A DNA stretch of 64,000 nt from Octopus sinensis (taxonomy: Eukaryota), in assembly GCF_006345805.1 (NCBI RefSeq), contig NC_042999.1, positions 52,390,001-52,454,000 on the forward strand, given 5' to 3'. The position numbers were made by a program, and so were the translations under genes. Below are positions 1 through 64,000 of the stretch, piece by piece; within the stretch, counting starts at the first letter, position 1, and every line of letters starts with the position of its first letter. The notes beneath the pieces were generated by a model that was not told the DNA's origin, ran no database searches, and saw nothing but the letters and a program-made list of their open reading frames with translations.

Positions 1-578
1 AGATTATTACGAAGTTACATGGCATTACCTTTAATTTTATATATATATTTGCCATTGTATGATAATGTCCTGATGAACATGGTATTGTAAACCTTTTGTT
101 TGGATTTATAAAGGAGACGTCTGTGCACTCCTCAAACAGTCAGTACTCATTGCTTCGTACAATACCGGCTATGTTGTGGTTGATGTAGCTCAGCTGCTGC
201 CATTGCTCTCCAGATGAAGAATCGGTTTGAAATTTGGGTATTTGGAGAAGATGGTTAAGAAATATTTATCTACTGCCGTCACTTTGACACATTGTTGCTT
301 TCAGTTTTTTAATATTTCGAATAACAATAGGATGTGGAATGTTATAAAACTGAGCTGGGCGACGAATACGGCGTGTGAATAAATTATGATAATTCTGGTA
401 TAAGAAATATATCTTATGTTTTTTGTCCTGTCGCTGTTAAAGGCTATCATTTTATACATAGACGCTCAATGCTCTGATTCACTACAACGTTACTCGATAT
501 CTCCCGTTATATGCGATCTTTCATACACCTGTGGGATTTCATGTAGCTAGTAGGTACATAATACATTCCAGTACTCAC

Positions 579-722
579 ATAAAAGGGTACACGACCTTTA
601 GCTCTGTCTTCTTCAATAGCTTTCTTCAAATTGTCTCCTCTCATGGAACGTTTATCATCCATCTTTATATTTCGACACTTTACTAGAACTATCTTGCAAG
701 CCTTAGCAAATGACGCGTGTGT
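579..722 (-). CDS. Gene A exon 5, 144 bp: THASFAKACKIVLVKCRNIKMDDKRSMRGDNLKKAIEEDRAKGRVPFY; the gene continues beyond the window start
   Basis: Acceptor gcag| and donor TAT|gtgagt. The His192-equivalent is retained, and the 144-bp length matches human DDC. Confidence 0.95.
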
Positions 723-1047
723 CTGCAAATTAAAAGGAAGTATTGAATATAGCATCGATGTATATATGCACATACTAAATGCATGTAACATAACCTAGAG
801 CATATATATATATATTATATATATATCAGCAATAATAATAAGAAGAATAAAGATTATTACGAAGTTACATGGCATTTCTTATAATTCTTTATATTGTAAA
901 TATTTTGTTTGGATTTATAAAAGAGATGTCTGTGCACTCCTCAAACAGTCAGTACTCATTGCTTTGTACAATACAGGCTATGTTGTGGTTGCCGTAGCTC
1001 AGCTGCTACTTTTTGAGATCTGGTTATAAGTTATATATTTAATATAT

Positions 1048-1103
<56 letters not shown>

Positions 1104-1112
<9 letters not shown>

Positions 1113-1276
1113 TATTTGTTATTTATGTATTGGTTTATGTCTATTACTGTTTGAGTTGCATAATAGTGGTTTTATCTCTAATTTATATTTTATATATTTA
1201 TACTGGGAAATTTGATTTAATACTAATTGAATTTTTCCCTGTAAGTTTGGAGTTATACTCCCTAATATTACTATTA

Positions 1277-1334
<58 letters not shown>

Positions 1335-2262
1335 TAATAATAATATTAGGGAGTATAACTCCAAACTTTCTCTCTTCTCTCTTACGCTCTTTCTCTCCTC
1401 CTCTCTCTCCTCACATACCCACCTTCCCCTCCCCACATAAGCCCGCCCCCCTTACACATTCCTACTCCACCTTCCCTATCCTTCCCATCCCCCATCCTAT
1501 CCAACACACCCTCCCCCACATACCCTACCTCCACCCCCACCCTCAGCCTACACACAAACCCCAACTCTACCCAAACCCTCAGCCGAACCCACACCTCACC
1601 CGTGCTTTCCCCACTCTCGCTTCCCCCACCTCCCAATAACATCACACTACACCACACTATACCATACAACATTGCACATCACATCACAACATACCACCCT
1701 CACACCCATCCCCACATTTTCACACCTACACATACATACACGCACACGTCCAGACCACCAGCCCTCTTTCACACGCACATACATACTCTCGTATACACAC
1801 GCACCTTCGTGTTGGGGTGGTCATCTTTACTTTGTTATCTCCCCTACTTTTCTTCTCGTGTGTGACCCTTCTGTCCGAGTCAGACGCCATGATAGATCGT
1901 TAGCCACTACACACATTTTTTGCTCTCCTTGTTTTTTCTGTGTCCCTTTCTGTAGAAGAGCGTAGGCTCGAAACGTAAAAGACTTTTTTCTATTCCTGAG
2001 CGTTATACTTACTAATATATCATTTTGTTTGTACACCACCTGTCTTCGTCTTTTGTTTTGTTTTTTTCGTAAACTCTCCCTATATATATATACATTATTT
2101 GTTATTTATGTATTGGTTTATGTCTATTACTGTTTGAGTTGCATAATAGTGGTTTTATCTCTAATTTATATTTTATATATTTATACTGGGAAATTTGATT
2201 TAATACTAAATTGAATTTTTCCCTGTAAGTTTGGAGTTATACTCCCTAATATTACTATTATA

Positions 2263-2321
<59 letters not shown>

Positions 2322-3075
2322 ATAATAATATTAGGGAGTATAACTCCAAACTTTCTCTCTTCTCTCTTACGCTCTTTCTCTCCTCCTCTCTCTCCTCACA
2401 TACCCACCTTCCCCTCCCCACATAAGCCCGCCCACCCTTACACATTCCTACTCCACCTTCCCTATCCTTCCCATCCCCCATCCTATCCAACACACCCTCC
2501 CCCACATACCCTACCTCCACCCCCACCCTCAGCCTACACACAAACCCCAACTCTACCCAAACCCTCAGCCGAACCCACACCTCACCCGTGCTTTCCCCAC
2601 TCTCGCCTCCCCCACCTCCCAATAACATCACACTACACCACACTATACCATACAACATTGCACATCACATCACAACATACCACCCTCACACCCATCCCCA
2701 CATTTTCACACCTACACATACATACACGCACACGTCCAGACCACCAGCCCTCTTTCACACGCACATACATACTCTCGTATACACACGCACCTTCGTGTTG
2801 GGGTGGTCATCTTTACTTTGTTATCTCCCCTACTTTTCTTCTCGTGTGTGACCCTTCTGTCCGAGTCAGACGCCATGATAGATCGTTAGCCACTACACAC
2901 ATTTTTTGCTCTCCTTGTTTTTTCTGTGTCCCTTTCTGTAGAAGAGCGTAGGCTCGAAACGTAAAAGACTTTTTTCTATTCCTGAGCGTTATACTTACTA
3001 ATATATCATTTTGTTTTGTACACCACCTGTCTTCGTCTTTTGTTTTGTTTTTTTCGTAAACTCTCCCTATATATA
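1104..3075. repeat. Tandem duplication of a unit of about 986 bp (Penelope-like fragment, TAA microsatellite, C/A-rich tract) in gene A intron 4
   Basis: Two near-identical copies. The motif ctttctgtagaagagcgtaggctcgaaac occurs at 1946 and 2932. Confidence 0.9.
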
Positions 3076-3088
3076 CATACATATATAT

Positions 3089-3120
<32 letters not shown>

Positions 3121-3487
3121 CAGCTTAACATACACCTACCGCGTTTCAACTGCACTGATTAGTAACTGTTACCATTGCTATTAAATCGGTGTTGTTTCTT
3201 CAGGGTTTGCACTTAATACCCTTCAATTTGAAATTAAGAATCCATTTATAAAACATGTTTTGAAAGACTAATTGATAAATGTCATATTAATTTCTTTCCT
3301 CACATAAGGCAGCCAAATGGTGATATATTTTGGTCGTATATAACCTCTTCAGCAGAATATTCAACTCACCTAACTTACCGAACCAAAGATGAGATGATTT
3401 CAAAATAAACCTACAATATATTATTACACTAACTTACATTTAAAATAGAGCGGACCAGCGCGTACGTCAAAAGTTCAACAGGATTCC

Positions 3488-3711
3488 TCTCATAAATACT
3501 ATTGTCATTTACTGCTCTTCCGCCGCCTCTTCTTCCTTTGCGATTCTTTTCCTCTCACTGTGTATGTGTGTGTGTGGTGGTGTTGGTGGTGGTGGTGGTT
3601 CTTTTACTCATTGCCAGTCACCAAGCCAAGTGTATGCCAACTTCTATGCTTACATACTCTGTGTATTCCGTTTAGTCTCACTCTCATTTTCTCTCTCTCT
3701 CTCTCTCTCTT

Positions 3712-3720
<9 letters not shown>
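3488..3720. repeat. Dispersed repeat, copy 1 (copy 2 at about 5531-5770); the two direct copies flank gene A exon 4
   Basis: Both copies share cctctcataaatact...cttttactcattgccagtcaccaagccaagtgtatgcc. Confidence 0.8.
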
Positions 3721-3769
<49 letters not shown>

Positions 3770-3811
3770 TATGTTCCAGCTAAGAGCTGCGGCCATGCTG
3801 ATGCACAGCCG

Positions 3812-3871
<60 letters not shown>

Positions 3872-3874
3872 TAT

Positions 3875-3945
<71 letters not shown>

Positions 3946-4243
3946 GTTGGTACTTTTTTTTTCTTTCATACAATTGGCTGGACACCCTGTGTTGCCCAGA
4001 GAATTACGTATTGCTCTGGTGAACAAATTCATCCAAGTGTAAATTATCGTTGATAAATTTCAACACCGCTATCTTTGATGCCGGATCGACGGTACTGTGA
4101 GGTACATTTTGAATTTCTTGCATTTAAGTTCAAAATCTTTCGAGGTAAAATTACCTTTCATATTTTAGGGGCCGACAAATGAAATAACAGTCCAGTACTG
4201 AGGTCGAGTGTCCTCTGTACCTTTATCTCTCTCTGTCTGTCTA

Positions 4244-4277
<34 letters not shown>

Positions 4278-4473
4278 GGGGAATGAAATCAATCGAGTGC
4301 GTTCGGTTGTTCAGTGTTTCTAACTCATGAAACGTTATCAAGCAAGACCAGACAATTCTAACTTATACTATGATATGTAATTCTATACACACAGAGGTGA
4401 ATGTCTCATTAATTAATTATTATATATACTACTTACATTTCATTTACTATGTTTCAATATACTTACCTCTTCT

Positions 4474-4682
4474 AAGGCGGCGAGCTGGGAGAACCGTTAG
4501 CACGACCGACGAAACCCTTAGCGGCATTTTGTCTGTATTTACGTTCTCAGTTCAAATTCCGCCGGGGTCGACTTTGCCTTTCGGGGTCGATAAATTAAGT
4601 ACGAGTTGTATACTGGGGTCGATCTAATCGATTGCCCCCCTCCCCAAAAAATTCGGGCCTTGTGCCTAAAGTAGAAAAGAAC
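4474..4682 (+). mobile_element. tRNA-derived SINE (family B, ggcggcgagctgg... head) with a 16-bp TSD spanning the exon 4 donor
   Basis: TSD tatacttacctcttct at 4458-4473 and 4683-4698. B-box-like gttcaaattcc is present, and several copies occur in the window. Confidence 0.9.
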
Positions 4683-4691
4683 TATACTTAC

Positions 4692-4826
4692 CTCTTCTGA
4701 TTTATAAGCAATTAATTTTGTAACAGCTATCGCATCCTCCATTTCGTTATTTTCTGTTTTTATTTTCTTTATGGAAGCAGTTCTGGCAGCGAATAGACTC
4801 AGTAACATACACTCAGTAGACGAATT
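4692..4826 (-). CDS. Gene A exon 4, 135 bp: NSSTECMLLSLFAARTASIKKIKTENNEMEDAIAVTKLIAYKSEE
   Basis: Acceptor ctag| and donor GAG|gtaagt. Homologous to GSASEATLVALLAAR...KLVAYSSDQ, and the 135-bp length matches human DDC. Confidence 0.94.
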
Positions 4827-4924
4827 CTAGTAACAAATATTGTACACCAACGGATTAGTTTAGTTAAAATTTATTTTCTTTTAAGTATTATTTCATGGTC
4901 TTAATTGATAACACTTTGTAGACA

Positions 4925-5220
4925 ATTGCAGCGTGGAAGGTGTTTGTAAGCCATTTAAGAAACACACAAAAACCGTTCGATTCACTTCAACATTTAAGTT
5001 TAATTTGTCAAAATATTTTCGTCGCTAAAATCCGCGACCTGTTCACTGACAAAAATCCGTGCTGCATCATCCGTGATGCAGTACGGATTTTTTTCAGTGA
5101 ACAGGTCGCGGATTTTAGCGACTAAAATATTTTGACAAATTAAACTTAAATGTTGAAGAGAATCGAACGGTTTTTGTGTGTTTCTTAAATGGCTTACAAA
5201 CACCTTCCACGCTGCAATTG
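4925..5220. repeat. Near-perfect fold-back palindrome with arms of about 145 bp
   Basis: 4925-5068 is the reverse complement of 5075-5220 with few mismatches. Confidence 0.95.
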
Positions 5221-5723
5221 TTTTCGTTCCAGCACACGATCTCAGATCAAATCACTTGCTATGCGAGTACATCTCCGTAAGTTTGTAGACAACTAAACAG
5301 ATAATGACAATGTTACATAAAAAGATATTTATACTAAATTCTTACCCGTCATATAACAGCTAACTTTGAAGTATACTTTTGCCATCATGACTCATAGCAG
5401 GAAATATAGAACACAGGCAATAGTTATATTGTGCCGTTTATCGGAAGGGATATTAATTTGTAATTTTTAACAGAAAAGTATTTATCACACGAAAATAAAA
5501 TTACATAAATCAAATTCCTTGTTTTTAAACCTCCTCTCATAAATACTCTTGTCATTTACTGCTCTTCCGCCGCCTCTTCTCCCTTTCTCTCACTGTGTAT
5601 GTGTGTGTGGTGGTGGTGTTAGAGGGGCTACATTCTTTTACTCATTGCCAGTCACCAAGCCAAGTGTATGCCAACTTCTATGCTTGCATACTCTGTGTAT
5701 TCCAATTAGTCTCACTGTCGCCT

Positions 5724-5820
<97 letters not shown>

Positions 5821-5821
<1 letters not shown>

Positions 5822-6270
5822 CGCAGGAGTGGCTGTGTGGTAAGTAGCTTGCTAACCAACCACATAGTTCCGGGTTCAGTCCCACTGCGTGGCATCTTGG
5901 GCAAGTGTCTTCTGCTATAGCCCCGGGCCGACCAATGCCTTGTGAGTGGATTTGGTAGACGGAAACTGAAAAAATCCTGTCGTATATATGTATATATATA
6001 TACATATATATATATATATGTGTGTGTGTGTGTCTGTGTGTCTGTGTATGTGTGTTTGTGTGTCTGTGTTTGTCCCCCTAGCATTGCTTGACAACCGATG
6101 CTGGTGTGTTTACGTCCCCGTCACTTAGCGGTTCGGCATAAGAGACCGACAGAATAAGTACTGGGCTTACAAAGAATAAGTTCCGGGGTCGATTTGCTCG
6201 ACTAAAGGCGGTGCTCCAGCATGGCCGCAGTCAAATGTCTGAAACATGTAAAAGAGTAAAAGCGAGTAAA
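5821..6270 (+). mobile_element. tRNA-derived SINE, family A (gcaggagtggctgtgtggtaag...)
   Basis: A/B-box-like head, internal (TA)/(TG) tract and conserved tail. Other copies are at about 7098-7260 (-), 19865-20200 (-) and 51829-52225 (+). Confidence 0.88.
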
Positions 6271-6272
6271 GA

Positions 6273-6331
<59 letters not shown>

Positions 6332-6345
6332 TATATATGTCGTAC

Positions 6346-6465
6346 CTGGATTACACCTCCTCCATCTCCTTCAGAAGTAGACAAGAAGAATTTCGGCAGT
6401 TTTAGAGCCTTTGCCAACCAGTCTAAAACGATGACTTCTAGTTCAGTGGCTACAGGAAAGGATTT
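6346..6465 (-). CDS. Gene A exon 3, 120 bp: [40 protein letters not shown]
   Basis: Acceptor ttcag| and donor CAG|gtacg. Contains the TELE...DWL...LP...GGGVIQ motif, and the 120-bp length matches human DDC. Confidence 0.95.
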
Positions 6466-7097
6466 CTGAAATATAACGCCACAGTTAATCTATTTATAAC
6501 ATTGATTGATAGATATTTCAAAATTTACATTAATATATCTTAAAGTTCCCTTTCAATAAAATTTCATAAACATATAGAAATATCTTAAGAAAATCTGTTG
6601 TTTATCGAGTTAACTTGAAATACATTCTGTCATATATTCTTTAATTCAAAGAGAAACTAGATTTGAACCTCGAGAAATGACAGTCTCCCATTGTTGGCAA
6701 GAAGCAGTTATAGTACCTTAAAAAGGATACAAGTGTGACCCGTGGAAATTACACAGAACGAAAATGATTGAGAAGCTATTTACGAAAGAAAGGATAATTT
6801 GCATTTTTACTTTGCTAAGTTATTTCACGTCCAGTTACACATACATACATACATACATACATACATACATACATACATACATACATACATACATACATAC
6901 ACGTGTGAGTGTGGTCAGTAGTGTTCATATAGCCGAAGATGAAGCGCTGTCTAAAACATTAGAGCGGTAATATATTGTTTTAGAAAGTTGACTGTTACGG
7001 CCGGTCAGAGGCTGACAATTGGTTTTGCACCTATAAAGCGCGCGTAGACGTATAACAATCAACTTCCTCACACACACATACACACACACACACACAC

Positions 7098-7460
7098 ATG
7101 TATATATTACGACGATCTTCTTTCAGTTTCCGTCTACCAAATCCACTCAAAAGGCTTTGGTCGGCCCGAGGCTATATATATAGCAGAAGACACTTGCCCA
7201 TGGTGCCACGCAATGAAACTGAACCCGTAACCATGTGGTTGGGAAGGAAGCTTCTTAATACATATATATTCTATTCTATACTTGGCACAAGGCCCGAAAT
7301 TTTTAAGGAGGGGGTGCCAGTCGATTAGACGACCCCAGTACGCAACTGGTATTTAATTTATCGATCACGAAAGGATGAAAGGCAAAGTCAACCTCTGCGG
7401 AATTTGAATTCAGAACGTATTGACAGGTGGAATACCGCTAAGCATTTCACCGCCTTCCTA
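7098..7460 (-). mobile_element. Adjacent SINE fragments, family A (about 7098-7260) and family B (about 7265-7460)
   Basis: Reverse-complement similarity to the copies at 5821 and 4474. Confidence 0.8.
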
Positions 7461-8339
7461 TTAATATATATTGTTTTATTAGTTAATAATATATGTTAAT
7501 ATAGTTAATATATATTAGTTAATAATATATGATTAATATTTTTGTATTGTAATTGTTAAATTGATGTTATAGTCTTAAAATAATTTTAAGAACAACAATA
7601 CAACATTTAGTGGTGAGATGGATGACTCAATACAAGGGGTAAAATCAATTGCGTACTGAATGAAGCTTCTTCTGGCGGTTGATACCCCTAGCTTGGTTGT
7701 CGAAGCCTGAAGCGAAACATAAAAGCCCTGTCAGCACAGATGCTACATTATATTTTAGTTTCGTCTTATTTTCAAGAGATGGATCATGCTCTCTATAATA
7801 TCACCCCATCCCGCACCTAAAATCACTCAGACTAAGCAACGGAAAAACAAGTGACCCTTATTGAATGAACTTTAAATTTTGGGGTTACCCTATATCAGTG
7901 GAAAATATCGAATTGACAGGGAATATGTGATCAGTCAACGGCAGGTTGCATCACTGCGTGTAACAGGTAAATTATAATAAACAGATGTTAAAAATTATAA
8001 ACCATGGACTCTTCGGCAAGAGAGCCTCATATTCTTATTCACTAAACATTTTCCCGCAACACACACACTTTTTGAACGATTGAGAAAATTGCAACATTAC
8101 TGATTATTAATTTCTAACATAGACGCAAGACTAACTTTCGGAATGGAACACGAACTCTGTTGTTAATTGTCCTTTCATTTAGCGACCCTCGGAGATATGA
8201 TAAACAACGTTGACTGCGGAGAGACTTGAATTCATATATTTGAGGCAATAAGATTTCTTTAGTGAAATGGGAACTTCATATAAACACATAAAGCTCCTAT
8301 ACATGTAATAACTTTGATAACTTTCGGCTACAGGTGAAG

Positions 8340-9030
8340 TCTTTTAGTCATATATGGGATACCATGGCCCACTCTAACAAAGAGTTATCATTGCTGGAGA
8401 CATATCTGGGTGTAGGGGGTTGGCCCGGGATTTTTTGAGAACTTTGTCCAGAGAACTTTTGAATTTTATGGGAACCGTTTCCATTTTGACGTAATTTGGC
8501 ATGGTATTAAGGAGAGACGGACCGGTTGAGGTAAAGTAGTTGTGTAGTAATGTTGCTATGTTTTAAGTTCGATTTTTGTAGCAGGCAGTTAGCACGGGGG
8601 CCAAGTCTTAGGTAGATTTTAAAATTGATGCCAACATCATTTGTGCAATATTGATGGAATATTTTCCACATCACATAAATGATGTAGCGTTCCCAGCGGC
8701 GTTGGAGAGAGTAAAGAATGAGTTTTTTTTTTAGACGACCCCAATAGTCAATGCCTGTCATGCCGACTATCTTTCTTGTTATTGACCTCTGGAACGTTTC
8801 GACTTTTATAATGAATTGCTTCGTGTGAGTAGGCTACAGTGGGCAACAGTATTCAAGGTGGGGCTGGGAAAAAGTAGAGTAGAGAAGGGTAGTGGTGTGA
8901 GTATCTTTAGACCGGAAAGTTCTCAGAATTCAGGAGTACATCTTGCGGTTTACACATTTTTAATAATTCAGTTGTATTTAAATCAGATTCTCAAAGAAAC
9001 ATCAGATTTGGAAAGTGTATGTTGTTAAAA
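8340..9030 (-). mobile_element. 3' fragment of a CR1/L2-group LINE, same family as 58280-62055
   Basis: Encodes MTGIDYWGRL...LYSLQRRWERY, matching MTGLDYWGRLEKLKLYSLQRRRERY in the ORF at 60194. Confidence 0.85.
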
Positions 9031-9464
9031 TTTGAACTTTCATGTCATAGCTAATGCGGCAACCATCGGTGATATCATTAATTGAGCAAAAATTGAACTC
9101 GTAAAAGCAGTCTGAATAATTAAACACACAAAAGTGATGTAATTGGTTGAAAATGCTGAAGTAAAGTTAAGAGGTGTGCATGGAAAGAGTTCTTCAGACA
9201 AGTATGACAATAGAAGAGAATAGGTAGAACAGTAGAAAAGTTACTGTAATTAGTGTATTATAAAAGATTATAACGAGTTACGTAGAATGGCTAGTGGGTA
9301 GATATATACAAAGTTAGTGGGCGGTCACATGCACTGTTTTGTGGCTAGTTGTATAAAATAGAGTGTGAGTTTAAACAATATTTAATACATCGTTACATTT
9401 TTCAAAACTAGTCAACAACGCATTTGCTCGGTGATAATGTATTATTTCATTATATTTTAGAAGA

Positions 9465-9830
9465 CCTCAAAAAAATGTAAGAACAACAGACCTGATATAA
9501 TGATTTGGGATAGAGAAGAGAAACTGTGCACAGTTGTGGAAATTAGCTGCCCACTGGATGTTAACATAAAGCTGAAGACCAGTGAAAAAGAGATCACCTA
9601 TGCTGAACTATTGAGAAATCTGCAGTTACTCTATCCAGATTAGAAGTTCAGGTTTATACCTGTAATTATTAGAGCCCGTGGATATGTAACACACTGCCTA
9701 AATACCAGTCTTGAGAAATTAGGCTTCTAAAAACCAGAAAGGAGAAAGCTAATTCGAAGACTAGAGATCTAATCTATCACTGGAACTGTAAAAATATGTA
9801 TAACTTTCCCGAATTTTATCATTTAAATAT
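9465..9830 (+). mobile_element. Restriction-like endonuclease (REL) fragment of an R4/Dong-type non-LTR retrotransposon
   Basis: Encodes NNRPDIMIWDREEKLCTVVEISCP...EK...Y, a PD-(D/E)xK motif, with an internal stop. Confidence 0.75.
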
Positions 9831-10416
9831 ATACGAACATGTCTAGATATTCAGCTATATGCATGACAAAACATACAAATCTGCACATATATACATACAT
9901 AAATACATACATACATACTTACATACATACGTATATACATACATACATACAAACATACATACATACGTATATACATACATGCATACATATTTACATACAT
10001 ATATACACACGAAAATACCGTTGTTGATGTTGAAATTTCAATGAAGGGACATTGGATCTTGGTTAGTAACCGGTTCTTTCTCTATTGGCAAGAAATCTTG
10101 AAATAAACTGAATAATGGCATACATACATACATACATACCTACATACATACATACCTACATACATACATACATACATACATACATACATACATACATACA
10201 TACATACATACATACATACATACATAGATACATACATACATAGATACATACATACGTTCGTACATGCATACATGCAAACATATATATGTACGTATGTGTA
10301 TATTCACACATATTCAAACACAAACACATACACACATATATGCAGGCATACCAATTACTAAAATATGTCATTGCAATTTCTACCATGTAACAGAGCGAAT
10401 GCAGTGTATGACTTAC

Positions 10417-10530
10417 CCAAGATATGACGTCAGTTGCGAGTGCGTTTGAGAACATTCCTCCCAGAATAGCTGCATAGGATGTTCGCGAGGGGAAGAAAGA
10501 AGCGAATCTTGGATGTTGCCAGTGACATAT
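10417..10530 (-). CDS. Gene A exon 2, 114 bp: ICHWQHPRFASFFPSRTSYAAILGGMFSNALATDVISW
   Basis: Acceptor cag| and donor TGG|gtaagt. Same length as human DDC exon 3 and homologous to VTHWHSPYFFAYFP...GCIGFSW. Confidence 0.95.
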
Positions 10531-11409
10531 CTGTTGGGTGTTAACGAGCAAGTGCGATAAATGAAACTACATAAACGACTTCAGTTCAATGAGTGGTGAA
10601 TAACTATATGAGATAGGTAAGAAAGCTAGGACTAGAGAGATCAAATGATGATAGTAAATGGTAAATGATGAATGGCGATAAAATGAGATGAAATAGAATA
10701 CAAAGAAATAAATTGATGTTAATGCCATCAATTCTGCATGCAATATATTCGCAGTTTATGTCAAAAGCCAGAACACTAAAAGACTTGTAAACTATAAAAA
10801 TAATAAACTTAATTCAATATGGTACTTGTCACTATGCGACATCTCGTTTCCTACGTTGTATGGGAGTAAAGAAAGTATAAAGGAAGCTAGCGAAAATCCC
10901 AAGTTATCAATACATAGAAAAGTTGAAGTGGTGGGGTGGGTGTATAGGAGGAATAGTTAGGGAATAATTGAGGGGGACACTTTTATTTGTATCTTAAGTA
11001 TGTGTTACACAACTTGTGTTTGTAATTAATCATTAGGTCACTCCGTTCTTTCCCTCCGTGCACAACTATAGGATACTATTGGTGCACATAGAACACGCGC
11101 ATGTGTGCAGTTATACGAATGTATAATTTTACTGTTAAGTAATAAACCAACATAACTCCGACTGCTATGACTAAGAGATAGAAACTTTATCCCTCATATC
11201 TCCCTCTTTTCTTACCCCTCCTCTCTTCTTCTCTCCTAGCAAATCCACCTTCCTCTCTCTCCTAAATATTTTACCTCTTCTTTTTTTTTCTCATTCTTGG
11301 CCATTTCACTTCTAAAAATTCTTCTTTTCTGATTCTGTATAAATGTTTATACTTGGGTGCAACAATATATTTATTTACCGTTCACAAAGTAAAATGGGAC
11401 CAGCTTAAT

Positions 11410-11535
11410 ATTCTTTTCTACAAGGCCCAAAATTTTGTGGGAGAGGGCCAGTCGATTAGATCGACCCCAGTATGAAATCGGTACTTAATTTATTAACACC
11501 GAAAGGAGGAAAAGCAAAGTCGACCTCGGCGGAAG
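11410..11535 (-). mobile_element. SINE family B fragment
   Basis: Contains tcgattagatcgaccccagt...aaagtcgacctcggcgg. Confidence 0.7.
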
Positions 11536-11773
11536 GCACCAGCTTAATATTCCCAACAATCTTCTCCTCAATCAACATCAACCTAAAGTCTCCCTTCTTC
11601 CCTGTCTCCTTTTCTTTAGACAATTGCCAAGTCCTGTAATTTTAACCATTTCCTTTTTTACCATTTAGTTTCTTCGTACATACGTTTTTCTATTTTATAT
11701 TTTTGTTCCTTTCTTCCGTCTTCACCACTCATTTTAAATTATGCCTTCGGCGAGTTAACTTAGGATTTCCGAA

Positions 11774-12309
11774 CAACAATGTAACCCTTCATTTAACTAA
11801 GGTATCTTCGGCTTGATGAGTAGCTAGCGGAGTGCCCCTCGTTGACTAATTATTACTTCCTAGGGTCTGCTAACGAGAAAACATAGGTAGCTTGATATAT
11901 ATATATATATATATATTATTCGTTTCAGTCATTTCACTAGGGTCATGCTGGAGCATGACGAACAAATTGACCCCAGGATCTATTCTTTTTAAGCCTAGTA
12001 CTTGTTCTCTCGGTCTCTTCTGCCGAACTGCTAAGTTATGGCGGACGTAAACACACCAACATCAGTTGTCAAGCGATGGTATGGGACAAATGCAGACACA
12101 CAAACAGATATATGTGTGTATATATATATATATGTGCGTGTATGTGTGTGTGTGTGTGTGTGTGTGCGCGTGTATGTATGTAAATCACACAAGGATGTGG
12201 ACAACTGTATAATGAATGCAGAGAACAAGTACTAGGCTTAAAAAGAATAGATCCTGGGGTCAATTTGTTCGTCATGCTCCAGCATGGCCCCAGTGAAATG
12301 ACTGAAACG

Positions 12310-12341
<32 letters not shown>

Positions 12342-12462
12342 CAAGCTACCTATGTTTTCTCGTTAGCAGACCCTCGGACGTAATAATTAGTCAACGAGAG
12401 GCACTCCGCTAGCTACTCATCAGGCTGAAGATACCTTAGTTAAATGAAGGGTTACATTGTTG
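11774..12462. repeat. Inverted duplication with arms of about 237 bp, each including a SINE tail plus flank, and a spacer of about 210 bp
   Basis: 11774-12010 is approximately the reverse complement of 12222-12462. Confidence 0.92.
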
Positions 12463-12499
12463 AGAGGAGGAGCGAATATTTCAAGAACATTCGCTCCTC

Positions 12500-13570
12500 C
12501 TCTCAACGGCAACCAGGCCATTTGTCAACCGTATCTTTCTCTTGGTCAATGGTATGACTGTCTGTTAAAGAGTTCACGTTTGAGTTAAGGACTTCAAAAT
12601 CATCGAATTCCAGGCGAGAACACATCAAAATTTGCTTGATGAGGTTTCGATCCCACGCTTTAGTGTCGCCAATAACATTAACAAGTATCACTGAGTAAGG
12701 CTGCAAAATTCTTAAGTGTACTCTCTATAAGAGTAGTAGAGAACTTTTTCAAGAGCAGCTCAATTCACCTTTCATTAAAACTGAAATATTGAAATGCAAA
12801 AGCTCAAGAAATCCAGCTGTTGCAGGTGGTTAAGACATTACCAACTTCTATGGTAAAGTGATAGCTTTCAATGACCACCGCCCCATGGCACAAATCAAAG
12901 ACATTAAACGACACTTCCCTTCTAGAAGATAGCAGGAATGGAGTTCTGGTAAAACCTCTTTAAACTATTCTTAAAATATTCTAAACAGTATTCCCATCAT
13001 AGTGTATCCGTGGTAGGAATTCTGGGTTCGGTTAAATTTCATCTGAGATATTGAAGGAGAATAGGTTTTCTCTGAATAATATTGTCTTGCAGTACATCTG
13101 CAAAAATAAGAGATACACGTGTTTGCTTCAACAGTAACGGCATAACTTCCCTATCTGTTGTTAAGAAGATGTTAGTCAAACTATGCTCAAAATTCAGATT
13201 CAATTAATACCAATGAAACAACCCACCAGGTGCAAAATGCTGCTCTCGCAGGAAAAGTCGTCAGTATGGGATTAGTTAAAATCAGTTTTGACAGAAATTC
13301 AAGGAGTAGTATCAGAACCTTTCCATTTGTAGATTTATCAAGATGTTGGCATTATAAACAGGTTCTTTCTGAAACATAGTCACGGAACGTTTATTTGTCG
13401 CCCAAATTCTTTATTCTTTCTTCCAAATTCAAGAAAAGAAGGTTAATCCGAGTTAGTGTTGAAAAGAAAATATCTGAACTTTTCATGCCGAGCTAAACGA
13501 CCACATAAGAGGTCAAAGAATAATTGATGATCACTTGGAAGAGCGACAATATTAACCAGTCAAAAGTGGA
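12500..13570 (-). mobile_element. Heavily degraded retroelement-like coding remnant
   Basis: Shows coding-like composition and a LIFAD-like motif at about 13100-13115, with many stops. Confidence 0.35.
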
Positions 13571-13764
13571 ATATATTGCTACCGTTTGTTTATTAGGGGG
13601 CATCCCGCTTCTAGGAGTGTGGAAGATATGTGCTAGAAACAACTCGATATTACAAGGTAAAGCAAAGAAAGAGATGTTTACTTAGCGTTACATTGAACCC
13701 ATCCAAAATGCATGCATCTCGCCTGCGACTGAAATTGTATATGATGGGATTATGTATATTATTA

Positions 13765-13900
13765 TATAGAAGGCGTGCTGAAAAGTTCCTGGCTTTGCAT
13801 AAAGAAAAATACAGAAGGATCAGTTAATTATGATTTTATTCGACATATTCCCCTCCAAAATTCACATACTTATTGCAGCGGTCGTTCAGGTTTTCTAAGC
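13765..13900. mobile_element. Mariner-derived terminal fragment
   Basis: tagaaggcgtgctgaaaagttcctggc resembles a mariner TIR. Confidence 0.5.
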
Positions 13901-14024
13901 CCTATGAACCAAGTCGGAAATTTGGGCCCCCAACTAGGCCTTTCGCGATATCCTTAAAGCCAAGAGCTTTTGCAGCACTCCATCGTTTAAACGAAGTTTG
14001 TATAACACTACTACTACTACTTAC

Positions 14025-14228
14025 TCCTGACATGATTACTCGTTCGATATCATCAAAAACGTCTTTCCAGGGATGTGCATATTCAGGAGCTTTATCTGTA
14101 ATCATAATTCTCAAGAAGCCGGGTGCACACACAGGTAAAACCTTTCTGCTTCGAATATTATGAAAATAATCAACTATATATTTAGCTAATTCTACAGCGG
14201 CAGCCTCGAAGTCTTCAGCATTTTCCAT
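14025..14228 (-). CDS. Gene A (aromatic amino-acid decarboxylase-like), first coding exon, 204 bp: MENAEDFEAAAVELAKYIVDYFHNIRSRKVLPVCAPGFLRIMITDKAPEYAHPWKDVFDDIERVIMSG
   Basis: Aligns by eye to the DDC N-terminus (MNASEFRRRGKEMVDY...VEPGYLR...IIMPG). The ATG is in a GGCATGG context, the donor is GGA|gtaagt, and the intron is phase 0 at the same position as in human DDC. A possible acceptor (tttaag) 20 nt upstream suggests a non-coding first exon. Confidence 0.93.
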
Positions 14229-14735
14229 GCCGTTTTTTCAGATGAAGACTTAAATAAATAAATAAATAAATATTAGATTTGGTTAGATTATTGCTTTATT
14301 GGCATGTCTTTTTTGCTCAAATAGTTAATTACGTAATAATACATCATTATTTAATTACGTAAGCTATTTCTATTGCATAAATATCATTATTTAGTTACGT
14401 AACAATCCGCTACTGAAGTTTCAGGCTAAATCTGTTAACCTCTATAATAAAACTGGTCTTCTTTGGATACGAAAAGATTTCGCTTGTTCACGGGGAAATG
14501 CTGACATCTTTGTTGATTACAAACAGTTATATACTTAATAAAAATGACTGGGATTTTGAGTAGAATCCTTGAACAGATTTATAAAGACAATATCGTCCGC
14601 ATTGTCAAAAATTATTTTCAACATAATATTTTAGATGTATTTCATTACAAAAGGGTGTTTGTAATGTTCTGTCTGGTGCGAAGTATGCAATGGTAATAAT
14701 TTTTATCTCTCGGATTATTAATTTTACGAGTTTGT

Positions 14736-14781
<46 letters not shown>

Positions 14782-15289
14782 CATATATATAAAGTACCTA
14801 TATTTATTTCGATACTATCTATCATGAGCCTTGAATATGATTATATGAAATAAACATGATCGGTATGTTGTATTTTACATACACTTTAACACATCTTTCA
14901 GACGTGCGCAAACATTACTATATTTCTAAGAAATTTATCTCTTAATCCGGATTGTCTATTCTTCTAGCAACATTATCACATTGCTGCCAGGAGGGCAGCA
15001 TTGTAACGACAATTGTTGAATTGTTGAAACATGAGTAATATTATCTTCAACAGGAATAATGTTATGATCGGTATTTTCTAAGTTAAATGACTTCACTGTT
15101 GCTGTCGATATTTGTTAGAGAAGTTTTAGCTATGACCTGATCAATCATTGTAAAGGCACAATATTTGTGGCTCTCTCGAGAAAACATCTGCCAACATATT
15201 ACAATTTCTGTCCTCAGCTGAGCTTAGTGCTGCCCTCTCTCTCTCTCACTCTCTTCTCTCTCCTCTCTTCTCTCTCTCTCTCTCTCTCC

Positions 15290-16620
15290 AGTAAATTACG
15301 TATTTGAAACATATATATTTATCAAAATATACCCCATCATATTTTTTTGTCTGCTGCCATCGTTGTGCAAGGGGCTCAATCCCACGCTTACACCATTTGG
15401 CTACTTTTGAGGTTAAAAACTCCCTGCGCCCGTTTTCAACTTCATCTACACTGCCGAACCTCCGTCCGTGCGGAAATTGAGCTCCGGGAATGATGGTAAT
15501 CTGATAGTGCAAGGTCTGGACTGTGGTCAGCATCAGATAGCACTAATAGCCTTACAAGTTCTTCAAATTTGTGCTTGGTCAAATTGGCAGTGCGTGCTGC
15601 GACAGTCATACTGTAAAAGTGCGTGTCTTCGACTGGCCATTTCCTGCTAGCGGGCTTTCAGAGTATCATACACTCACTGCAGTTACTGAGCATAAAGGTT
15701 AGCGTTCACAGCATGCCCCTTTGGGACATACTCAAAGTGCAATACCCACTCGAATTCCACCAAACACAGAACAAGACCTTCTGTTCAAAGCGCCTTTGTT
15801 TGACAACAGGTTCTGAAGCCTGGTCGGAACAAAGTCACTGATTTCTCTTGTTAGGATTACAGAAGTTGATTCATTTTTCATCTTATGTTACAATTCAAAA
15901 CCAAGAACCGGTATATCGAGGGTTTGCCAGAAGCTGTTAGCAAGATCCATTTTTCATCTTCTGTTACAATTCAAAACCAAAAACCGGTATATCGAGGGTT
16001 TGCCAGAAGCTGTTAGCAAGATCCATTTTTCATCTGCTGTTACAATTCAAAACCAAAAACCGGTATATCGAGGGTTTACCAGAAGCTGTTAGCAAGATCC
16101 ATTTTTCATCTTCTGTTACAATTCAAAACCAAGAACCGGTATTTCGAGGGTTTGCCAGAAGCTGTTAGCAAATGTTCACGCATCATTGAGACTGGTCATT
16201 CGTCAGTTGATAAGGAGCTTCTTGACACCATCTGTTCGCAAGGCCGTATCCGCTGGTGGAGCTTTGTAAATGATCAGGTCCTGCTTACAATGTACGAATG
16301 CTTGTTCTTGGATGCTGTTCAACCATTTCAAGCAAGGACTCATCTTCTGCAAAAAAGATGACTTTTTAAAGTTTATCTTCGAGGCTGATGTCACCTTCCC
16401 TGAAAACTCTGAAACTCTTGAAACTGTTGACAGTTCCTGGATCTTCCACGTCATTACTTTCTTTTATTGCTTGCCCTTGCACAAAGTCCGCTTTTCCACA
16501 GGAAGCGTAAAATGGCTCTAATTGCAAATGTTTCCACCACTGATTATCAGAGCTGTAAAAAAAAAAACAAATAACAATTAACGTTTGTATGTTATTTAGT
16601 GAATCAAAGAATAAACAATT
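15290..16620 (-). mobile_element. Degraded mariner (Tc1/mariner) transposase
   Basis: Contains HSPDLALSDYH (the YSPDLAPSDY motif, about 15490-15520), the C-terminal GIEPLAQRW...DGVYF and the N-terminal FREGDISLEDK, with frameshifts. Confidence 0.85.
15870..16171. repeat. 76-bp tandem repeat, about 4 copies, inside the mariner remnant
   Basis: tgttacaattcaaaacca starts at 15886, 15962, 16038 and 16114. Confidence 0.95.
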
Positions 16621-16763
16621 CAGCAACGAATGAACAAGTTGTATCGCATTAATGATTTATCATGGAGATACCAGCTGCCACAAATCGTAGAAAATTCCAA
16701 AAAAGACTTTTGAGTCAACCTAGCACAAACACACACACTTACACGCACACATACATACATATG

Positions 16764-16814
<51 letters not shown>

Positions 16815-16822
<8 letters not shown>

Positions 16823-18098
16823 TTGTGTGAAAACGTTCCATGATTAGGTTTAATAAAAAGTAACTTATCTAGGTTTTATCATCATCTTCTTCGAAATAGT
16901 CACCTTGCGTAGCAATAGACTGGTCCCAGCGCTCCCGTCACATTTATATTCAGGCCTGGCAGTCATTTTCCGTAAGCGGGTCGAGAACCTTCTGCGATTC
17001 GCTCTAGATCTCGACAACGGTGTTAAAGCGGTGACTTTTGAGCAATATTTTCATCTTAGGGAAGAGATGGAAGTCGCAGATGCTAAATCTGGCGAATAGA
17101 GCAGGTGCAGAAGCAATACCATGTTGCTTTTGGCGAGAAACTCACGAGTGGTGAGAGCTCGGTGACAGAGTGCCTTGTTGGCGTGAAGAATCAGTCACTT
17201 TCGCCGAATGTCATCTCTCAAATACTTCAAAATGTCGCAGATTGACGGTTTGGCCCCGGGGGACCGAATTCTCGAGGCACCATATGGCGGATGTCGAAAT
17301 AAAGATATGCATGCTCTTGAATGAGATGCGGCTCTGTCATTGCATTCGTCGGTCGTGGAAATGAAGGCCTCTTCCATTGTGGTGATGCTGCTTCGTTTCA
17401 CAATCGCACCCGTAGACCAAACTCTCGTCACCAGTGATGACCATCGACATGAGGGAGAGCTTATCAACAGCACACTGACGCAGATCTCGACAGACTTTGA
17501 CGCGATGTTCTTTCTGCTCAATGTTCAGTAGGTGGGGGACAATCTTGGCAGGGACACGCCGCATGTTTAATTCAGACGTTAGGATTGCCTGCATAGACCC
17601 ACACTACGGTCTAACAAAATCAGCATTGTCGTTGATTGTCATACGACGATCCTCATGCATTTTAGCTAATGAATTTTCTCCGCATTTCCTGGTTAAATGC
17701 TCGTAGCATGTCTTTCAGATCACTCAAATTCTTCCAAGCTTGTTATTTCGCATCTGAAGCGCCCGTGCCTCTCAAAACATGGCGTATGACCCACTGACTC
17801 GTCGTCGTCCGCTTGCCGAAGCATACTTAATGTCAGTATACCAGACTTCCCAAGTTTAACGCAAAATTTCACTTTGGCTCTTTGTTCCAATTTCCTATCC
17901 ATGACAAACTCGCAGACTACAACATACACGTAATCACAAACATACAAATTTGAAAACTTGCGAAGTAAACACAGCGGTGTTACTCGGCACACGTCCTTAT
18001 GAGGATCACTGCTAGCTCTCACTGCGCACGCAACTGTGTGTTGCCATCTGTTGGCGCGCTAAGGAACTAGTCCCGGTGTATTTTGACACTATTTCATA
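16815..18098 (-). mobile_element. Near full-length degraded mariner element (about 1.28 kb) with eroded TIRs
   Basis: Encodes MDRKLEQRAKVKFCVKLGKS (HTH), AKIVPHLL...EQKEHRV and VITGDES. Confidence 0.88.
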
Positions 18099-18169
18099 CA
18101 CACACACACACTATATAATATAATATATATATGCATGCATATATACGTACATGTATGTATATATGTATG

Positions 18170-18228
<59 letters not shown>

Positions 18229-18289
18229 CTATATATATGCATAGATATTTGTATGTATACATTTATACATACATACATACATACATATA

Positions 18290-18905
18290 TCCTCATTTGT
18301 GCGGTCACACCTCGAATACTGCTGTCCCCTGTGGTCTCCGCATACAAAAGAAAAACATCTCGAAAACTGAATCGCCCCAGAGGGTGAGTATTCACTAAAC
18401 GAATTAAGAGCATGACTGCTCTCGATTACTGGGACCACCTTAAAGCATTGAAACTCTATCTCCAGTGCCGCCGCGAGCAGTACATCATTTGCGCAATGTA
18501 GAGAATATGCCGCCAGCATTGCCCAAACGACCTGAACATTAGCTTCACAGTTCATCCAAGGCTGGGACCACGGGCCATACGTCCCCTGCCCAATGCAGGA
18601 TTACAATACATAAATGCACTGCAACACAATTTCTTTTCCTCAACAGGCCCTTCCCTATTTAACATTGTCCTCAAACAGATCAAAGAGGAAAAGGATCCCA
18701 TCACCTTTAAACGGAATCTGGACTAATTTCTTTAAGGAATACCAGATAAGCCACCTATACCTGGATTCAACTCAGTCAACAAGAACTCCCTACTCGTGTG
18801 GACCATGATGCCACAAAGCTTGACTTGAAACTGATTTAGATAATCCTATTAGGTGGTGCTATTAAGTTAGACATGGCCTGGACCAATCTTTGGTCGAAAC
18901 ATATC
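18290..18905 (+). mobile_element. 3' fragment of a CR1/L2-group LINE, same family as 58280-62055
   Basis: Encodes [14 protein letters not shown]. The 3' end ggtggtgctattaagttagacatggcctg is shared with about 62010. Confidence 0.85.
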
Positions 18906-18920
18906 TAAGATTATATAAGT

Positions 18921-18976
<56 letters not shown>

Positions 18977-19194
18977 TAACGGATAGATAAGTAGATAGAT
19001 AGATAGATAGAAACATAGATATAGATATGTAGATATGTTTGTTTATAAGTATGTCTACATATATTCGCGTATACGTTTGTGCGTTGGTGTGTATGTGTAT
19101 ATATATATTATATATATATATATATAAATTACTTTACTCTGCAATGTATTGAGTACCTTATTTACTGTGGTTAACCCCGACTCAACCCGGGACC

Positions 19195-19255
<61 letters not shown>

Positions 19256-19864
19256 GTATACATACAAACATACAAACATACACACATACACACAAATACA
19301 TATGTGTGTGTATGTATATGTATATACCCCCCATACACACACAGACAGGTATATGTATGTATGCATAAATTGTTTGAAGTGGTGAACACGTTTTATATGT
19401 ATTGAGGGAAAGAAGGCAGTTACGATTTACATTATCTATTTCTATGCATAATTCAAGATGTTTATTGCTCTTTCCTTGGCAGCAGTGAGCAATAAACACT
19501 TGAAATATAGATATAAACAATCCAAATGCTGACTACCTCCTTTTTCTAAATACAACCTGAAGGTTAAGGTGTTATACTCACGATCAGCAGATTGTGGGTT
19601 TGATTACCAGATCAGGCGGCGTGTTGTCTACTTCATTATTGCTCCTGTGCATTCAACTATGACTGGGTGACCCTGCGATGGACCAGCCTTCCGGTCAAGG
19701 GGCATGTTGGCATGCTTGCTTAGCCATCAGGATGGTATGGTTTGAAAACTAAAACTGCGCAAAGCGCATTGTGATCAGCAATGTGTAACAACATTCGATA
19801 TATATCACAGACTCACATGATATATATGTATATACATGTATACATACACACATACATGTGTGCG

Positions 19865-19984
19865 TATATAATATTTGTACGTCTGTAATAAAACCGCTAA
19901 GTTACGGGGACGTAAAGGCACGAGCATCGCTTGTCAAGCGATGCTGGAGATACACACACACACAACACACACAAAAAACACAGA

Positions 19985-20038
<54 letters not shown>

Positions 20039-20200
20039 CGACGGGTTTCTTCCAGTTTCCATCTACCAAATGCTCTCACAAGGCTTTGGTCGGCCCGAGG
20101 CTATAGTAGAAGACACTTGCCCGAGGTGCCACGCAGTGGGTCAGAACCCGAAACCATGTGGTTGGTAAGCAAGCTACTTACCATACAGCCACTCCTGTGC
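19865..20200 (-). mobile_element. SINE family A
   Basis: Reverse complement of the copy at 5821. Confidence 0.85.
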
Positions 20201-20890
20201 TTATATATATATATATAATTTAAAATACACATTAAGTACAAGACATCACAAGTGAGTGAAATACGTAAACACACAGAGATATGAACTGAACAAAATACCA
20301 AAGGAACTCCTCCTCAGTTGTCGATTGCTTATTGCTACTGTTTCGAGCTTTCAATGACAAGACAAGAAAACTTCATAAGATAGCAGCATCCAGAAATTTT
20401 TAAAATATAAAATTCATGGAGTGTTAGGCCTTCGAACGAACAAACAATACCAGAGTGGACGAACAGATTAAGCAATCAGCGAAGACAGACTTTAAGGGCC
20501 GTTAGGCCAAGAGGAACTGCAATGGGTAACGCCTGGGAGAAAGTTTGAAAGGATATAGAATAAATAGAAGAGAAAAAATATCGAGAGGCGAGTGAAATGA
20601 TGTCCAGCCAGTGGATATCCCATCCAAAAAGAAAGAGAGATGGGGAAAATGGCTTTTAATCACGTGTGACCAACAGGCAGAAGGGAAGGGGAACAAGAGA
20701 GGAGAGGAAGGAAAGAAACGTAGTGAGTGAAGAGAAAGGAGAAGGAAAGATAGATAGACAAGGGACAACGAAGACGTAGGGGGAGAAAAGAAATAAAGGA
20801 GATTACAGAGGGATAGAGAGAAAGAAAGAAAATAAGCAGAGAACTGAGTCGCAGAAATTATATACATATATGTAAAATCTTTTTGTTCAT

Positions 20891-21145
20891 AAAGGTTGCG
20901 TGGCGTTCAATTATAAATAATAAAAAATACACATTAAGTACAGGACATCACAAACGAGAGAAAAATACGTAAATACACGACAGATAAGTACAGGACAAAT
21001 ACAAAAAAAATACACATTAAGTACAGGATACCACCGACGAGTGAAAAATACTGTTTACGTATTTTTCACTCGTCGGTGATATCCTTTACTTAATGTGTAT
21101 TTTTAATTATTTATAATTGAAAGCCATGCAACCTTTGTCAACAGT
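20891..21145. repeat. Fold-back inverted repeat immediately downstream of the gene B 3' end
   Basis: aaaggttgcgtggcgttcaattataaata... pairs with ...tatttataattgaaagccatgcaaccttt. An internal hairpin lies at 21008-21108. Confidence 0.8.
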
Positions 21146-21159
21146 ATATATATATATAA

Positions 21160-21196
<37 letters not shown>

Positions 21197-21237
21197 TATA
21201 TTATATTATATTATATTATATTATATATATATATAAT

Positions 21238-21243
21238 TTTATT
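21238..21243 (-). terminator. Candidate polyadenylation signal (AATAAA) of gene B
   Basis: AATAAA on the minus strand 39 nt after the homologous stop codon. The region is AT-rich, so a chance match is possible. Confidence 0.45.
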
Positions 21244-21281
21244 CGCATATCTAATTTTGATGTTAAAAAACATGGCATCAG

Positions 21282-21501
21282 TCAAAGAGATTTGGAGCGT
21301 TCTAGCTTGGGAATAAGTAACACTGAATTCGCCAGTTTGCAAATAACGTCATAGCAATTCTGTAAATCTTCAGGTTCCGAGTGATATGAGCTGACAACAA
21401 ATCGAAAGGAAGAGTTTATCATCAATTTTGAAAGACAGCATATGAAGTTCATTGTTCAAATGTATTAATTTGAGTAACCTTTTGTTGTATTCATTGCTTC
21501 C
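21282..21501 (-). CDS. Gene B last exon: GSNEYNKRLLKLIHLNNELHMLSFKIDDKLFL / +1 frameshift / RFVVSSYHSEPEDLQNCYDVICKLANSVLLIPKLERSKSL*
   Basis: Acceptor aacag|. Homologous to GSNKVNEALL...VLRFAIC. An extra T at 21405-21407 (CTT TCG instead of CTT CGA) gives an early TGA at 21372-21370. The homologous stop is at 21284-21282. Confidence 0.88.
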
Positions 21502-22185
21502 CTGTTAAATAATAAATACAGCAGTAATTAGTAGACGTCGATAAATAAATTGATACTAAGTGTTAATACAAAGAAATAGTAATCATTATTTGCAGTAGGA
21601 CTATGTCGTATATTTGAGTAAGCACCGACACGTAGGTAACAGGTTCAGTTACCTGTTTTCTATGGTACCATTATAAGTCACCATAATCACAACATTCTCA
21701 TAGAATAAAACTCCTGTTTGTTGTAGGGTTTCTCATTTACATTGAAAGAAATGAAGCAACGTAAAGTGAAGTGTTTTTTCTCAATAACACAATGCACCAT
21801 GTGGTCCGGGAATAGAAACCGTGCCCTTATGATTGTGAGTATATCATTCTATCTCTAGACATCGGGCCTACACCATCCATTTGAGAGGTTCGTAATTTCA
21901 TTAAATCTATGTCTTTATTAAATGTTGCCAATACATCGAAGCAAGAAACACGAATGGCAAAGATCTAACTTCCGAGTTCTGAAAAGAAATTTTTTGTCGG
22001 AGCTTGTACTCAACTAAAGAGAAGCAAATAAATGCGTTTAATTTTAGAAACTATATCAGAACCTAAAATTATATAAATCGTGGGGCTACTGACAAGGATC
22101 ACCAGCAGCAACTGTAGTGGAGGCGCAATGGCCCAGTGGTTAGGCCAGTGGTAGAGTGGTAGGCCAGTGGTAGAGTGGTAGGCCA

Positions 22186-23090
22186 GTGGTAGAGTGGCTG
22201 CAGCAGGAAGCAGCAAGACAATCTTGGGAGGAGGTATCCAGGTCCAGCCCTGAAACTAAGAGCTATGGGGGCCAGTGGGACTTTCTTCATCTGAATGATC
22301 GACTACCTGAGAGGCGCTGGGAGACACCCGACGGCCTTAATAAGTATTGGCAGTTGGTGATACCCAAGAAGATGAGACCTGACCTGCTGGAAGAAGCTCA
22401 CAACCAAATTACAAGTGGACATCTGGGATAAAGAAAACGTTGAATCGGCTGCGGCACAGATTCTATTGAAGGGGCATGCGTCAGGACGTCCAAGAATGGT
22501 GTCGATCTTGTGATGTATGCTGCGCCAAGAAGGGACCGAGGAAGTGTGGGTGTGCCTCTCTGCAGTTATAACAGGTGGGTGTGCCCATGGAAAGGGTAGC
22601 CGTGGATATTGCTGGACCGTTGCCACTCACGGAAAGAGGAAATAGGTACATATGTGTGACCATGGACTACTTCACAAAGTGGCCTATGCCATCCGTGAAC
22701 AGGAAGCCACATATGTTGCGCAAGTGTTAGTAAATCAGTTCTTCTGTCGGTTCGGGGTGCCCCAGAAGTTGCATTCCGATCAAGGTAGGAACTTTGTATC
22801 AGCTGTGTTCCAGGAGTGCTGTAAGCTGTTGGGATTAAGAAGACCAGAACAACCCCAATGAGACCACAGTCGGACGAGATGGTAGAAAGGTTTAACTGGA
22901 CACTAGAACAAGAACTAGCCAAATATTGTATAGAAGGACAGATGGAATGGGATTTGAAGTTACCTTCGTTATTGCTCGCTTATCGTTCGGCTGCAATGTT
23001 GGTCTCCCGGTTGATCTGTTGATGGGAAGACTACCAGGGGAGGAGAGAAACCGCCAGCTATGTGAAACAGCTGCAAGAGAGGCTTTCGGG
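22186..23090 (+). mobile_element. Gypsy/Ty3 integrase remnant (H2C2 zinc domain and rve core)
   Basis: Encodes LVIP...HNQITSGHLG, C..C, ERVAVDIAGPLP...GNRY...MDYFTK and FGVPQKLHSDQGRNF, with stops and frameshifts. Confidence 0.92.
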
Positions 23091-25035
23091 TGAAGTGATG
23101 AAGCGTCGACCTTTATTTTGCATCAACAATTTTTTGCCTAGAGATTTCATTGCCTATTTTTCCTATATTTTTAAAAACATTTTTGGCCTACATTGTTTTA
23201 TTACCTATTTTTGGCCTATATTTTGTATCAACTCATTTTCGCCTATATTTTCTCAACTATATTTTGCCTTACTTCTCAACTGCATTTTGCCTATAGTTTT
23301 GTTATTTTTTGCCATTTCATAAAACAATATAGGCAAAATAACCAAATAGCAAACATATTTGATAAAAAATATAGAGCTAAAAATATAAGGAAAGAAAATA
23401 TAAGTCTATAAAATATAGGCGAAAAATTCATGAAACAATATACACAAAAATAGTTGATAAAAATGTAGGCAAATATATATTATATTGGCAAAGTCCAGTT
23501 CCTATATAGGCTAAAACCATAAGCAAAAACTATATGCTAAAAGCTATTGGCAACACTATCGGCAAAAATCTATAAGTAAGAAAGTGTTCACACTTGAAAA
23601 AATATACAGGCAAAAATATAGGCTGAAAACTATAAGGAAGAAAAGTTCACTTTTAATAATATGAATAACTATAGATAAGTACAGGGGTAAGTGTTTTTCG
23701 TCCTTGTGCCTATAGTTGTGAGTAAAAATTATTTTCCAGTTCTTGTGCCTATGTTTATGAGGATAAGTGCTTGTTTTAGTCAATGAGGTTATAATTGTGA
23801 AGATAAGTGTTTTTTTATTTGTTTTTGAGGATAAGTGTATTTTAGTCCTTGTGCCTATACTTGTTAGATTACCTGTTTTTAGCCCTTGTGCCTATAGTTG
23901 TGAGCATAAGTGTTTTTCAGTTTTTCAGTTTTTCATGAACTATTTTATATATATATATATATATTGTTTTATGAAATGGCAGAAAATGTAGTTGAGAAGT
24001 AGGCAAACAATAGTTGAGAAAATATGTGGGCAAAATATAGTTGAAAAAAATACAGGCGAAAAAGAGTAGATAAATATATAGGCAAACAATAGTTGAGAAA
24101 AGATGTAGGCAAAATATAGGCGAAAATCAGTAAATAAAAAATATAGGCAAAAATAGTTGATAAAACAATGTAGGCCAGAAATGTTTTAAAAAATATAGGA
24201 AAAAATAGGCAATGAAAAATCTAGGTAAAAATTGTTGATACAAAATAAAGGTCGACGCTTCATCACTTCACGCGAAAACTTCAGAACCTCTTTAACTTGG
24301 TGTACTTTTCGGCACAACTATAGGAACAAGGAGTAAAAAACACTTATCCTCATAACTATAGGCACAAGGACAAGAAACACTTATCCTCACAGCTATAGCA
24401 ACAATGACGAAAAAACACTTATCCGCACAACCATAGGCACAAAGTCCTAAAAGCACTTATCCTCACAACCTTAGGCACAAGGTGTAAAAACACTTATCCG
24501 CGAAACTATAGGCTCAAAAACTGAGAATTCTTATCGTCACAACTATAGGGACAAGCACTAAAAACACTTATCCTCACAACTATAGGCACAAGGACTGCAA
24601 ATCACTTATCCTCATAACTATAGGTAGAAAGACTAAAAACACTTAATTTAACAAGTATAGGCACAGCGACAACAAAACGTCTTATCCTCACAACTATTGG
24701 CAGAAGGACTAAAAAAACACTTATCCTCACGACTTTAGGCACAAGGCACAAGGACCAAAACACTTAACCTAAGAAGTATAGGCAAAAGAACTGAAAAGTA
24801 CTTATCCTCACAACTATAGGCACAAGGACTAAAATCACCTTAGCTAACTAGTATAGGTACAAGGACTAAAATACACTTATCCTAACAAGTAAAGGCACAA
24901 GGACTAAAAACACGTTAACTAACAAGTATAGGCACAAAGACTAAAATACACTTATCCTCACAATTATAGGCAAAATGACTGAATACAAACTTATCCTCCC
25001 AACTATAGACACAAAGACTAAAAAATACACTTATC
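23090..25035. repeat. Fold-back element with ctataggc sub-repeats and a tandem array of about 38 bp; related copies at about 25630-25780 and 31300-32455
   Basis: Inverted ends tgaagtgatgaagcgtcgacctttattttg (about 23090) and caaaataaaggtcgacgcttcatcacttca (about 24241). About 18 degenerate units of ctataggcacaaggactaaaaacacttatcctcacaa lie at 24310-25035. Confidence 0.85.
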
Positions 25036-25819
25036 CACTGCTGACCTAAAGGATGCGAGGAGTCCTTTGTCTCTATGACTGACCTCCCCACCATCTACCG
25101 AATCTATTTATAGACCTGTAGAATATGATCTAATCACCAAACTGCTACCATCTTCTCTCTAAAACAATGGTGGTGGTGGTGATGGTAATAATGATAAAAA
25201 TAAAAATAATAATACTATGCTGCAGCTGCTAATGCTAAATACTACTAACACTACATTAACACTACAACTACTACTATTATGATAGCACAGAAATCTGAGG
25301 CACTCTACCACTCTTACCATAACCACCACCCACACCACTGCTGCTGTTGCTACAACTACTGCTGTTACTACAAATAAAAACAATAATACCAGTGATATCA
25401 GTGATGATGATAATAATAATAATACTGAAAGGAAACTGGTGGAATCTCCTTATGGGCTAATAATGATTCATCTAGTGATGGTGTCACAATAAAAACGCTG
25501 GTAATTACGCAACCGGATAATCGCTACTTCATATGAGTGACAATGAAAAAACAAAATATTGTGAATAACGGTAGAAATGAAAATGAAGCCAATGGTGGCA
25601 GTTTTACACCCGGTAGGCTTCAATCTCTATAGCCAAGCTATAGGCAAAATTATAGGCTAAAACTATCGGCAGAACTATAGGCTAAAAGCTATACGCAAAC
25701 TATAGCTTAAACTATAGGCTGCATTTACTATACGCAAGCTATAGGCTAAAACTATAGACAGAACAATAGGCTATTTTTTAGCCTACTTTTTATCAGCTAT
25801 ATTGTTTTATGATATAATA

Positions 25820-27815
25820 TCAAATAAATGCCGACCAAGGAACAGCAAAGTAGTTGACATTGGGTAGGACAGTGCTTTGCCTGAAAAACATCGAAACAGG
25901 CAATACGGTAGACAATTGGAGGCCGATATCCTGTTTGCCACTTATGTGGAAATTATCGACTGAAATACTCACAGAGTCAATGTATGAACAGGAAAAAATG
26001 GAGTCCTGCCACATGAGCAGGAGGGTTGCACGCGTAAGTGCATAGGTACTAAGGATCAACTCATGATAGGCTGAAGTTATACTTAGAGATAACAAGAGAA
26101 TGAAAAAGTAACTTAGCCATGTCATGGATCGACTATCGTAAGGCGTGCGATGTGATCCCACATTCTTGGATTATGGAGTGTATGAAACTGTTTGGGACTG
26201 CACCGAATGTTGAGCGATTGCTTGGAAAAAGTATGGCGAATTGGAGGACGGAGATGACAGCATACGGAAGACCATTTGTACTGTGCTTGATTCCACTAAC
26301 ACTGATTCTGAGGAAAGCAAAAGTTGGTCATGTATTCAAAAACCACCAGCACAAGGTCAACCATTTGTTATTCGTGGATGACCTGAAACTTTATGGTAGT
26401 GATGATGCCCAAGTCAGTTCCCTCGTTGATATGGTGTATACTTTCAGTGCTGATATCAGAATGGAATTCGGACTGAGCAAGTGTGGTGTGTTAGTACTGA
26501 AGAGAGGCAATATCAAAAGTATGGATGGGCTAACGATACTGTCGGGGGAGGTTATGAAGTAGATAGAAGAAACGGGCTATCATTACTTGGGGATTTTGGA
26601 ACTGGATAAATTGATGGAGAAAGAAATGGCAGAAAAATTTAAGGTGGAGTACTTGCGTAGACTGAGACTGATCCTTAAGTCGAAATTAAATGGACGGAAT
26701 AAGATCGAAGCTATCAACACCTGGGTGTTTTCACTCCTTAGATATAGAGGAGGGTAATCGCATGAACAGTAGACGAACTAAATAGCTTAGACAGAAAGAC
26801 AAGGAAGTTACTAACTAGATATGGGTCACTCCACCCAAACATTGACACAGACAGACTGTATTATGTACTAAGAAAAAGAGGAGCAAGAAGACTAATTAGA
26901 TGCGAATACAGCATTAGAGCAGGAGAAAACCACATATCATGGTATGTAGAAAATGCCACAGAAACGCTGTTATTAGAAGTAAGAAGGTCAGGCTTGTATA
27001 GGTTGAAATATTGTAAAGATAAATCACTATACAAGGAATTGAAAACGAATGAAACGGAAAATAAGTGGGTAAAGAAAATAATGCATGGTCAATTTCATAG
27101 GGATGTTGAAGATAAGATAGACAGAGAAAAAATATGGCTGAGGAGGACTAAAAGTGATTTAAAACCGGATTTAAAACAGAGGCTCTGAGTTGTGCTGCCC
27201 AAGAGCAAACACTAAGAACAAACTATATAAAATACAGAATCGACAACACAGCAGAAAGTGATAAGTGCAGAATCTGTGGACAAAACGGTGAAAGTGTATG
27301 GCATATTACTAGCCAATGTACATCACTAGCCCAGAAGGAATATAAGAGACGCCACGACAATATAGCCAGGTTTGTCCACTGGACACTTTGCAACAAGTAT
27401 GGACTTGACAGGGCAAAAGTTTGGTACGACCACAAATCTGAAGGCATCGTCGAAAATAGAAATACAAAGATCCTATGGGATTTTTTGATTCTGTGTGACC
27501 ATGAAATAGAGAATAGGAAGCCGGACATAGTATTAATTGAGAAAGAAAACAAACTATGCTGGATCATAGATATAGCATGCCCATCTGACAACAAGGTATG
27601 CGATAAGGAAGAAAGAAAAGGTGAGAGATATGACAGGTTAGCTTGGGAAGTTAAGCAATTACCAACATGGTGGAAAAAGATCAGTGCAAGTGTGAAGGTA
27701 GAATACTTCAAGAATTCTTCGACTGTTCTTGAAGCATGACCAGTAAACAAGTGTCATCTGCGGACAGCTGACACTTTCCATCATACCCAGCAAAAGAAGC
27801 TGTGAGTTTTTGACA
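25820..27815 (+). mobile_element. Degraded R4/Dong-type non-LTR retrotransposon (RT, CCHC and REL) followed by a (TAA)n tract
   Basis: Encodes [43 protein letters not shown]...H, RHDN and RKPDIVL...IIDIACP. Confidence 0.88.
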
Positions 27816-27874
27816 AATAATAATAATAATAATAATAATAGTAATAATAATGATGATGGTGATGATGGTGATAG

Positions 27875-27924
<50 letters not shown>

Positions 27925-28004
27925 CCGTGAAGCACTGAAGTATGTAATTTCGAGTACCAGAATTAATGATAAAAAACGAGACTGTAAACGCATGAATGAT
28001 TTAC

Positions 28005-28106
28005 CTTTAGGCGAAAACATATGACTGTCATTAGATTGTCACCAATGAGTTCAAATTTGTCGTCTTTTTTTATCAAATGCTTAAACTTGTGGGCCAGTTT
28101 TATATC
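28005..28106 (-). CDS. Gene B exon 11, 102 bp: DIKLAHKFKHLIKKDDKFELIGDNLMTVICFRLK
   Basis: Acceptor tctcag| and donor AAG|gtaaat. Ends in the CFRLK motif, and the 102-bp length matches human DDC. Confidence 0.95.
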
Positions 28107-28965
28107 CTGAGAAGAACAAATATGAAAGGAAATGATTTAATGAGAGAAAACAATAATATTCAGAAACAAGTCCTTCATGATAGCGTCGCAGGTGTCTTTA
28201 ATTGTGAATGGATTGTATGTTTCTATATGAGTGTGAAGACATTATTGGAATAACAGTTAAATAACCAGGGGAAGCATATAAACTTTTAAATAACCTCAGT
28301 GTTATATGGTAAATAAATGTTGACAATATCTATTTACATATCTGTGCATCTCTTCACTTGATTAATGCTAAGCACTTTTCTTTTAACCGACATGTTCCCT
28401 TAAACTAGCGTTTTAGTTTAGGGCAATTTTTTAAGTATGGATTAGTCGGTTCCATTGATGGCAAGCACGCAAGCATATCATGCACAAGTTTCCATTAATT
28501 TTATTCTTAGATTTTAATAATTTTACATTATTTATCCTTATTTTCCGCACTCTGAGGTCATTCAATTTTTACTGTAATTATCTGTCTGTTATGAAAATAT
28601 GACCATCATTTCAGACTTTTTCTTCCCGAACTTTACTTGATTTTCTATTTCCCAACTTTGCTGTTGCTTATCAAATCCGAGTTCATACAGAGAAGCTTAT
28701 AAATACAGTTCCGAGATGTTGAGATAAATTTAACTCTAGACTAGAAATTTGGAAGAGAAATGAATTTTGGCGATCAACAGCTGTCCTATTTCAGCGTATT
28801 TCATCAATTTGTCACATGAATTGTTAGTTAATATAGGATGTCATAGCAATAACAGACTTTATAAACATAGACCAGATGACTGATGTCATAATGGAGTCAG
28901 TAAAGATTTTCCCTAGAATAAGAAGCTATTAACAGAATGATTCTAGTATACAAAACAAAGCTCAC

Positions 28966-29064
28966 GTTTCTGATGAGTTCCTGAAGTCTGTATATCCCAA
29001 AGAGTCGTAAAACAAACCAGAGTTTCAGAGATCGAAACGAACGTCCACAAGGAATTTGCCAGGA
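28966..29064 (-). CDS. Gene B exon 10, 99 bp: [33 protein letters not shown]
   Basis: Acceptor tgtag| and donor AAC|gtgagc. Contains the [14 protein letters not shown] signature, and the 99-bp length matches human DDC. Confidence 0.96.
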
Positions 29065-29339
29065 CTACAATGTACAACATTTAACAAATCAATAATAAGA
29101 GATACTTTTTTTAGTATTTGGTTTCAACAAAATTACAAGAACATGCAAGCCACACGCGCGCACTCTCGTATGAACATATTATTACATGTACATAATGGAC
29201 TCTCGTTGTATTCGACGCACAAAAGTCAAAGAATTGGACTTTCATTTTTACTCCAGATTTTGGCTTTTGTGCCTTCTGTGAGACGCTAAACCTGCTTGTT
29301 CTTTGCAAACCAGACGGCATCCTTTGCACACAGAACTGC

Positions 29340-29930
29340 ATTCTTTTGAGGTATGCGCTCAACCCTTCTATCGAAATGGCTCATGATGCCACTTTGAGAG
29401 ATTTTCCTCCATCTGTTACGGCCAACAGCACATTTCTCAAATTCTCGTGCTTCAATTCCAATATGCTTCGTATATTCCTCTTCAGCTTATTCTTGTATCT
29501 AAGAAGGGGTCTTCCTTATATTTCGTACTCCCATTTGAAGATGGCCATAAGTGAGAATTTTCGGTAGCCTTCCATCATTCATCCAAGCAACATGGCCAGC
29601 CCATCTTAACTGAGACAGCATCAAGAAAGCCGTTTTGCTTTGTATGTCACGTTTATGAAACAGCTGTTCATCAGACATTTTGTCTTTCCATGTGAAACCA
29701 CAAATATTTCTAAGACATCATTTTGGGAAATTATTTAACTGTTTGATAGGTCTTCTATTTGGTCTCCACGATTCAGACCCATTCAGCAGTGTTGAGATTA
29801 CAACTGTACAGTAAACTAAGATTATGCTTTCTAAACTCAATTCTCTCACATTGTAGACTTTTACTCGCTGCTTTCCAAAGACATCACAAGCCTTGGCGAT
29901 CCTATTTACAATTTCATCATCTAAAGAAGC
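29340..29930 (-). mobile_element. RTE-clade LINE RT fragment
   Basis: Encodes SLDDEIVNRIAKA...FGK and TLLNGSESW. Confidence 0.7.
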
Positions 29931-30796
29931 GCTACAATAGATATACAAATCTCCTATACATAGGTGTTACCCAGATATACGCTCATTTGTGTAACAGTAC
30001 GTGTATATGCATAAATATGTGTGTACATATTCGGGTATATTTGTGTGACCATGTGTTGCAGCTGTATTCCATGATTAAATACATTATAAATAACAGTGAC
30101 GCGAGTGTGTTTTAGGTAAATATTATGCCACATAACTTACAATAACAAACTGCTTCACGCATTTATATGCATATACATACAATGCACTCACAAATACACA
30201 CACTTGTGTGTGTGTGTGTGTGTGTGTGTGTAGTGTTTGAAGTGGTGTACAGGTGGTGTTTGAATGTGCGTATCTACAAAAATGTGCGTATCTACAAACA
30301 TATATAACAGGAGAGACAGAGAGAGAAAGAGAGAGATAGTTAGAGATAGAGAGAGGCTTTCAAAAACAATAACTGAACCAAGAATGACATCTTGAATTGT
30401 AATTAAATTTCAACAAGTCCACAACATCGATACAATATAATTGAAAAGAAACCTCTTTCTCTCTGCCCTTCCCTTTCATTTTCTTCTTCTTCCTCTTTTT
30501 CTTGTCTTTCTCATCGTTCTTCCTAAAATTGACATCTTGAAGGATCATTTAGCGCCAGCCACCTGTTAGTCAACACAGACGCTTTCCTTCACTTTCTACT
30601 CACTCCTCCACTCCTCCCTCCCTTCCTCTTTCTTCTTTCTCCTCTTCTAAACACTCAAAACAACATACGCACACACATACACACATACACGTACACATAC
30701 ATATTTTTAAATCCTAATGTTTAACTTAACAAGCATGTTAATATGCATATAATGAGGGAAGAGGAGGGAGAAAGGAAGAGAGGTATTCGAAAAGAA

Positions 30797-31214
30797 GGAT
30801 CTTTTCGGTTTGAACGGCAGTTTTTTCTAGCGGTCCCATATGAAACTGTCACCCATAATTATGACCCCAGTATCGATCTATTGCATTTCAATCTGTTTTA
30901 GGGTTAGGGTTAGGGGTGGGGGAAGGGTATCTTTTGTTCTTCAGAAATGTAAATAAACCCAATCTGTCTCTTAAACGAGGGACATATTCATATGGCACAG
31001 AATGTTTTCACCTCAATAGACGTCATTGATTGGTAGAAATTGCAGAAATTGAAGAAAAAAAAACAGTAAATATCTTACAAACTATAGAACTTTCTCAATA
31101 AAGCCAAGAGAAAAACATGTTTAATAAACACATTCTACCAGTATACGAAGTTTAAAAGTGTTCAGTTACGTGGGAATTATTTAAAAAAAACTGCCGGTCA
31201 AACCGAAAAGATCC
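30797..31214. mobile_element. MITE (418 bp) with TIRs of about 30 bp and a near-perfect 8-bp TSD
   Basis: TIR ggatcttttcggtttgaacggcagtttttt has one mismatch between ends. The flanks are gaaaagaa and aaaaagaa. Confidence 0.85.
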
Positions 31215-33342
31215 AAAAAGAATGACTGACTCAACAACGGCATCTTGAATTGCTGTTAAATTGGTAAAGTGTGGAAGAATTGGTCAGGAAGAACGAAAAT
31301 ATAAGGCTATAAAATATAGGCGAAAAATTCATGAAACAATATACGCAAAAATAGTTGATAAAAATGTAGACAAATATATATTATATTGGCAAAGTCCAGT
31401 TCCTAAAACAATATAGGCTAAAACCATAAGTAAAAACTATATGCTAAAAGCTATTGGCAACACTATCGGCAAAAATCTATAAGTAAGAAAGTGTTCACAT
31501 TTGATAAAAAATACAGGCATAATTATAGGAAAAAAATATAGGCTAAAATCTGTAGGGAAGAAAAATTCACTTTTAATAATATGAATAACTATAGGCAAAA
31601 ACTATAGGCTAAAAAACTATGGCCGCAAAAACTATAGACAAAATATAGGCTGAAACTAGAGGCAAAAATTATATGCTAAAGCTATAGACAAATTATAAAC
31701 TGCCTATGGTTTCAGCCCATAGTTTTTAACTGGTATGTAATTTCAGCTTATAGTTTTAGCCTATATAATTTCAGCCTATAGTTTTTGTCGCCTGCAATTT
31801 TGCCTAAAGTTTTAGTCTATACATTTTGTCGCCTATAGTTTGCCTATAGTTTAGCATGGAGTTTTAGCGTATAGTTATCCTATAGTTATTTTAGCCTATA
31901 GTTATTTAGCCTACAGTTTTGTCTAAACTGCCAGCCTATATTTTGTCATTTTCAGCCTATAGTTCTTCCTATAGTTCGCCTATAGTTTTAGCCGGTAATG
32001 TTTGTGGCCTACATAGTTTGTCTAAAGATATGTCTATATTTTGCCTATAATAATTTCAGTCTGCCTATAGTTTTAGCCTATAGTTTTGCCTATAGATTGA
32101 TTATAGTATTTACTTTTAGCCTATGGTTTCTGTCGCCCATAGGTTTTGTCACCTATAGTTTTGCCTATAGTTTTAGCCAATAGTTTGCTTATAGTTTTAG
32201 CCATGCCAATAGTAAACTTATGCTCACAACTATAGGCACATGACTAAAAACACGTAATCTAACAAGTATAGGCACAAGGACTAAAATACACTTATCCTCA
32301 AAAATATAGGTACAAGAAATAAAAAAACACTTATCTTCACAACTATAGCCTCATGGAGTAAAACAAACACTTATCCTCATAAACATAGGCACAAGAACTG
32401 AAAAATCATTTATACCCACAACTATAGGCCCAAGGACGAAAAAACACTTACCTCTATACGTGCATGTGTGTATATGTGGCTGTAAGCGTGTGTGCGTATG
32501 TATGCACATATATTATGGGTTTGTGTGTTTGTATGTGCATCTGTACACGTGTGGGTGTAAGTGTGTATATATATATATATGTATGCGTATGTGTGTACGT
32601 ATGTGTGCGCACGCGTGTACCTGTGTGTGTATATGTGTGTGCATGTGTGGGGCGGTCGGTGTGCGTGTAAATACAGAGGGTTGCGTATATGTACATGAGC
32701 TATATGGGCGCGCGTATGTCCGTGTGCACCTGAACGAGTGAATGTGTGGGCCTGCTGACAGGAGGACCGATGTCTGTCGTTGTGTATGTGTGCGTGTGTG
32801 TCTGGGTGAACACATGTACGCACACGTATACATATGTATATGTGTGAGTGTCTGTCTGTGCATGTAGCTTAATTTAGCCAGCCATATAGACTAAAGAGCG
32901 GAATATGACCACAGTATTGTGTTTGTCTACTCCAGCCAGTCGCCAAATGCTTGCGCACGTCAAAGCCGTTCAATCTGATACCGTAAGCACCCCCTCCATT
33001 TACATTAAATTAAAAAAATTTCTTTGCAATCATTTCTTGACCACAACTATAAGCACTCCCATCCCTATTCATATTAAATGCTTTGTGTTTTCTTTTATTT
33101 CTTTCCTGACCAAATCTTTCTCACTTTACCAAATGGGTCTGAACTGTTAGTATCACACCATCAGCATATAACTTGAAGCGAAAATGTAGATCTGAGAAAT
33201 TGTGAAGCATCTTACGTCACCTGACGAAGCTCTCTTGCACTGTGCGTTGCATCTGGTGTTATTACATCGTTCTTCGTCCACTAGGGAGCAGTGCAGAATG
33301 AAGCCAAAACAATTGTTGTGCTAATAAATGCTTTCAGTTACA

Positions 33343-34264
33343 CTTCGTCTTCCGTATTAATCTTTTAAAATATACCCCACATACAGCTCGGAATTCCGGA
33401 CGTAGATCTAACGATAAATGCACGGTATCGCTTATGACACCTGATAGCCATTTATATATGAGGTGGGTGAGTTATAATTAAAAAGAAATTTTCTTGTCTA
33501 TATGCTGAGAAATAAACACTAAATAAACTTCGTCTTCCGTATTAATCTTTTAAAATATACCCCACATGCAGCTCGGAATCCCGGACGTAGATCTAACGAT
33601 AAATGCACAGTATCGCTTATGACACCTGATAGCCATTTATATATGAGGTGGGTGAGTTATAATTAGAAAGAAATGTTCTTGTCTATATGCTGAGAAATAA
33701 ACACTAAATAAACTTCGTCTTCCGTATTAATCTTTTAAAATATACCCCACATGCAGCTCGGAATCCCGGACGTAGATCTAACGATAAATGCACAGTATCG
33801 CTTATGACACCTGATAGCCATTTATATATGAGGTGGGTGAGTTATAATTAGAAAGAAATTTTCTTGTCTATATGCTGAGAAATAAACACTAAATAAACTT
33901 CGTCTTCCGTATTAATCTTTTAAAATATACCCCACATGCAGCTCGGAATCCCGGACGTAGATCTAACGATAAATGCACAGTATCGCTTATGACACCTGAT
34001 AGCCATTTATATATGAGGTGGGTGAGTTATAATTAGAAAGAAATGTTCTTGTCTATATGCTGAGAAATAAACACTAAATAAACTTCGTCTTCCGTATTAA
34101 TCTTTTAAAATATACCCCACATGCAGCTCGGAATCCCGGACGTAGATCTAACGATAAATGCACAGTATCGCTTATGACACCTGATAGCCATTTATATATG
34201 AGGTGGGTGAGTTATAATTAGAAAGAAATTTTCTTGTCTATATGCTGAGAAATAAACACTAAAT
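33343..34264. repeat. 185-bp tandem repeat, 5 near-identical copies
   Basis: cttcgtcttccgtattaa starts at 33343, 33528, 33713, 33898 and 34083. Confidence 0.96.
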
Positions 34265-34459
34265 CATCTCACCACGAAAAGAAGTCAAAAACACATGCAT
34301 TGAATTCGACGCAACAAGCCAGCGAAAATTATTAATAAAATAGATAGCTCTAGATCTATTTTATTAATAATTTCCGTTGGCTTCCTGCGTCGAATTTAAC
34401 AATGTGTTTGTGACTTCTTTCAGGGGTGAGACGATTTAGCGTCTATTTCTCAGCATATA
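34240..34459. repeat. Imperfect palindrome whose left arm includes the end of the last 185-bp unit
   Basis: tatatgctgagaaata...aattattaataaaatagat pairs with atctattttattaataattt...tatttctcagcatata. Confidence 0.85.
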
Positions 34460-36585
34460 AAAAAAACCTGTACCACGGGAGCGAAAGATCCTGATGCGCA
34501 AAAGGTCAAGACTAAGAAACAAAAAATCTAAGCTGACATCAAAACATGAATTACAGAAAGTCCTTGACCAAATATACGGATTAGAAGACAATCTAAAACA
34601 ACACTATGATGAAGAACGTAACAATGCAGAAAAGAGAGCCATAGAAAACATCAAGAAAAATACAAAATGTTTCTAAAGTTTTGCAAAGAAATACTCGAAT
34701 ACCAAGTCAACAATAGGACCTCTCCAGAGACAAAATGGGGATGTAGTGAATAACCCTATTGAAATGGCAGAAATGTTGGGTCAACAGTATGAAAGTGTCT
34801 TCAGTGAGCCATCTAAAACCATGAAAATCCATAACCCAGGAAAATTCTTCAAGGATATCGACCATACTAAACCTACCCTATCCGACATTGATTTCAATCC
34901 AGAAGACATAGAAAGAGCCATAGACAAGCTCTCCATGCACTCGGCTGCGGGGCCTGACGGTTTCAATGCCATGATACTTAAAAACTGCAAGGTACAATTG
35001 TTGAAACCCCTTTATATGATATGGAGGGAAACTATGGAGAATGGCAAAATACCAAATACATATAAAGAAGCACACATAACTCCAATACATAAAGGGGAGA
35101 GCAAATCAAAACCAAAGAACTACCGACCAATCTCACTGACATCACACATTATCAAGGTCTTCGAAAGAATAGTTCGTGGAAAACTGGTTGAGTTCCTGGA
35201 ATCCAACAATCTGATGAATTGCAACCAGCATGGATTCAGGTTAGGTAGATCATGTCTTTCCCAACTACTGGCACACCATGACCAAATCCTAGAAAATCTA
35301 GAGAATGGATACAACACAGATGTTATTTACATCGATTTTGCCAAGGCATTTGACAAGGTAGATCATGGCATCCTGGGTCACAAACTTCGAAAGCTAGGAG
35401 TAGGAGGAAAAGTTGGTACATGGATACATGAGTTCCTTACAAATAGAACTCAAACAGTCACTGTGAATGGAACCCATTCAACACCATCACCTGTGACCAG
35501 CAGTGTTCCTCAGGGTACAGTACTCGGCCCAATCCTGTTTCTCATCCTCATCTCTGACATAAATGAAGATACAACCAGCAACGTCTCATCCTTTGCTGAT
35601 GACACCAGGGTCATGAGACAAATCAAAGACGAGGTGGATACAGAGGCCTTACAAAAGGACCTGACCACCATATATAAATGGCAGGAAACAAACAACATGT
35701 TGTTCAATGATAAGAAGTTCGAACTAATTCGCTACGGAACAGATCAAGATCTGAAAAATACAACAAACTACAGAAACCCATCAGGACAACAAATAATGGA
35801 AAAACAGTATGTGAAAGATTTAGGCATCCACATGGGAACCAACCTAAAATTCAGAGAACACCTTGACTCAGTCTGTCTTACTGCAAGAAAGTACAGCGGG
35901 TGGATCTTGCGCACCTTCAAATCAAGAGATACCTCAACAATGAAAACCCTCTGGAACAGTATGATACTTCCGAGGATTGACTACTGTTCTCAGTTGTGGT
36001 CACCAACAACAAAGGGCCAACTATCTAAGATGGAATCGCTCCAAAGAAATTTTACCTCATACTTCTCAGAAACGAGGGACCTGGACTATTGGCAAAGACT
36101 CAAAACCTTGAGGATGTACTCAATAGAAAGAAGATTTGAGCGATACCGAATTATATACATTTGGAAAATGATAGAGCAAAAGGTGCCTAACTTTGGTATC
36201 AAAACCTACCACTCACTGCGCCACGGAAGACGCTGCCAGCTACCACCAATCAACAAAAAGGCTGGCCAGGCAGCAAAAACCCTGCGAGAATCAAGTCTGT
36301 TGGTTCGAGGAGCACAACTATTCAACTCCATTCCGGTACATGTCAGAAATCTATCAGGATGCAGTGTGGATTCATTCAAATTGCAGTTGGATAGATACTT
36401 AAGCACCATTAGAGATGAACCCCATCTCCCAGGATATACACAACGTGCACAAACTGACTCAAACTCGCTCCTACACATGTCAAAATTAAACAGAGAATAC
36501 AACCTGGCAACCACACCAGACTCTGAGGGTGGAGTCTTCGACTTGGCCTGAGCATGGACTCAAACTCAAATGAAATGAAAATGAA
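34460..36585 (+). mobile_element. 5'-truncated CR1/L2-group LINE with an open 601-codon RT region (34746-36551) and an (AAATG)n tail
   Basis: Encodes YRPISLTS, QHGFR.GRSC, YIDFAKAFDKVDH, VPQGTVLGP and FADD. One in-frame stop lies at 34674-34676, and a 5-bp TSD atata lies at 34455-34459 and 36586-36590. Confidence 0.95.
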
Positions 36586-36709
36586 ATATAGACTAGAAAA
36601 TTTCTTTCTAAGCCCTTATTGTAATTATACATTTAATTTCACATTAATCGGTCTTCCTTTTGTATGCTGGCAACTGATAACATTGCTTTAAAAAAGTTTT
36701 ATATATATA

Positions 36710-37090
36710 TACGCCATGATAGATCGTTAGCCACTACACACATTTTTTCTCTCCTTGTTTTCTGTGTCCCTTTCTGTAGAAGAGCGTAGGCTCGAAACGT
36801 AAAATACTTTTTCAATTCCTGAGCGTTATACTAATACATCTGTTTGTTTTGTACACCGCCTGTCTTCGTCTTTTGCTTTTTTCGTCGTGGCATCGTCCGT
36901 TTTTCTGTCCCTGTTTCGTATACATTCGATCCTTCTTCCAAGAAATCTAATGCTCGTAGCTTAGTTTTTCCTTGGGGCTGGCCGGATCGGAGCGATCTCA
37001 AGACTAATCAGCCGAAATTGCTACGATGATCCGGTTCTTGACTGAAGATTGAAGGCTTCGAATGTCCCGTCCGTGTTTTTTGTATCGTCT
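36710..37090 (+). mobile_element. Penelope-like non-autonomous fragment, same family as 1880-2060
   Basis: cgccatgatagatcgttagccactacacac...gaagagcgtaggctcgaaacgt is shared with the copies near 1886 and 2872. Confidence 0.65.
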
Positions 37091-37126
37091 TAATGTTTTA
37101 CGTTCTTGTCCCAGTTTGTATTTTTC

Positions 37127-37205
<79 letters not shown>

Positions 37206-38462
37206 TTTATAATGAAGGAGAATACAGATTTATATCCGGTTTTATTCAGCAGTTAATTTCTTCTTTTCGTTTCTGCACCTACACAAGTTTCTGCAGTATG
37301 TAATTAATGCACACTTCAAAATTTGCAAATTTCTGTGCATTTATTGTTAGTTGCCATTTATGCAGGTTAGGATCAATCACATTGTTCAGATAGAATCTAA
37401 ATTAAATACAAATCCTGCCGAAATACACGTGGTGCTGTCATTATTTCAAAAATAGCTTAGACCGTCACCTTTTCAACTCTGCTGGTTAAAAACAAAATGA
37501 CTAGCTGTCCAAGAGATTTCAGTATTTTGCAGACATAGACCATCCGTAAGTGGTGAGTGGTAGTACTAATGCTTAGTATCAAGTTACCTTAAGAATGTTT
37601 TTTAATGTTAGGATCATTCCTCTCCGCAGTATTGCTACTTCTACTACTCTTATTATTATTGTTGATAATGTTAGTAATGAACTATAAGCCCATTATTTAA
37701 TTTGCTGATTTTATAATTAAATTAAATTTATTTGAATTTAAGGATATCGTTAATTTCGTTCCCAAATTGTTCTGTAATCCCTAGAATAAAGTCAATTTAT
37801 TTAGGAATCTATATTAATTACCCTCTCGACTTGCTATTGTTACTTGATTTCAGTTCTAATTTTAATATTATAGCTTATGCAATCATTCAAATTCATGAAA
37901 CGCATGTTTAGCTTGGGGAATACAACGTCATGCGCTCTTACATCTATGATTAATTAATTTGAACTTTTAAGTAAGAATTTGGTAAATTTCTCCTGCAAAC
38001 AATTCACACCATTTGCCTCCTCCGCTATATGGTTTGGCTCTACGAATTATTGTTATTTGTATTCTTTATTTATTATCTTTTCAGGATCAAATTAGTTTAT
38101 TTAAAATAGTGTATGTTTCTTAATTTTGCGGCCTCTAAATGCGTTATCGCCTTTGGCAATTCTTTTTATGTATGTTTCGCTAGCACCGATGAAATGAAAT
38201 ACTGATCTTCTGAGATATTCTAGCATCTGTACACTATTTCTTTATTTTTAAAGTTAGGCTCAGAGGGACATAGTCTATTTATTGCGCAATTACAATTTTT
38301 ATCTGTAGCTCTAGTTTTATATCTTGTTTTCTTTCATGATTATTACTTTTGCGCTTTCTGCCCTTTTTATCTTCTAATTTACATTCTGTTTCCGATTTTA
38401 GTTTCGCTTTCCAATATGTTATTATGTTATTATGTAATTTGGGTTATCATTCACAACGTCTC

Positions 38463-38512
<50 letters not shown>

Positions 38513-38686
38513 TTTGACTTCTACTCTGTATTTCTACAAGTTGACTCCATCAAGTCTCACCCAGAGACCTCAAAAGACAAGTTAGAAGTTCATGTTAGTG
38601 TTATGCCTAGGGTGTCATTTATTTGGTTTTACACATAGTATTGGTCTAGAGAATGTTTAAGAAAACATAAGAATATAATAAGTTTG

Positions 38687-38744
<58 letters not shown>

Positions 38745-41700
38745 TTATTGTCTTTGAACAGCTTTTAACGCTGGAGATTACTACGGTATCATCTGTTCAC
38801 TACCAGTGAACTAAGGTAACACCCCTTATTTTTCGAGCACCATCTGGAGTATTCGAACAGTTCCAAGCAGTGCAACTACTCCACACTTATGGCATCCCCT
38901 ATTTGTTCCATGTACGTCTCAAGATTTTTACTCACTGTTCCCAGGGCTCCGACAATTATTGGTACTACTACCACCTTTTTCAGCGACCACAACTGCTTAA
39001 CCTCCCAAGCTGACCTGTTATATCTATCAACTTTTCTTTATTCTTTATCGCATACCTTGTTGTCAGCTGGGCATGCTGTATCTATGATCCAGCATCGTTT
39101 GCTTTTTTTCTCAACTAATACTATGTCTAGTTTCCTATTCTCTATCTCATGGTCGCACTGAATCATAAAATCCAGTAGAATCTTTGCATTATCATTTTTG
39201 ATGATGCCTTCGGTTTATGTTCGTACAACTTTTTTGCTCTGTCAAATGCATACCTGTTGTAAAGTGTCCAATGGACAAGCCTAGCTATATTGTCATGACA
39301 TCACTCGTATTCTTTCTGGGCTAGTGGCGTACATTGACTGATAATATGCCATACGGCTTCACCATTTGGTCCACAAATTCTGCATTTATCACTTTCTGCT
39401 GCGTTGTCTACTCTGTATTTGATCTAATTGGTTCTTAATGCTTGTTGTTGCGAAGCATAGATTAGAGCCTCCGTTTCCGGTTTTAAATCACCTTGTCCAC
39501 AAATTCTGCACTTAGCACTTTATGGAGTTTTCTCTACTTTGTATTTGATGTAATTGGTTCTTAATGCTTGCTCTTGGACAACACCGATTAGAACCTCCGT
39601 TTCCAGTTTTAAATCCTTTTTAGTTATCCATAGCCACCTTTTCTCTCTGTCTGTCTCATCTTCAACATCTCTCTGAAATTGACCATGCATTCTTTTCTTT
39701 ACCCACCTATTTTCAGTTTCATTCATTCTCAAGTGCTTATACAGTGCTTTATCTTTGCAATCTTCCATCCTACGCAAGCCTGACCTTCTTCCAGTAATAG
39801 TGATTCTGTGAAATTTTTTACAGTTATATTATTTTTTCTAATGCTGTGTTCGCAACCAATTAGTCCTCTTCTCCCTCGTTTTCTTGGTGCATACAGTTTG
39901 CCTGTGTCACTAATTGGGTGGAGTATCCCATATCTTGTCAGCAACTTCCTTGTCTTTCTCTCAAAGCTATCTAGTACGTCTTCTGTCCATGCGATTACCC
40001 GTGCATGGAAAAATAACTCTCAAACACTGGGATGTCTACAATTTCCTGTGAGTATCTAAAATTTCCTTCAATATGACTGAAAGCTTGGGGAGGGGAGGTA
40101 GTGGATAATCTTCATGTAATACAGCACAGACATTTAAATGGACAGGGTTTTTCTAAGGATATAGGTAGCACTTGTCAGCACAATCTTTTGGATTTCTCTG
40201 AGACATGGTTCTCCTGGGATCTTATCTAGATGATTCTGACATCCCTTTTTTATCATACCTAGGGCATCAACAATAACAGGAACAGTTCTCACTTTAAGAT
40301 ACCACATCTTTTGTATTTCAATTTCCAGGTCCTTAAATTTACTTAGTTTTCCAAATTCCTTGACAGATATTTTTATCAGTGGGAATACTTACATCTACAA
40401 GTGTACAAGTCTTTCCTTCCTTGTCTTTAATAATTATATCTGGTCGATTAGCCTGGATCGTTCTGCCAGTGTTGACTTGAAAACCCCAGAGGATTGTGAA
40501 ATTTTTATCTTCAACGACTGGCTCAGGATGTTCATACCAGTAAATTATGTTCATACTAGTAAGCAGGAGTGCTGATTTTGTAGTGTTTACACATTTTCCA
40601 ATGTGAATACTCTTCTACCCTATAGTAAGGATTTTTATATTCGTTTGGTGCCAGCACAGAACATCCCCAAACGAGATAGTCTGTTGTTTCGTCAAATGTA
40701 TCGCAGAATCTGCATTTTGGGTCAGAACCGTTTTGAAGAACGTTAGCCTGGTAGATTTTTTTTGTGAGCAAGTTTTGGTCTTGTGCCACCAATATGAAAC
40801 CTTCAGTCTCTGATTTCAGTTCTGAACTTCTCAGCCACTGATAGGTTGTTGCTTGATCTACATCATCATTTTGAGTTCGAAGTATATACTATCCAAGCAG
40901 AAGCTTCTGGCTCCATCGCTCCTCAATTTGTTTCTGCTTGTTCTTTTTTGCAGTCTGCTTGATCCATTTTTGTGGCAGTGGTTTCAGGTTCTTAAAATAT
41001 TTCAGGATTAATGTCAAGTTCCCTTGCGAATTTTCAAGCTTCCTTGACAATAGAATGTGATTTTACGCTGCTTTCGTGTTTGCACACAAGTCGCAGCGTA
41101 CAGTGCTCTGTACTAGATAAATACCTGTTCAGTGATATTGTGAAGGTCTTATAGCACAGTTCTACCTACATCATTCCACTTCGTCCATTACTTCTAGCTA
41201 GGTACAGACGATCAACATCTGCTTTTGGGAGGTGCATGTTCTTAGAAGTTAGTAGTTTTCTTGTCTTCCTGTCTAGGTGTTGGGGCTCTGTAAGATTCCA
41301 GTTAATGATGTTAAAACTATATTGGACTATTTGAAGTGTCAGGGTGTTAATGGCTTCAATGCGATTTTTGGAGTTGAATTCAATTTTTAGTATGAGTCAT
41401 ACTCTCCTGTAATACTCCTTTCATATTATTTTATTTCATAGTAGCATGTTGTATACCTTCTCCTCCGTTTATCTCCAGGTATTTAAAAATTTTCTTGGGG
41501 GTCAAGTTCCTTGGTGGTAATGCTGGTATCTAATTTAATGGAAGCTGTTTGCCTGAACTTGCCTCTTACCAAAGTTGCTTCAGTACACTTATCAAGGCCA
41601 AAGTTCATTCCAATGTCATTGTTGAATTCTTTAACAGTTCTAAACTTAGATTTGTGTCCCTTAATATTAATTCTAGGCATTCTCAGTTTATAAGGTTCTG

Positions 41701-41780
41701 GTTTGTCTGCTATCTCATATTTTCCATTATGCCTGTGGCTATTAAGTTTATTCTCCTTAGGTTGTTGCTGTTTGTTACTT
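38745..41780 (-). mobile_element. Degraded R4/Dong-type elements (at least two pieces) ending at a (TTA)n tract
   Basis: Encodes ANRPDIIIKDKEGKTCTLVDVSIP, CRFCDTFDET and IGMNFGLDKC. The 39520-39777 ORF is paralogous to 26994-27188. Confidence 0.85.
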
Positions 41781-42181
41781 TATAGTTCTTAGTTATTTCA
41801 TTCTTAAGAAGGGAAGTGCATGAAGTAAGAAATGCTTAAATTATATAGGTTATCCGTTTTATCTGCATGCACCAGTCCTCCATTTTTATACCTTAGTTCT
41901 TTGGTAATTACATGTAATTTCCTTAAATGTTCATTCCCACATACTGGGAATTTCTTAAATTTAATATTCTTGACTATACACCACAGTCCATCCCCAGATG
42001 CCATCAATTACTGGCTTGGTGGTGGGTATTTCCTCATTTTATAAATCCTCTGTATCTGTGGAGTTTCTTCACTGATGCGATGATTGGAGTTTCATTCTTC
42101 TTATCAAAGAAGTAAGCTCTCCACCTCCATATATACATACATACATACATACACACATACATACATACATACATACATACA

Positions 42182-42241
<60 letters not shown>

Positions 42242-42390
42242 TAAGGGCTCCTAAAGGGCTCTTAATTTAGGAGCCCTTAATTGTATAACTACATGAATAA
42301 TATTTTTCTATATGAATAATATTTTTGTCTTATGACTAATTCGTCTTTTGTGCTGGGCACCTGGTAGTAAATAATATTACTACCCTTCTT

Positions 42391-42450
<60 letters not shown>

Positions 42451-42511
42451 AATTAAATCAAAAACAGAACACAAAGGATGTCGCGGTACACGTGTTTCAA
42501 GCTTTATAAAC

Positions 42512-42549
<38 letters not shown>

Positions 42550-42804
42550 CATACATATACATGTGTGTGAATATTGGTTGGCAGTTTATCGCTTTCTGCT
42601 GCCACTCATCAAATTTTGACGCAGTGGTATGTGAGATCTATGGAGTGTAATTTCAAATTGTAGTAACTGGATTTCAACGGGTAGTTACTGGATTTCTGGT
42701 ATTGATATCCATTAATATTAACCTCATTCAGCTGTTATTCAAAATATCCACTTCAGACAAAGACAAATATAGAATTATGGAATGAAAATGTGAAATTATC
42801 TTAC

Positions 42805-42895
42805 CGTATAGTTCGGCATATCTATGTTCTCTGTACATTGCAAATACAAAGGTGACATATCAAAAGCTCTTACAAGTGTAGTACTACGTTTAAAC
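42805..42895 (-). CDS. Gene B exon 9, 91 bp (equivalent to human exons 10+11 fused): (W)FKRSTTLVRAFDMSPLYLQCTENIDMPNYT
   Basis: Acceptor ttttgttttag| and donor ACG|gtaaga. Contains the AF...P.YL flexible-loop motif with the Tyr332-equivalent. Confidence 0.9.
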
Positions 42896-43099
42896 CTAAA
42901 ACAAAAATCAGTAAATTATATTCTACTCAACGCATGAAATATTCTAAATCTCATCTATTTAATACTTCCGAATATAGTTGTTATTCATACACTTTTTCAT
43001 ATTTTACACTTTTTCTATATCTTACACTTTTTGGATGTAATGAGGTAAATAGCGCAGCAATGATGTCTAGAAACTGGAAGACTATCGAACTGGAATTGT

Positions 43100-46000
43100 T
43101 CCCCATAGCTTGGTTCATAGCCGAACATTATTCGCCCGGTAACCTCATTGCGGTAGTGCGGAAAAGCAATGTAATTACCATAACAATGGCGCAAATAGAG
43201 CAGAAAAAGATTGAATTTATCTGCTCCTCTGCACTTATTAGGCAACACTTTGACAAACGCGAAACCGTTTTTAAAAACTGGCGATTTTCCATGTGAAACA
43301 CCTGACACAATTCTGGCATCTCACGGGGTAAACCTGATAAGGAAGGTAACAACAGCAACAAGACAACTATCGACAAGGAAATTCATATGCATAGAGATGC
43401 AAATATTGAATAAGTAAATGAAAAAAAAACTTCCTAAGAGAAGCAGCCCCAACACCACCTCTCAAAGTAGCAGAAAAGGAAAAGTAACCAGCTGTCAAAG
43501 ATAAAAAGAAAACTGCAGGAAGAACAGCAAAAGAAAGATCCAATGTAAAAGGTGTCTGCTAGCATGGAGAGATGGGGACAAACTACTGCTTTGTGCATCC
43601 AAGGCTCAGGTAGAATGGAACCCACAGTAAAAACCACTCTTCACTCAGCTAACAAGACAGAATAAAATCACGCCAAGAGCGATTCATATCCGAAGACACA
43701 CCTGCAAAGAATACCACAAAATCTGTGTGCAGATACAGTGCGAGCTGCAATATTACAACAGCAAATTGTTTTAAGTTTATCAGAAAAGACTGCGCAGTGG
43801 CTGACAAGGCTGAAAACAAAACAAAGCCATGCACGTTCAAACACAAGACCGTTACAAATAATAACGACTTGTAGGTATGCGGTATTTCGTCATGCAACCA
43901 TAACACAATATAAATCATATTAACGTTTTTATAAGTCAACTAGCACTATGATCCAGCAACGCCGGGTCATAGTGCTAGTGCATGCATATACAACTGCGTG
44001 CGTGCGCACATACACGCGAGTACTGTCCAAATCTCCGACCAATCACATACAGCTAGCTGGCATTCAATTGGCGTATAAAGTTTCAGGCATTTTGATTGGG
44101 TTTTGGATAGAAAATTCACAAAAGAGTAACTTCTATTGATTTTTTAATGGCTTTGCGGGGTGACTGGGGAAATGTAAAGATATGCACGACCACCCTTGGG
44201 CGGTTTTGAATAACCATAGAAAGTGCGAGCCCTCTAACTGAAATATTGTGGATTTGTATAAAGGACACACACACACACACACACACACACATTTTGCCGT
44301 TTATATATATAGATGCCGCGTTCTACTGTGCGCTTTTTCATGCCTTGTTAACGTTATCTCTACAGTTATTCTAGAGAAACTGCAGCCAGAACTGATGTTT
44401 TTTTTACTAAGTTTCGTATCAAGACGTCAGATGTAAACAAACAATGAGATCGAAACCTTTCATCATCCTCGAACACATTTGCTTAAATAGCCACAATATA
44501 TACCAGTGGCTAGTTACTGGATTTATCAGTTTTACATATTAAACTCATTCCCGGAAGATGGTGCGTAAATACTAATGACTTTTTCATGTTCGATCTCATT
44601 ATTTGTTTACATCTGACATCTCGGATACGAAACGTTGTAACGAAAATCAATGCTGGCAAGAGATTCTATAGAATATCTACAGAGAAAAGCCTTACCAAGT
44701 AATGTAAAACGCACTGCTGCTAACACAGTAGAATACGGTATTAACCTATAAAACCGTTTAATATACGTTATAGTATGGTTGTATAACGAAATACCACGTG
44801 CCTATAAGGCATTAATATTTACGTTCCAGAAATACTAACAAAACTAGATCAATGCATAAATGTGTTTCTCGTGGGTGATTTGAACCTTTCCAACAGCAAA
44901 TGGAAGGAAGGCATCATAATCTCAGGAATGACAAGCAAAGAGCGCAGCCAAGCAGATTCTCTGTTTGATATCACGGAAATGATGTTCCCTATCCAGTTTG
45001 AATTTTGCAAGTTCAAACTTTTTGCAAGTCAATTGAAACATAGATACTCCAGCAAAATTGGCAAAAAGCGTCTTTCTATGCAAGACATGAACATGAAGCT
45101 TAAAGAATTCATGACAATTACGTCATATGCGTTAAATTCGTCCCAGAAAAGAGAGCCAACACATAAATAAACATCATTCTCCTTTCATGATAAGGAGAAT
45201 AAAGATCTCTAATAACTGAAATAAACAACTTAATGTTAGTTCAAGCAGAACGGAACCCAGGTCAAAACTACTCTCCACTCAGCCAACAAGATAGGATAAA
45301 ATTCATATCCTAGCACACACCTCGTAGAGATCGAAAATAATCTCAGATACTCCTATCAAAAAGAAAGAGAGGAAAGAGAAACCAGTGTGGTGGAAAATAT
45401 AGAAATGAATCCTAAAGCCTTCTACAAGGAAGAATCTGTCTCAGTGCTCTACATGATAGGGCCACAGTTTGAAGAGAACGGCTCACTAACTGCAGACCCC
45501 AGGAGGATAAGTGTGCTGCTACATAAAAAATTCCAAAGTGTCTTGATCTCTTCACTGGGAAATATGCAAATAAGCGAGGTCTTATGGATTTTCAACGTTG
45601 CAAATCCACACGGAAAGAGTTGCAACCATCGATTACATCGCCATAAATGAGAAAGATGCAATATTGGCCATTGATGAGATAAGCTCGAACTTATCAACCG
45701 ACCCAGACAGATATCCGGCTGTTCTTTTAAATACATGCAAGAAAGCCCTCGCATCAGAGTTTCCTTGCAGGTTGTAAAATTCCCAAACTATGAAAAGAAG
45801 ATATGATATGCCCTGTCCATAAACGAGATAGTAGAGGAGATGTTAAAAATTACAGGCCTATCTCTCTAGCTGCACATATTAGCAAGGTCATGAAAAGCAT
45901 TGTCAGAAGGTGACTGATCACTTTCCTGGAAGGATTTAACTTAATCACAAACATGCAACGTAGCTTCTGTCCAGGAACAAGCTGCTTCATACAACTACTA

Positions 46001-47290
46001 CAGTATTGGAAAATTACTATTTTTAAATCTTACAACGTGAGATATTCAGCAACAGTACTTTGCAGTAAAGATTGTTTGCCAATATATTATGGCAGTCCTA
46101 GTTTAGGACGAATGTTACTGTAATTTAGCCCCTGAGGACATCGTCTCCAGCTGGTTATACGGCACGATCTGTGTCCTTATATTTTCGAACATGGGAATCT
46201 AGCACCCCCACTCAGCTCAAAACAATATCCCTAAACCAGGACTGCCATGTTATGTTGGCAAACAATTTTTACTACTACAGCACTATGACTGAGTACTAAA
46301 ACAACAACTCAACCTATGTCAATTGTAGATGTGATATTGCTCGATTTTGCCAAAACTATCCTCAAAGTTTGATCATGAGATATGTTACAAACTGCGTGAC
46401 CTTGGTGTCACTGGAAAATTAGGAGTGTAGTTGCATGACTTTAAAAATGCCAGAAGTTAGTTGTTGTTAATGGTGCCCTATTTCAGGGGACATCAATTAC
46501 CAGTGGAGATCCCCAGGGAACTATACTACTGTTTGTGATGAGTCTGTCAGACATACAGACAGTCACTTTCCCCATCTATACTGATGATACAAAAGTATCA
46601 GATCAAGGTGTTTGATGACATCCTAAGAAACTGCAGAAATACCTGAATGTGACATGAAGGTGGGCTGAAGAAAATAAAGTTCAGTTCAATACTGAGAAGT
46701 TTGAAGCACCCTACTGCCTGCCCGCCAACAGACCACGATCGGAATACACAGGATCGGAGGATAGTGCAATCGTCTGGGAGTCCACATGAGTAATACTGCA
46801 ACATTTCATTTGCATATTACCAAGATAGCAACACTGTATCGGAGAGTAGCTGGATGGGTTTTGAGATCATTCAGAACAAAAAAATAAAAGATTACCAAGC
46901 TACTCTGATCGAGAATCTTCGTTGTCAGTTACTTGCTCCTATCTGTGGTCACCGTAGAACGTAAAACTGGTGGTGGAACTCGAGGCAATCCAATGCCATT
47001 ACACAAAAAATATTGACTAGCTGAAACAGATGATCCAATCATTAGGAAGAAGGCTTGAAAGATATACAATGACATACATATGGAAGAGCCTTGAAATTGA
47101 AAGCTATATCAGACACCGGACGGAACGACACTGCATAGTAACAAAGATCTCGTCTCCTCCATTTTAAATAAGGACGCAATATTGCAACAGTCTGGATTTC
47201 GAGGGTCCACAACTATTCAACATTCTGCCAAACGATTTCAGAGATTTTCAAGGTGTAGATATGGAGGTCTTTTCGAAGAACATCTGACAA
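43100..47290 (+). mobile_element. Old degraded CR1/L2-group LINE (ORF1 remnant, APE end, RT) with nested insertions
   Basis: Encodes FLVGDLNL (44862), YRPISL (about 45850), VILLDFAK (about 46330), GDPQG and YTDD, with many indels. Confidence 0.78.
43872..44804. mobile_element. Non-autonomous DNA element with diverged TIRs of about 60 bp, nested in the LINE; it contains a second inverted pair (44411-44454 and 44589-44633)
   Basis: taggtatgcggtatttcgtcatgcaaccata... pairs with ...tatggttgtataacgaaataccacgtgccta. Confidence 0.7.
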
Positions 47291-47334
47291 AGTTTTATCT
47301 GAGGAGATAGAGAGAAGAGACTTGTTATTATATC

Positions 47335-47570
47335 TGTTTTCTTTATTACCCACACGGGTTTAAACATAGGGAACCAAACAAGGACAGGCACTACGGATTA
47401 AGTCGATTACATCGACCCCGTGCGTAACTGGTACTTAATTTAATATCGACCCCGAAAGGATGAGGCAAAGTGACCTCCGGCGAATGTTGAACTCAGAACG
47501 TAACGGACAGACGAATACGGCTATGGATTTCATTCACCGGCTTGCTAACATTCTGCCCTCTCGCCGCCTT
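47335..47570 (-). mobile_element. SINE family B, an indel-rich copy
   Basis: Reverse complement of the 55630 copy with several 1-nt indels. Confidence 0.85.
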
Positions 47571-47599
47571 CAGATTGTTATTAATTAATCATTATTGTT

Positions 47600-48420
47600 G
47601 GGGCTGGGCTCAGGTTCGTCTTATTCCTTGTAGGAACTATGTGGAGTATCCACAAGTTTCACAGTCTTTCACTTCTTAGAACCCTTCTGATACCTTGCTG
47701 TCCCTTAAGAGAAAACTTTTCTGAGGACTCTACTGGGCAATTCTATTTCAATTTCCTGTAAGCCATTTGTCTATATCTCGCTTACTCTTCCCAACGCACC
47801 ATTATTCAGCCACGACCTTTATTTGTTCTCATGCTCCAAATTCTTCCTATTTCAAGTTTTAAGGGATTGTATTCTCTTTGTTTTTCTTCCTCTTCCTATA
47901 CGTTCCTAGAATCAAATGGTCACGATGAGTCGATAAGTAAGCAACTCCGCTTTTCTATATCTATAAGTGTTATATCAGGTCTATTATTTTCTAAATTCTT
48001 GTCCATTTGAATAGAAAAATCTTACATTTCTCCGACCCAGGTACCCTTTCGATTGGTACCATGTGTTTCCAGCTTCAAATCCTCATTTCTAGCACAATTT
48101 CTGATCACGCCTTGTTCTTGAGCTGCGCATATAAATGCTTCAGTTCCCATCTCCAGGTCACTCCTCCCTCCAGCTGTGTTCTGTATCTGTCTTCTGTATC
48201 TGTTTCGATGCAATCGTAGCAACTGATCACACATATTCAACCCTTTCTTCTGGACAAGTAAAGCCTATCGTTGTCACTTTTAGTGTGGAAGGCTCCGCGT
48301 TCTGTCAACATTTTCTTCATTTTGTATCTGTTTTCATCAGTTCTTTCTTTTGCCATTTTATAATTCCAGCTCCTTACCGAAGTGGTGCTATCGACCATGT
48401 AGTAACTGCTTGGATTTTAT
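47600..48420 (-). mobile_element. R4/Dong-type 3' fragment (CCHC/REL region)
   Basis: Encodes ETEAFICAAQEQ and the RPD/IDI...SDS...GALG...DKWL C-terminal motifs, degraded. Confidence 0.7.
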
Positions 48421-49677
48421 CCCATCTGCTTAATTTTGAACGCAACATTAAGGTTACAAAAGGTATATGTATCACAGCCATATGTGCGTGACATGGTGAT
48501 TTCATATCAAGCTAAATAGTGCCTGACCTTGCATGTAGAACCCAGTTAGAATTTTCCTCAGTTTGAGTAGCCCATCATGCTCAAAAGGTCATTGAATAAG
48601 GGTTGATAAAGGATGATGAACGACACACCCATGTTTCCAGAGGTGAATTATTCAAATTCCAAAGATTTCCTCTCAACACATGGCTATAATGATCTGCAAC
48701 CACTTCTGCTTGTGATCAGAGATGCACGTATCATCAGCCATTGAGGGACCTGCTTAACTGATTAAGGTCAAACAACTGACCTGCAAGTCTGTGGTATTGA
48801 GCAGAATATTTGCTGTAGCTCATCTTTTATACCAAGGCAAAACATGTACATGATAACACTTCCAATCAGTTTAGTTCAAAAGCCATGAAAGTTACTGCCT
48901 GCTATTGTATCAGATTATCATTATGTTTATCATTATTTTGTTCTATAATTGATATTACTGTTATTATACGCATTGTGTCACACCTCTTGCAAAGTTTATA
49001 TGTGGAATTCCTCCCTCTGAAACTTTTGTATTAATTTCCTACATACCTTTTTCGTAGCTAATGCTTTTTTCTGTATCTGTTTCAACAAATAAAATTACCA
49101 TTCAGGTTTAAGCTGTAGGGTGATACACAAGCATTAAATTATCAGTGCATTGTATCGTATGGCTGAAACAGTAGTAAGCTAATGAAATGCATGACATAAT
49201 TTCCTTTCCTTTGTCATTTTAATTTCCCATGTGTTTTTGTGTATGTGTGTGTGTGTGTGTGTGTGTTTCTTCTTCTTGCGCGCACGAATGTTTGTGTGTG
49301 TGAATAGGTATGTATATACGTACGTATATATACTTATATATGCAAGCATGTGTGTATGTATGTATGTATGTGTATATGTATGTATGTATGCATGTGTGTA
49401 TATGTGTGTATGTGTGTATGTATGAGTGTATATGCGTGTTATGTTTCTAAAAAAAAAAATTAAATTAAATGGACGTAATTTCCCCCAATTTCTTCTCGAT
49501 CGAAATTTACCATTATATTTTGAGTGTATCGATGTTTATTTCCGGATTTTTGATGAATGACTAGAAAATTTATTTTCATGAAGATTAAAAAAAAAGTGAA
49601 TATTTAGTTTGCTTTCGACTTTCAGAATTTTTTATGAAAAGACAATTTGGATTTAATAGCACATTAGTGAAACATCT

Positions 49678-50050
49678 GTGGAGGCGCAATGGCCCAGTGG
49701 TTAGGGCAGCGGACTCGCGGTTTCGATTCCCAGACCGGGCGTTGTGAGTGTTTATTGAGCGAAAACACCTAAAGCTCCACGAGGCTCCGGCAGGGATGGT
49801 GGTGATCCCTGCTGTACTCTTTCACCACAACTTCTCTCACTCTTACTTCCTGTTTCTGTTGTACCTGTATTCAAAGGGCCGGCCTTGTCACTCTTGTGTC
49901 ACGCTGAATATCCCCGAGAACTACGTTAAGGGTACACGTGTCTGTGGAGTGCTCAGCCACTTACACGTTAATTTCACGAGCAGGCTGTTCCGTTGATCGG
50001 ATCAACCGGAACCCTCGTCGTCGGAACCGACGGAGTGCTTCCATCCATCC
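49678..50050 (+). mobile_element. tRNA-derived SINE family C (gtggaggcgcaatggcccagtgg...) with a 12-bp TSD
   Basis: TSD agtgaaacatct at 49666-49677 and 50051-50062. B-box gtttcgattcc is present. Confidence 0.92.
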
Positions 50051-50070
50051 AGTGAAACATCTTATCGCCT

Positions 50071-50315
50071 CTTTCTGTTGTGTCTTGGAAGAGTCATTTT
50101 CTTTTTGTGCCTTATATGATATAACACACTCACCGGTAAAATCTAAGGCACACTCACCGGTAAAATCTAAGGCACACTCACCGGTAGAATCTAAGGCACA
50201 CTCACCGGTAAAATTATAAGGCACAAAAAGAAAATGACTCTCCCCAGACACAACAGAATATGCTTCAACACACGAACTCATATAAAGAATCTTGCAAACC
50301 AAATCCCAAAACGAA
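50071..50315. mobile_element. Short element with inverted segments, an internal 24-bp tandem repeat (4 copies) and a 12-bp TSD
   Basis: TSD atcttatcgcct at 50059-50070 and 50316-50327. The repeat unit is cactcaccggtaaaatctaaggca. Related sequence lies at about 56340-56520 and 62165-62230. Confidence 0.85.
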
Positions 50316-50400
50316 ATCTTATCGCCTGTTTTCGCTAAAATAATGTTTCACACAAACAGATAAATTGATTGAAATTTAGTAATGCTTGCTTCTAACTTAC

Positions 50401-50495
50401 CTCTACGCCGTTCATTAGATAATTATATTCGGGACATATTAAAGCATTTCCTGCATATGAAGCCTCGACATGCAACCATATTTTGTGTTCCCGGC
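50401..50495 (-). CDS. Gene B exon 7, 95 bp: (C)[31 protein letters not shown]
   Basis: Acceptor ttcag| and donor GAG|gtaagt. Carries the WLHVxAxYAG motif with Glu (GAG) in place of the usual Asp. The 95-bp length matches human DDC. Confidence 0.95.
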
Positions 50496-50539
50496 CTGAA
50501 AAACAATGCGTTGCCATACAGTTCTGTATTTAAGAGATA

Positions 50540-50732
50540 AGGAATTATGTACATTATTTAGATTATTTACATTTGACGGATATTTATTCTCATCTAGTTT
50601 ATTATTAACACAATATTTCGGCTGATATACTCTCCTGCCTTCATCGGGTGTCTTGGGGAAATTTCGAACCTGGGTTCTTATTCCTAAGGTATTTTTCGAT
50701 AGTATTATTATTATTATTATTATTATTATCAA

Positions 50733-50780
<48 letters not shown>

Positions 50781-50785
50781 CAATA

Positions 50786-50826
<41 letters not shown>

Positions 50827-51022
50827 CATATTATTATTATTATTATATTATTATTATCAATATTATTATTATTATTATTATTATTATTTATTATTATTAT
50901 TATTATTATTATCATTATTATTATTATTATAATTATCATTATTATTATTATTATTATAATTATTATTATTATTATTATCATTATTATTATTATCATTATT
51001 ATTATTATTATCATTATTATTA

Positions 51023-51079
<57 letters not shown>

Positions 51080-51238
51080 TCACTGCCTGGAATAGAATTC
51101 GGAATTTTGGGTTTAGTAGCCCGCGCTCTTAACCACTACGCTCGTAGGCAATTATGGAGTAAATTTTAGGGCTTGTGGGTAATGGTTAAGAGCGCGGGCT
51201 ATTAACCCCAAGATTCCGAGTTCAATTCCAGGTAGTGA

Positions 51239-51288
<50 letters not shown>

Positions 51289-51430
51289 TCGAAAAATACC
51301 TTAGGAATGAGAACCCAGGTTCGAAATTTCCCTCAAGACATTTGTTGAAGGCTGGAGGTTATATCAGCCGAAACGTAGTGTTAACAACAAACAAGATGAG
51401 GACAAATATCTGTCAAATGTAAATAATGTA
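50540..51430. mobile_element. Two divergent (head-to-head) copies of a composite element: tRNA-like head, (TAA)n, and a tail with a hammerhead-like motif
   Basis: Heads lie at about 51075-51140 (-) and 51178-51243 (+). The tails share catcgaaaaataccttaggaatgagaacccaggttcgaaatttccc in inverted orientation. Confidence 0.85.
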
Positions 51431-51828
51431 AATAATGCGTTGCTATGTTGTGAATATTCATGCTGTAGGAACTTAAGAAAAACTATCAACAGGAACACCA
51501 CAAACAATTAGGAGAATAAGCTTGTAATAATTTTCTATTGTAGAGGTTCTCTTTTGTTTAATTTGAACATGCAGGGATTGGATTGTGAAATAATACAATG
51601 TGTTTGTAACCGTGCTTTAGAAACTATAATATTCGATAATATTGACAGTACGTTTTTAGGACCGCCATGCTTAAGGGATATGTTGACTGTGGCCGGTTAA
51701 TAACCATAATGTCCTCAACGAAATTTTAATATTAAGAATATAAAAGATTAAAATTACTAGAGAATATAGCCGTAAAGACGAACAAGTTATAGCTACCAAA
51801 GTAATATAAAGATTAAATATATACCATA

Positions 51829-52225
51829 GGCGCAGGAGTGGCTGTGTGGTAAGTAGCTTGTTTACCAACCATATGGTTTCTGGTCCAGTCCCACTGCGTG
51901 GCACCTTGGGCAAGTGTCTTCTACTATAGCCTCGGGCCGACCAAAGCCTTGTGAGTGGATTTGGTAGACGGAAACTGAAAGAAGCCCGTCGTATATATGT
52001 ATATATATGTATGTGTATGTATGTGGGTGTGTCTGTGTTTGTCCCCCTAGTATTGCTTGACAACCGATGCTGGTGTGTTTATGTCCCCATCACTTAGTGG
52101 TTCGGCAAAAGAGACCGATAGAATAAGTACTGGGCTTACAAAGAATAAGTCCCGGGGTCGAGTTGCTCGATTAAAGGCGGTGCACCAGCATGACCGCAGT
52201 CAAAATGACTGAAACAAATAAAAAG
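51829..52225 (+). mobile_element. SINE family A, full length, ending about 20-30 bp from the gene B exon 6 donor
   Basis: Matches the copy at 5821. Confidence 0.9.
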
Positions 52226-52253
52226 AGAAAAAGAGATAATTAAAGCAACTTAC

Positions 52254-52320
52254 ATACAGCACCAAGTTCGTCAATGTTATCAAATGCACACACAGAAACT
52301 GTACCCAAAGTTGCACAAAT
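52254..52320 (-). CDS. Gene B exon 6, 67 bp: ICATLGTVSVCAFDNIDELGAV(C)
   Basis: Acceptor ttcag| and donor T|gtaagt. Contains the ATLGT...FD motif, and the 67-bp length matches human DDC. Confidence 0.95.
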
Positions 52321-52889
52321 CTGAAAAATTAGAAAATTAGAAAATTCTTATAACTTTTCTGTGGTTATTTTTGACAAATTGTTTGACTGAATATCACGTA
52401 CATCGTAAAGGTACATGGATTACTGGTTACGTGAAGGGGCCTAGATACAACGAACACTGTGAAGGTGCATGGATTAGCGGTTACGGTGCTCGGCTTATTA
52501 GGGTCCTGCTTTAGCTCACAGCCACAAAATGTTGTGGGTTGGGTTAGGTTTAGGGTTACGGCGGTTTTGTGCTGTTGAGCAAGATACTTTATTTTAGTTG
52601 CTCCACTCAAGCCATTTCACATTCTGTGTTCACGCTGAATCTCCTTCAGAACCACGTTCAGTGTACGCATGTCTGTGGAGTGCTCAGTTACATGCACATC
52701 AGTTTTGCGAGAGACTAGTTCCGTTTATCGGATCAACTGGAACAGCCATCGTAGTAACCGACGGAGTGCTATTTCTAAAGCATTTTATCATCCTTATATG
52801 TGTTAGAGCATCTCTAAAATATGGGCTACGTTCCAAAGTTGTTTGCAAAGATCTGTGGCATAGTCTACACAACATTTACCACTTGTAAG

Positions 52890-53090
52890 CTGGCAGAGTC
52901 GTTAGTACTCCGGACAAAATGCTTAGCAGCATTTAGTCTGGCTGTATGTTCTGAGCTCAAATTCCGCTGAGGTCGACTTTGTCTTTCTTCATTTTGGGGA
53001 GTGTGTAACATAAGAACCTGTTACACACGGGTGTCAATGTAATCGACTTGCGGCCTCGCCCGACCTTGCTGGCATTGTGCCAAAATTTGA
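52890..53090 (+). mobile_element. SINE family B
   Basis: Contains gctggcagagtcgttag...gagctcaaattccgctgaggtcgacttt. Confidence 0.75.
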
Positions 53091-53709
53091 AACCAAAATC
53101 GTTCAAAGATTCAGTGTTTAACAATTTAAACGTCTTTTACTTCTCCATACATAAAGCTGATCATCTCAACGAAGTGGAGAAAGAAACTTTCGAAAACATT
53201 ATCGTCAATAAAGTTTAATATTGTTTTTCTTTCACGTGTCCAGGTGGCTTAAAGTTATTAGTCTAAGGGAAGTAACTTTCGTATAGCTACTATGTTAGTT
53301 ATCTCCCTTGACTGCTCTATTTCTAGAGGAGCAAATATAATTGTTTTCAAGGCGTGTGTTTGTTCTTGAGCAAGCTTGAGAACAAGTTTGCAGTGTTTTA
53401 TGGTAAATAACTTACCTTGCCGAAGAATATGGAAGTATTTAATTCGTGTTGTACCAATTCGGCAACGGATTAAAAAAATATATGTTAAAATATAGAACCA
53501 AACACGAATTGAAAAGAGGAGTGTGCAGTAAAATAGTTCAGGAAAATAATTTCAAAAACATAAACAACTCCGTTGATTCGGAAAATTTCAGTTAGAAGTC
53601 GTCATAAAATGCTGAACGACTGTTTTGTTTGACTGCTTTAACACGTGACTACCACACTGAATAATTCTTCATTCAACTTGAACCGCAGCTTGAAAGCAGA
53701 CCCACGCTT

Positions 53710-54000
53710 ATGTATCTATTGCGAGCTGGCAGAAACGTTAGCACGCCGGACGAAATGCGTAGCCGTATTTCGTCTGGCGTTACGTTGTGAGTTCAAATTC
53801 CGCCGAGGTCGACTTTGCCTTTTATCCTTTCGGGGTCAATAAATTAAGTAACAGTTACGCACAGGGGTCGACTTTGCCTTTTATCCTTTCGGGGTCAATA
53901 AATTAAGTACCAGTTACGATGTAATCGACTTAATAATCCCTTTGTCTGTCCTTGTTTGTCCTCTCTTTGTTTAGCCCCTTGTGAGTAGTAAAGAAATATA
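53710..54000 (+). mobile_element. SINE family B with an internal duplication of about 59 bp
   Basis: ggtcgactttgccttttatcctttcggggtcaataaattaagta occurs twice, at about 53807 and 53866. Confidence 0.85.
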
Positions 54001-54709
54001 TTGGGGATAGCACATAGCACTCCGAATGTGTGTGAGTTTGTGTGTGTGTGTGTGTGTATGTGTGCATGTGTGTGTGTGTGTCTGTGTGTGTGTGTCAGTG
54101 TGTGTTTGTGTGTGTGTCTGTGTGTGTGCGTGGGGTGGTGGACGTGTGTGTATGTCTGTGTGTGCGTTAGAATCTCAGCCCCTCCACCACAGTATGAAAA
54201 TTTGTTTTATCTACTATAATAATAATAACCCTCATCTGAAGTCGCTAAAGATGCAATAAATTGAATTTCTTCTGGTTTAATAGTTAGCGATATGAAAATG
54301 TAGGTAAAATAGAGCTGGTCCCCAAAGTGTTTGTTGTAGCTGTAATTGTTGTAGCAGAATTGGCTGCTGACTCGGTCATCAACCGTGGGTTGAATTAAGG
54401 AGTGGGTGATGCTGGGTCAGTTGTTGTTATTGCAATTATTGTGGTGCTCGTGGTAGCGACGACGGTGCTGGTGATTTTCCTTGCTGCTGTTGAAAACTAT
54501 GTGAAGAATGGTTGCTGTAGTTAGAGATGGCCTGAGTTTAATGATTGCAACAAGTAAAAGGAAAATAAAAACTTCTAATATATCGGAAGTTTTGGCCAAG
54601 TTAGACGTCAAGAAAGGTGGAACCCCCCCTCCCCCCGAAAACTATAAGCATGGGGCTTTTGTCCACTTTCACACTTTAAGTAGGGGCTTTTGTCCGTAAT
54701 CGGCTGGCT

Positions 54710-55290
54710 ACGTGGCTGGTGCGCGTGTATGTGCGTGTGTGTCTGTGTGTGTGCGTGACGGTGCAAGCGTGTGTATGCGTGTGTTTGTGCGTGTGGGGGT
54801 TTGTGCATGCGTGTGTATGTGGGTGTGCGCATGGGGAGGGTGCACGCGTGTATGTGTGTGCGCGTGTGTGTGTGTATGCGTGCGTGTGTGTGTGCATGTG
54901 TGTGTGTGAATGAGTGAGTGTGTATATGTGTGTGTATATGTGTGTGTGTGTATGCGTGTGCATGTATGTGTGTGTGAGTGAGTGAGTGTGTATATGTGCG
55001 TGTATGTGTGTGTGCATGTGTGTGTGTGAGTGAGTGTGTATATGCGTGTGTATGTGTGTGTGCATGTGTGTGTGTGAGTGAGTGAGTGTGTATATGCGTG
55101 TGTGTGCGTGTGCATGTGTGTGTGCATGTGTATGTGCATGTGTGTGTGTGAGTGAGTGTGTATATGTGTGTATGTGTGTGTGTGTTCATGTGTGTGTGTG
55201 AGTGAGTGTGTATATGTGTGTGTGCGTGAGTGAGTGAGTGTGTATATGTGTGTGTATATGTGTGTGTGCGTGAGTGAGTGAGTGTAAGAG
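54710..55290. repeat. Compound (TG)/(TGAG) simple repeat, representative of dozens of (AT)n, (CA)n, (CATA)n and (TAA)n microsatellites that produce most of the listed ORFs
   Basis: Seen directly in the sequence. Confidence 0.95.
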
Positions 55291-55629
55291 AGGGAGACTG
55301 GGGGAGAGAGACTAGACTCAATATGGCTGAATTGTTAAGAAATGCACTTTGCAACATCGATTTACCAAATTCGATCTCATAGCGTGATATTTCGGCCAAA
55401 TGTCACTGAGCCAGCCCATGGCTTATGAGTTCAATTAGGTAGATGGAAACTGTGGAGAAGCCCGTCTGATGTATTGTTCCTGTAATTCAACAGAACCAGC
55501 TTCCCATATTTTGTTTCACGCTGGTTATATCCAGTTGAGTAGGACGGCGTTGTGACAAGCCCGGTAGCTACGGGTGCGAACTCAAGTAAAGCCGACTGCT
55601 TGTGCAATAACCTTATGCATGGGTATTTA

Positions 55630-55865
55630 AGGCGGCGAGCTGGCAGAAACGTTAGCACGCCGGGCGAAATGCTTAGCAGTATTTCGTCTGCCGTTACGTT
55701 GTGAGTTCAAATTCCGCCGTGGTCGACTTTGCCTTTCACCCTTTCGGGGTCGATAAATTAAGTACCAGTTACGCACCGGGGTCGATGTAATCGACTTAAT
55801 ACCTATGTCTGTCCTTGTTTGTCCCCTCTGTGTTTAGCCCCTTGTGGGTAATAAAGAAATAGGCA
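55630..55865 (+). mobile_element. SINE family B, full length
   Basis: Runs from aggcggcgagctggcagaaacgttagc to gtgggtaataaagaaatagg. Confidence 0.9.
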
Positions 55866-56100
55866 TGGGTATTGATGGCAATTTGCATAGGCAATGGTCA
55901 GTGATTGCCTTCTTCGGTGATGAGTGGACAGCCATCAATATACGTTTGTATGTATGTATGTAATGTGTATGTGTGTGTGCTTGTTGATACTGATGAGATA
56001 CCAGATACTGCGTGTGATTTTAGAAAGTGTTATCACATATCCTTAAGGTTATTATCTGTCAAACAACACCAAAGTCATTGGAATCATTTTCAAAACTTAC

Positions 56101-56244
56101 ATAAAAAGGAGTTAAACCTTTCGCTTTGTCCTCTTCAACGGCTTTCCTCACATTTTCCCCACGCATCACTCGTTTCTCGTCCAACTCTATATCTCGGTAT
56201 TTAACCAGCGCGATTTGAAAAGCCTTCTCAACTGAGCAGTGAGA
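56101..56244 (-). CDS. Gene B (second decarboxylase paralog) exon 5, 144 bp: SHCSVEKAFQIALVKYRDIELDEKRVMRGENVRKAVEEDKAKGLTPFY
   Basis: Acceptor ttcag| and donor TAT|gtaagt. 28 of 48 residues are identical to gene A exon 5. Exons 1-4 were not found in 56245-64000 and presumably lie beyond the window. Confidence 0.95.
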
Positions 56245-56300
56245 CTGAAAATACAGACAATTAATGCACACATAATAAAGAAATCTAACATGCATGTATC

Positions 56301-56341
<41 letters not shown>

Positions 56342-56696
56342 TTCGTTTTGGGATTTGGTTTGCAAGATTATTTATACAGAGTCAAGATTATTGAAATGGT
56401 TGCAAGACGCAACGAAACTTTTAGGAAAATAAAAATAAGAAATAAGTGGAAATTTTACCGGTGAGTGTGTTAAATTGTAAGGCACAAAAACAAAATGACT
56501 CTCCCCAGACACAACAGTATATATATGTATATATATATATAATAAATCTCAGAGCGATTATAAACAGTAGCTGCAACACATCGTGATGTATATACGCCAT
56601 TTAAATATGGCTAACCCCTAAGGGTGGATGCTACTGTAGCTTGAAAAAGATATATATTTGCAAGGGAACTTACGTTTTATCGACAACTGTAATTGT

Positions 56697-56741
56697 CACA
56701 CGCCGATGATGGGTCAATACTCAGAAACTCAAGTCCGTGTG
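56697..56741 (+). ncRNA. Candidate minimal type I hammerhead ribozyme (U4C variant)
   Basis: CACACG-CCGATGA-TGGGT caat ACTCA-GAAAC tcaa GTC-CGTGTG, giving a 6-bp stem I, a 5-bp stem II and a GUC cleavage triplet. Confidence 0.62.
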
Positions 56742-56897
56742 TATCATAGGTTGAAGACGGGATGAATGGCTTCCCTTTGCAAATACTGGTAGGGCACAGA
56801 AAGTGGGTCAATAGTCATTGGAGGAGGTGTCTGCCTGGGGCTACAAGCTACAGTAGCATCCACCTTAGGGGTTAGCGACATTTAAGTGGCAAATATA

Positions 56898-56950
<53 letters not shown>

Positions 56951-56968
56951 ATATATATATATATATAA

Positions 56969-57056
<88 letters not shown>

Positions 57057-57076
57057 TATATAATATATATATAAAT

Positions 57077-57113
<37 letters not shown>

Positions 57114-57132
57114 ATATATATATATAATATAT

Positions 57133-57163
<31 letters not shown>

Positions 57164-57190
57164 AATATATATATATATAAATATATATAT

Positions 57191-57481
57191 AAAATATTAT
57201 TCGAGACAAAACCACTATTTTGCAAAACAAACAAGGAAAGACTTAATCAATACATAAAATTTTAATAAATAGTCAAAAAAAACCGCCACTACAATCGTTT
57301 CTTGTCTTGATCGACAATCTTCAGGTGGACTTCCAATAATAAGTCCACCTGAAGATTGTCGATCAAGACAAGAAACGATTGTAGTGGCGGTTTTTTTGAC
57401 TATTTATTAAAATTTTATGTATTGATTAAGTCTTTCCTTGTTTGTTTTGCAAAATAGTGGTTTTGTCTCGAATAATATTTT
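57191..57481. repeat. Near-perfect palindrome (arms of about 141 bp, 8-nt spacer) carrying two mirror-image hammerhead motifs
   Basis: 57191-57332 is the reverse complement of 57341-57481 apart from one A-run length difference. Confidence 0.95.
57345..57387 (+). ncRNA. Candidate minimal type I hammerhead ribozyme; its mirror copy is on the minus strand at 57286-57328
   Basis: CCAC-CTGAAGA-TTGTC gatcaa GACAA-GAAAC gatt GTA-GTGG, with an intact CUGANGA/GAAA core and a GUA triplet. Confidence 0.65.
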
Positions 57482-57607
57482 ATAATATTTTACTATAAAA
57501 TCGATTTAATCATAAATCTGATTTTTTTCCCTGTAAATTTGGATTTATTCCCTAATATTTATTATTTATAAATATATATATATATATATAAATATATATA
57601 TAAATAT

Positions 57608-57638
<31 letters not shown>

Positions 57639-57688
57639 ATATATATAAATATATATATATATATAAATATATATTATATATAAAATAT

Positions 57689-57721
<33 letters not shown>

Positions 57722-57780
57722 AATATATATATAATATATATATATATAAATAATATATATATATATAAATATATATAAAT

Positions 57781-57825
<45 letters not shown>

Positions 57826-57903
57826 TATATATATAAATATATATATATATAATATATATAATATATATATATATAAATATATATAAATATAATATATATA
57901 ATA

Positions 57904-57934
<31 letters not shown>

Positions 57935-57958
57935 AAATATATATATATAGATATATAA

Positions 57959-58097
<139 letters not shown>

Positions 58098-58107
58098 AAA
58101 TATATAT

Positions 58108-58231
<124 letters not shown>

Positions 58232-58279
58232 ATATATATATATATATATAAATATGTATATATAAATATATATATATCA

Positions 58280-61200
58280 CCAAAAATACCAACAGAAAAC
58301 CAAATAAGAAACCACTGCCCTCTTCCCCCACATCACCACCTCAATACTACTGCAGTAACAAAACTTAAAGAAACATAGGAAGCAGAATGCGCCCCCACGG
58401 CACAAACAAGAAATCCCCAAGTATGCCGCTATTCACTGCGCCAGAGACTCTGCACAAATAGTGACTGCATCTTCACGCATCTACCCGGCACTAGACGCAC
58501 TACCGGCCAAGGCCAAAGCACGCATCCCACAATAACATCAACACCACCAAATAGTAAATCGAAATTCAAAACACACACAACTCGGAGTCCCAAAATCTGC
58601 CGGTATTCCCAACGTGAGAGAACATGTCTACTGAGTGACTGTCCCTTCACTCATCTTCCAGGGACCCGACGCACAAACAGAAACGGGGCCTCAAGCCAAC
58701 ACACAAACCTGAATAACAATAAAAATAGAAACACACCATGCTGCAGTAATGCTGGTCCAGTCTTTTCAGGAAGACACAAAAACAACAACAACAAAAGTGG
58801 AAACTACAACCCTATCCAACAGTGCAACCACACCTCCAGCCAAAAACTGCTCCCTAAGCAGGAAAATTCTTTTTTAGCCATGTTGAACATGGCAAAAGAG
58901 ATACACAAAAACATTCTAGCCATCACTCAACACCATCCTATGCTATTACCCCAGTGCACCAATTCCCCACATTGCTGCCACTAACACACACAAAAAATCC
59001 AAGCCCCCTGCAACAGTCAAAACCAGCCACTACACTAACCTTCACATTCCTACTCAATGCACAAGGTGTCAGCCCTTCCATCAATGCACAAAAATGGAAG
59101 GTCCAATTCATTGAAGACTGGGTTGGTAACCATTCACACCACATCCCTTTCTTCATTCTCACTGAGACCCACCTTGACAACTCCCACTTGGAAGCCGAAG
59201 TGAGAGTGAAGAATTTCACAACCATCCGCGCGGATCGTATCGGCAGGAGGAAGGGTGGAACTGCCATTTTCCTGCATGATTCATTTACGCAGATGGAAAT
59301 AGTATATTCTCCAACGGCTACTGTGAATCAGTCACCGTGCACAACAAAGCCAATGACCTGACAGTAATTGGGCTCTATAGGCCGCCCCAAACACCCATAC
59401 TGTGCTTTAAAGAATGCCTCAACAGCATTAAGTGCTTTATTCAACAGTGCCATTCTAGCAACATACTCATGATGGGAGACTTCAATCTACCCTGTGTTGA
59501 CTGGACTACAAACTGTTTGAAACCAAGCACTCCCGCCTCAACCGCTGACAAAGAAGCAGCAGAGTCACTTTTCGACTTTACGAATGAGTTTTTCTTGTCC
59601 CAACTTGTCCTTGCACCAACAAGACATCAGAACATTTTGGACCTAGTGTTTAGTAACCACACTAACACTATACATAACGTTACAGTGGAAAAAAACCCTT
59701 CTTTCAGACCATGACATGGTTCTCTGTAACATGAAATTCCACCAGCCGAAAGCTAATCCTAGTGACCTTCCTCCAGCCCACCCATTTGACAACATGAATC
59801 TCCATAAAGCCAACTGGGATGCAATCAGGAACGAGCTATCAAATGTTGACTGGTCCTTTACACATACACACATCTCCACCAACCATAAAACATCTTGGCA
59901 GATCTTTGTAGACACCGTCACAGACATATGTGCAAAACACTCCCCACCAAGACCTGTGAACAAAAAGTGCAGAATCCCCCAAAACAGAAAAACCATTATC
60001 AGAAAAATAAAAAGAACAAACAAAAAAATTAACAAACTAAAGTACTGCCAACAGCAACACACACATTCGACGGCTATCGCACTGCTTGAATCCAAAAAAA
60101 TATAACCTCCAACAATGCATGAAGACCCTCATCAATAACCAAAGATAAGCTGAGGAGAAGTGGGCCATTGAAAAAATCAAACTCAACTCCAAAGTGTTCT
60201 TTTCATTTGCGAGGAAACGCAGGGTCACTGTCTCCACTGTAGGCCCTCTAATTGACGAAACTGGCACTCTCCAAGATAATGCCAAATCCATGGCCGAGAT
60301 ACTGCAGAAACAATACTGCTCTGTTTTCAGCAATCCTGATATGGCCGATCTGGGCTGTATCAGTGATGTCAACCCCCAACACACTATATCGGACATAACG
60401 TTTAGTGCCCCTGATGTCTTAGCGGCGATAAACGAAATAAAACACAATTCAGCAGTAGGCCCCGATAGGTTCCCTGCTTGTGTCCTGAAGGTGTGTCGAC
60501 ACCAACTTGCATCTCCCCTTGCTAATCTGTGGAGAAACTCACTGGATGCTGGCTATATTCCAAAAAACCTTCTGTCCCAGTCTGTTGTCCCAGTTTTCAA
60601 AAAGGGAAACAAGTCCCTTGCAGTGAATTACCGTCCGATCTCACTCACCTCTCATATCATCAAGGTATTTGAGAGGGTGGTGAGATCTCGAATAACCCAA
60701 TTTCTGGAAAGCAACAGACGGCTGATCTCCAACCAACATGGGTTCCGTAATGGAAGGGACTGCCTAACGCAGCTCTTGCATCACTTTGAGAACATTTTGA
60801 GAGCTTTGGGAGAGGGCTCCAACACCGATGTTATCTACCTTGATTTCAGTAAGGCCTTCGACAGGGTCGATCACAAGATCCTATTGAAAAAACTATCCAA
60901 CATTGGTGTCTCTGGAAAGTTACTGAAATGGATTAAGTGTTTCCTGACAGACAGATCTCAACATGTTGTAGTTGAAGGGGTAAAATCAAGCCCAGCCAAA
61001 GTCAGTAGTGGCGTTCCGCAAGGCACTGTGCTGGGCCCACTTCTTTTCATCATTTACATTAATGACATTAATGACATCATCAAGTACAGCAACATAAAAA
61101 TCTTTGCAGATGACTCCAAGCTACAGAAGGTCATAAATGAGGCGAGTGACCGGACATGCCTTCAGTCAGATCTACTGGCTGTTATCCAATGGGCAGAAAA

Positions 61201-62055
61201 AAACAATATGCTGCTGAGCGAGGATAAATTTGAGCTAATCCACTTTGGAAAAGAGGATGCCCTGAAACTCCCATACTCCCTTCCTTCAGGTGAAACTCTC
61301 GCGGCGTCCAACAACATCAGAGACTTGGGGGTAATTGTGGACAACAACGTAAGCTGGGCCACTCATATAAACACCAAAGTTGACATGGCCCGCAGAATGT
61401 GTTCCTGGATTCTCAGAACTTTCCAGTCGAGAGATATCCACACCATTATCCTTCTCTTCTCCACTTTTGCCAGACCCCACCTTGAATACTGTTGTCCACT
61501 GTGGTCTCCCCACACAATACAAGGTATCATAAAAGTTGAAGCACCTCAAAGGGCAATCACAAAAAAGATAGATGGCATGACAGGCCTCGACTATTGGGGT
61601 CGACTAGAAAAGCTAAAGCTCTATTCTCTCCAACGTCGTCGTGAGCGCTACATCATCTGCATGATGTGGAAAATATTCCATCAGCATTGCCCAAATGATG
61701 TTGGCATCACCTTTAAGGTACATCCAAGGCTTGGGCCCCGTGCCATCCGCCCAAAACAAAAATCGCACTCTCATCTCATAACAACAATACGGCACAATTA
61801 TTTCACCTCAATTGGCCCCGCTCTCTTTAACATTACACCAAAACACATTAAAACAGAAACTGACCCTATAGGGTTCAAGAAGTCTTTGGACAGATTCCTT
61901 CAAGAAATCCCGGATAAACCCCCTACACCCGGATATGTCTCTGTAAACAATAACTCTCTACTTGAGTGGGCCATAGTGGCCAAATTCTGACTTGAAAGAC
62001 TTCACCAGGTGGTGCTATTAAGTTAGACATGGCCTGGGCCAATAATGGCCGAAAC
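58280..62055 (+). mobile_element. Near full-length CR1/L2-group LINE: ORF1 part with two CCCH zinc fingers, APE endonuclease (58954-59714) and RT (60194-61990)
   Basis: Encodes CRYSLRQRLCTNSDCIFTH and CRYSQRERTCLLSDCPFTH, LTETHL, IGLYRPP, MGDFNLP, NILDLVF, YLDFSKAFDRVDH, GVPQGTVLGP and FADD. There are three frameshifts, two of them in A7 runs. Confidence 0.95.
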
Positions 62056-62107
62056 CTATCAAAGTATCAAAGTAAGTATATATAAATATATATATATATA
62101 CATACAG

Positions 62108-62165
<58 letters not shown>

Positions 62166-62446
62166 TGTTGTGACTGGGGAGAGTCATTCTCTTTTAGTGC
62201 CTTATAATTTAACACACCCACCGGATAACGGACAGAGTCAACAACTATTGCAAAGGTTGCAAGGTTGTGTGAAATTTCACGCACAACATGGACCCACAAT
62301 TTCTTCTCAAGAGAATACGTATTTAAATAATTTTTATGAATAGCGAAAGCGGTTGACAAACACAATACAAGATATATTAAAAATTATATTAAAACTATGT
62401 AAAGTGTGTGCATTTTCCTTCTTCAGTTTCTCAATTATATGTGTGT

Positions 62447-62524
<78 letters not shown>

Positions 62525-62900
62525 CATATAGTCACAACATATATACATGTATATATAATCCAGAATTATTTACCTCCCTTACAAATAATCTTTTTTCTCA
62601 GCAAGTATTAGACCTGACACCGTATATTAGCCGGTGTTTTTCAAACGATGAATAGCTTTGCGTAACCATGGCTCGTTTTGTTCTCTCTCTTTATTATCAT
62701 CTTATAATCATCTCATAATAATGACTTTTATGACTCGTATTACTACCTCAGTCAATCTAAATGTATATATTTGTCACTACCTGTCATAAATAGCCTTTTT
62801 GTTTTATTTTGCAATGTGCATTTTCGTTGATTTTTCATATTTTACCCTTATATTTCAACGTGTATTTTGTATTTTATGTTTTCTTTTTATAACATATTTC

Positions 62901-62999
<99 letters not shown>

Positions 63000-63004
63000 G
63001 AGAG

Positions 63005-63250
63005 ACAGTTAAAAGGAAAACAACCAAATTATCCAGTTATATATGGTCCTTAAAAGAAAAGGGTGTCAACAGTAACATCCTTTGTAAGATCTTAGCCAAG
63101 TGTAAGCATTACACTAACGACAGTGGAAAGTGCGGTCTATGTGATATGGAAAGATGGCTCATCTGGAAAAGCAGCTTAGACCTCGCTACATGTCTAAATT
63201 CAAGAATTGAACTTTTTGTGTGATGTCCATACGTGGCTAAATATTTGTTA
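63005..63250 (+). mobile_element. Penelope-like element C-terminal (GIY-YIG-associated) remnant
   Basis: TKLSSYIWSLKEKG...CGLCDMERWLI...LNSRIEL...C...KYLL matches the typical PLE C-terminus. Confidence 0.75.
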
Positions 63251-63364
63251 CGGTATTGGTCCCCCCAAGATCACAGATAGAACCTGCTTTTTATATTGTG
63301 TCCAAGTACAAGCATTTCATTTCTTACATATATATTTTTATATTTTTACATATATGTATTTTTA

Positions 63365-63660
63365 GTGGAGGCGCAATGGCCCAGTGGTCAGGGCAGCGGA
63401 CTCGCGGTCGTAGGATTGCGGTTTCGATTCCCAGACCGGGCATTGTGAGTGTTTATTGAGCGAAAACACCTAAAGCTCCACGAGGCTCCGGCAGGGGGTG
63501 GTGGCGGTCCCTGTTGTACTCTTTCGCTACAACTTTCTCTCACTCTTTCTTCTGTTGGCCTGCTCGCTTAGCCAATGGGTTGGCGTCATTTGAAGGCTAA
63601 AACAATGCGAAGAGCATTGTGACCAGCGATGTGTAGCAACATCTGATAGCCTGGTCGGTC
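63365..63660 (+). mobile_element. SINE family C
   Basis: Matches the head and body of the copy at 49678. Confidence 0.9.
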
Positions 63661-64000
63661 TCGATGATCACGATGATATTTTTAGTATATGTTATTGCTT
63701 TATATATTTTTATATATTTTTTCTGTATATTATTTTTCACCCTGCATATTTGTGCATGTGCGTATAGAGAAGTGTATATGAACATAATTGTGCGCGTATG
63801 GGTATATATACGTGGGTGTGTGCGTGTGTACGGGTATGTATATGTGTACATGTTTATGGATGCATATAAATATATGTATACACATAGGTGTGTGTAGGGG
63901 TGCATGTGTGTGTTTCAGGCGAATGTGAGTGAGCATGTTCATATATGCACACGCACGTGCGTGTGTTGGCATGTACATGCGTGCATACTTGGATTCTATG

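What the first reader, a model, noticed from the sequence alone, without database searches (positions are those of the whole stretch)
10417..10530. Gene A has a remodelled substrate pocket, with an acidic residue at the Ile101-equivalent
Seen, in an ungapped 114-bp exon: human GCIGFSW aligns to ATDVISW (I101D, G102V, F103I), plus Y79F and T82S. The following exons add A106K, S108F and G146N, while His192 is kept (THAS). Established: W71, Y79, F80, T82, I101 and F103 line the aromatic side-chain pocket of mammalian DDC. Inference: replacing a hydrophobic residue with Asp and losing Phe103 points to a non-catechol substrate, possibly basic or polar, or to a new reaction.
Basis: partly seen in the sequence, partly recalled or inferred. 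Interest (0 to 1): 0.75.

Follow-up and report, generated by a model that had tools for sequence, protein, structure and literature searches.

The report
Octopus DOPA-decarboxylase paralog with altered pocket
An intact, conserved octopus copy of the dopamine/serotonin-making enzyme DOPA decarboxylase keeps its catalytic core but has replaced the residues that hold the substrate, one of them by an acidic residue seen in no other relative sampled, so it probably makes a different, still unknown product.

Summary
Window 10530-10417 (minus strand) is exon 2 of a DOPA-decarboxylase (DDC/AADC) paralog and aligns without gaps to human residues 68-105. It carries I101D, G102V, F103I, Y79F and T82S. 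A106K, S108F, G146N and a retained His192 follow in exons 3-5.

The window is Octopus sinensis chromosome CM016861.1. Gene A is XP_036356876.1 (12 exons, 5 in the window). It sits in a tandem array, B-A-canonical DDC.

G102V, F103I and A106K, and loss of Gly146, are shared with paralogs B and C. So is the loss of F309, D310, D345, R347 and H348 (each 102-103 of 103 in other metazoan AADCs) and of L353 (97 of 103). I101D, Y79F, S108F, Lys348 and loss of R358 are specific to A. No Asp occurs at position 101 in about 320 sampled homologs.

Lys303, Asp271, His192, Thr246 and Tyr332 are kept. All 12 exons are intact in O. sinensis and O. bimaculoides. Whole-gene dN/dS is 0.62, but exon 2 has 0 nonsynonymous and 4 synonymous changes.

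Gene A is therefore very likely a maintained PLP enzyme with changed specificity. The substrate is unknown, and the "basic/polar substrate" idea remains an untested inference.

The parts
14025..14228 (-). Gene A coding exon 1. The ATG is at 14228-14226 and the exon encodes residues 1-68 (MENAEDF...VIMSG).
   Evidence: tblastn and splice check. Identical to the first 68 aa of XP_036356876.1 (P0233). Exact spliced mapping on L001.
10417..10530 (-). Gene A exon 2, the finding (114 nt, phase 0). It encodes human-equivalent residues 68-105, i.e. loops 1 and 2 of the active site. It contains Trp71, Phe79 (Y79F), Phe80, Ser82 (T82S), Asp101 (codon 10431-10429), Val102 and Ile103.
   Evidence: The peptide is 100% identical in O. 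bimaculoides, with 4 synonymous differences.
6346..6465 (-). Gene A exon 3 ([10 protein letters not shown]...GGGVIQ). It carries A106K, A107S and S108F.
4692..4826 (-). Gene A exon 4 (NSSTECML...KSEE). It carries G146N, A148S and S149T, which lie in the PLP-phosphate loop.
579..722 (-). Gene A exon 5 (THASFAKAC...VPFY), with His192 retained. Exons 6-12 (Thr246, Asp271, Lys303, Tyr332 and loop 3) lie beyond the low end of the window.
   Evidence: The remaining exons were mapped on L001 at 27923-52410.
21282..56244 (-). 3' part of paralog gene B, given as context (tandem, upstream of A). Exon coordinates: exon 5 56244-56101, exon 6 52320-52254, exon 7 50495-50401, exon 9 42895-42805, exon 10 29064-28966, exon 11 28106-28005, exon 12 21501-21282. 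Exon 8, which encodes Lys303, was not found.

Best explanation
Identity (shown). Gene A is O. sinensis XP_036356876.1, annotated 'aromatic-L-amino-acid decarboxylase-like'. It is an old tandem duplicate of the octopus DOPA decarboxylase gene. It is still a working-type group II PLP enzyme, but its substrate cavity has been rebuilt.

What is kept (shown). It keeps the PLP chemistry: the Schiff-base Lys303 in SPHKW, Asp271, His192, Thr246, His302, Trp71, the catalytic-loop Tyr332, Gly354 and Arg355.

What is replaced (shown). The elements that the partner subunit inserts into the active site, and that close it, have changed:
- loop 2: I101D, G102V, F103I
- the 308-310 segment: N308P, F309T, D310G
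- the loop-3 latch: D345N, R347T, H348K, L353C, R356P, R358I

Evolutionary state (shown). The gene is intact in two species. The exons carrying the pocket and the PLP site are under strong purifying selection.

Consequence (inferred). Large aromatic and aliphatic side chains are swapped for smaller ones (Phe103 to Ile, Phe309 to Thr, Leu353 to Cys), and a carboxylate is placed where Ile101' touches the catechol ring in DDC. This most likely gives a decarboxylase that no longer prefers L-DOPA. It probably accepts a substrate whose distal end is cationic or a hydrogen-bond donor. Candidates, in no proven order, are histidine-like, indole or amino-aryl amino acids such as 5-HTP, tryptophan or kynurenines, and basic amino acids.

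Not shown. The substrate identity and the orientation of Asp101 are unknown.
For: - Identity: the first 239 aa of P0233 equal the window translation. The window is 100% identical to CM016861.1 over 24,228 nt.
- Family: Pfam PF00282 at 3e-128. Human AADC at E = 6.6e-136. The Foldseek top hits are human AADC, HDC and pig DDC.
- Tandem origin: canonical DDC (P0242) lies 44.7 kb downstream on the same strand. It has the same 12-exon plan and identical lengths for exons 2-8, 10 and 11.
- Phylogeny: the A/B/C clade has 100% NJ bootstrap and groups with cephalopod DDCs at 99.5%.
- Catalytic residues are kept while residues invariant or nearly so elsewhere are replaced. G102, F103, A148, D310, D345, R347, H348 and R358 are 103 of 103 in other metazoan AADCs, and F309 is 102 of 103. 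Overall, 102 of 130 positions that are at least 97% conserved are retained in A.
- Asp at position 101 is unique among 103 + 215 homologs.
- Role of the positions: Ile101', Phe103' and Leu353' are substrate-site residues from the neighbouring subunit.
- Selection: all 12 exons are intact with canonical splice sites in both species. Exon 2 has 0 nonsynonymous changes where 5.8 are expected (P = 0.003). Exons 2, 7 and 8 together have 1 where 14.6 are expected (P = 7e-6). Whole-gene omega is 0.62, below 1 at P = 0.02.
- Exon 2 of A has escaped the gene conversion that homogenises the other exons. Its dS against B and C is 1.3-2.0, while B-C dS for exon 2 is 0.17 and A-C dS for exons 6-9 is 0-0.07.
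- The sister paralogs look degenerate, whereas A does not. B in this assembly lacks the Lys303 exon and has a frameshift and D271E. C in O. bimaculoides has an AA acceptor.
Against: - Whole-gene dN/dS of 0.62 is high. Between the same two species gene A is 87% identical in protein, against about 95% for the canonical DDC.
- In human AADC, single changes at three of the replaced positions (G102S, R347Q, L353P) raise Km or nearly abolish activity. The octopus protein could therefore be a poor catalyst unless the changes compensate for one another.
- PLP-phosphate ligands are also altered (A148S, S149T, N300S).
- Annotated isoforms of A, B and C often skip exon 2, 3 or 4 (P0010, P0235, P0240, P0357).
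- No transcript-derived (Logan) protein close to A turned up in the protein searches. I therefore have no expression evidence.
- The monomer model is unreliable at loop 2.
- No ortholog was seen outside the genus Octopus, although the exon-2 dS implies an old split.
Confidence: 0.55

Rival explanations
1. Asp101 is structural and does not bind substrate. After loss of the ancestral Phe103'/Asp345-Arg347-His348 latch, the A lineage rebuilt the loop2-loop3 contact across the dimer interface as a salt bridge. The partners would be Asp101' and the A-specific Lys348, or the nearby Lys106. Under this reading the enzyme may still act on an ordinary aromatic amino acid such as tyrosine, DOPA or 5-HTP.
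For: - Asp101 and Lys348 are both found only in A. B has Val101 with Ser348, and C has Val101 with Thr348.
- In human AADC, residue 347 of loop 3 lies next to the backbone of Phe103' of loop 2, so residues 101-103' and 347-348 are neighbours.
- Trp71, Phe80, Ser82 (hydroxyl kept), His192 and Gly354 are retained. Gly354 is the residue linked to DOPA specificity.
Against: - The co-occurrence is seen in one lineage only, so it is not statistical covariation.
- The Ile101' side chain is reported to contact the ligand ring itself. A carboxylate there would be expected to affect binding even if it is also paired.
- No coordinates were available to measure distances.
Confidence: 0.2
2. Gene A is a relaxed, decaying duplicate, or a catalytically feeble pseudoenzyme. 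The odd pocket would then be accumulated damage rather than adaptation.
For: - Whole-gene dN/dS is 0.62, and 28 of 130 near-invariant positions are changed.
- Human G102S, R347Q and L353P are disease-causing loss-of-function changes.
- Both sister paralogs show lesions.
- Exon-skipping and read-through gene models exist, and I found no transcript evidence.
Against: - All 12 exons are open, with AG/GT sites, in two species at dS = 0.11.
- Exon 2 has 0 nonsynonymous and 4 synonymous changes. Exons 7-8 have 1 and 3. This heterogeneity is significant.
- Every core PLP and catalytic residue is retained.
- Exon 2 has stayed distinct despite active gene conversion in the cluster.
Confidence: 0.15
3. 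The reaction has changed rather than the substrate. Loosening of loop 3 mispositions Tyr332, so the quinonoid intermediate is oxidised instead of protonated. The enzyme would then be an aldehyde synthase (decarboxylation-dependent oxidative deaminase), like insect DHPAA synthase.
For: - In human AADC, R347Q and L353P displace Tyr332 from PLP. Gene A has Thr347 and Cys353.
- Y79F matches one of the three residues typical of DHPAA synthase (Phe79).
- The position of Phe103 controls an oxygen tunnel in DHPAA synthase, and gene A has lost Phe103.
- From my own knowledge, the fly DHPAA synthase gene (amd) is also a tandem duplicate of Ddc. I did not check this here.
Against: - The validated switches are absent: residue 192 is His, not Asn, and the catalytic-loop Tyr332 is kept.
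- Residue 80 is Phe, not Tyr.
- In the 103-sequence survey Arg347 and Phe103 are invariant, including in the two sequences with Asn192. The octopus changes therefore do not follow the known route to aldehyde synthases.
Confidence: 0.07
4. Gene A acts mainly as a partner subunit. Each active site of this fold is completed by loops 2 and 3 of the other chain. A heterodimer with the neighbouring canonical DDC, or with another paralog, would therefore insert Asp101'/Ile103'/Cys353' into the DDC site and retune or inhibit it.
For: - The active site is shared across the dimer interface.
- The changes are concentrated in exactly the trans-acting elements.
- The genes are adjacent, and read-through A-DDC and B-A transcript models exist.
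Against: - There is no evidence of co-expression or heterodimerisation.
- Gene A keeps its own complete cis catalytic set, which a pure regulator would not need.
Confidence: 0.03

Closest known systems
Canonical aromatic L-amino acid (DOPA) decarboxylase. Examples are human and pig AADC (PDB 8OR9, 8ORA, 1JS3) and the octopus's own DDC (XP_029633174.1), 44.7 kb downstream.
   Same: - Group II PLP decarboxylase fold and Pfam PF00282.
- Identical 12-exon plan.
- Lys303, Asp271, His192, Thr246, His302, Trp71, Phe80, Tyr332, Gly354 and Arg355.
- 53% identity to octopus DDC and about 42% to human AADC.
   Different: - Ile101, Gly102, Phe103, Phe309, Asp310, Asp345, Arg347, His348, Leu353, Arg356 and Arg358 are all replaced. 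Ala148, Ser149 and Asn300 at the phosphate site are changed.
- It has a 15-20 aa Cys-containing C-terminal extension.
- It is a paralog, not the ortholog.
Insect 3,4-dihydroxyphenylacetaldehyde synthase (the amd/DHPAAS protein, PDB 6JRL)
   Same: - It is a DDC duplicate that acquired a new function through a few active-site changes.
- It has Phe at position 79.
- Its Phe103 and Leu353 loops are repositioned.
   Different: DHPAAS uses Asn192 and Tyr80, and it keeps Gly102-Phe103 and Arg347. Gene A keeps His192 and Phe80 and has lost Phe103 and Arg347.
Histidine decarboxylase (human HDC, PDB 4E1O)
   Same: It has the same fold and is the second-best structural match. It is an example of this scaffold accepting a polar, cationic aromatic side chain.
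   Different: The substitution tied to HDC specificity is Ser at the Gly354-equivalent position, whereas gene A has Gly354. From my own knowledge, not checked here, HDC also keeps the Leu-Gly-Phe loop 2.
Octopus paralogs B (window gene B; O. vulgaris CAI9719284.1; O. bimaculoides XP_014775474.1) and C (O. bimaculoides XP_014775469.1)
   Same: - They belong to the same divergent clade and the same gene cluster.
- They share G102V, F103I, A106K, A148S/T, S149T, N308P, F309T/I, D310G/S, D345N, loss of Arg347 and His348, L353C and R356P/S.
   Different: - B and C have Val101, Tyr79, Ala82, Ser/Ala108 and Arg358. A has Asp101, Phe79, Ser82, Phe108 and Ile/Thr358.
- B and C carry lesions, and A does not.

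Membership tests
Group II PLP-dependent amino-acid decarboxylases (Pfam PF00282, fold type I) | Significant match to the family profile over the whole catalytic domain | tested here: met
   PF00282 at E = 3e-128, covering profile positions 1-375 of 375 for the full protein. The window-encoded 239 aa alone give 1.3e-54.
Group II PLP-dependent amino-acid decarboxylases (Pfam PF00282, fold type I) | Schiff-base lysine (Lys303 in the xPHKW motif), Asp271 to the pyridine nitrogen, and His192 stacking on PLP | tested here: met
   SPHKW, HIDAAY and THAS are present. His192 lies in window exon 5. Lys303 and Asp271 lie in exons 8 and 7, outside the window (L001).
Group II PLP-dependent amino-acid decarboxylases (Pfam PF00282, fold type I) | Three-dimensional fold like solved members | tested here: met
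   AF2 model with pLDDT 85 and pTM 0.87. Foldseek top hits are 8ORA, 4E1O and 1JS3, with probability 1.00 and TM about 0.75-0.78.
Canonical DDC/AADC (EC 4.1.1.28) | Conserved substrate-site residues Tyr79, Phe80, Thr82, Ile101', Gly102', Phe103', Phe309' and Leu353' | tested here: not met
   Gene A has Phe79, Phe80, Ser82, Asp101, Val102, Ile103, Thr309 and Cys353. Among 103 other AADCs, 102 and 103 are invariant G and F, and 309 is F in 102.
Canonical DDC/AADC (EC 4.1.1.28) | Loop-3 network Asp345-Arg347-His348, which is required for catalysis in human AADC | tested here: not met
   Gene A has Asn345, Thr347 and Lys348. All three positions are invariant in 103 of 103 other sequences. Their role is described.
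Canonical DDC/AADC (EC 4.1.1.28) | Orthology to DDC | tested here: not met
   A separate canonical DDC gene lies 44.7 kb downstream. Gene A falls in a distinct A/B/C clade on a long branch.
Canonical DDC/AADC (EC 4.1.1.28) | Decarboxylation of L-DOPA and 5-HTP | not testable with these tools
   This needs an enzyme assay.
Aromatic aldehyde synthases (insect DHPAAS; plant AAS) | Asn at position 192 (insects) or Phe in place of the catalytic-loop Tyr332 (plants) | tested here: not met
   His192 and Tyr332 (PGEYLQC) are retained in A in both species. The signatures are taken and, for plants, from my own knowledge.
Aromatic aldehyde synthases (insect DHPAAS; plant AAS) | Phe79-Tyr80 motif | tested here: inconclusive
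   Gene A has Phe79-Phe80, which is half of the motif.
Histidine decarboxylase | Ser at the Gly354-equivalent position | tested here: not met
   Gly354 is retained.

The most novel reading that the evidence does not exclude
Gene A is a new enzymatic specificity on the AADC scaffold. Under this reading the Asp at the Ile101' position recognises a cationic or amino-substituted side chain, so octopuses make an amine (or, through altered loop-3 control, an aldehyde) that is not produced by any characterised animal group II decarboxylase. One speculative setting is amine-rich tissue such as the posterior salivary gland; that idea is mine and was not tested.
Probability: 0.2. Interest if true: 0.8.

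Novelty: new variant of a known kind. Interest (0 to 1): 0.55.

Why it matters
AADC-family enzymes set which biogenic amines an animal can make, and cephalopods are a major independent experiment in complex nervous systems and in amine-rich secretions.

This paralog keeps every catalytic residue. At the same time it replaces about a dozen positions that are invariant or nearly so across 103 other metazoan AADCs. Three of those positions (Gly102, Arg347, Leu353) are sites where single substitutions cause human AADC deficiency.

If it is active, it shows a second viable architecture for closing this active site. That bears on how pathogenic variants are read and on engineering these enzymes. It would also point to an unrecognised metabolite in octopus.

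The cluster is also a compact natural example of three processes acting side by side: duplication, mosaic gene conversion and differential decay. The specificity-determining exon is the one that escapes homogenisation.

Tried and rejected
1. Catalytic-loop tyrosine. I first read PNFTKWQ as a Tyr332-to-Phe switch, which would have argued for an aldehyde synthase. Checking the numbering against the human sequence and the PDB alignment showed that Tyr332 is the Tyr in DPTYLKH and that it is kept (PGEYLQC). The changed residues are Tyr346, Arg347 and His348. The Y332F idea was dropped.

2. Positive selection on exon 2. The peptide differs from B and C at 12 of 38 residues. However, dS is 1.3-2.0, so dN/dS is only about 0.12-0.16. 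This is an old divergence under constraint, not a recent adaptive burst.

3. Truncated first protein search. A search with only the 239 window-encoded residues returned nothing longer than 419 aa and no ortholog. This seems to be a length effect of the tool. A 485-aa chimeric query recovered the octopus proteins.

4. Look-ups that failed. P0010, P0236, P0234 and P0290 were not on record. No DNA-level dN/dS control could therefore be computed for the canonical DDC. Protein identity was used instead.

5. Structure model. The AF2 monomer cannot settle the Asp orientation, because loop 2 has pLDDT below 50 and no coordinates or dimer model are available.

6. Literature. Searches for a description of these octopus paralogs or of their expression found nothing relevant.

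7. Paralog C in O. sinensis. It was not found within 10 kb downstream of A or within 10 kb upstream of DDC. The roughly 24.7 kb in between was not seen.

Full report
**Observation**

The stated interval is an exon on the minus strand. Its translation is ICHWQHPRFASFFPSRTSYAAILGGMFSNALATDVISW. It is flanked by a CAG acceptor and a GTAAGT donor. It aligns without gaps to residues 68-105 of human, pig and Drosophila AADC/DDC structures.

This confirms Y79F, T82S, I101D, G102V and F103I. The Asp codon is GAC at 10431-10429. tblastn and splice-site inspection give five phase-0 exons of 'gene A' in the window:
- 14228-14025, containing the ATG
- 10530-10417
- 6465-6346
- 4826-4692
- 722-579

These confirm A106K, S108F, G146N and the retained His192 in THAS. 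Its numbering was checked at 28 landmark residues and against the PDB alignment.

**Identity**

A chimeric full-length query recovered Octopus proteins. XP_036356876.1 (P0233, O. sinensis 'aromatic-L-amino-acid decarboxylase-like isoform X1', 495 aa) is identical to the window translation over all 239 residues.

The genomic locus fetched for it (L001, GCA_006345805.1 CM016861.1) is 100% identical to the window over the 24,228 overlapping bases. The window is therefore about CM016861.1:52,390,001-52,454,000.

Gene A has 12 coding exons over 42.4 kb. Exons 6-12 lie beyond the low end of the window.

**Context**

- Upstream on the same strand, the window holds the 3' part of a second paralog, gene B.
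- The canonical O. sinensis DDC (XP_029633174.1) lies 44.7 kb downstream of A on the same strand.
- A, B and DDC share one 12-exon plan, with identical lengths for exons 2-8, 10 and 11.
- O. bimaculoides has B then A in the same order, plus a third paralog, C, that converges on A.
- In an NJ tree, A, B and C form a clade (100% bootstrap) on a long stem. This clade groups with cephalopod DDCs (99.5%).
- A is 53% identical to its own DDC.

These are cephalopod-lineage tandem duplicates of DDC. They are not TDC or HDC orthologs.

**How unusual the pocket is**

I compared the paralogs with 103 other full-length metazoan AADCs.

| Position(s) | State in the 103 other AADCs |
|---|---|
| Gly102, Phe103, Ala148, Asp310, Asp345, Arg347, His348, Arg358 | invariant (103/103) |
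| Phe309, Ser149, Asn300 | 102/103 |
| Ile101 | 94 I, 4 V, 3 L, 1 M, 1 T |
| Leu353 | 97/103 |

All three octopus paralogs carry G102V, F103I, A106K, A148S/T, S149T, N308P, F309T/I, D310G/S, D345N, R347T/M, H348K/S/T, L353C and R356P/S.

Changes specific to gene A are I101D, Y79F, S108F, H348K and R358I/T. At position 82, A has Ser whereas B and C have Ala.

In a further 215 diverse family members, position 101 is never Asp. Of 130 positions that are at least 97% conserved, gene A keeps 102.

Published structures place the following residues around the ligand ring:
- Ile101', Phe103' and Leu353', from the neighbouring subunit
- Tyr79, Phe80, Thr82 and Thr246

The same papers describe Arg347 as stabilising loop 3 through Asp345 and His348. 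G102S, R347Q and L353P are human loss-of-function variants.

**What is kept**

Lys303 (SPHKW), Asp271, His192, Thr246, His302, Trp71, Phe80, Gly354, Arg355 and the catalytic-loop Tyr332 are all retained.

I first misread the loop as a Tyr332-to-Phe change. The numbering check corrected this: the altered residues are 346-348.

The signatures of insect aldehyde synthases (Asn192, Tyr80), of plant aldehyde synthases (Phe332) and of HDC (Ser354) are absent. Only Phe79 matches DHPAA synthase.

**Is it a live gene?**

The O. bimaculoides ortholog (XP_014775473.1) also has 12 open exons with canonical splice sites. NG86 estimates between the two species are:

| Region | Result |
|---|---|
| Whole gene | dS = 0.113, dN = 0.070, omega = 0.62 (below 1, P = 0.02) |
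| Exon 2 | 0 nonsynonymous, 4 synonymous changes; 5.8 nonsynonymous expected, P = 0.003 |
| Exons 7-8 (Asp271, Lys303) | 1 nonsynonymous, 3 synonymous changes |
| Exons 2, 7 and 8 together | 1 nonsynonymous against 14.6 expected, P = 7e-6 |

The gene as a whole evolves fast. It is 87% identical in protein, against about 95% for the canonical DDC over the same species pair. The active-site exons, however, are frozen.

Per-exon dS among the paralogs shows mosaic gene conversion:
- A-C dS is 0-0.07 for exons 6-9.
- B-C dS is 0.17 for exon 2.
- Exon 2 of A stands apart from both, with dS of 1.3-2.0 and dN/dS of about 0.12-0.16.

So Asp101 is old and has been maintained. It does not result from a recent burst of change.

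The sister paralogs, in contrast, look damaged:
- Gene B in this assembly has D271E and T246V. No exon 8 (the Lys303 exon) is detectable between exons 7 and 9. It also has a +1 T frameshift in the last exon relative to the O. vulgaris protein.
- O. bimaculoides C has an AA acceptor, instead of AG, at exon 10.

**Structure**

An AF2 monomer model built with a 59-sequence alignment has pLDDT 85 and pTM 0.87. Its best structural matches are human AADC, HDC and pig DDC.

Loop 2 next to the Asp has pLDDT below 50. This is expected for a loop that packs against the partner chain. No coordinates or dimer model were available, so the test 'does Asp101 point into the pocket' could not be run.

**Interpretation**

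Shown:
- an intact DDC-derived PLP enzyme gene that is selectively maintained
- a conserved catalytic core
- a unique replacement of the trans-acting substrate-site and lid elements

Inferred:
- Bulky Phe103, Phe309 and Leu353 are replaced by Ile, Thr and Cys, and a carboxylate sits where Ile101' touches the catechol. I infer that L-DOPA is no longer the preferred substrate.
- I infer that a substrate with a cationic or hydrogen-bond-donating distal group is favoured.

Rivals:
- Asp101' pairs with the A-specific Lys348 to rebuild the lost loop2-loop3 latch.
- Relaxed decay has produced a feeble enzyme.
- Loosening of loop 3 diverts the reaction to oxidative deamination.
- The protein acts in heterodimers with DDC.

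None of these is excluded by sequence alone.

**Novelty and limits**

The proteins are annotated only generically. Four literature searches found no description of these paralogs, of their pocket or of their expression. The library is incomplete, so this is absence of evidence only.

I have no expression data:
- Several database isoforms skip exon 2, 3 or 4, or are read-through chimeras (B exons 1-6 joined to A exons 7-12; A joined to DDC).
- No transcript-derived protein close to A appeared in the searches.
- No member of the A/B/C clade was seen outside the genus Octopus.

The trees and dN/dS values come from simple NJ and NG86 implementations of my own. They are not likelihood models.

Noticed in passing
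window 21282-56244, minus strand (gene B): Gene B looks broken in this O. sinensis assembly. No exon 8 (the Lys303 exon, YADSFSMNPHKW...) is detectable by tblastn or blastn between exon 7 (50495-50401) and exon 9 (42895-42805). There is an extra T around 21405 in the last exon, which shifts the frame relative to the O. vulgaris protein CAI9719284.1. It also carries D271E (HVEASYAG, exon 7) and T246V (exon 6). This could be real decay or an assembly error.
   Followed up: partly
L001/L003 and the proteins P0237 and P0357 (outside the window): Some database gene models are chimeras of neighbouring paralogs. O. sinensis 'isoform X2' joins gene B exons 1-6 to gene A exons 7-12. O. vulgaris CAI9719283.1 (900 aa) joins gene A, with exons 2-3 skipped, to the canonical DDC. 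Several other isoforms skip exon 2 and/or exon 4. These are either read-through or sloppy splicing, or annotation artefacts.
   Followed up: partly
L002, L004, L005 (O. bimaculoides) against L001: There is mosaic gene conversion among the paralogs. A and C are nearly identical at synonymous sites in exons 6-9 (dS 0-0.07). B and C are close in exons 2-3. Exon 2 of A is deeply diverged from both (dS 1.3-2.0).
   Followed up: yes
L004 31069-31070 (O. bimaculoides paralog C, exon 10 acceptor): Exon 10 of paralog C is preceded by AA instead of AG. The older UniProt model (A0A0L8H5W6) skips exactly this exon. No C-type exons were found within 10 kb downstream of gene A or within 10 kb upstream of DDC in O. 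sinensis.
   Followed up: partly
window 34746-36551 (+), 60194-61990 (+), 26119-26562 (+): There are two long ORFs of about 600 aa and one fragment with reverse-transcriptase domains (Pfam RVT_1, E about 4e-30 for the long ones). They look like LINE-like retroelements, located in the introns of gene B and upstream of its exon 5.
   Followed up: partly
window about 54600-55400 and 56000-58400: There are extended simple-sequence tracts. One is a CA/TG-rich block with GC skew +0.38. The other is a very AT-rich (TA)n-like block with GC 0.22. Both produce spurious long ORFs.
   Followed up: no
L001 52165-52410 (gene A last exon, outside the window): Gene A has a 15-20 aa Cys-containing C-terminal extension beyond the end of canonical DDC. 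In O. sinensis it ends ...KCFKCIII, which resembles a CaaX box. In O. bimaculoides the matching ...KCMIS is followed by IFH, so a terminal CaaX is not conserved.
   Followed up: no
protein P0002 (Uloborus diversus 'tyrosine decarboxylase-like'): A spider AADC-family paralog has independently lost the canonical loop 2 (GGSVSSW instead of GCIGFSW) and Arg347 (DYCHW). Divergence of this element is therefore not unique to octopus, although Asp101 is.
   Followed up: no
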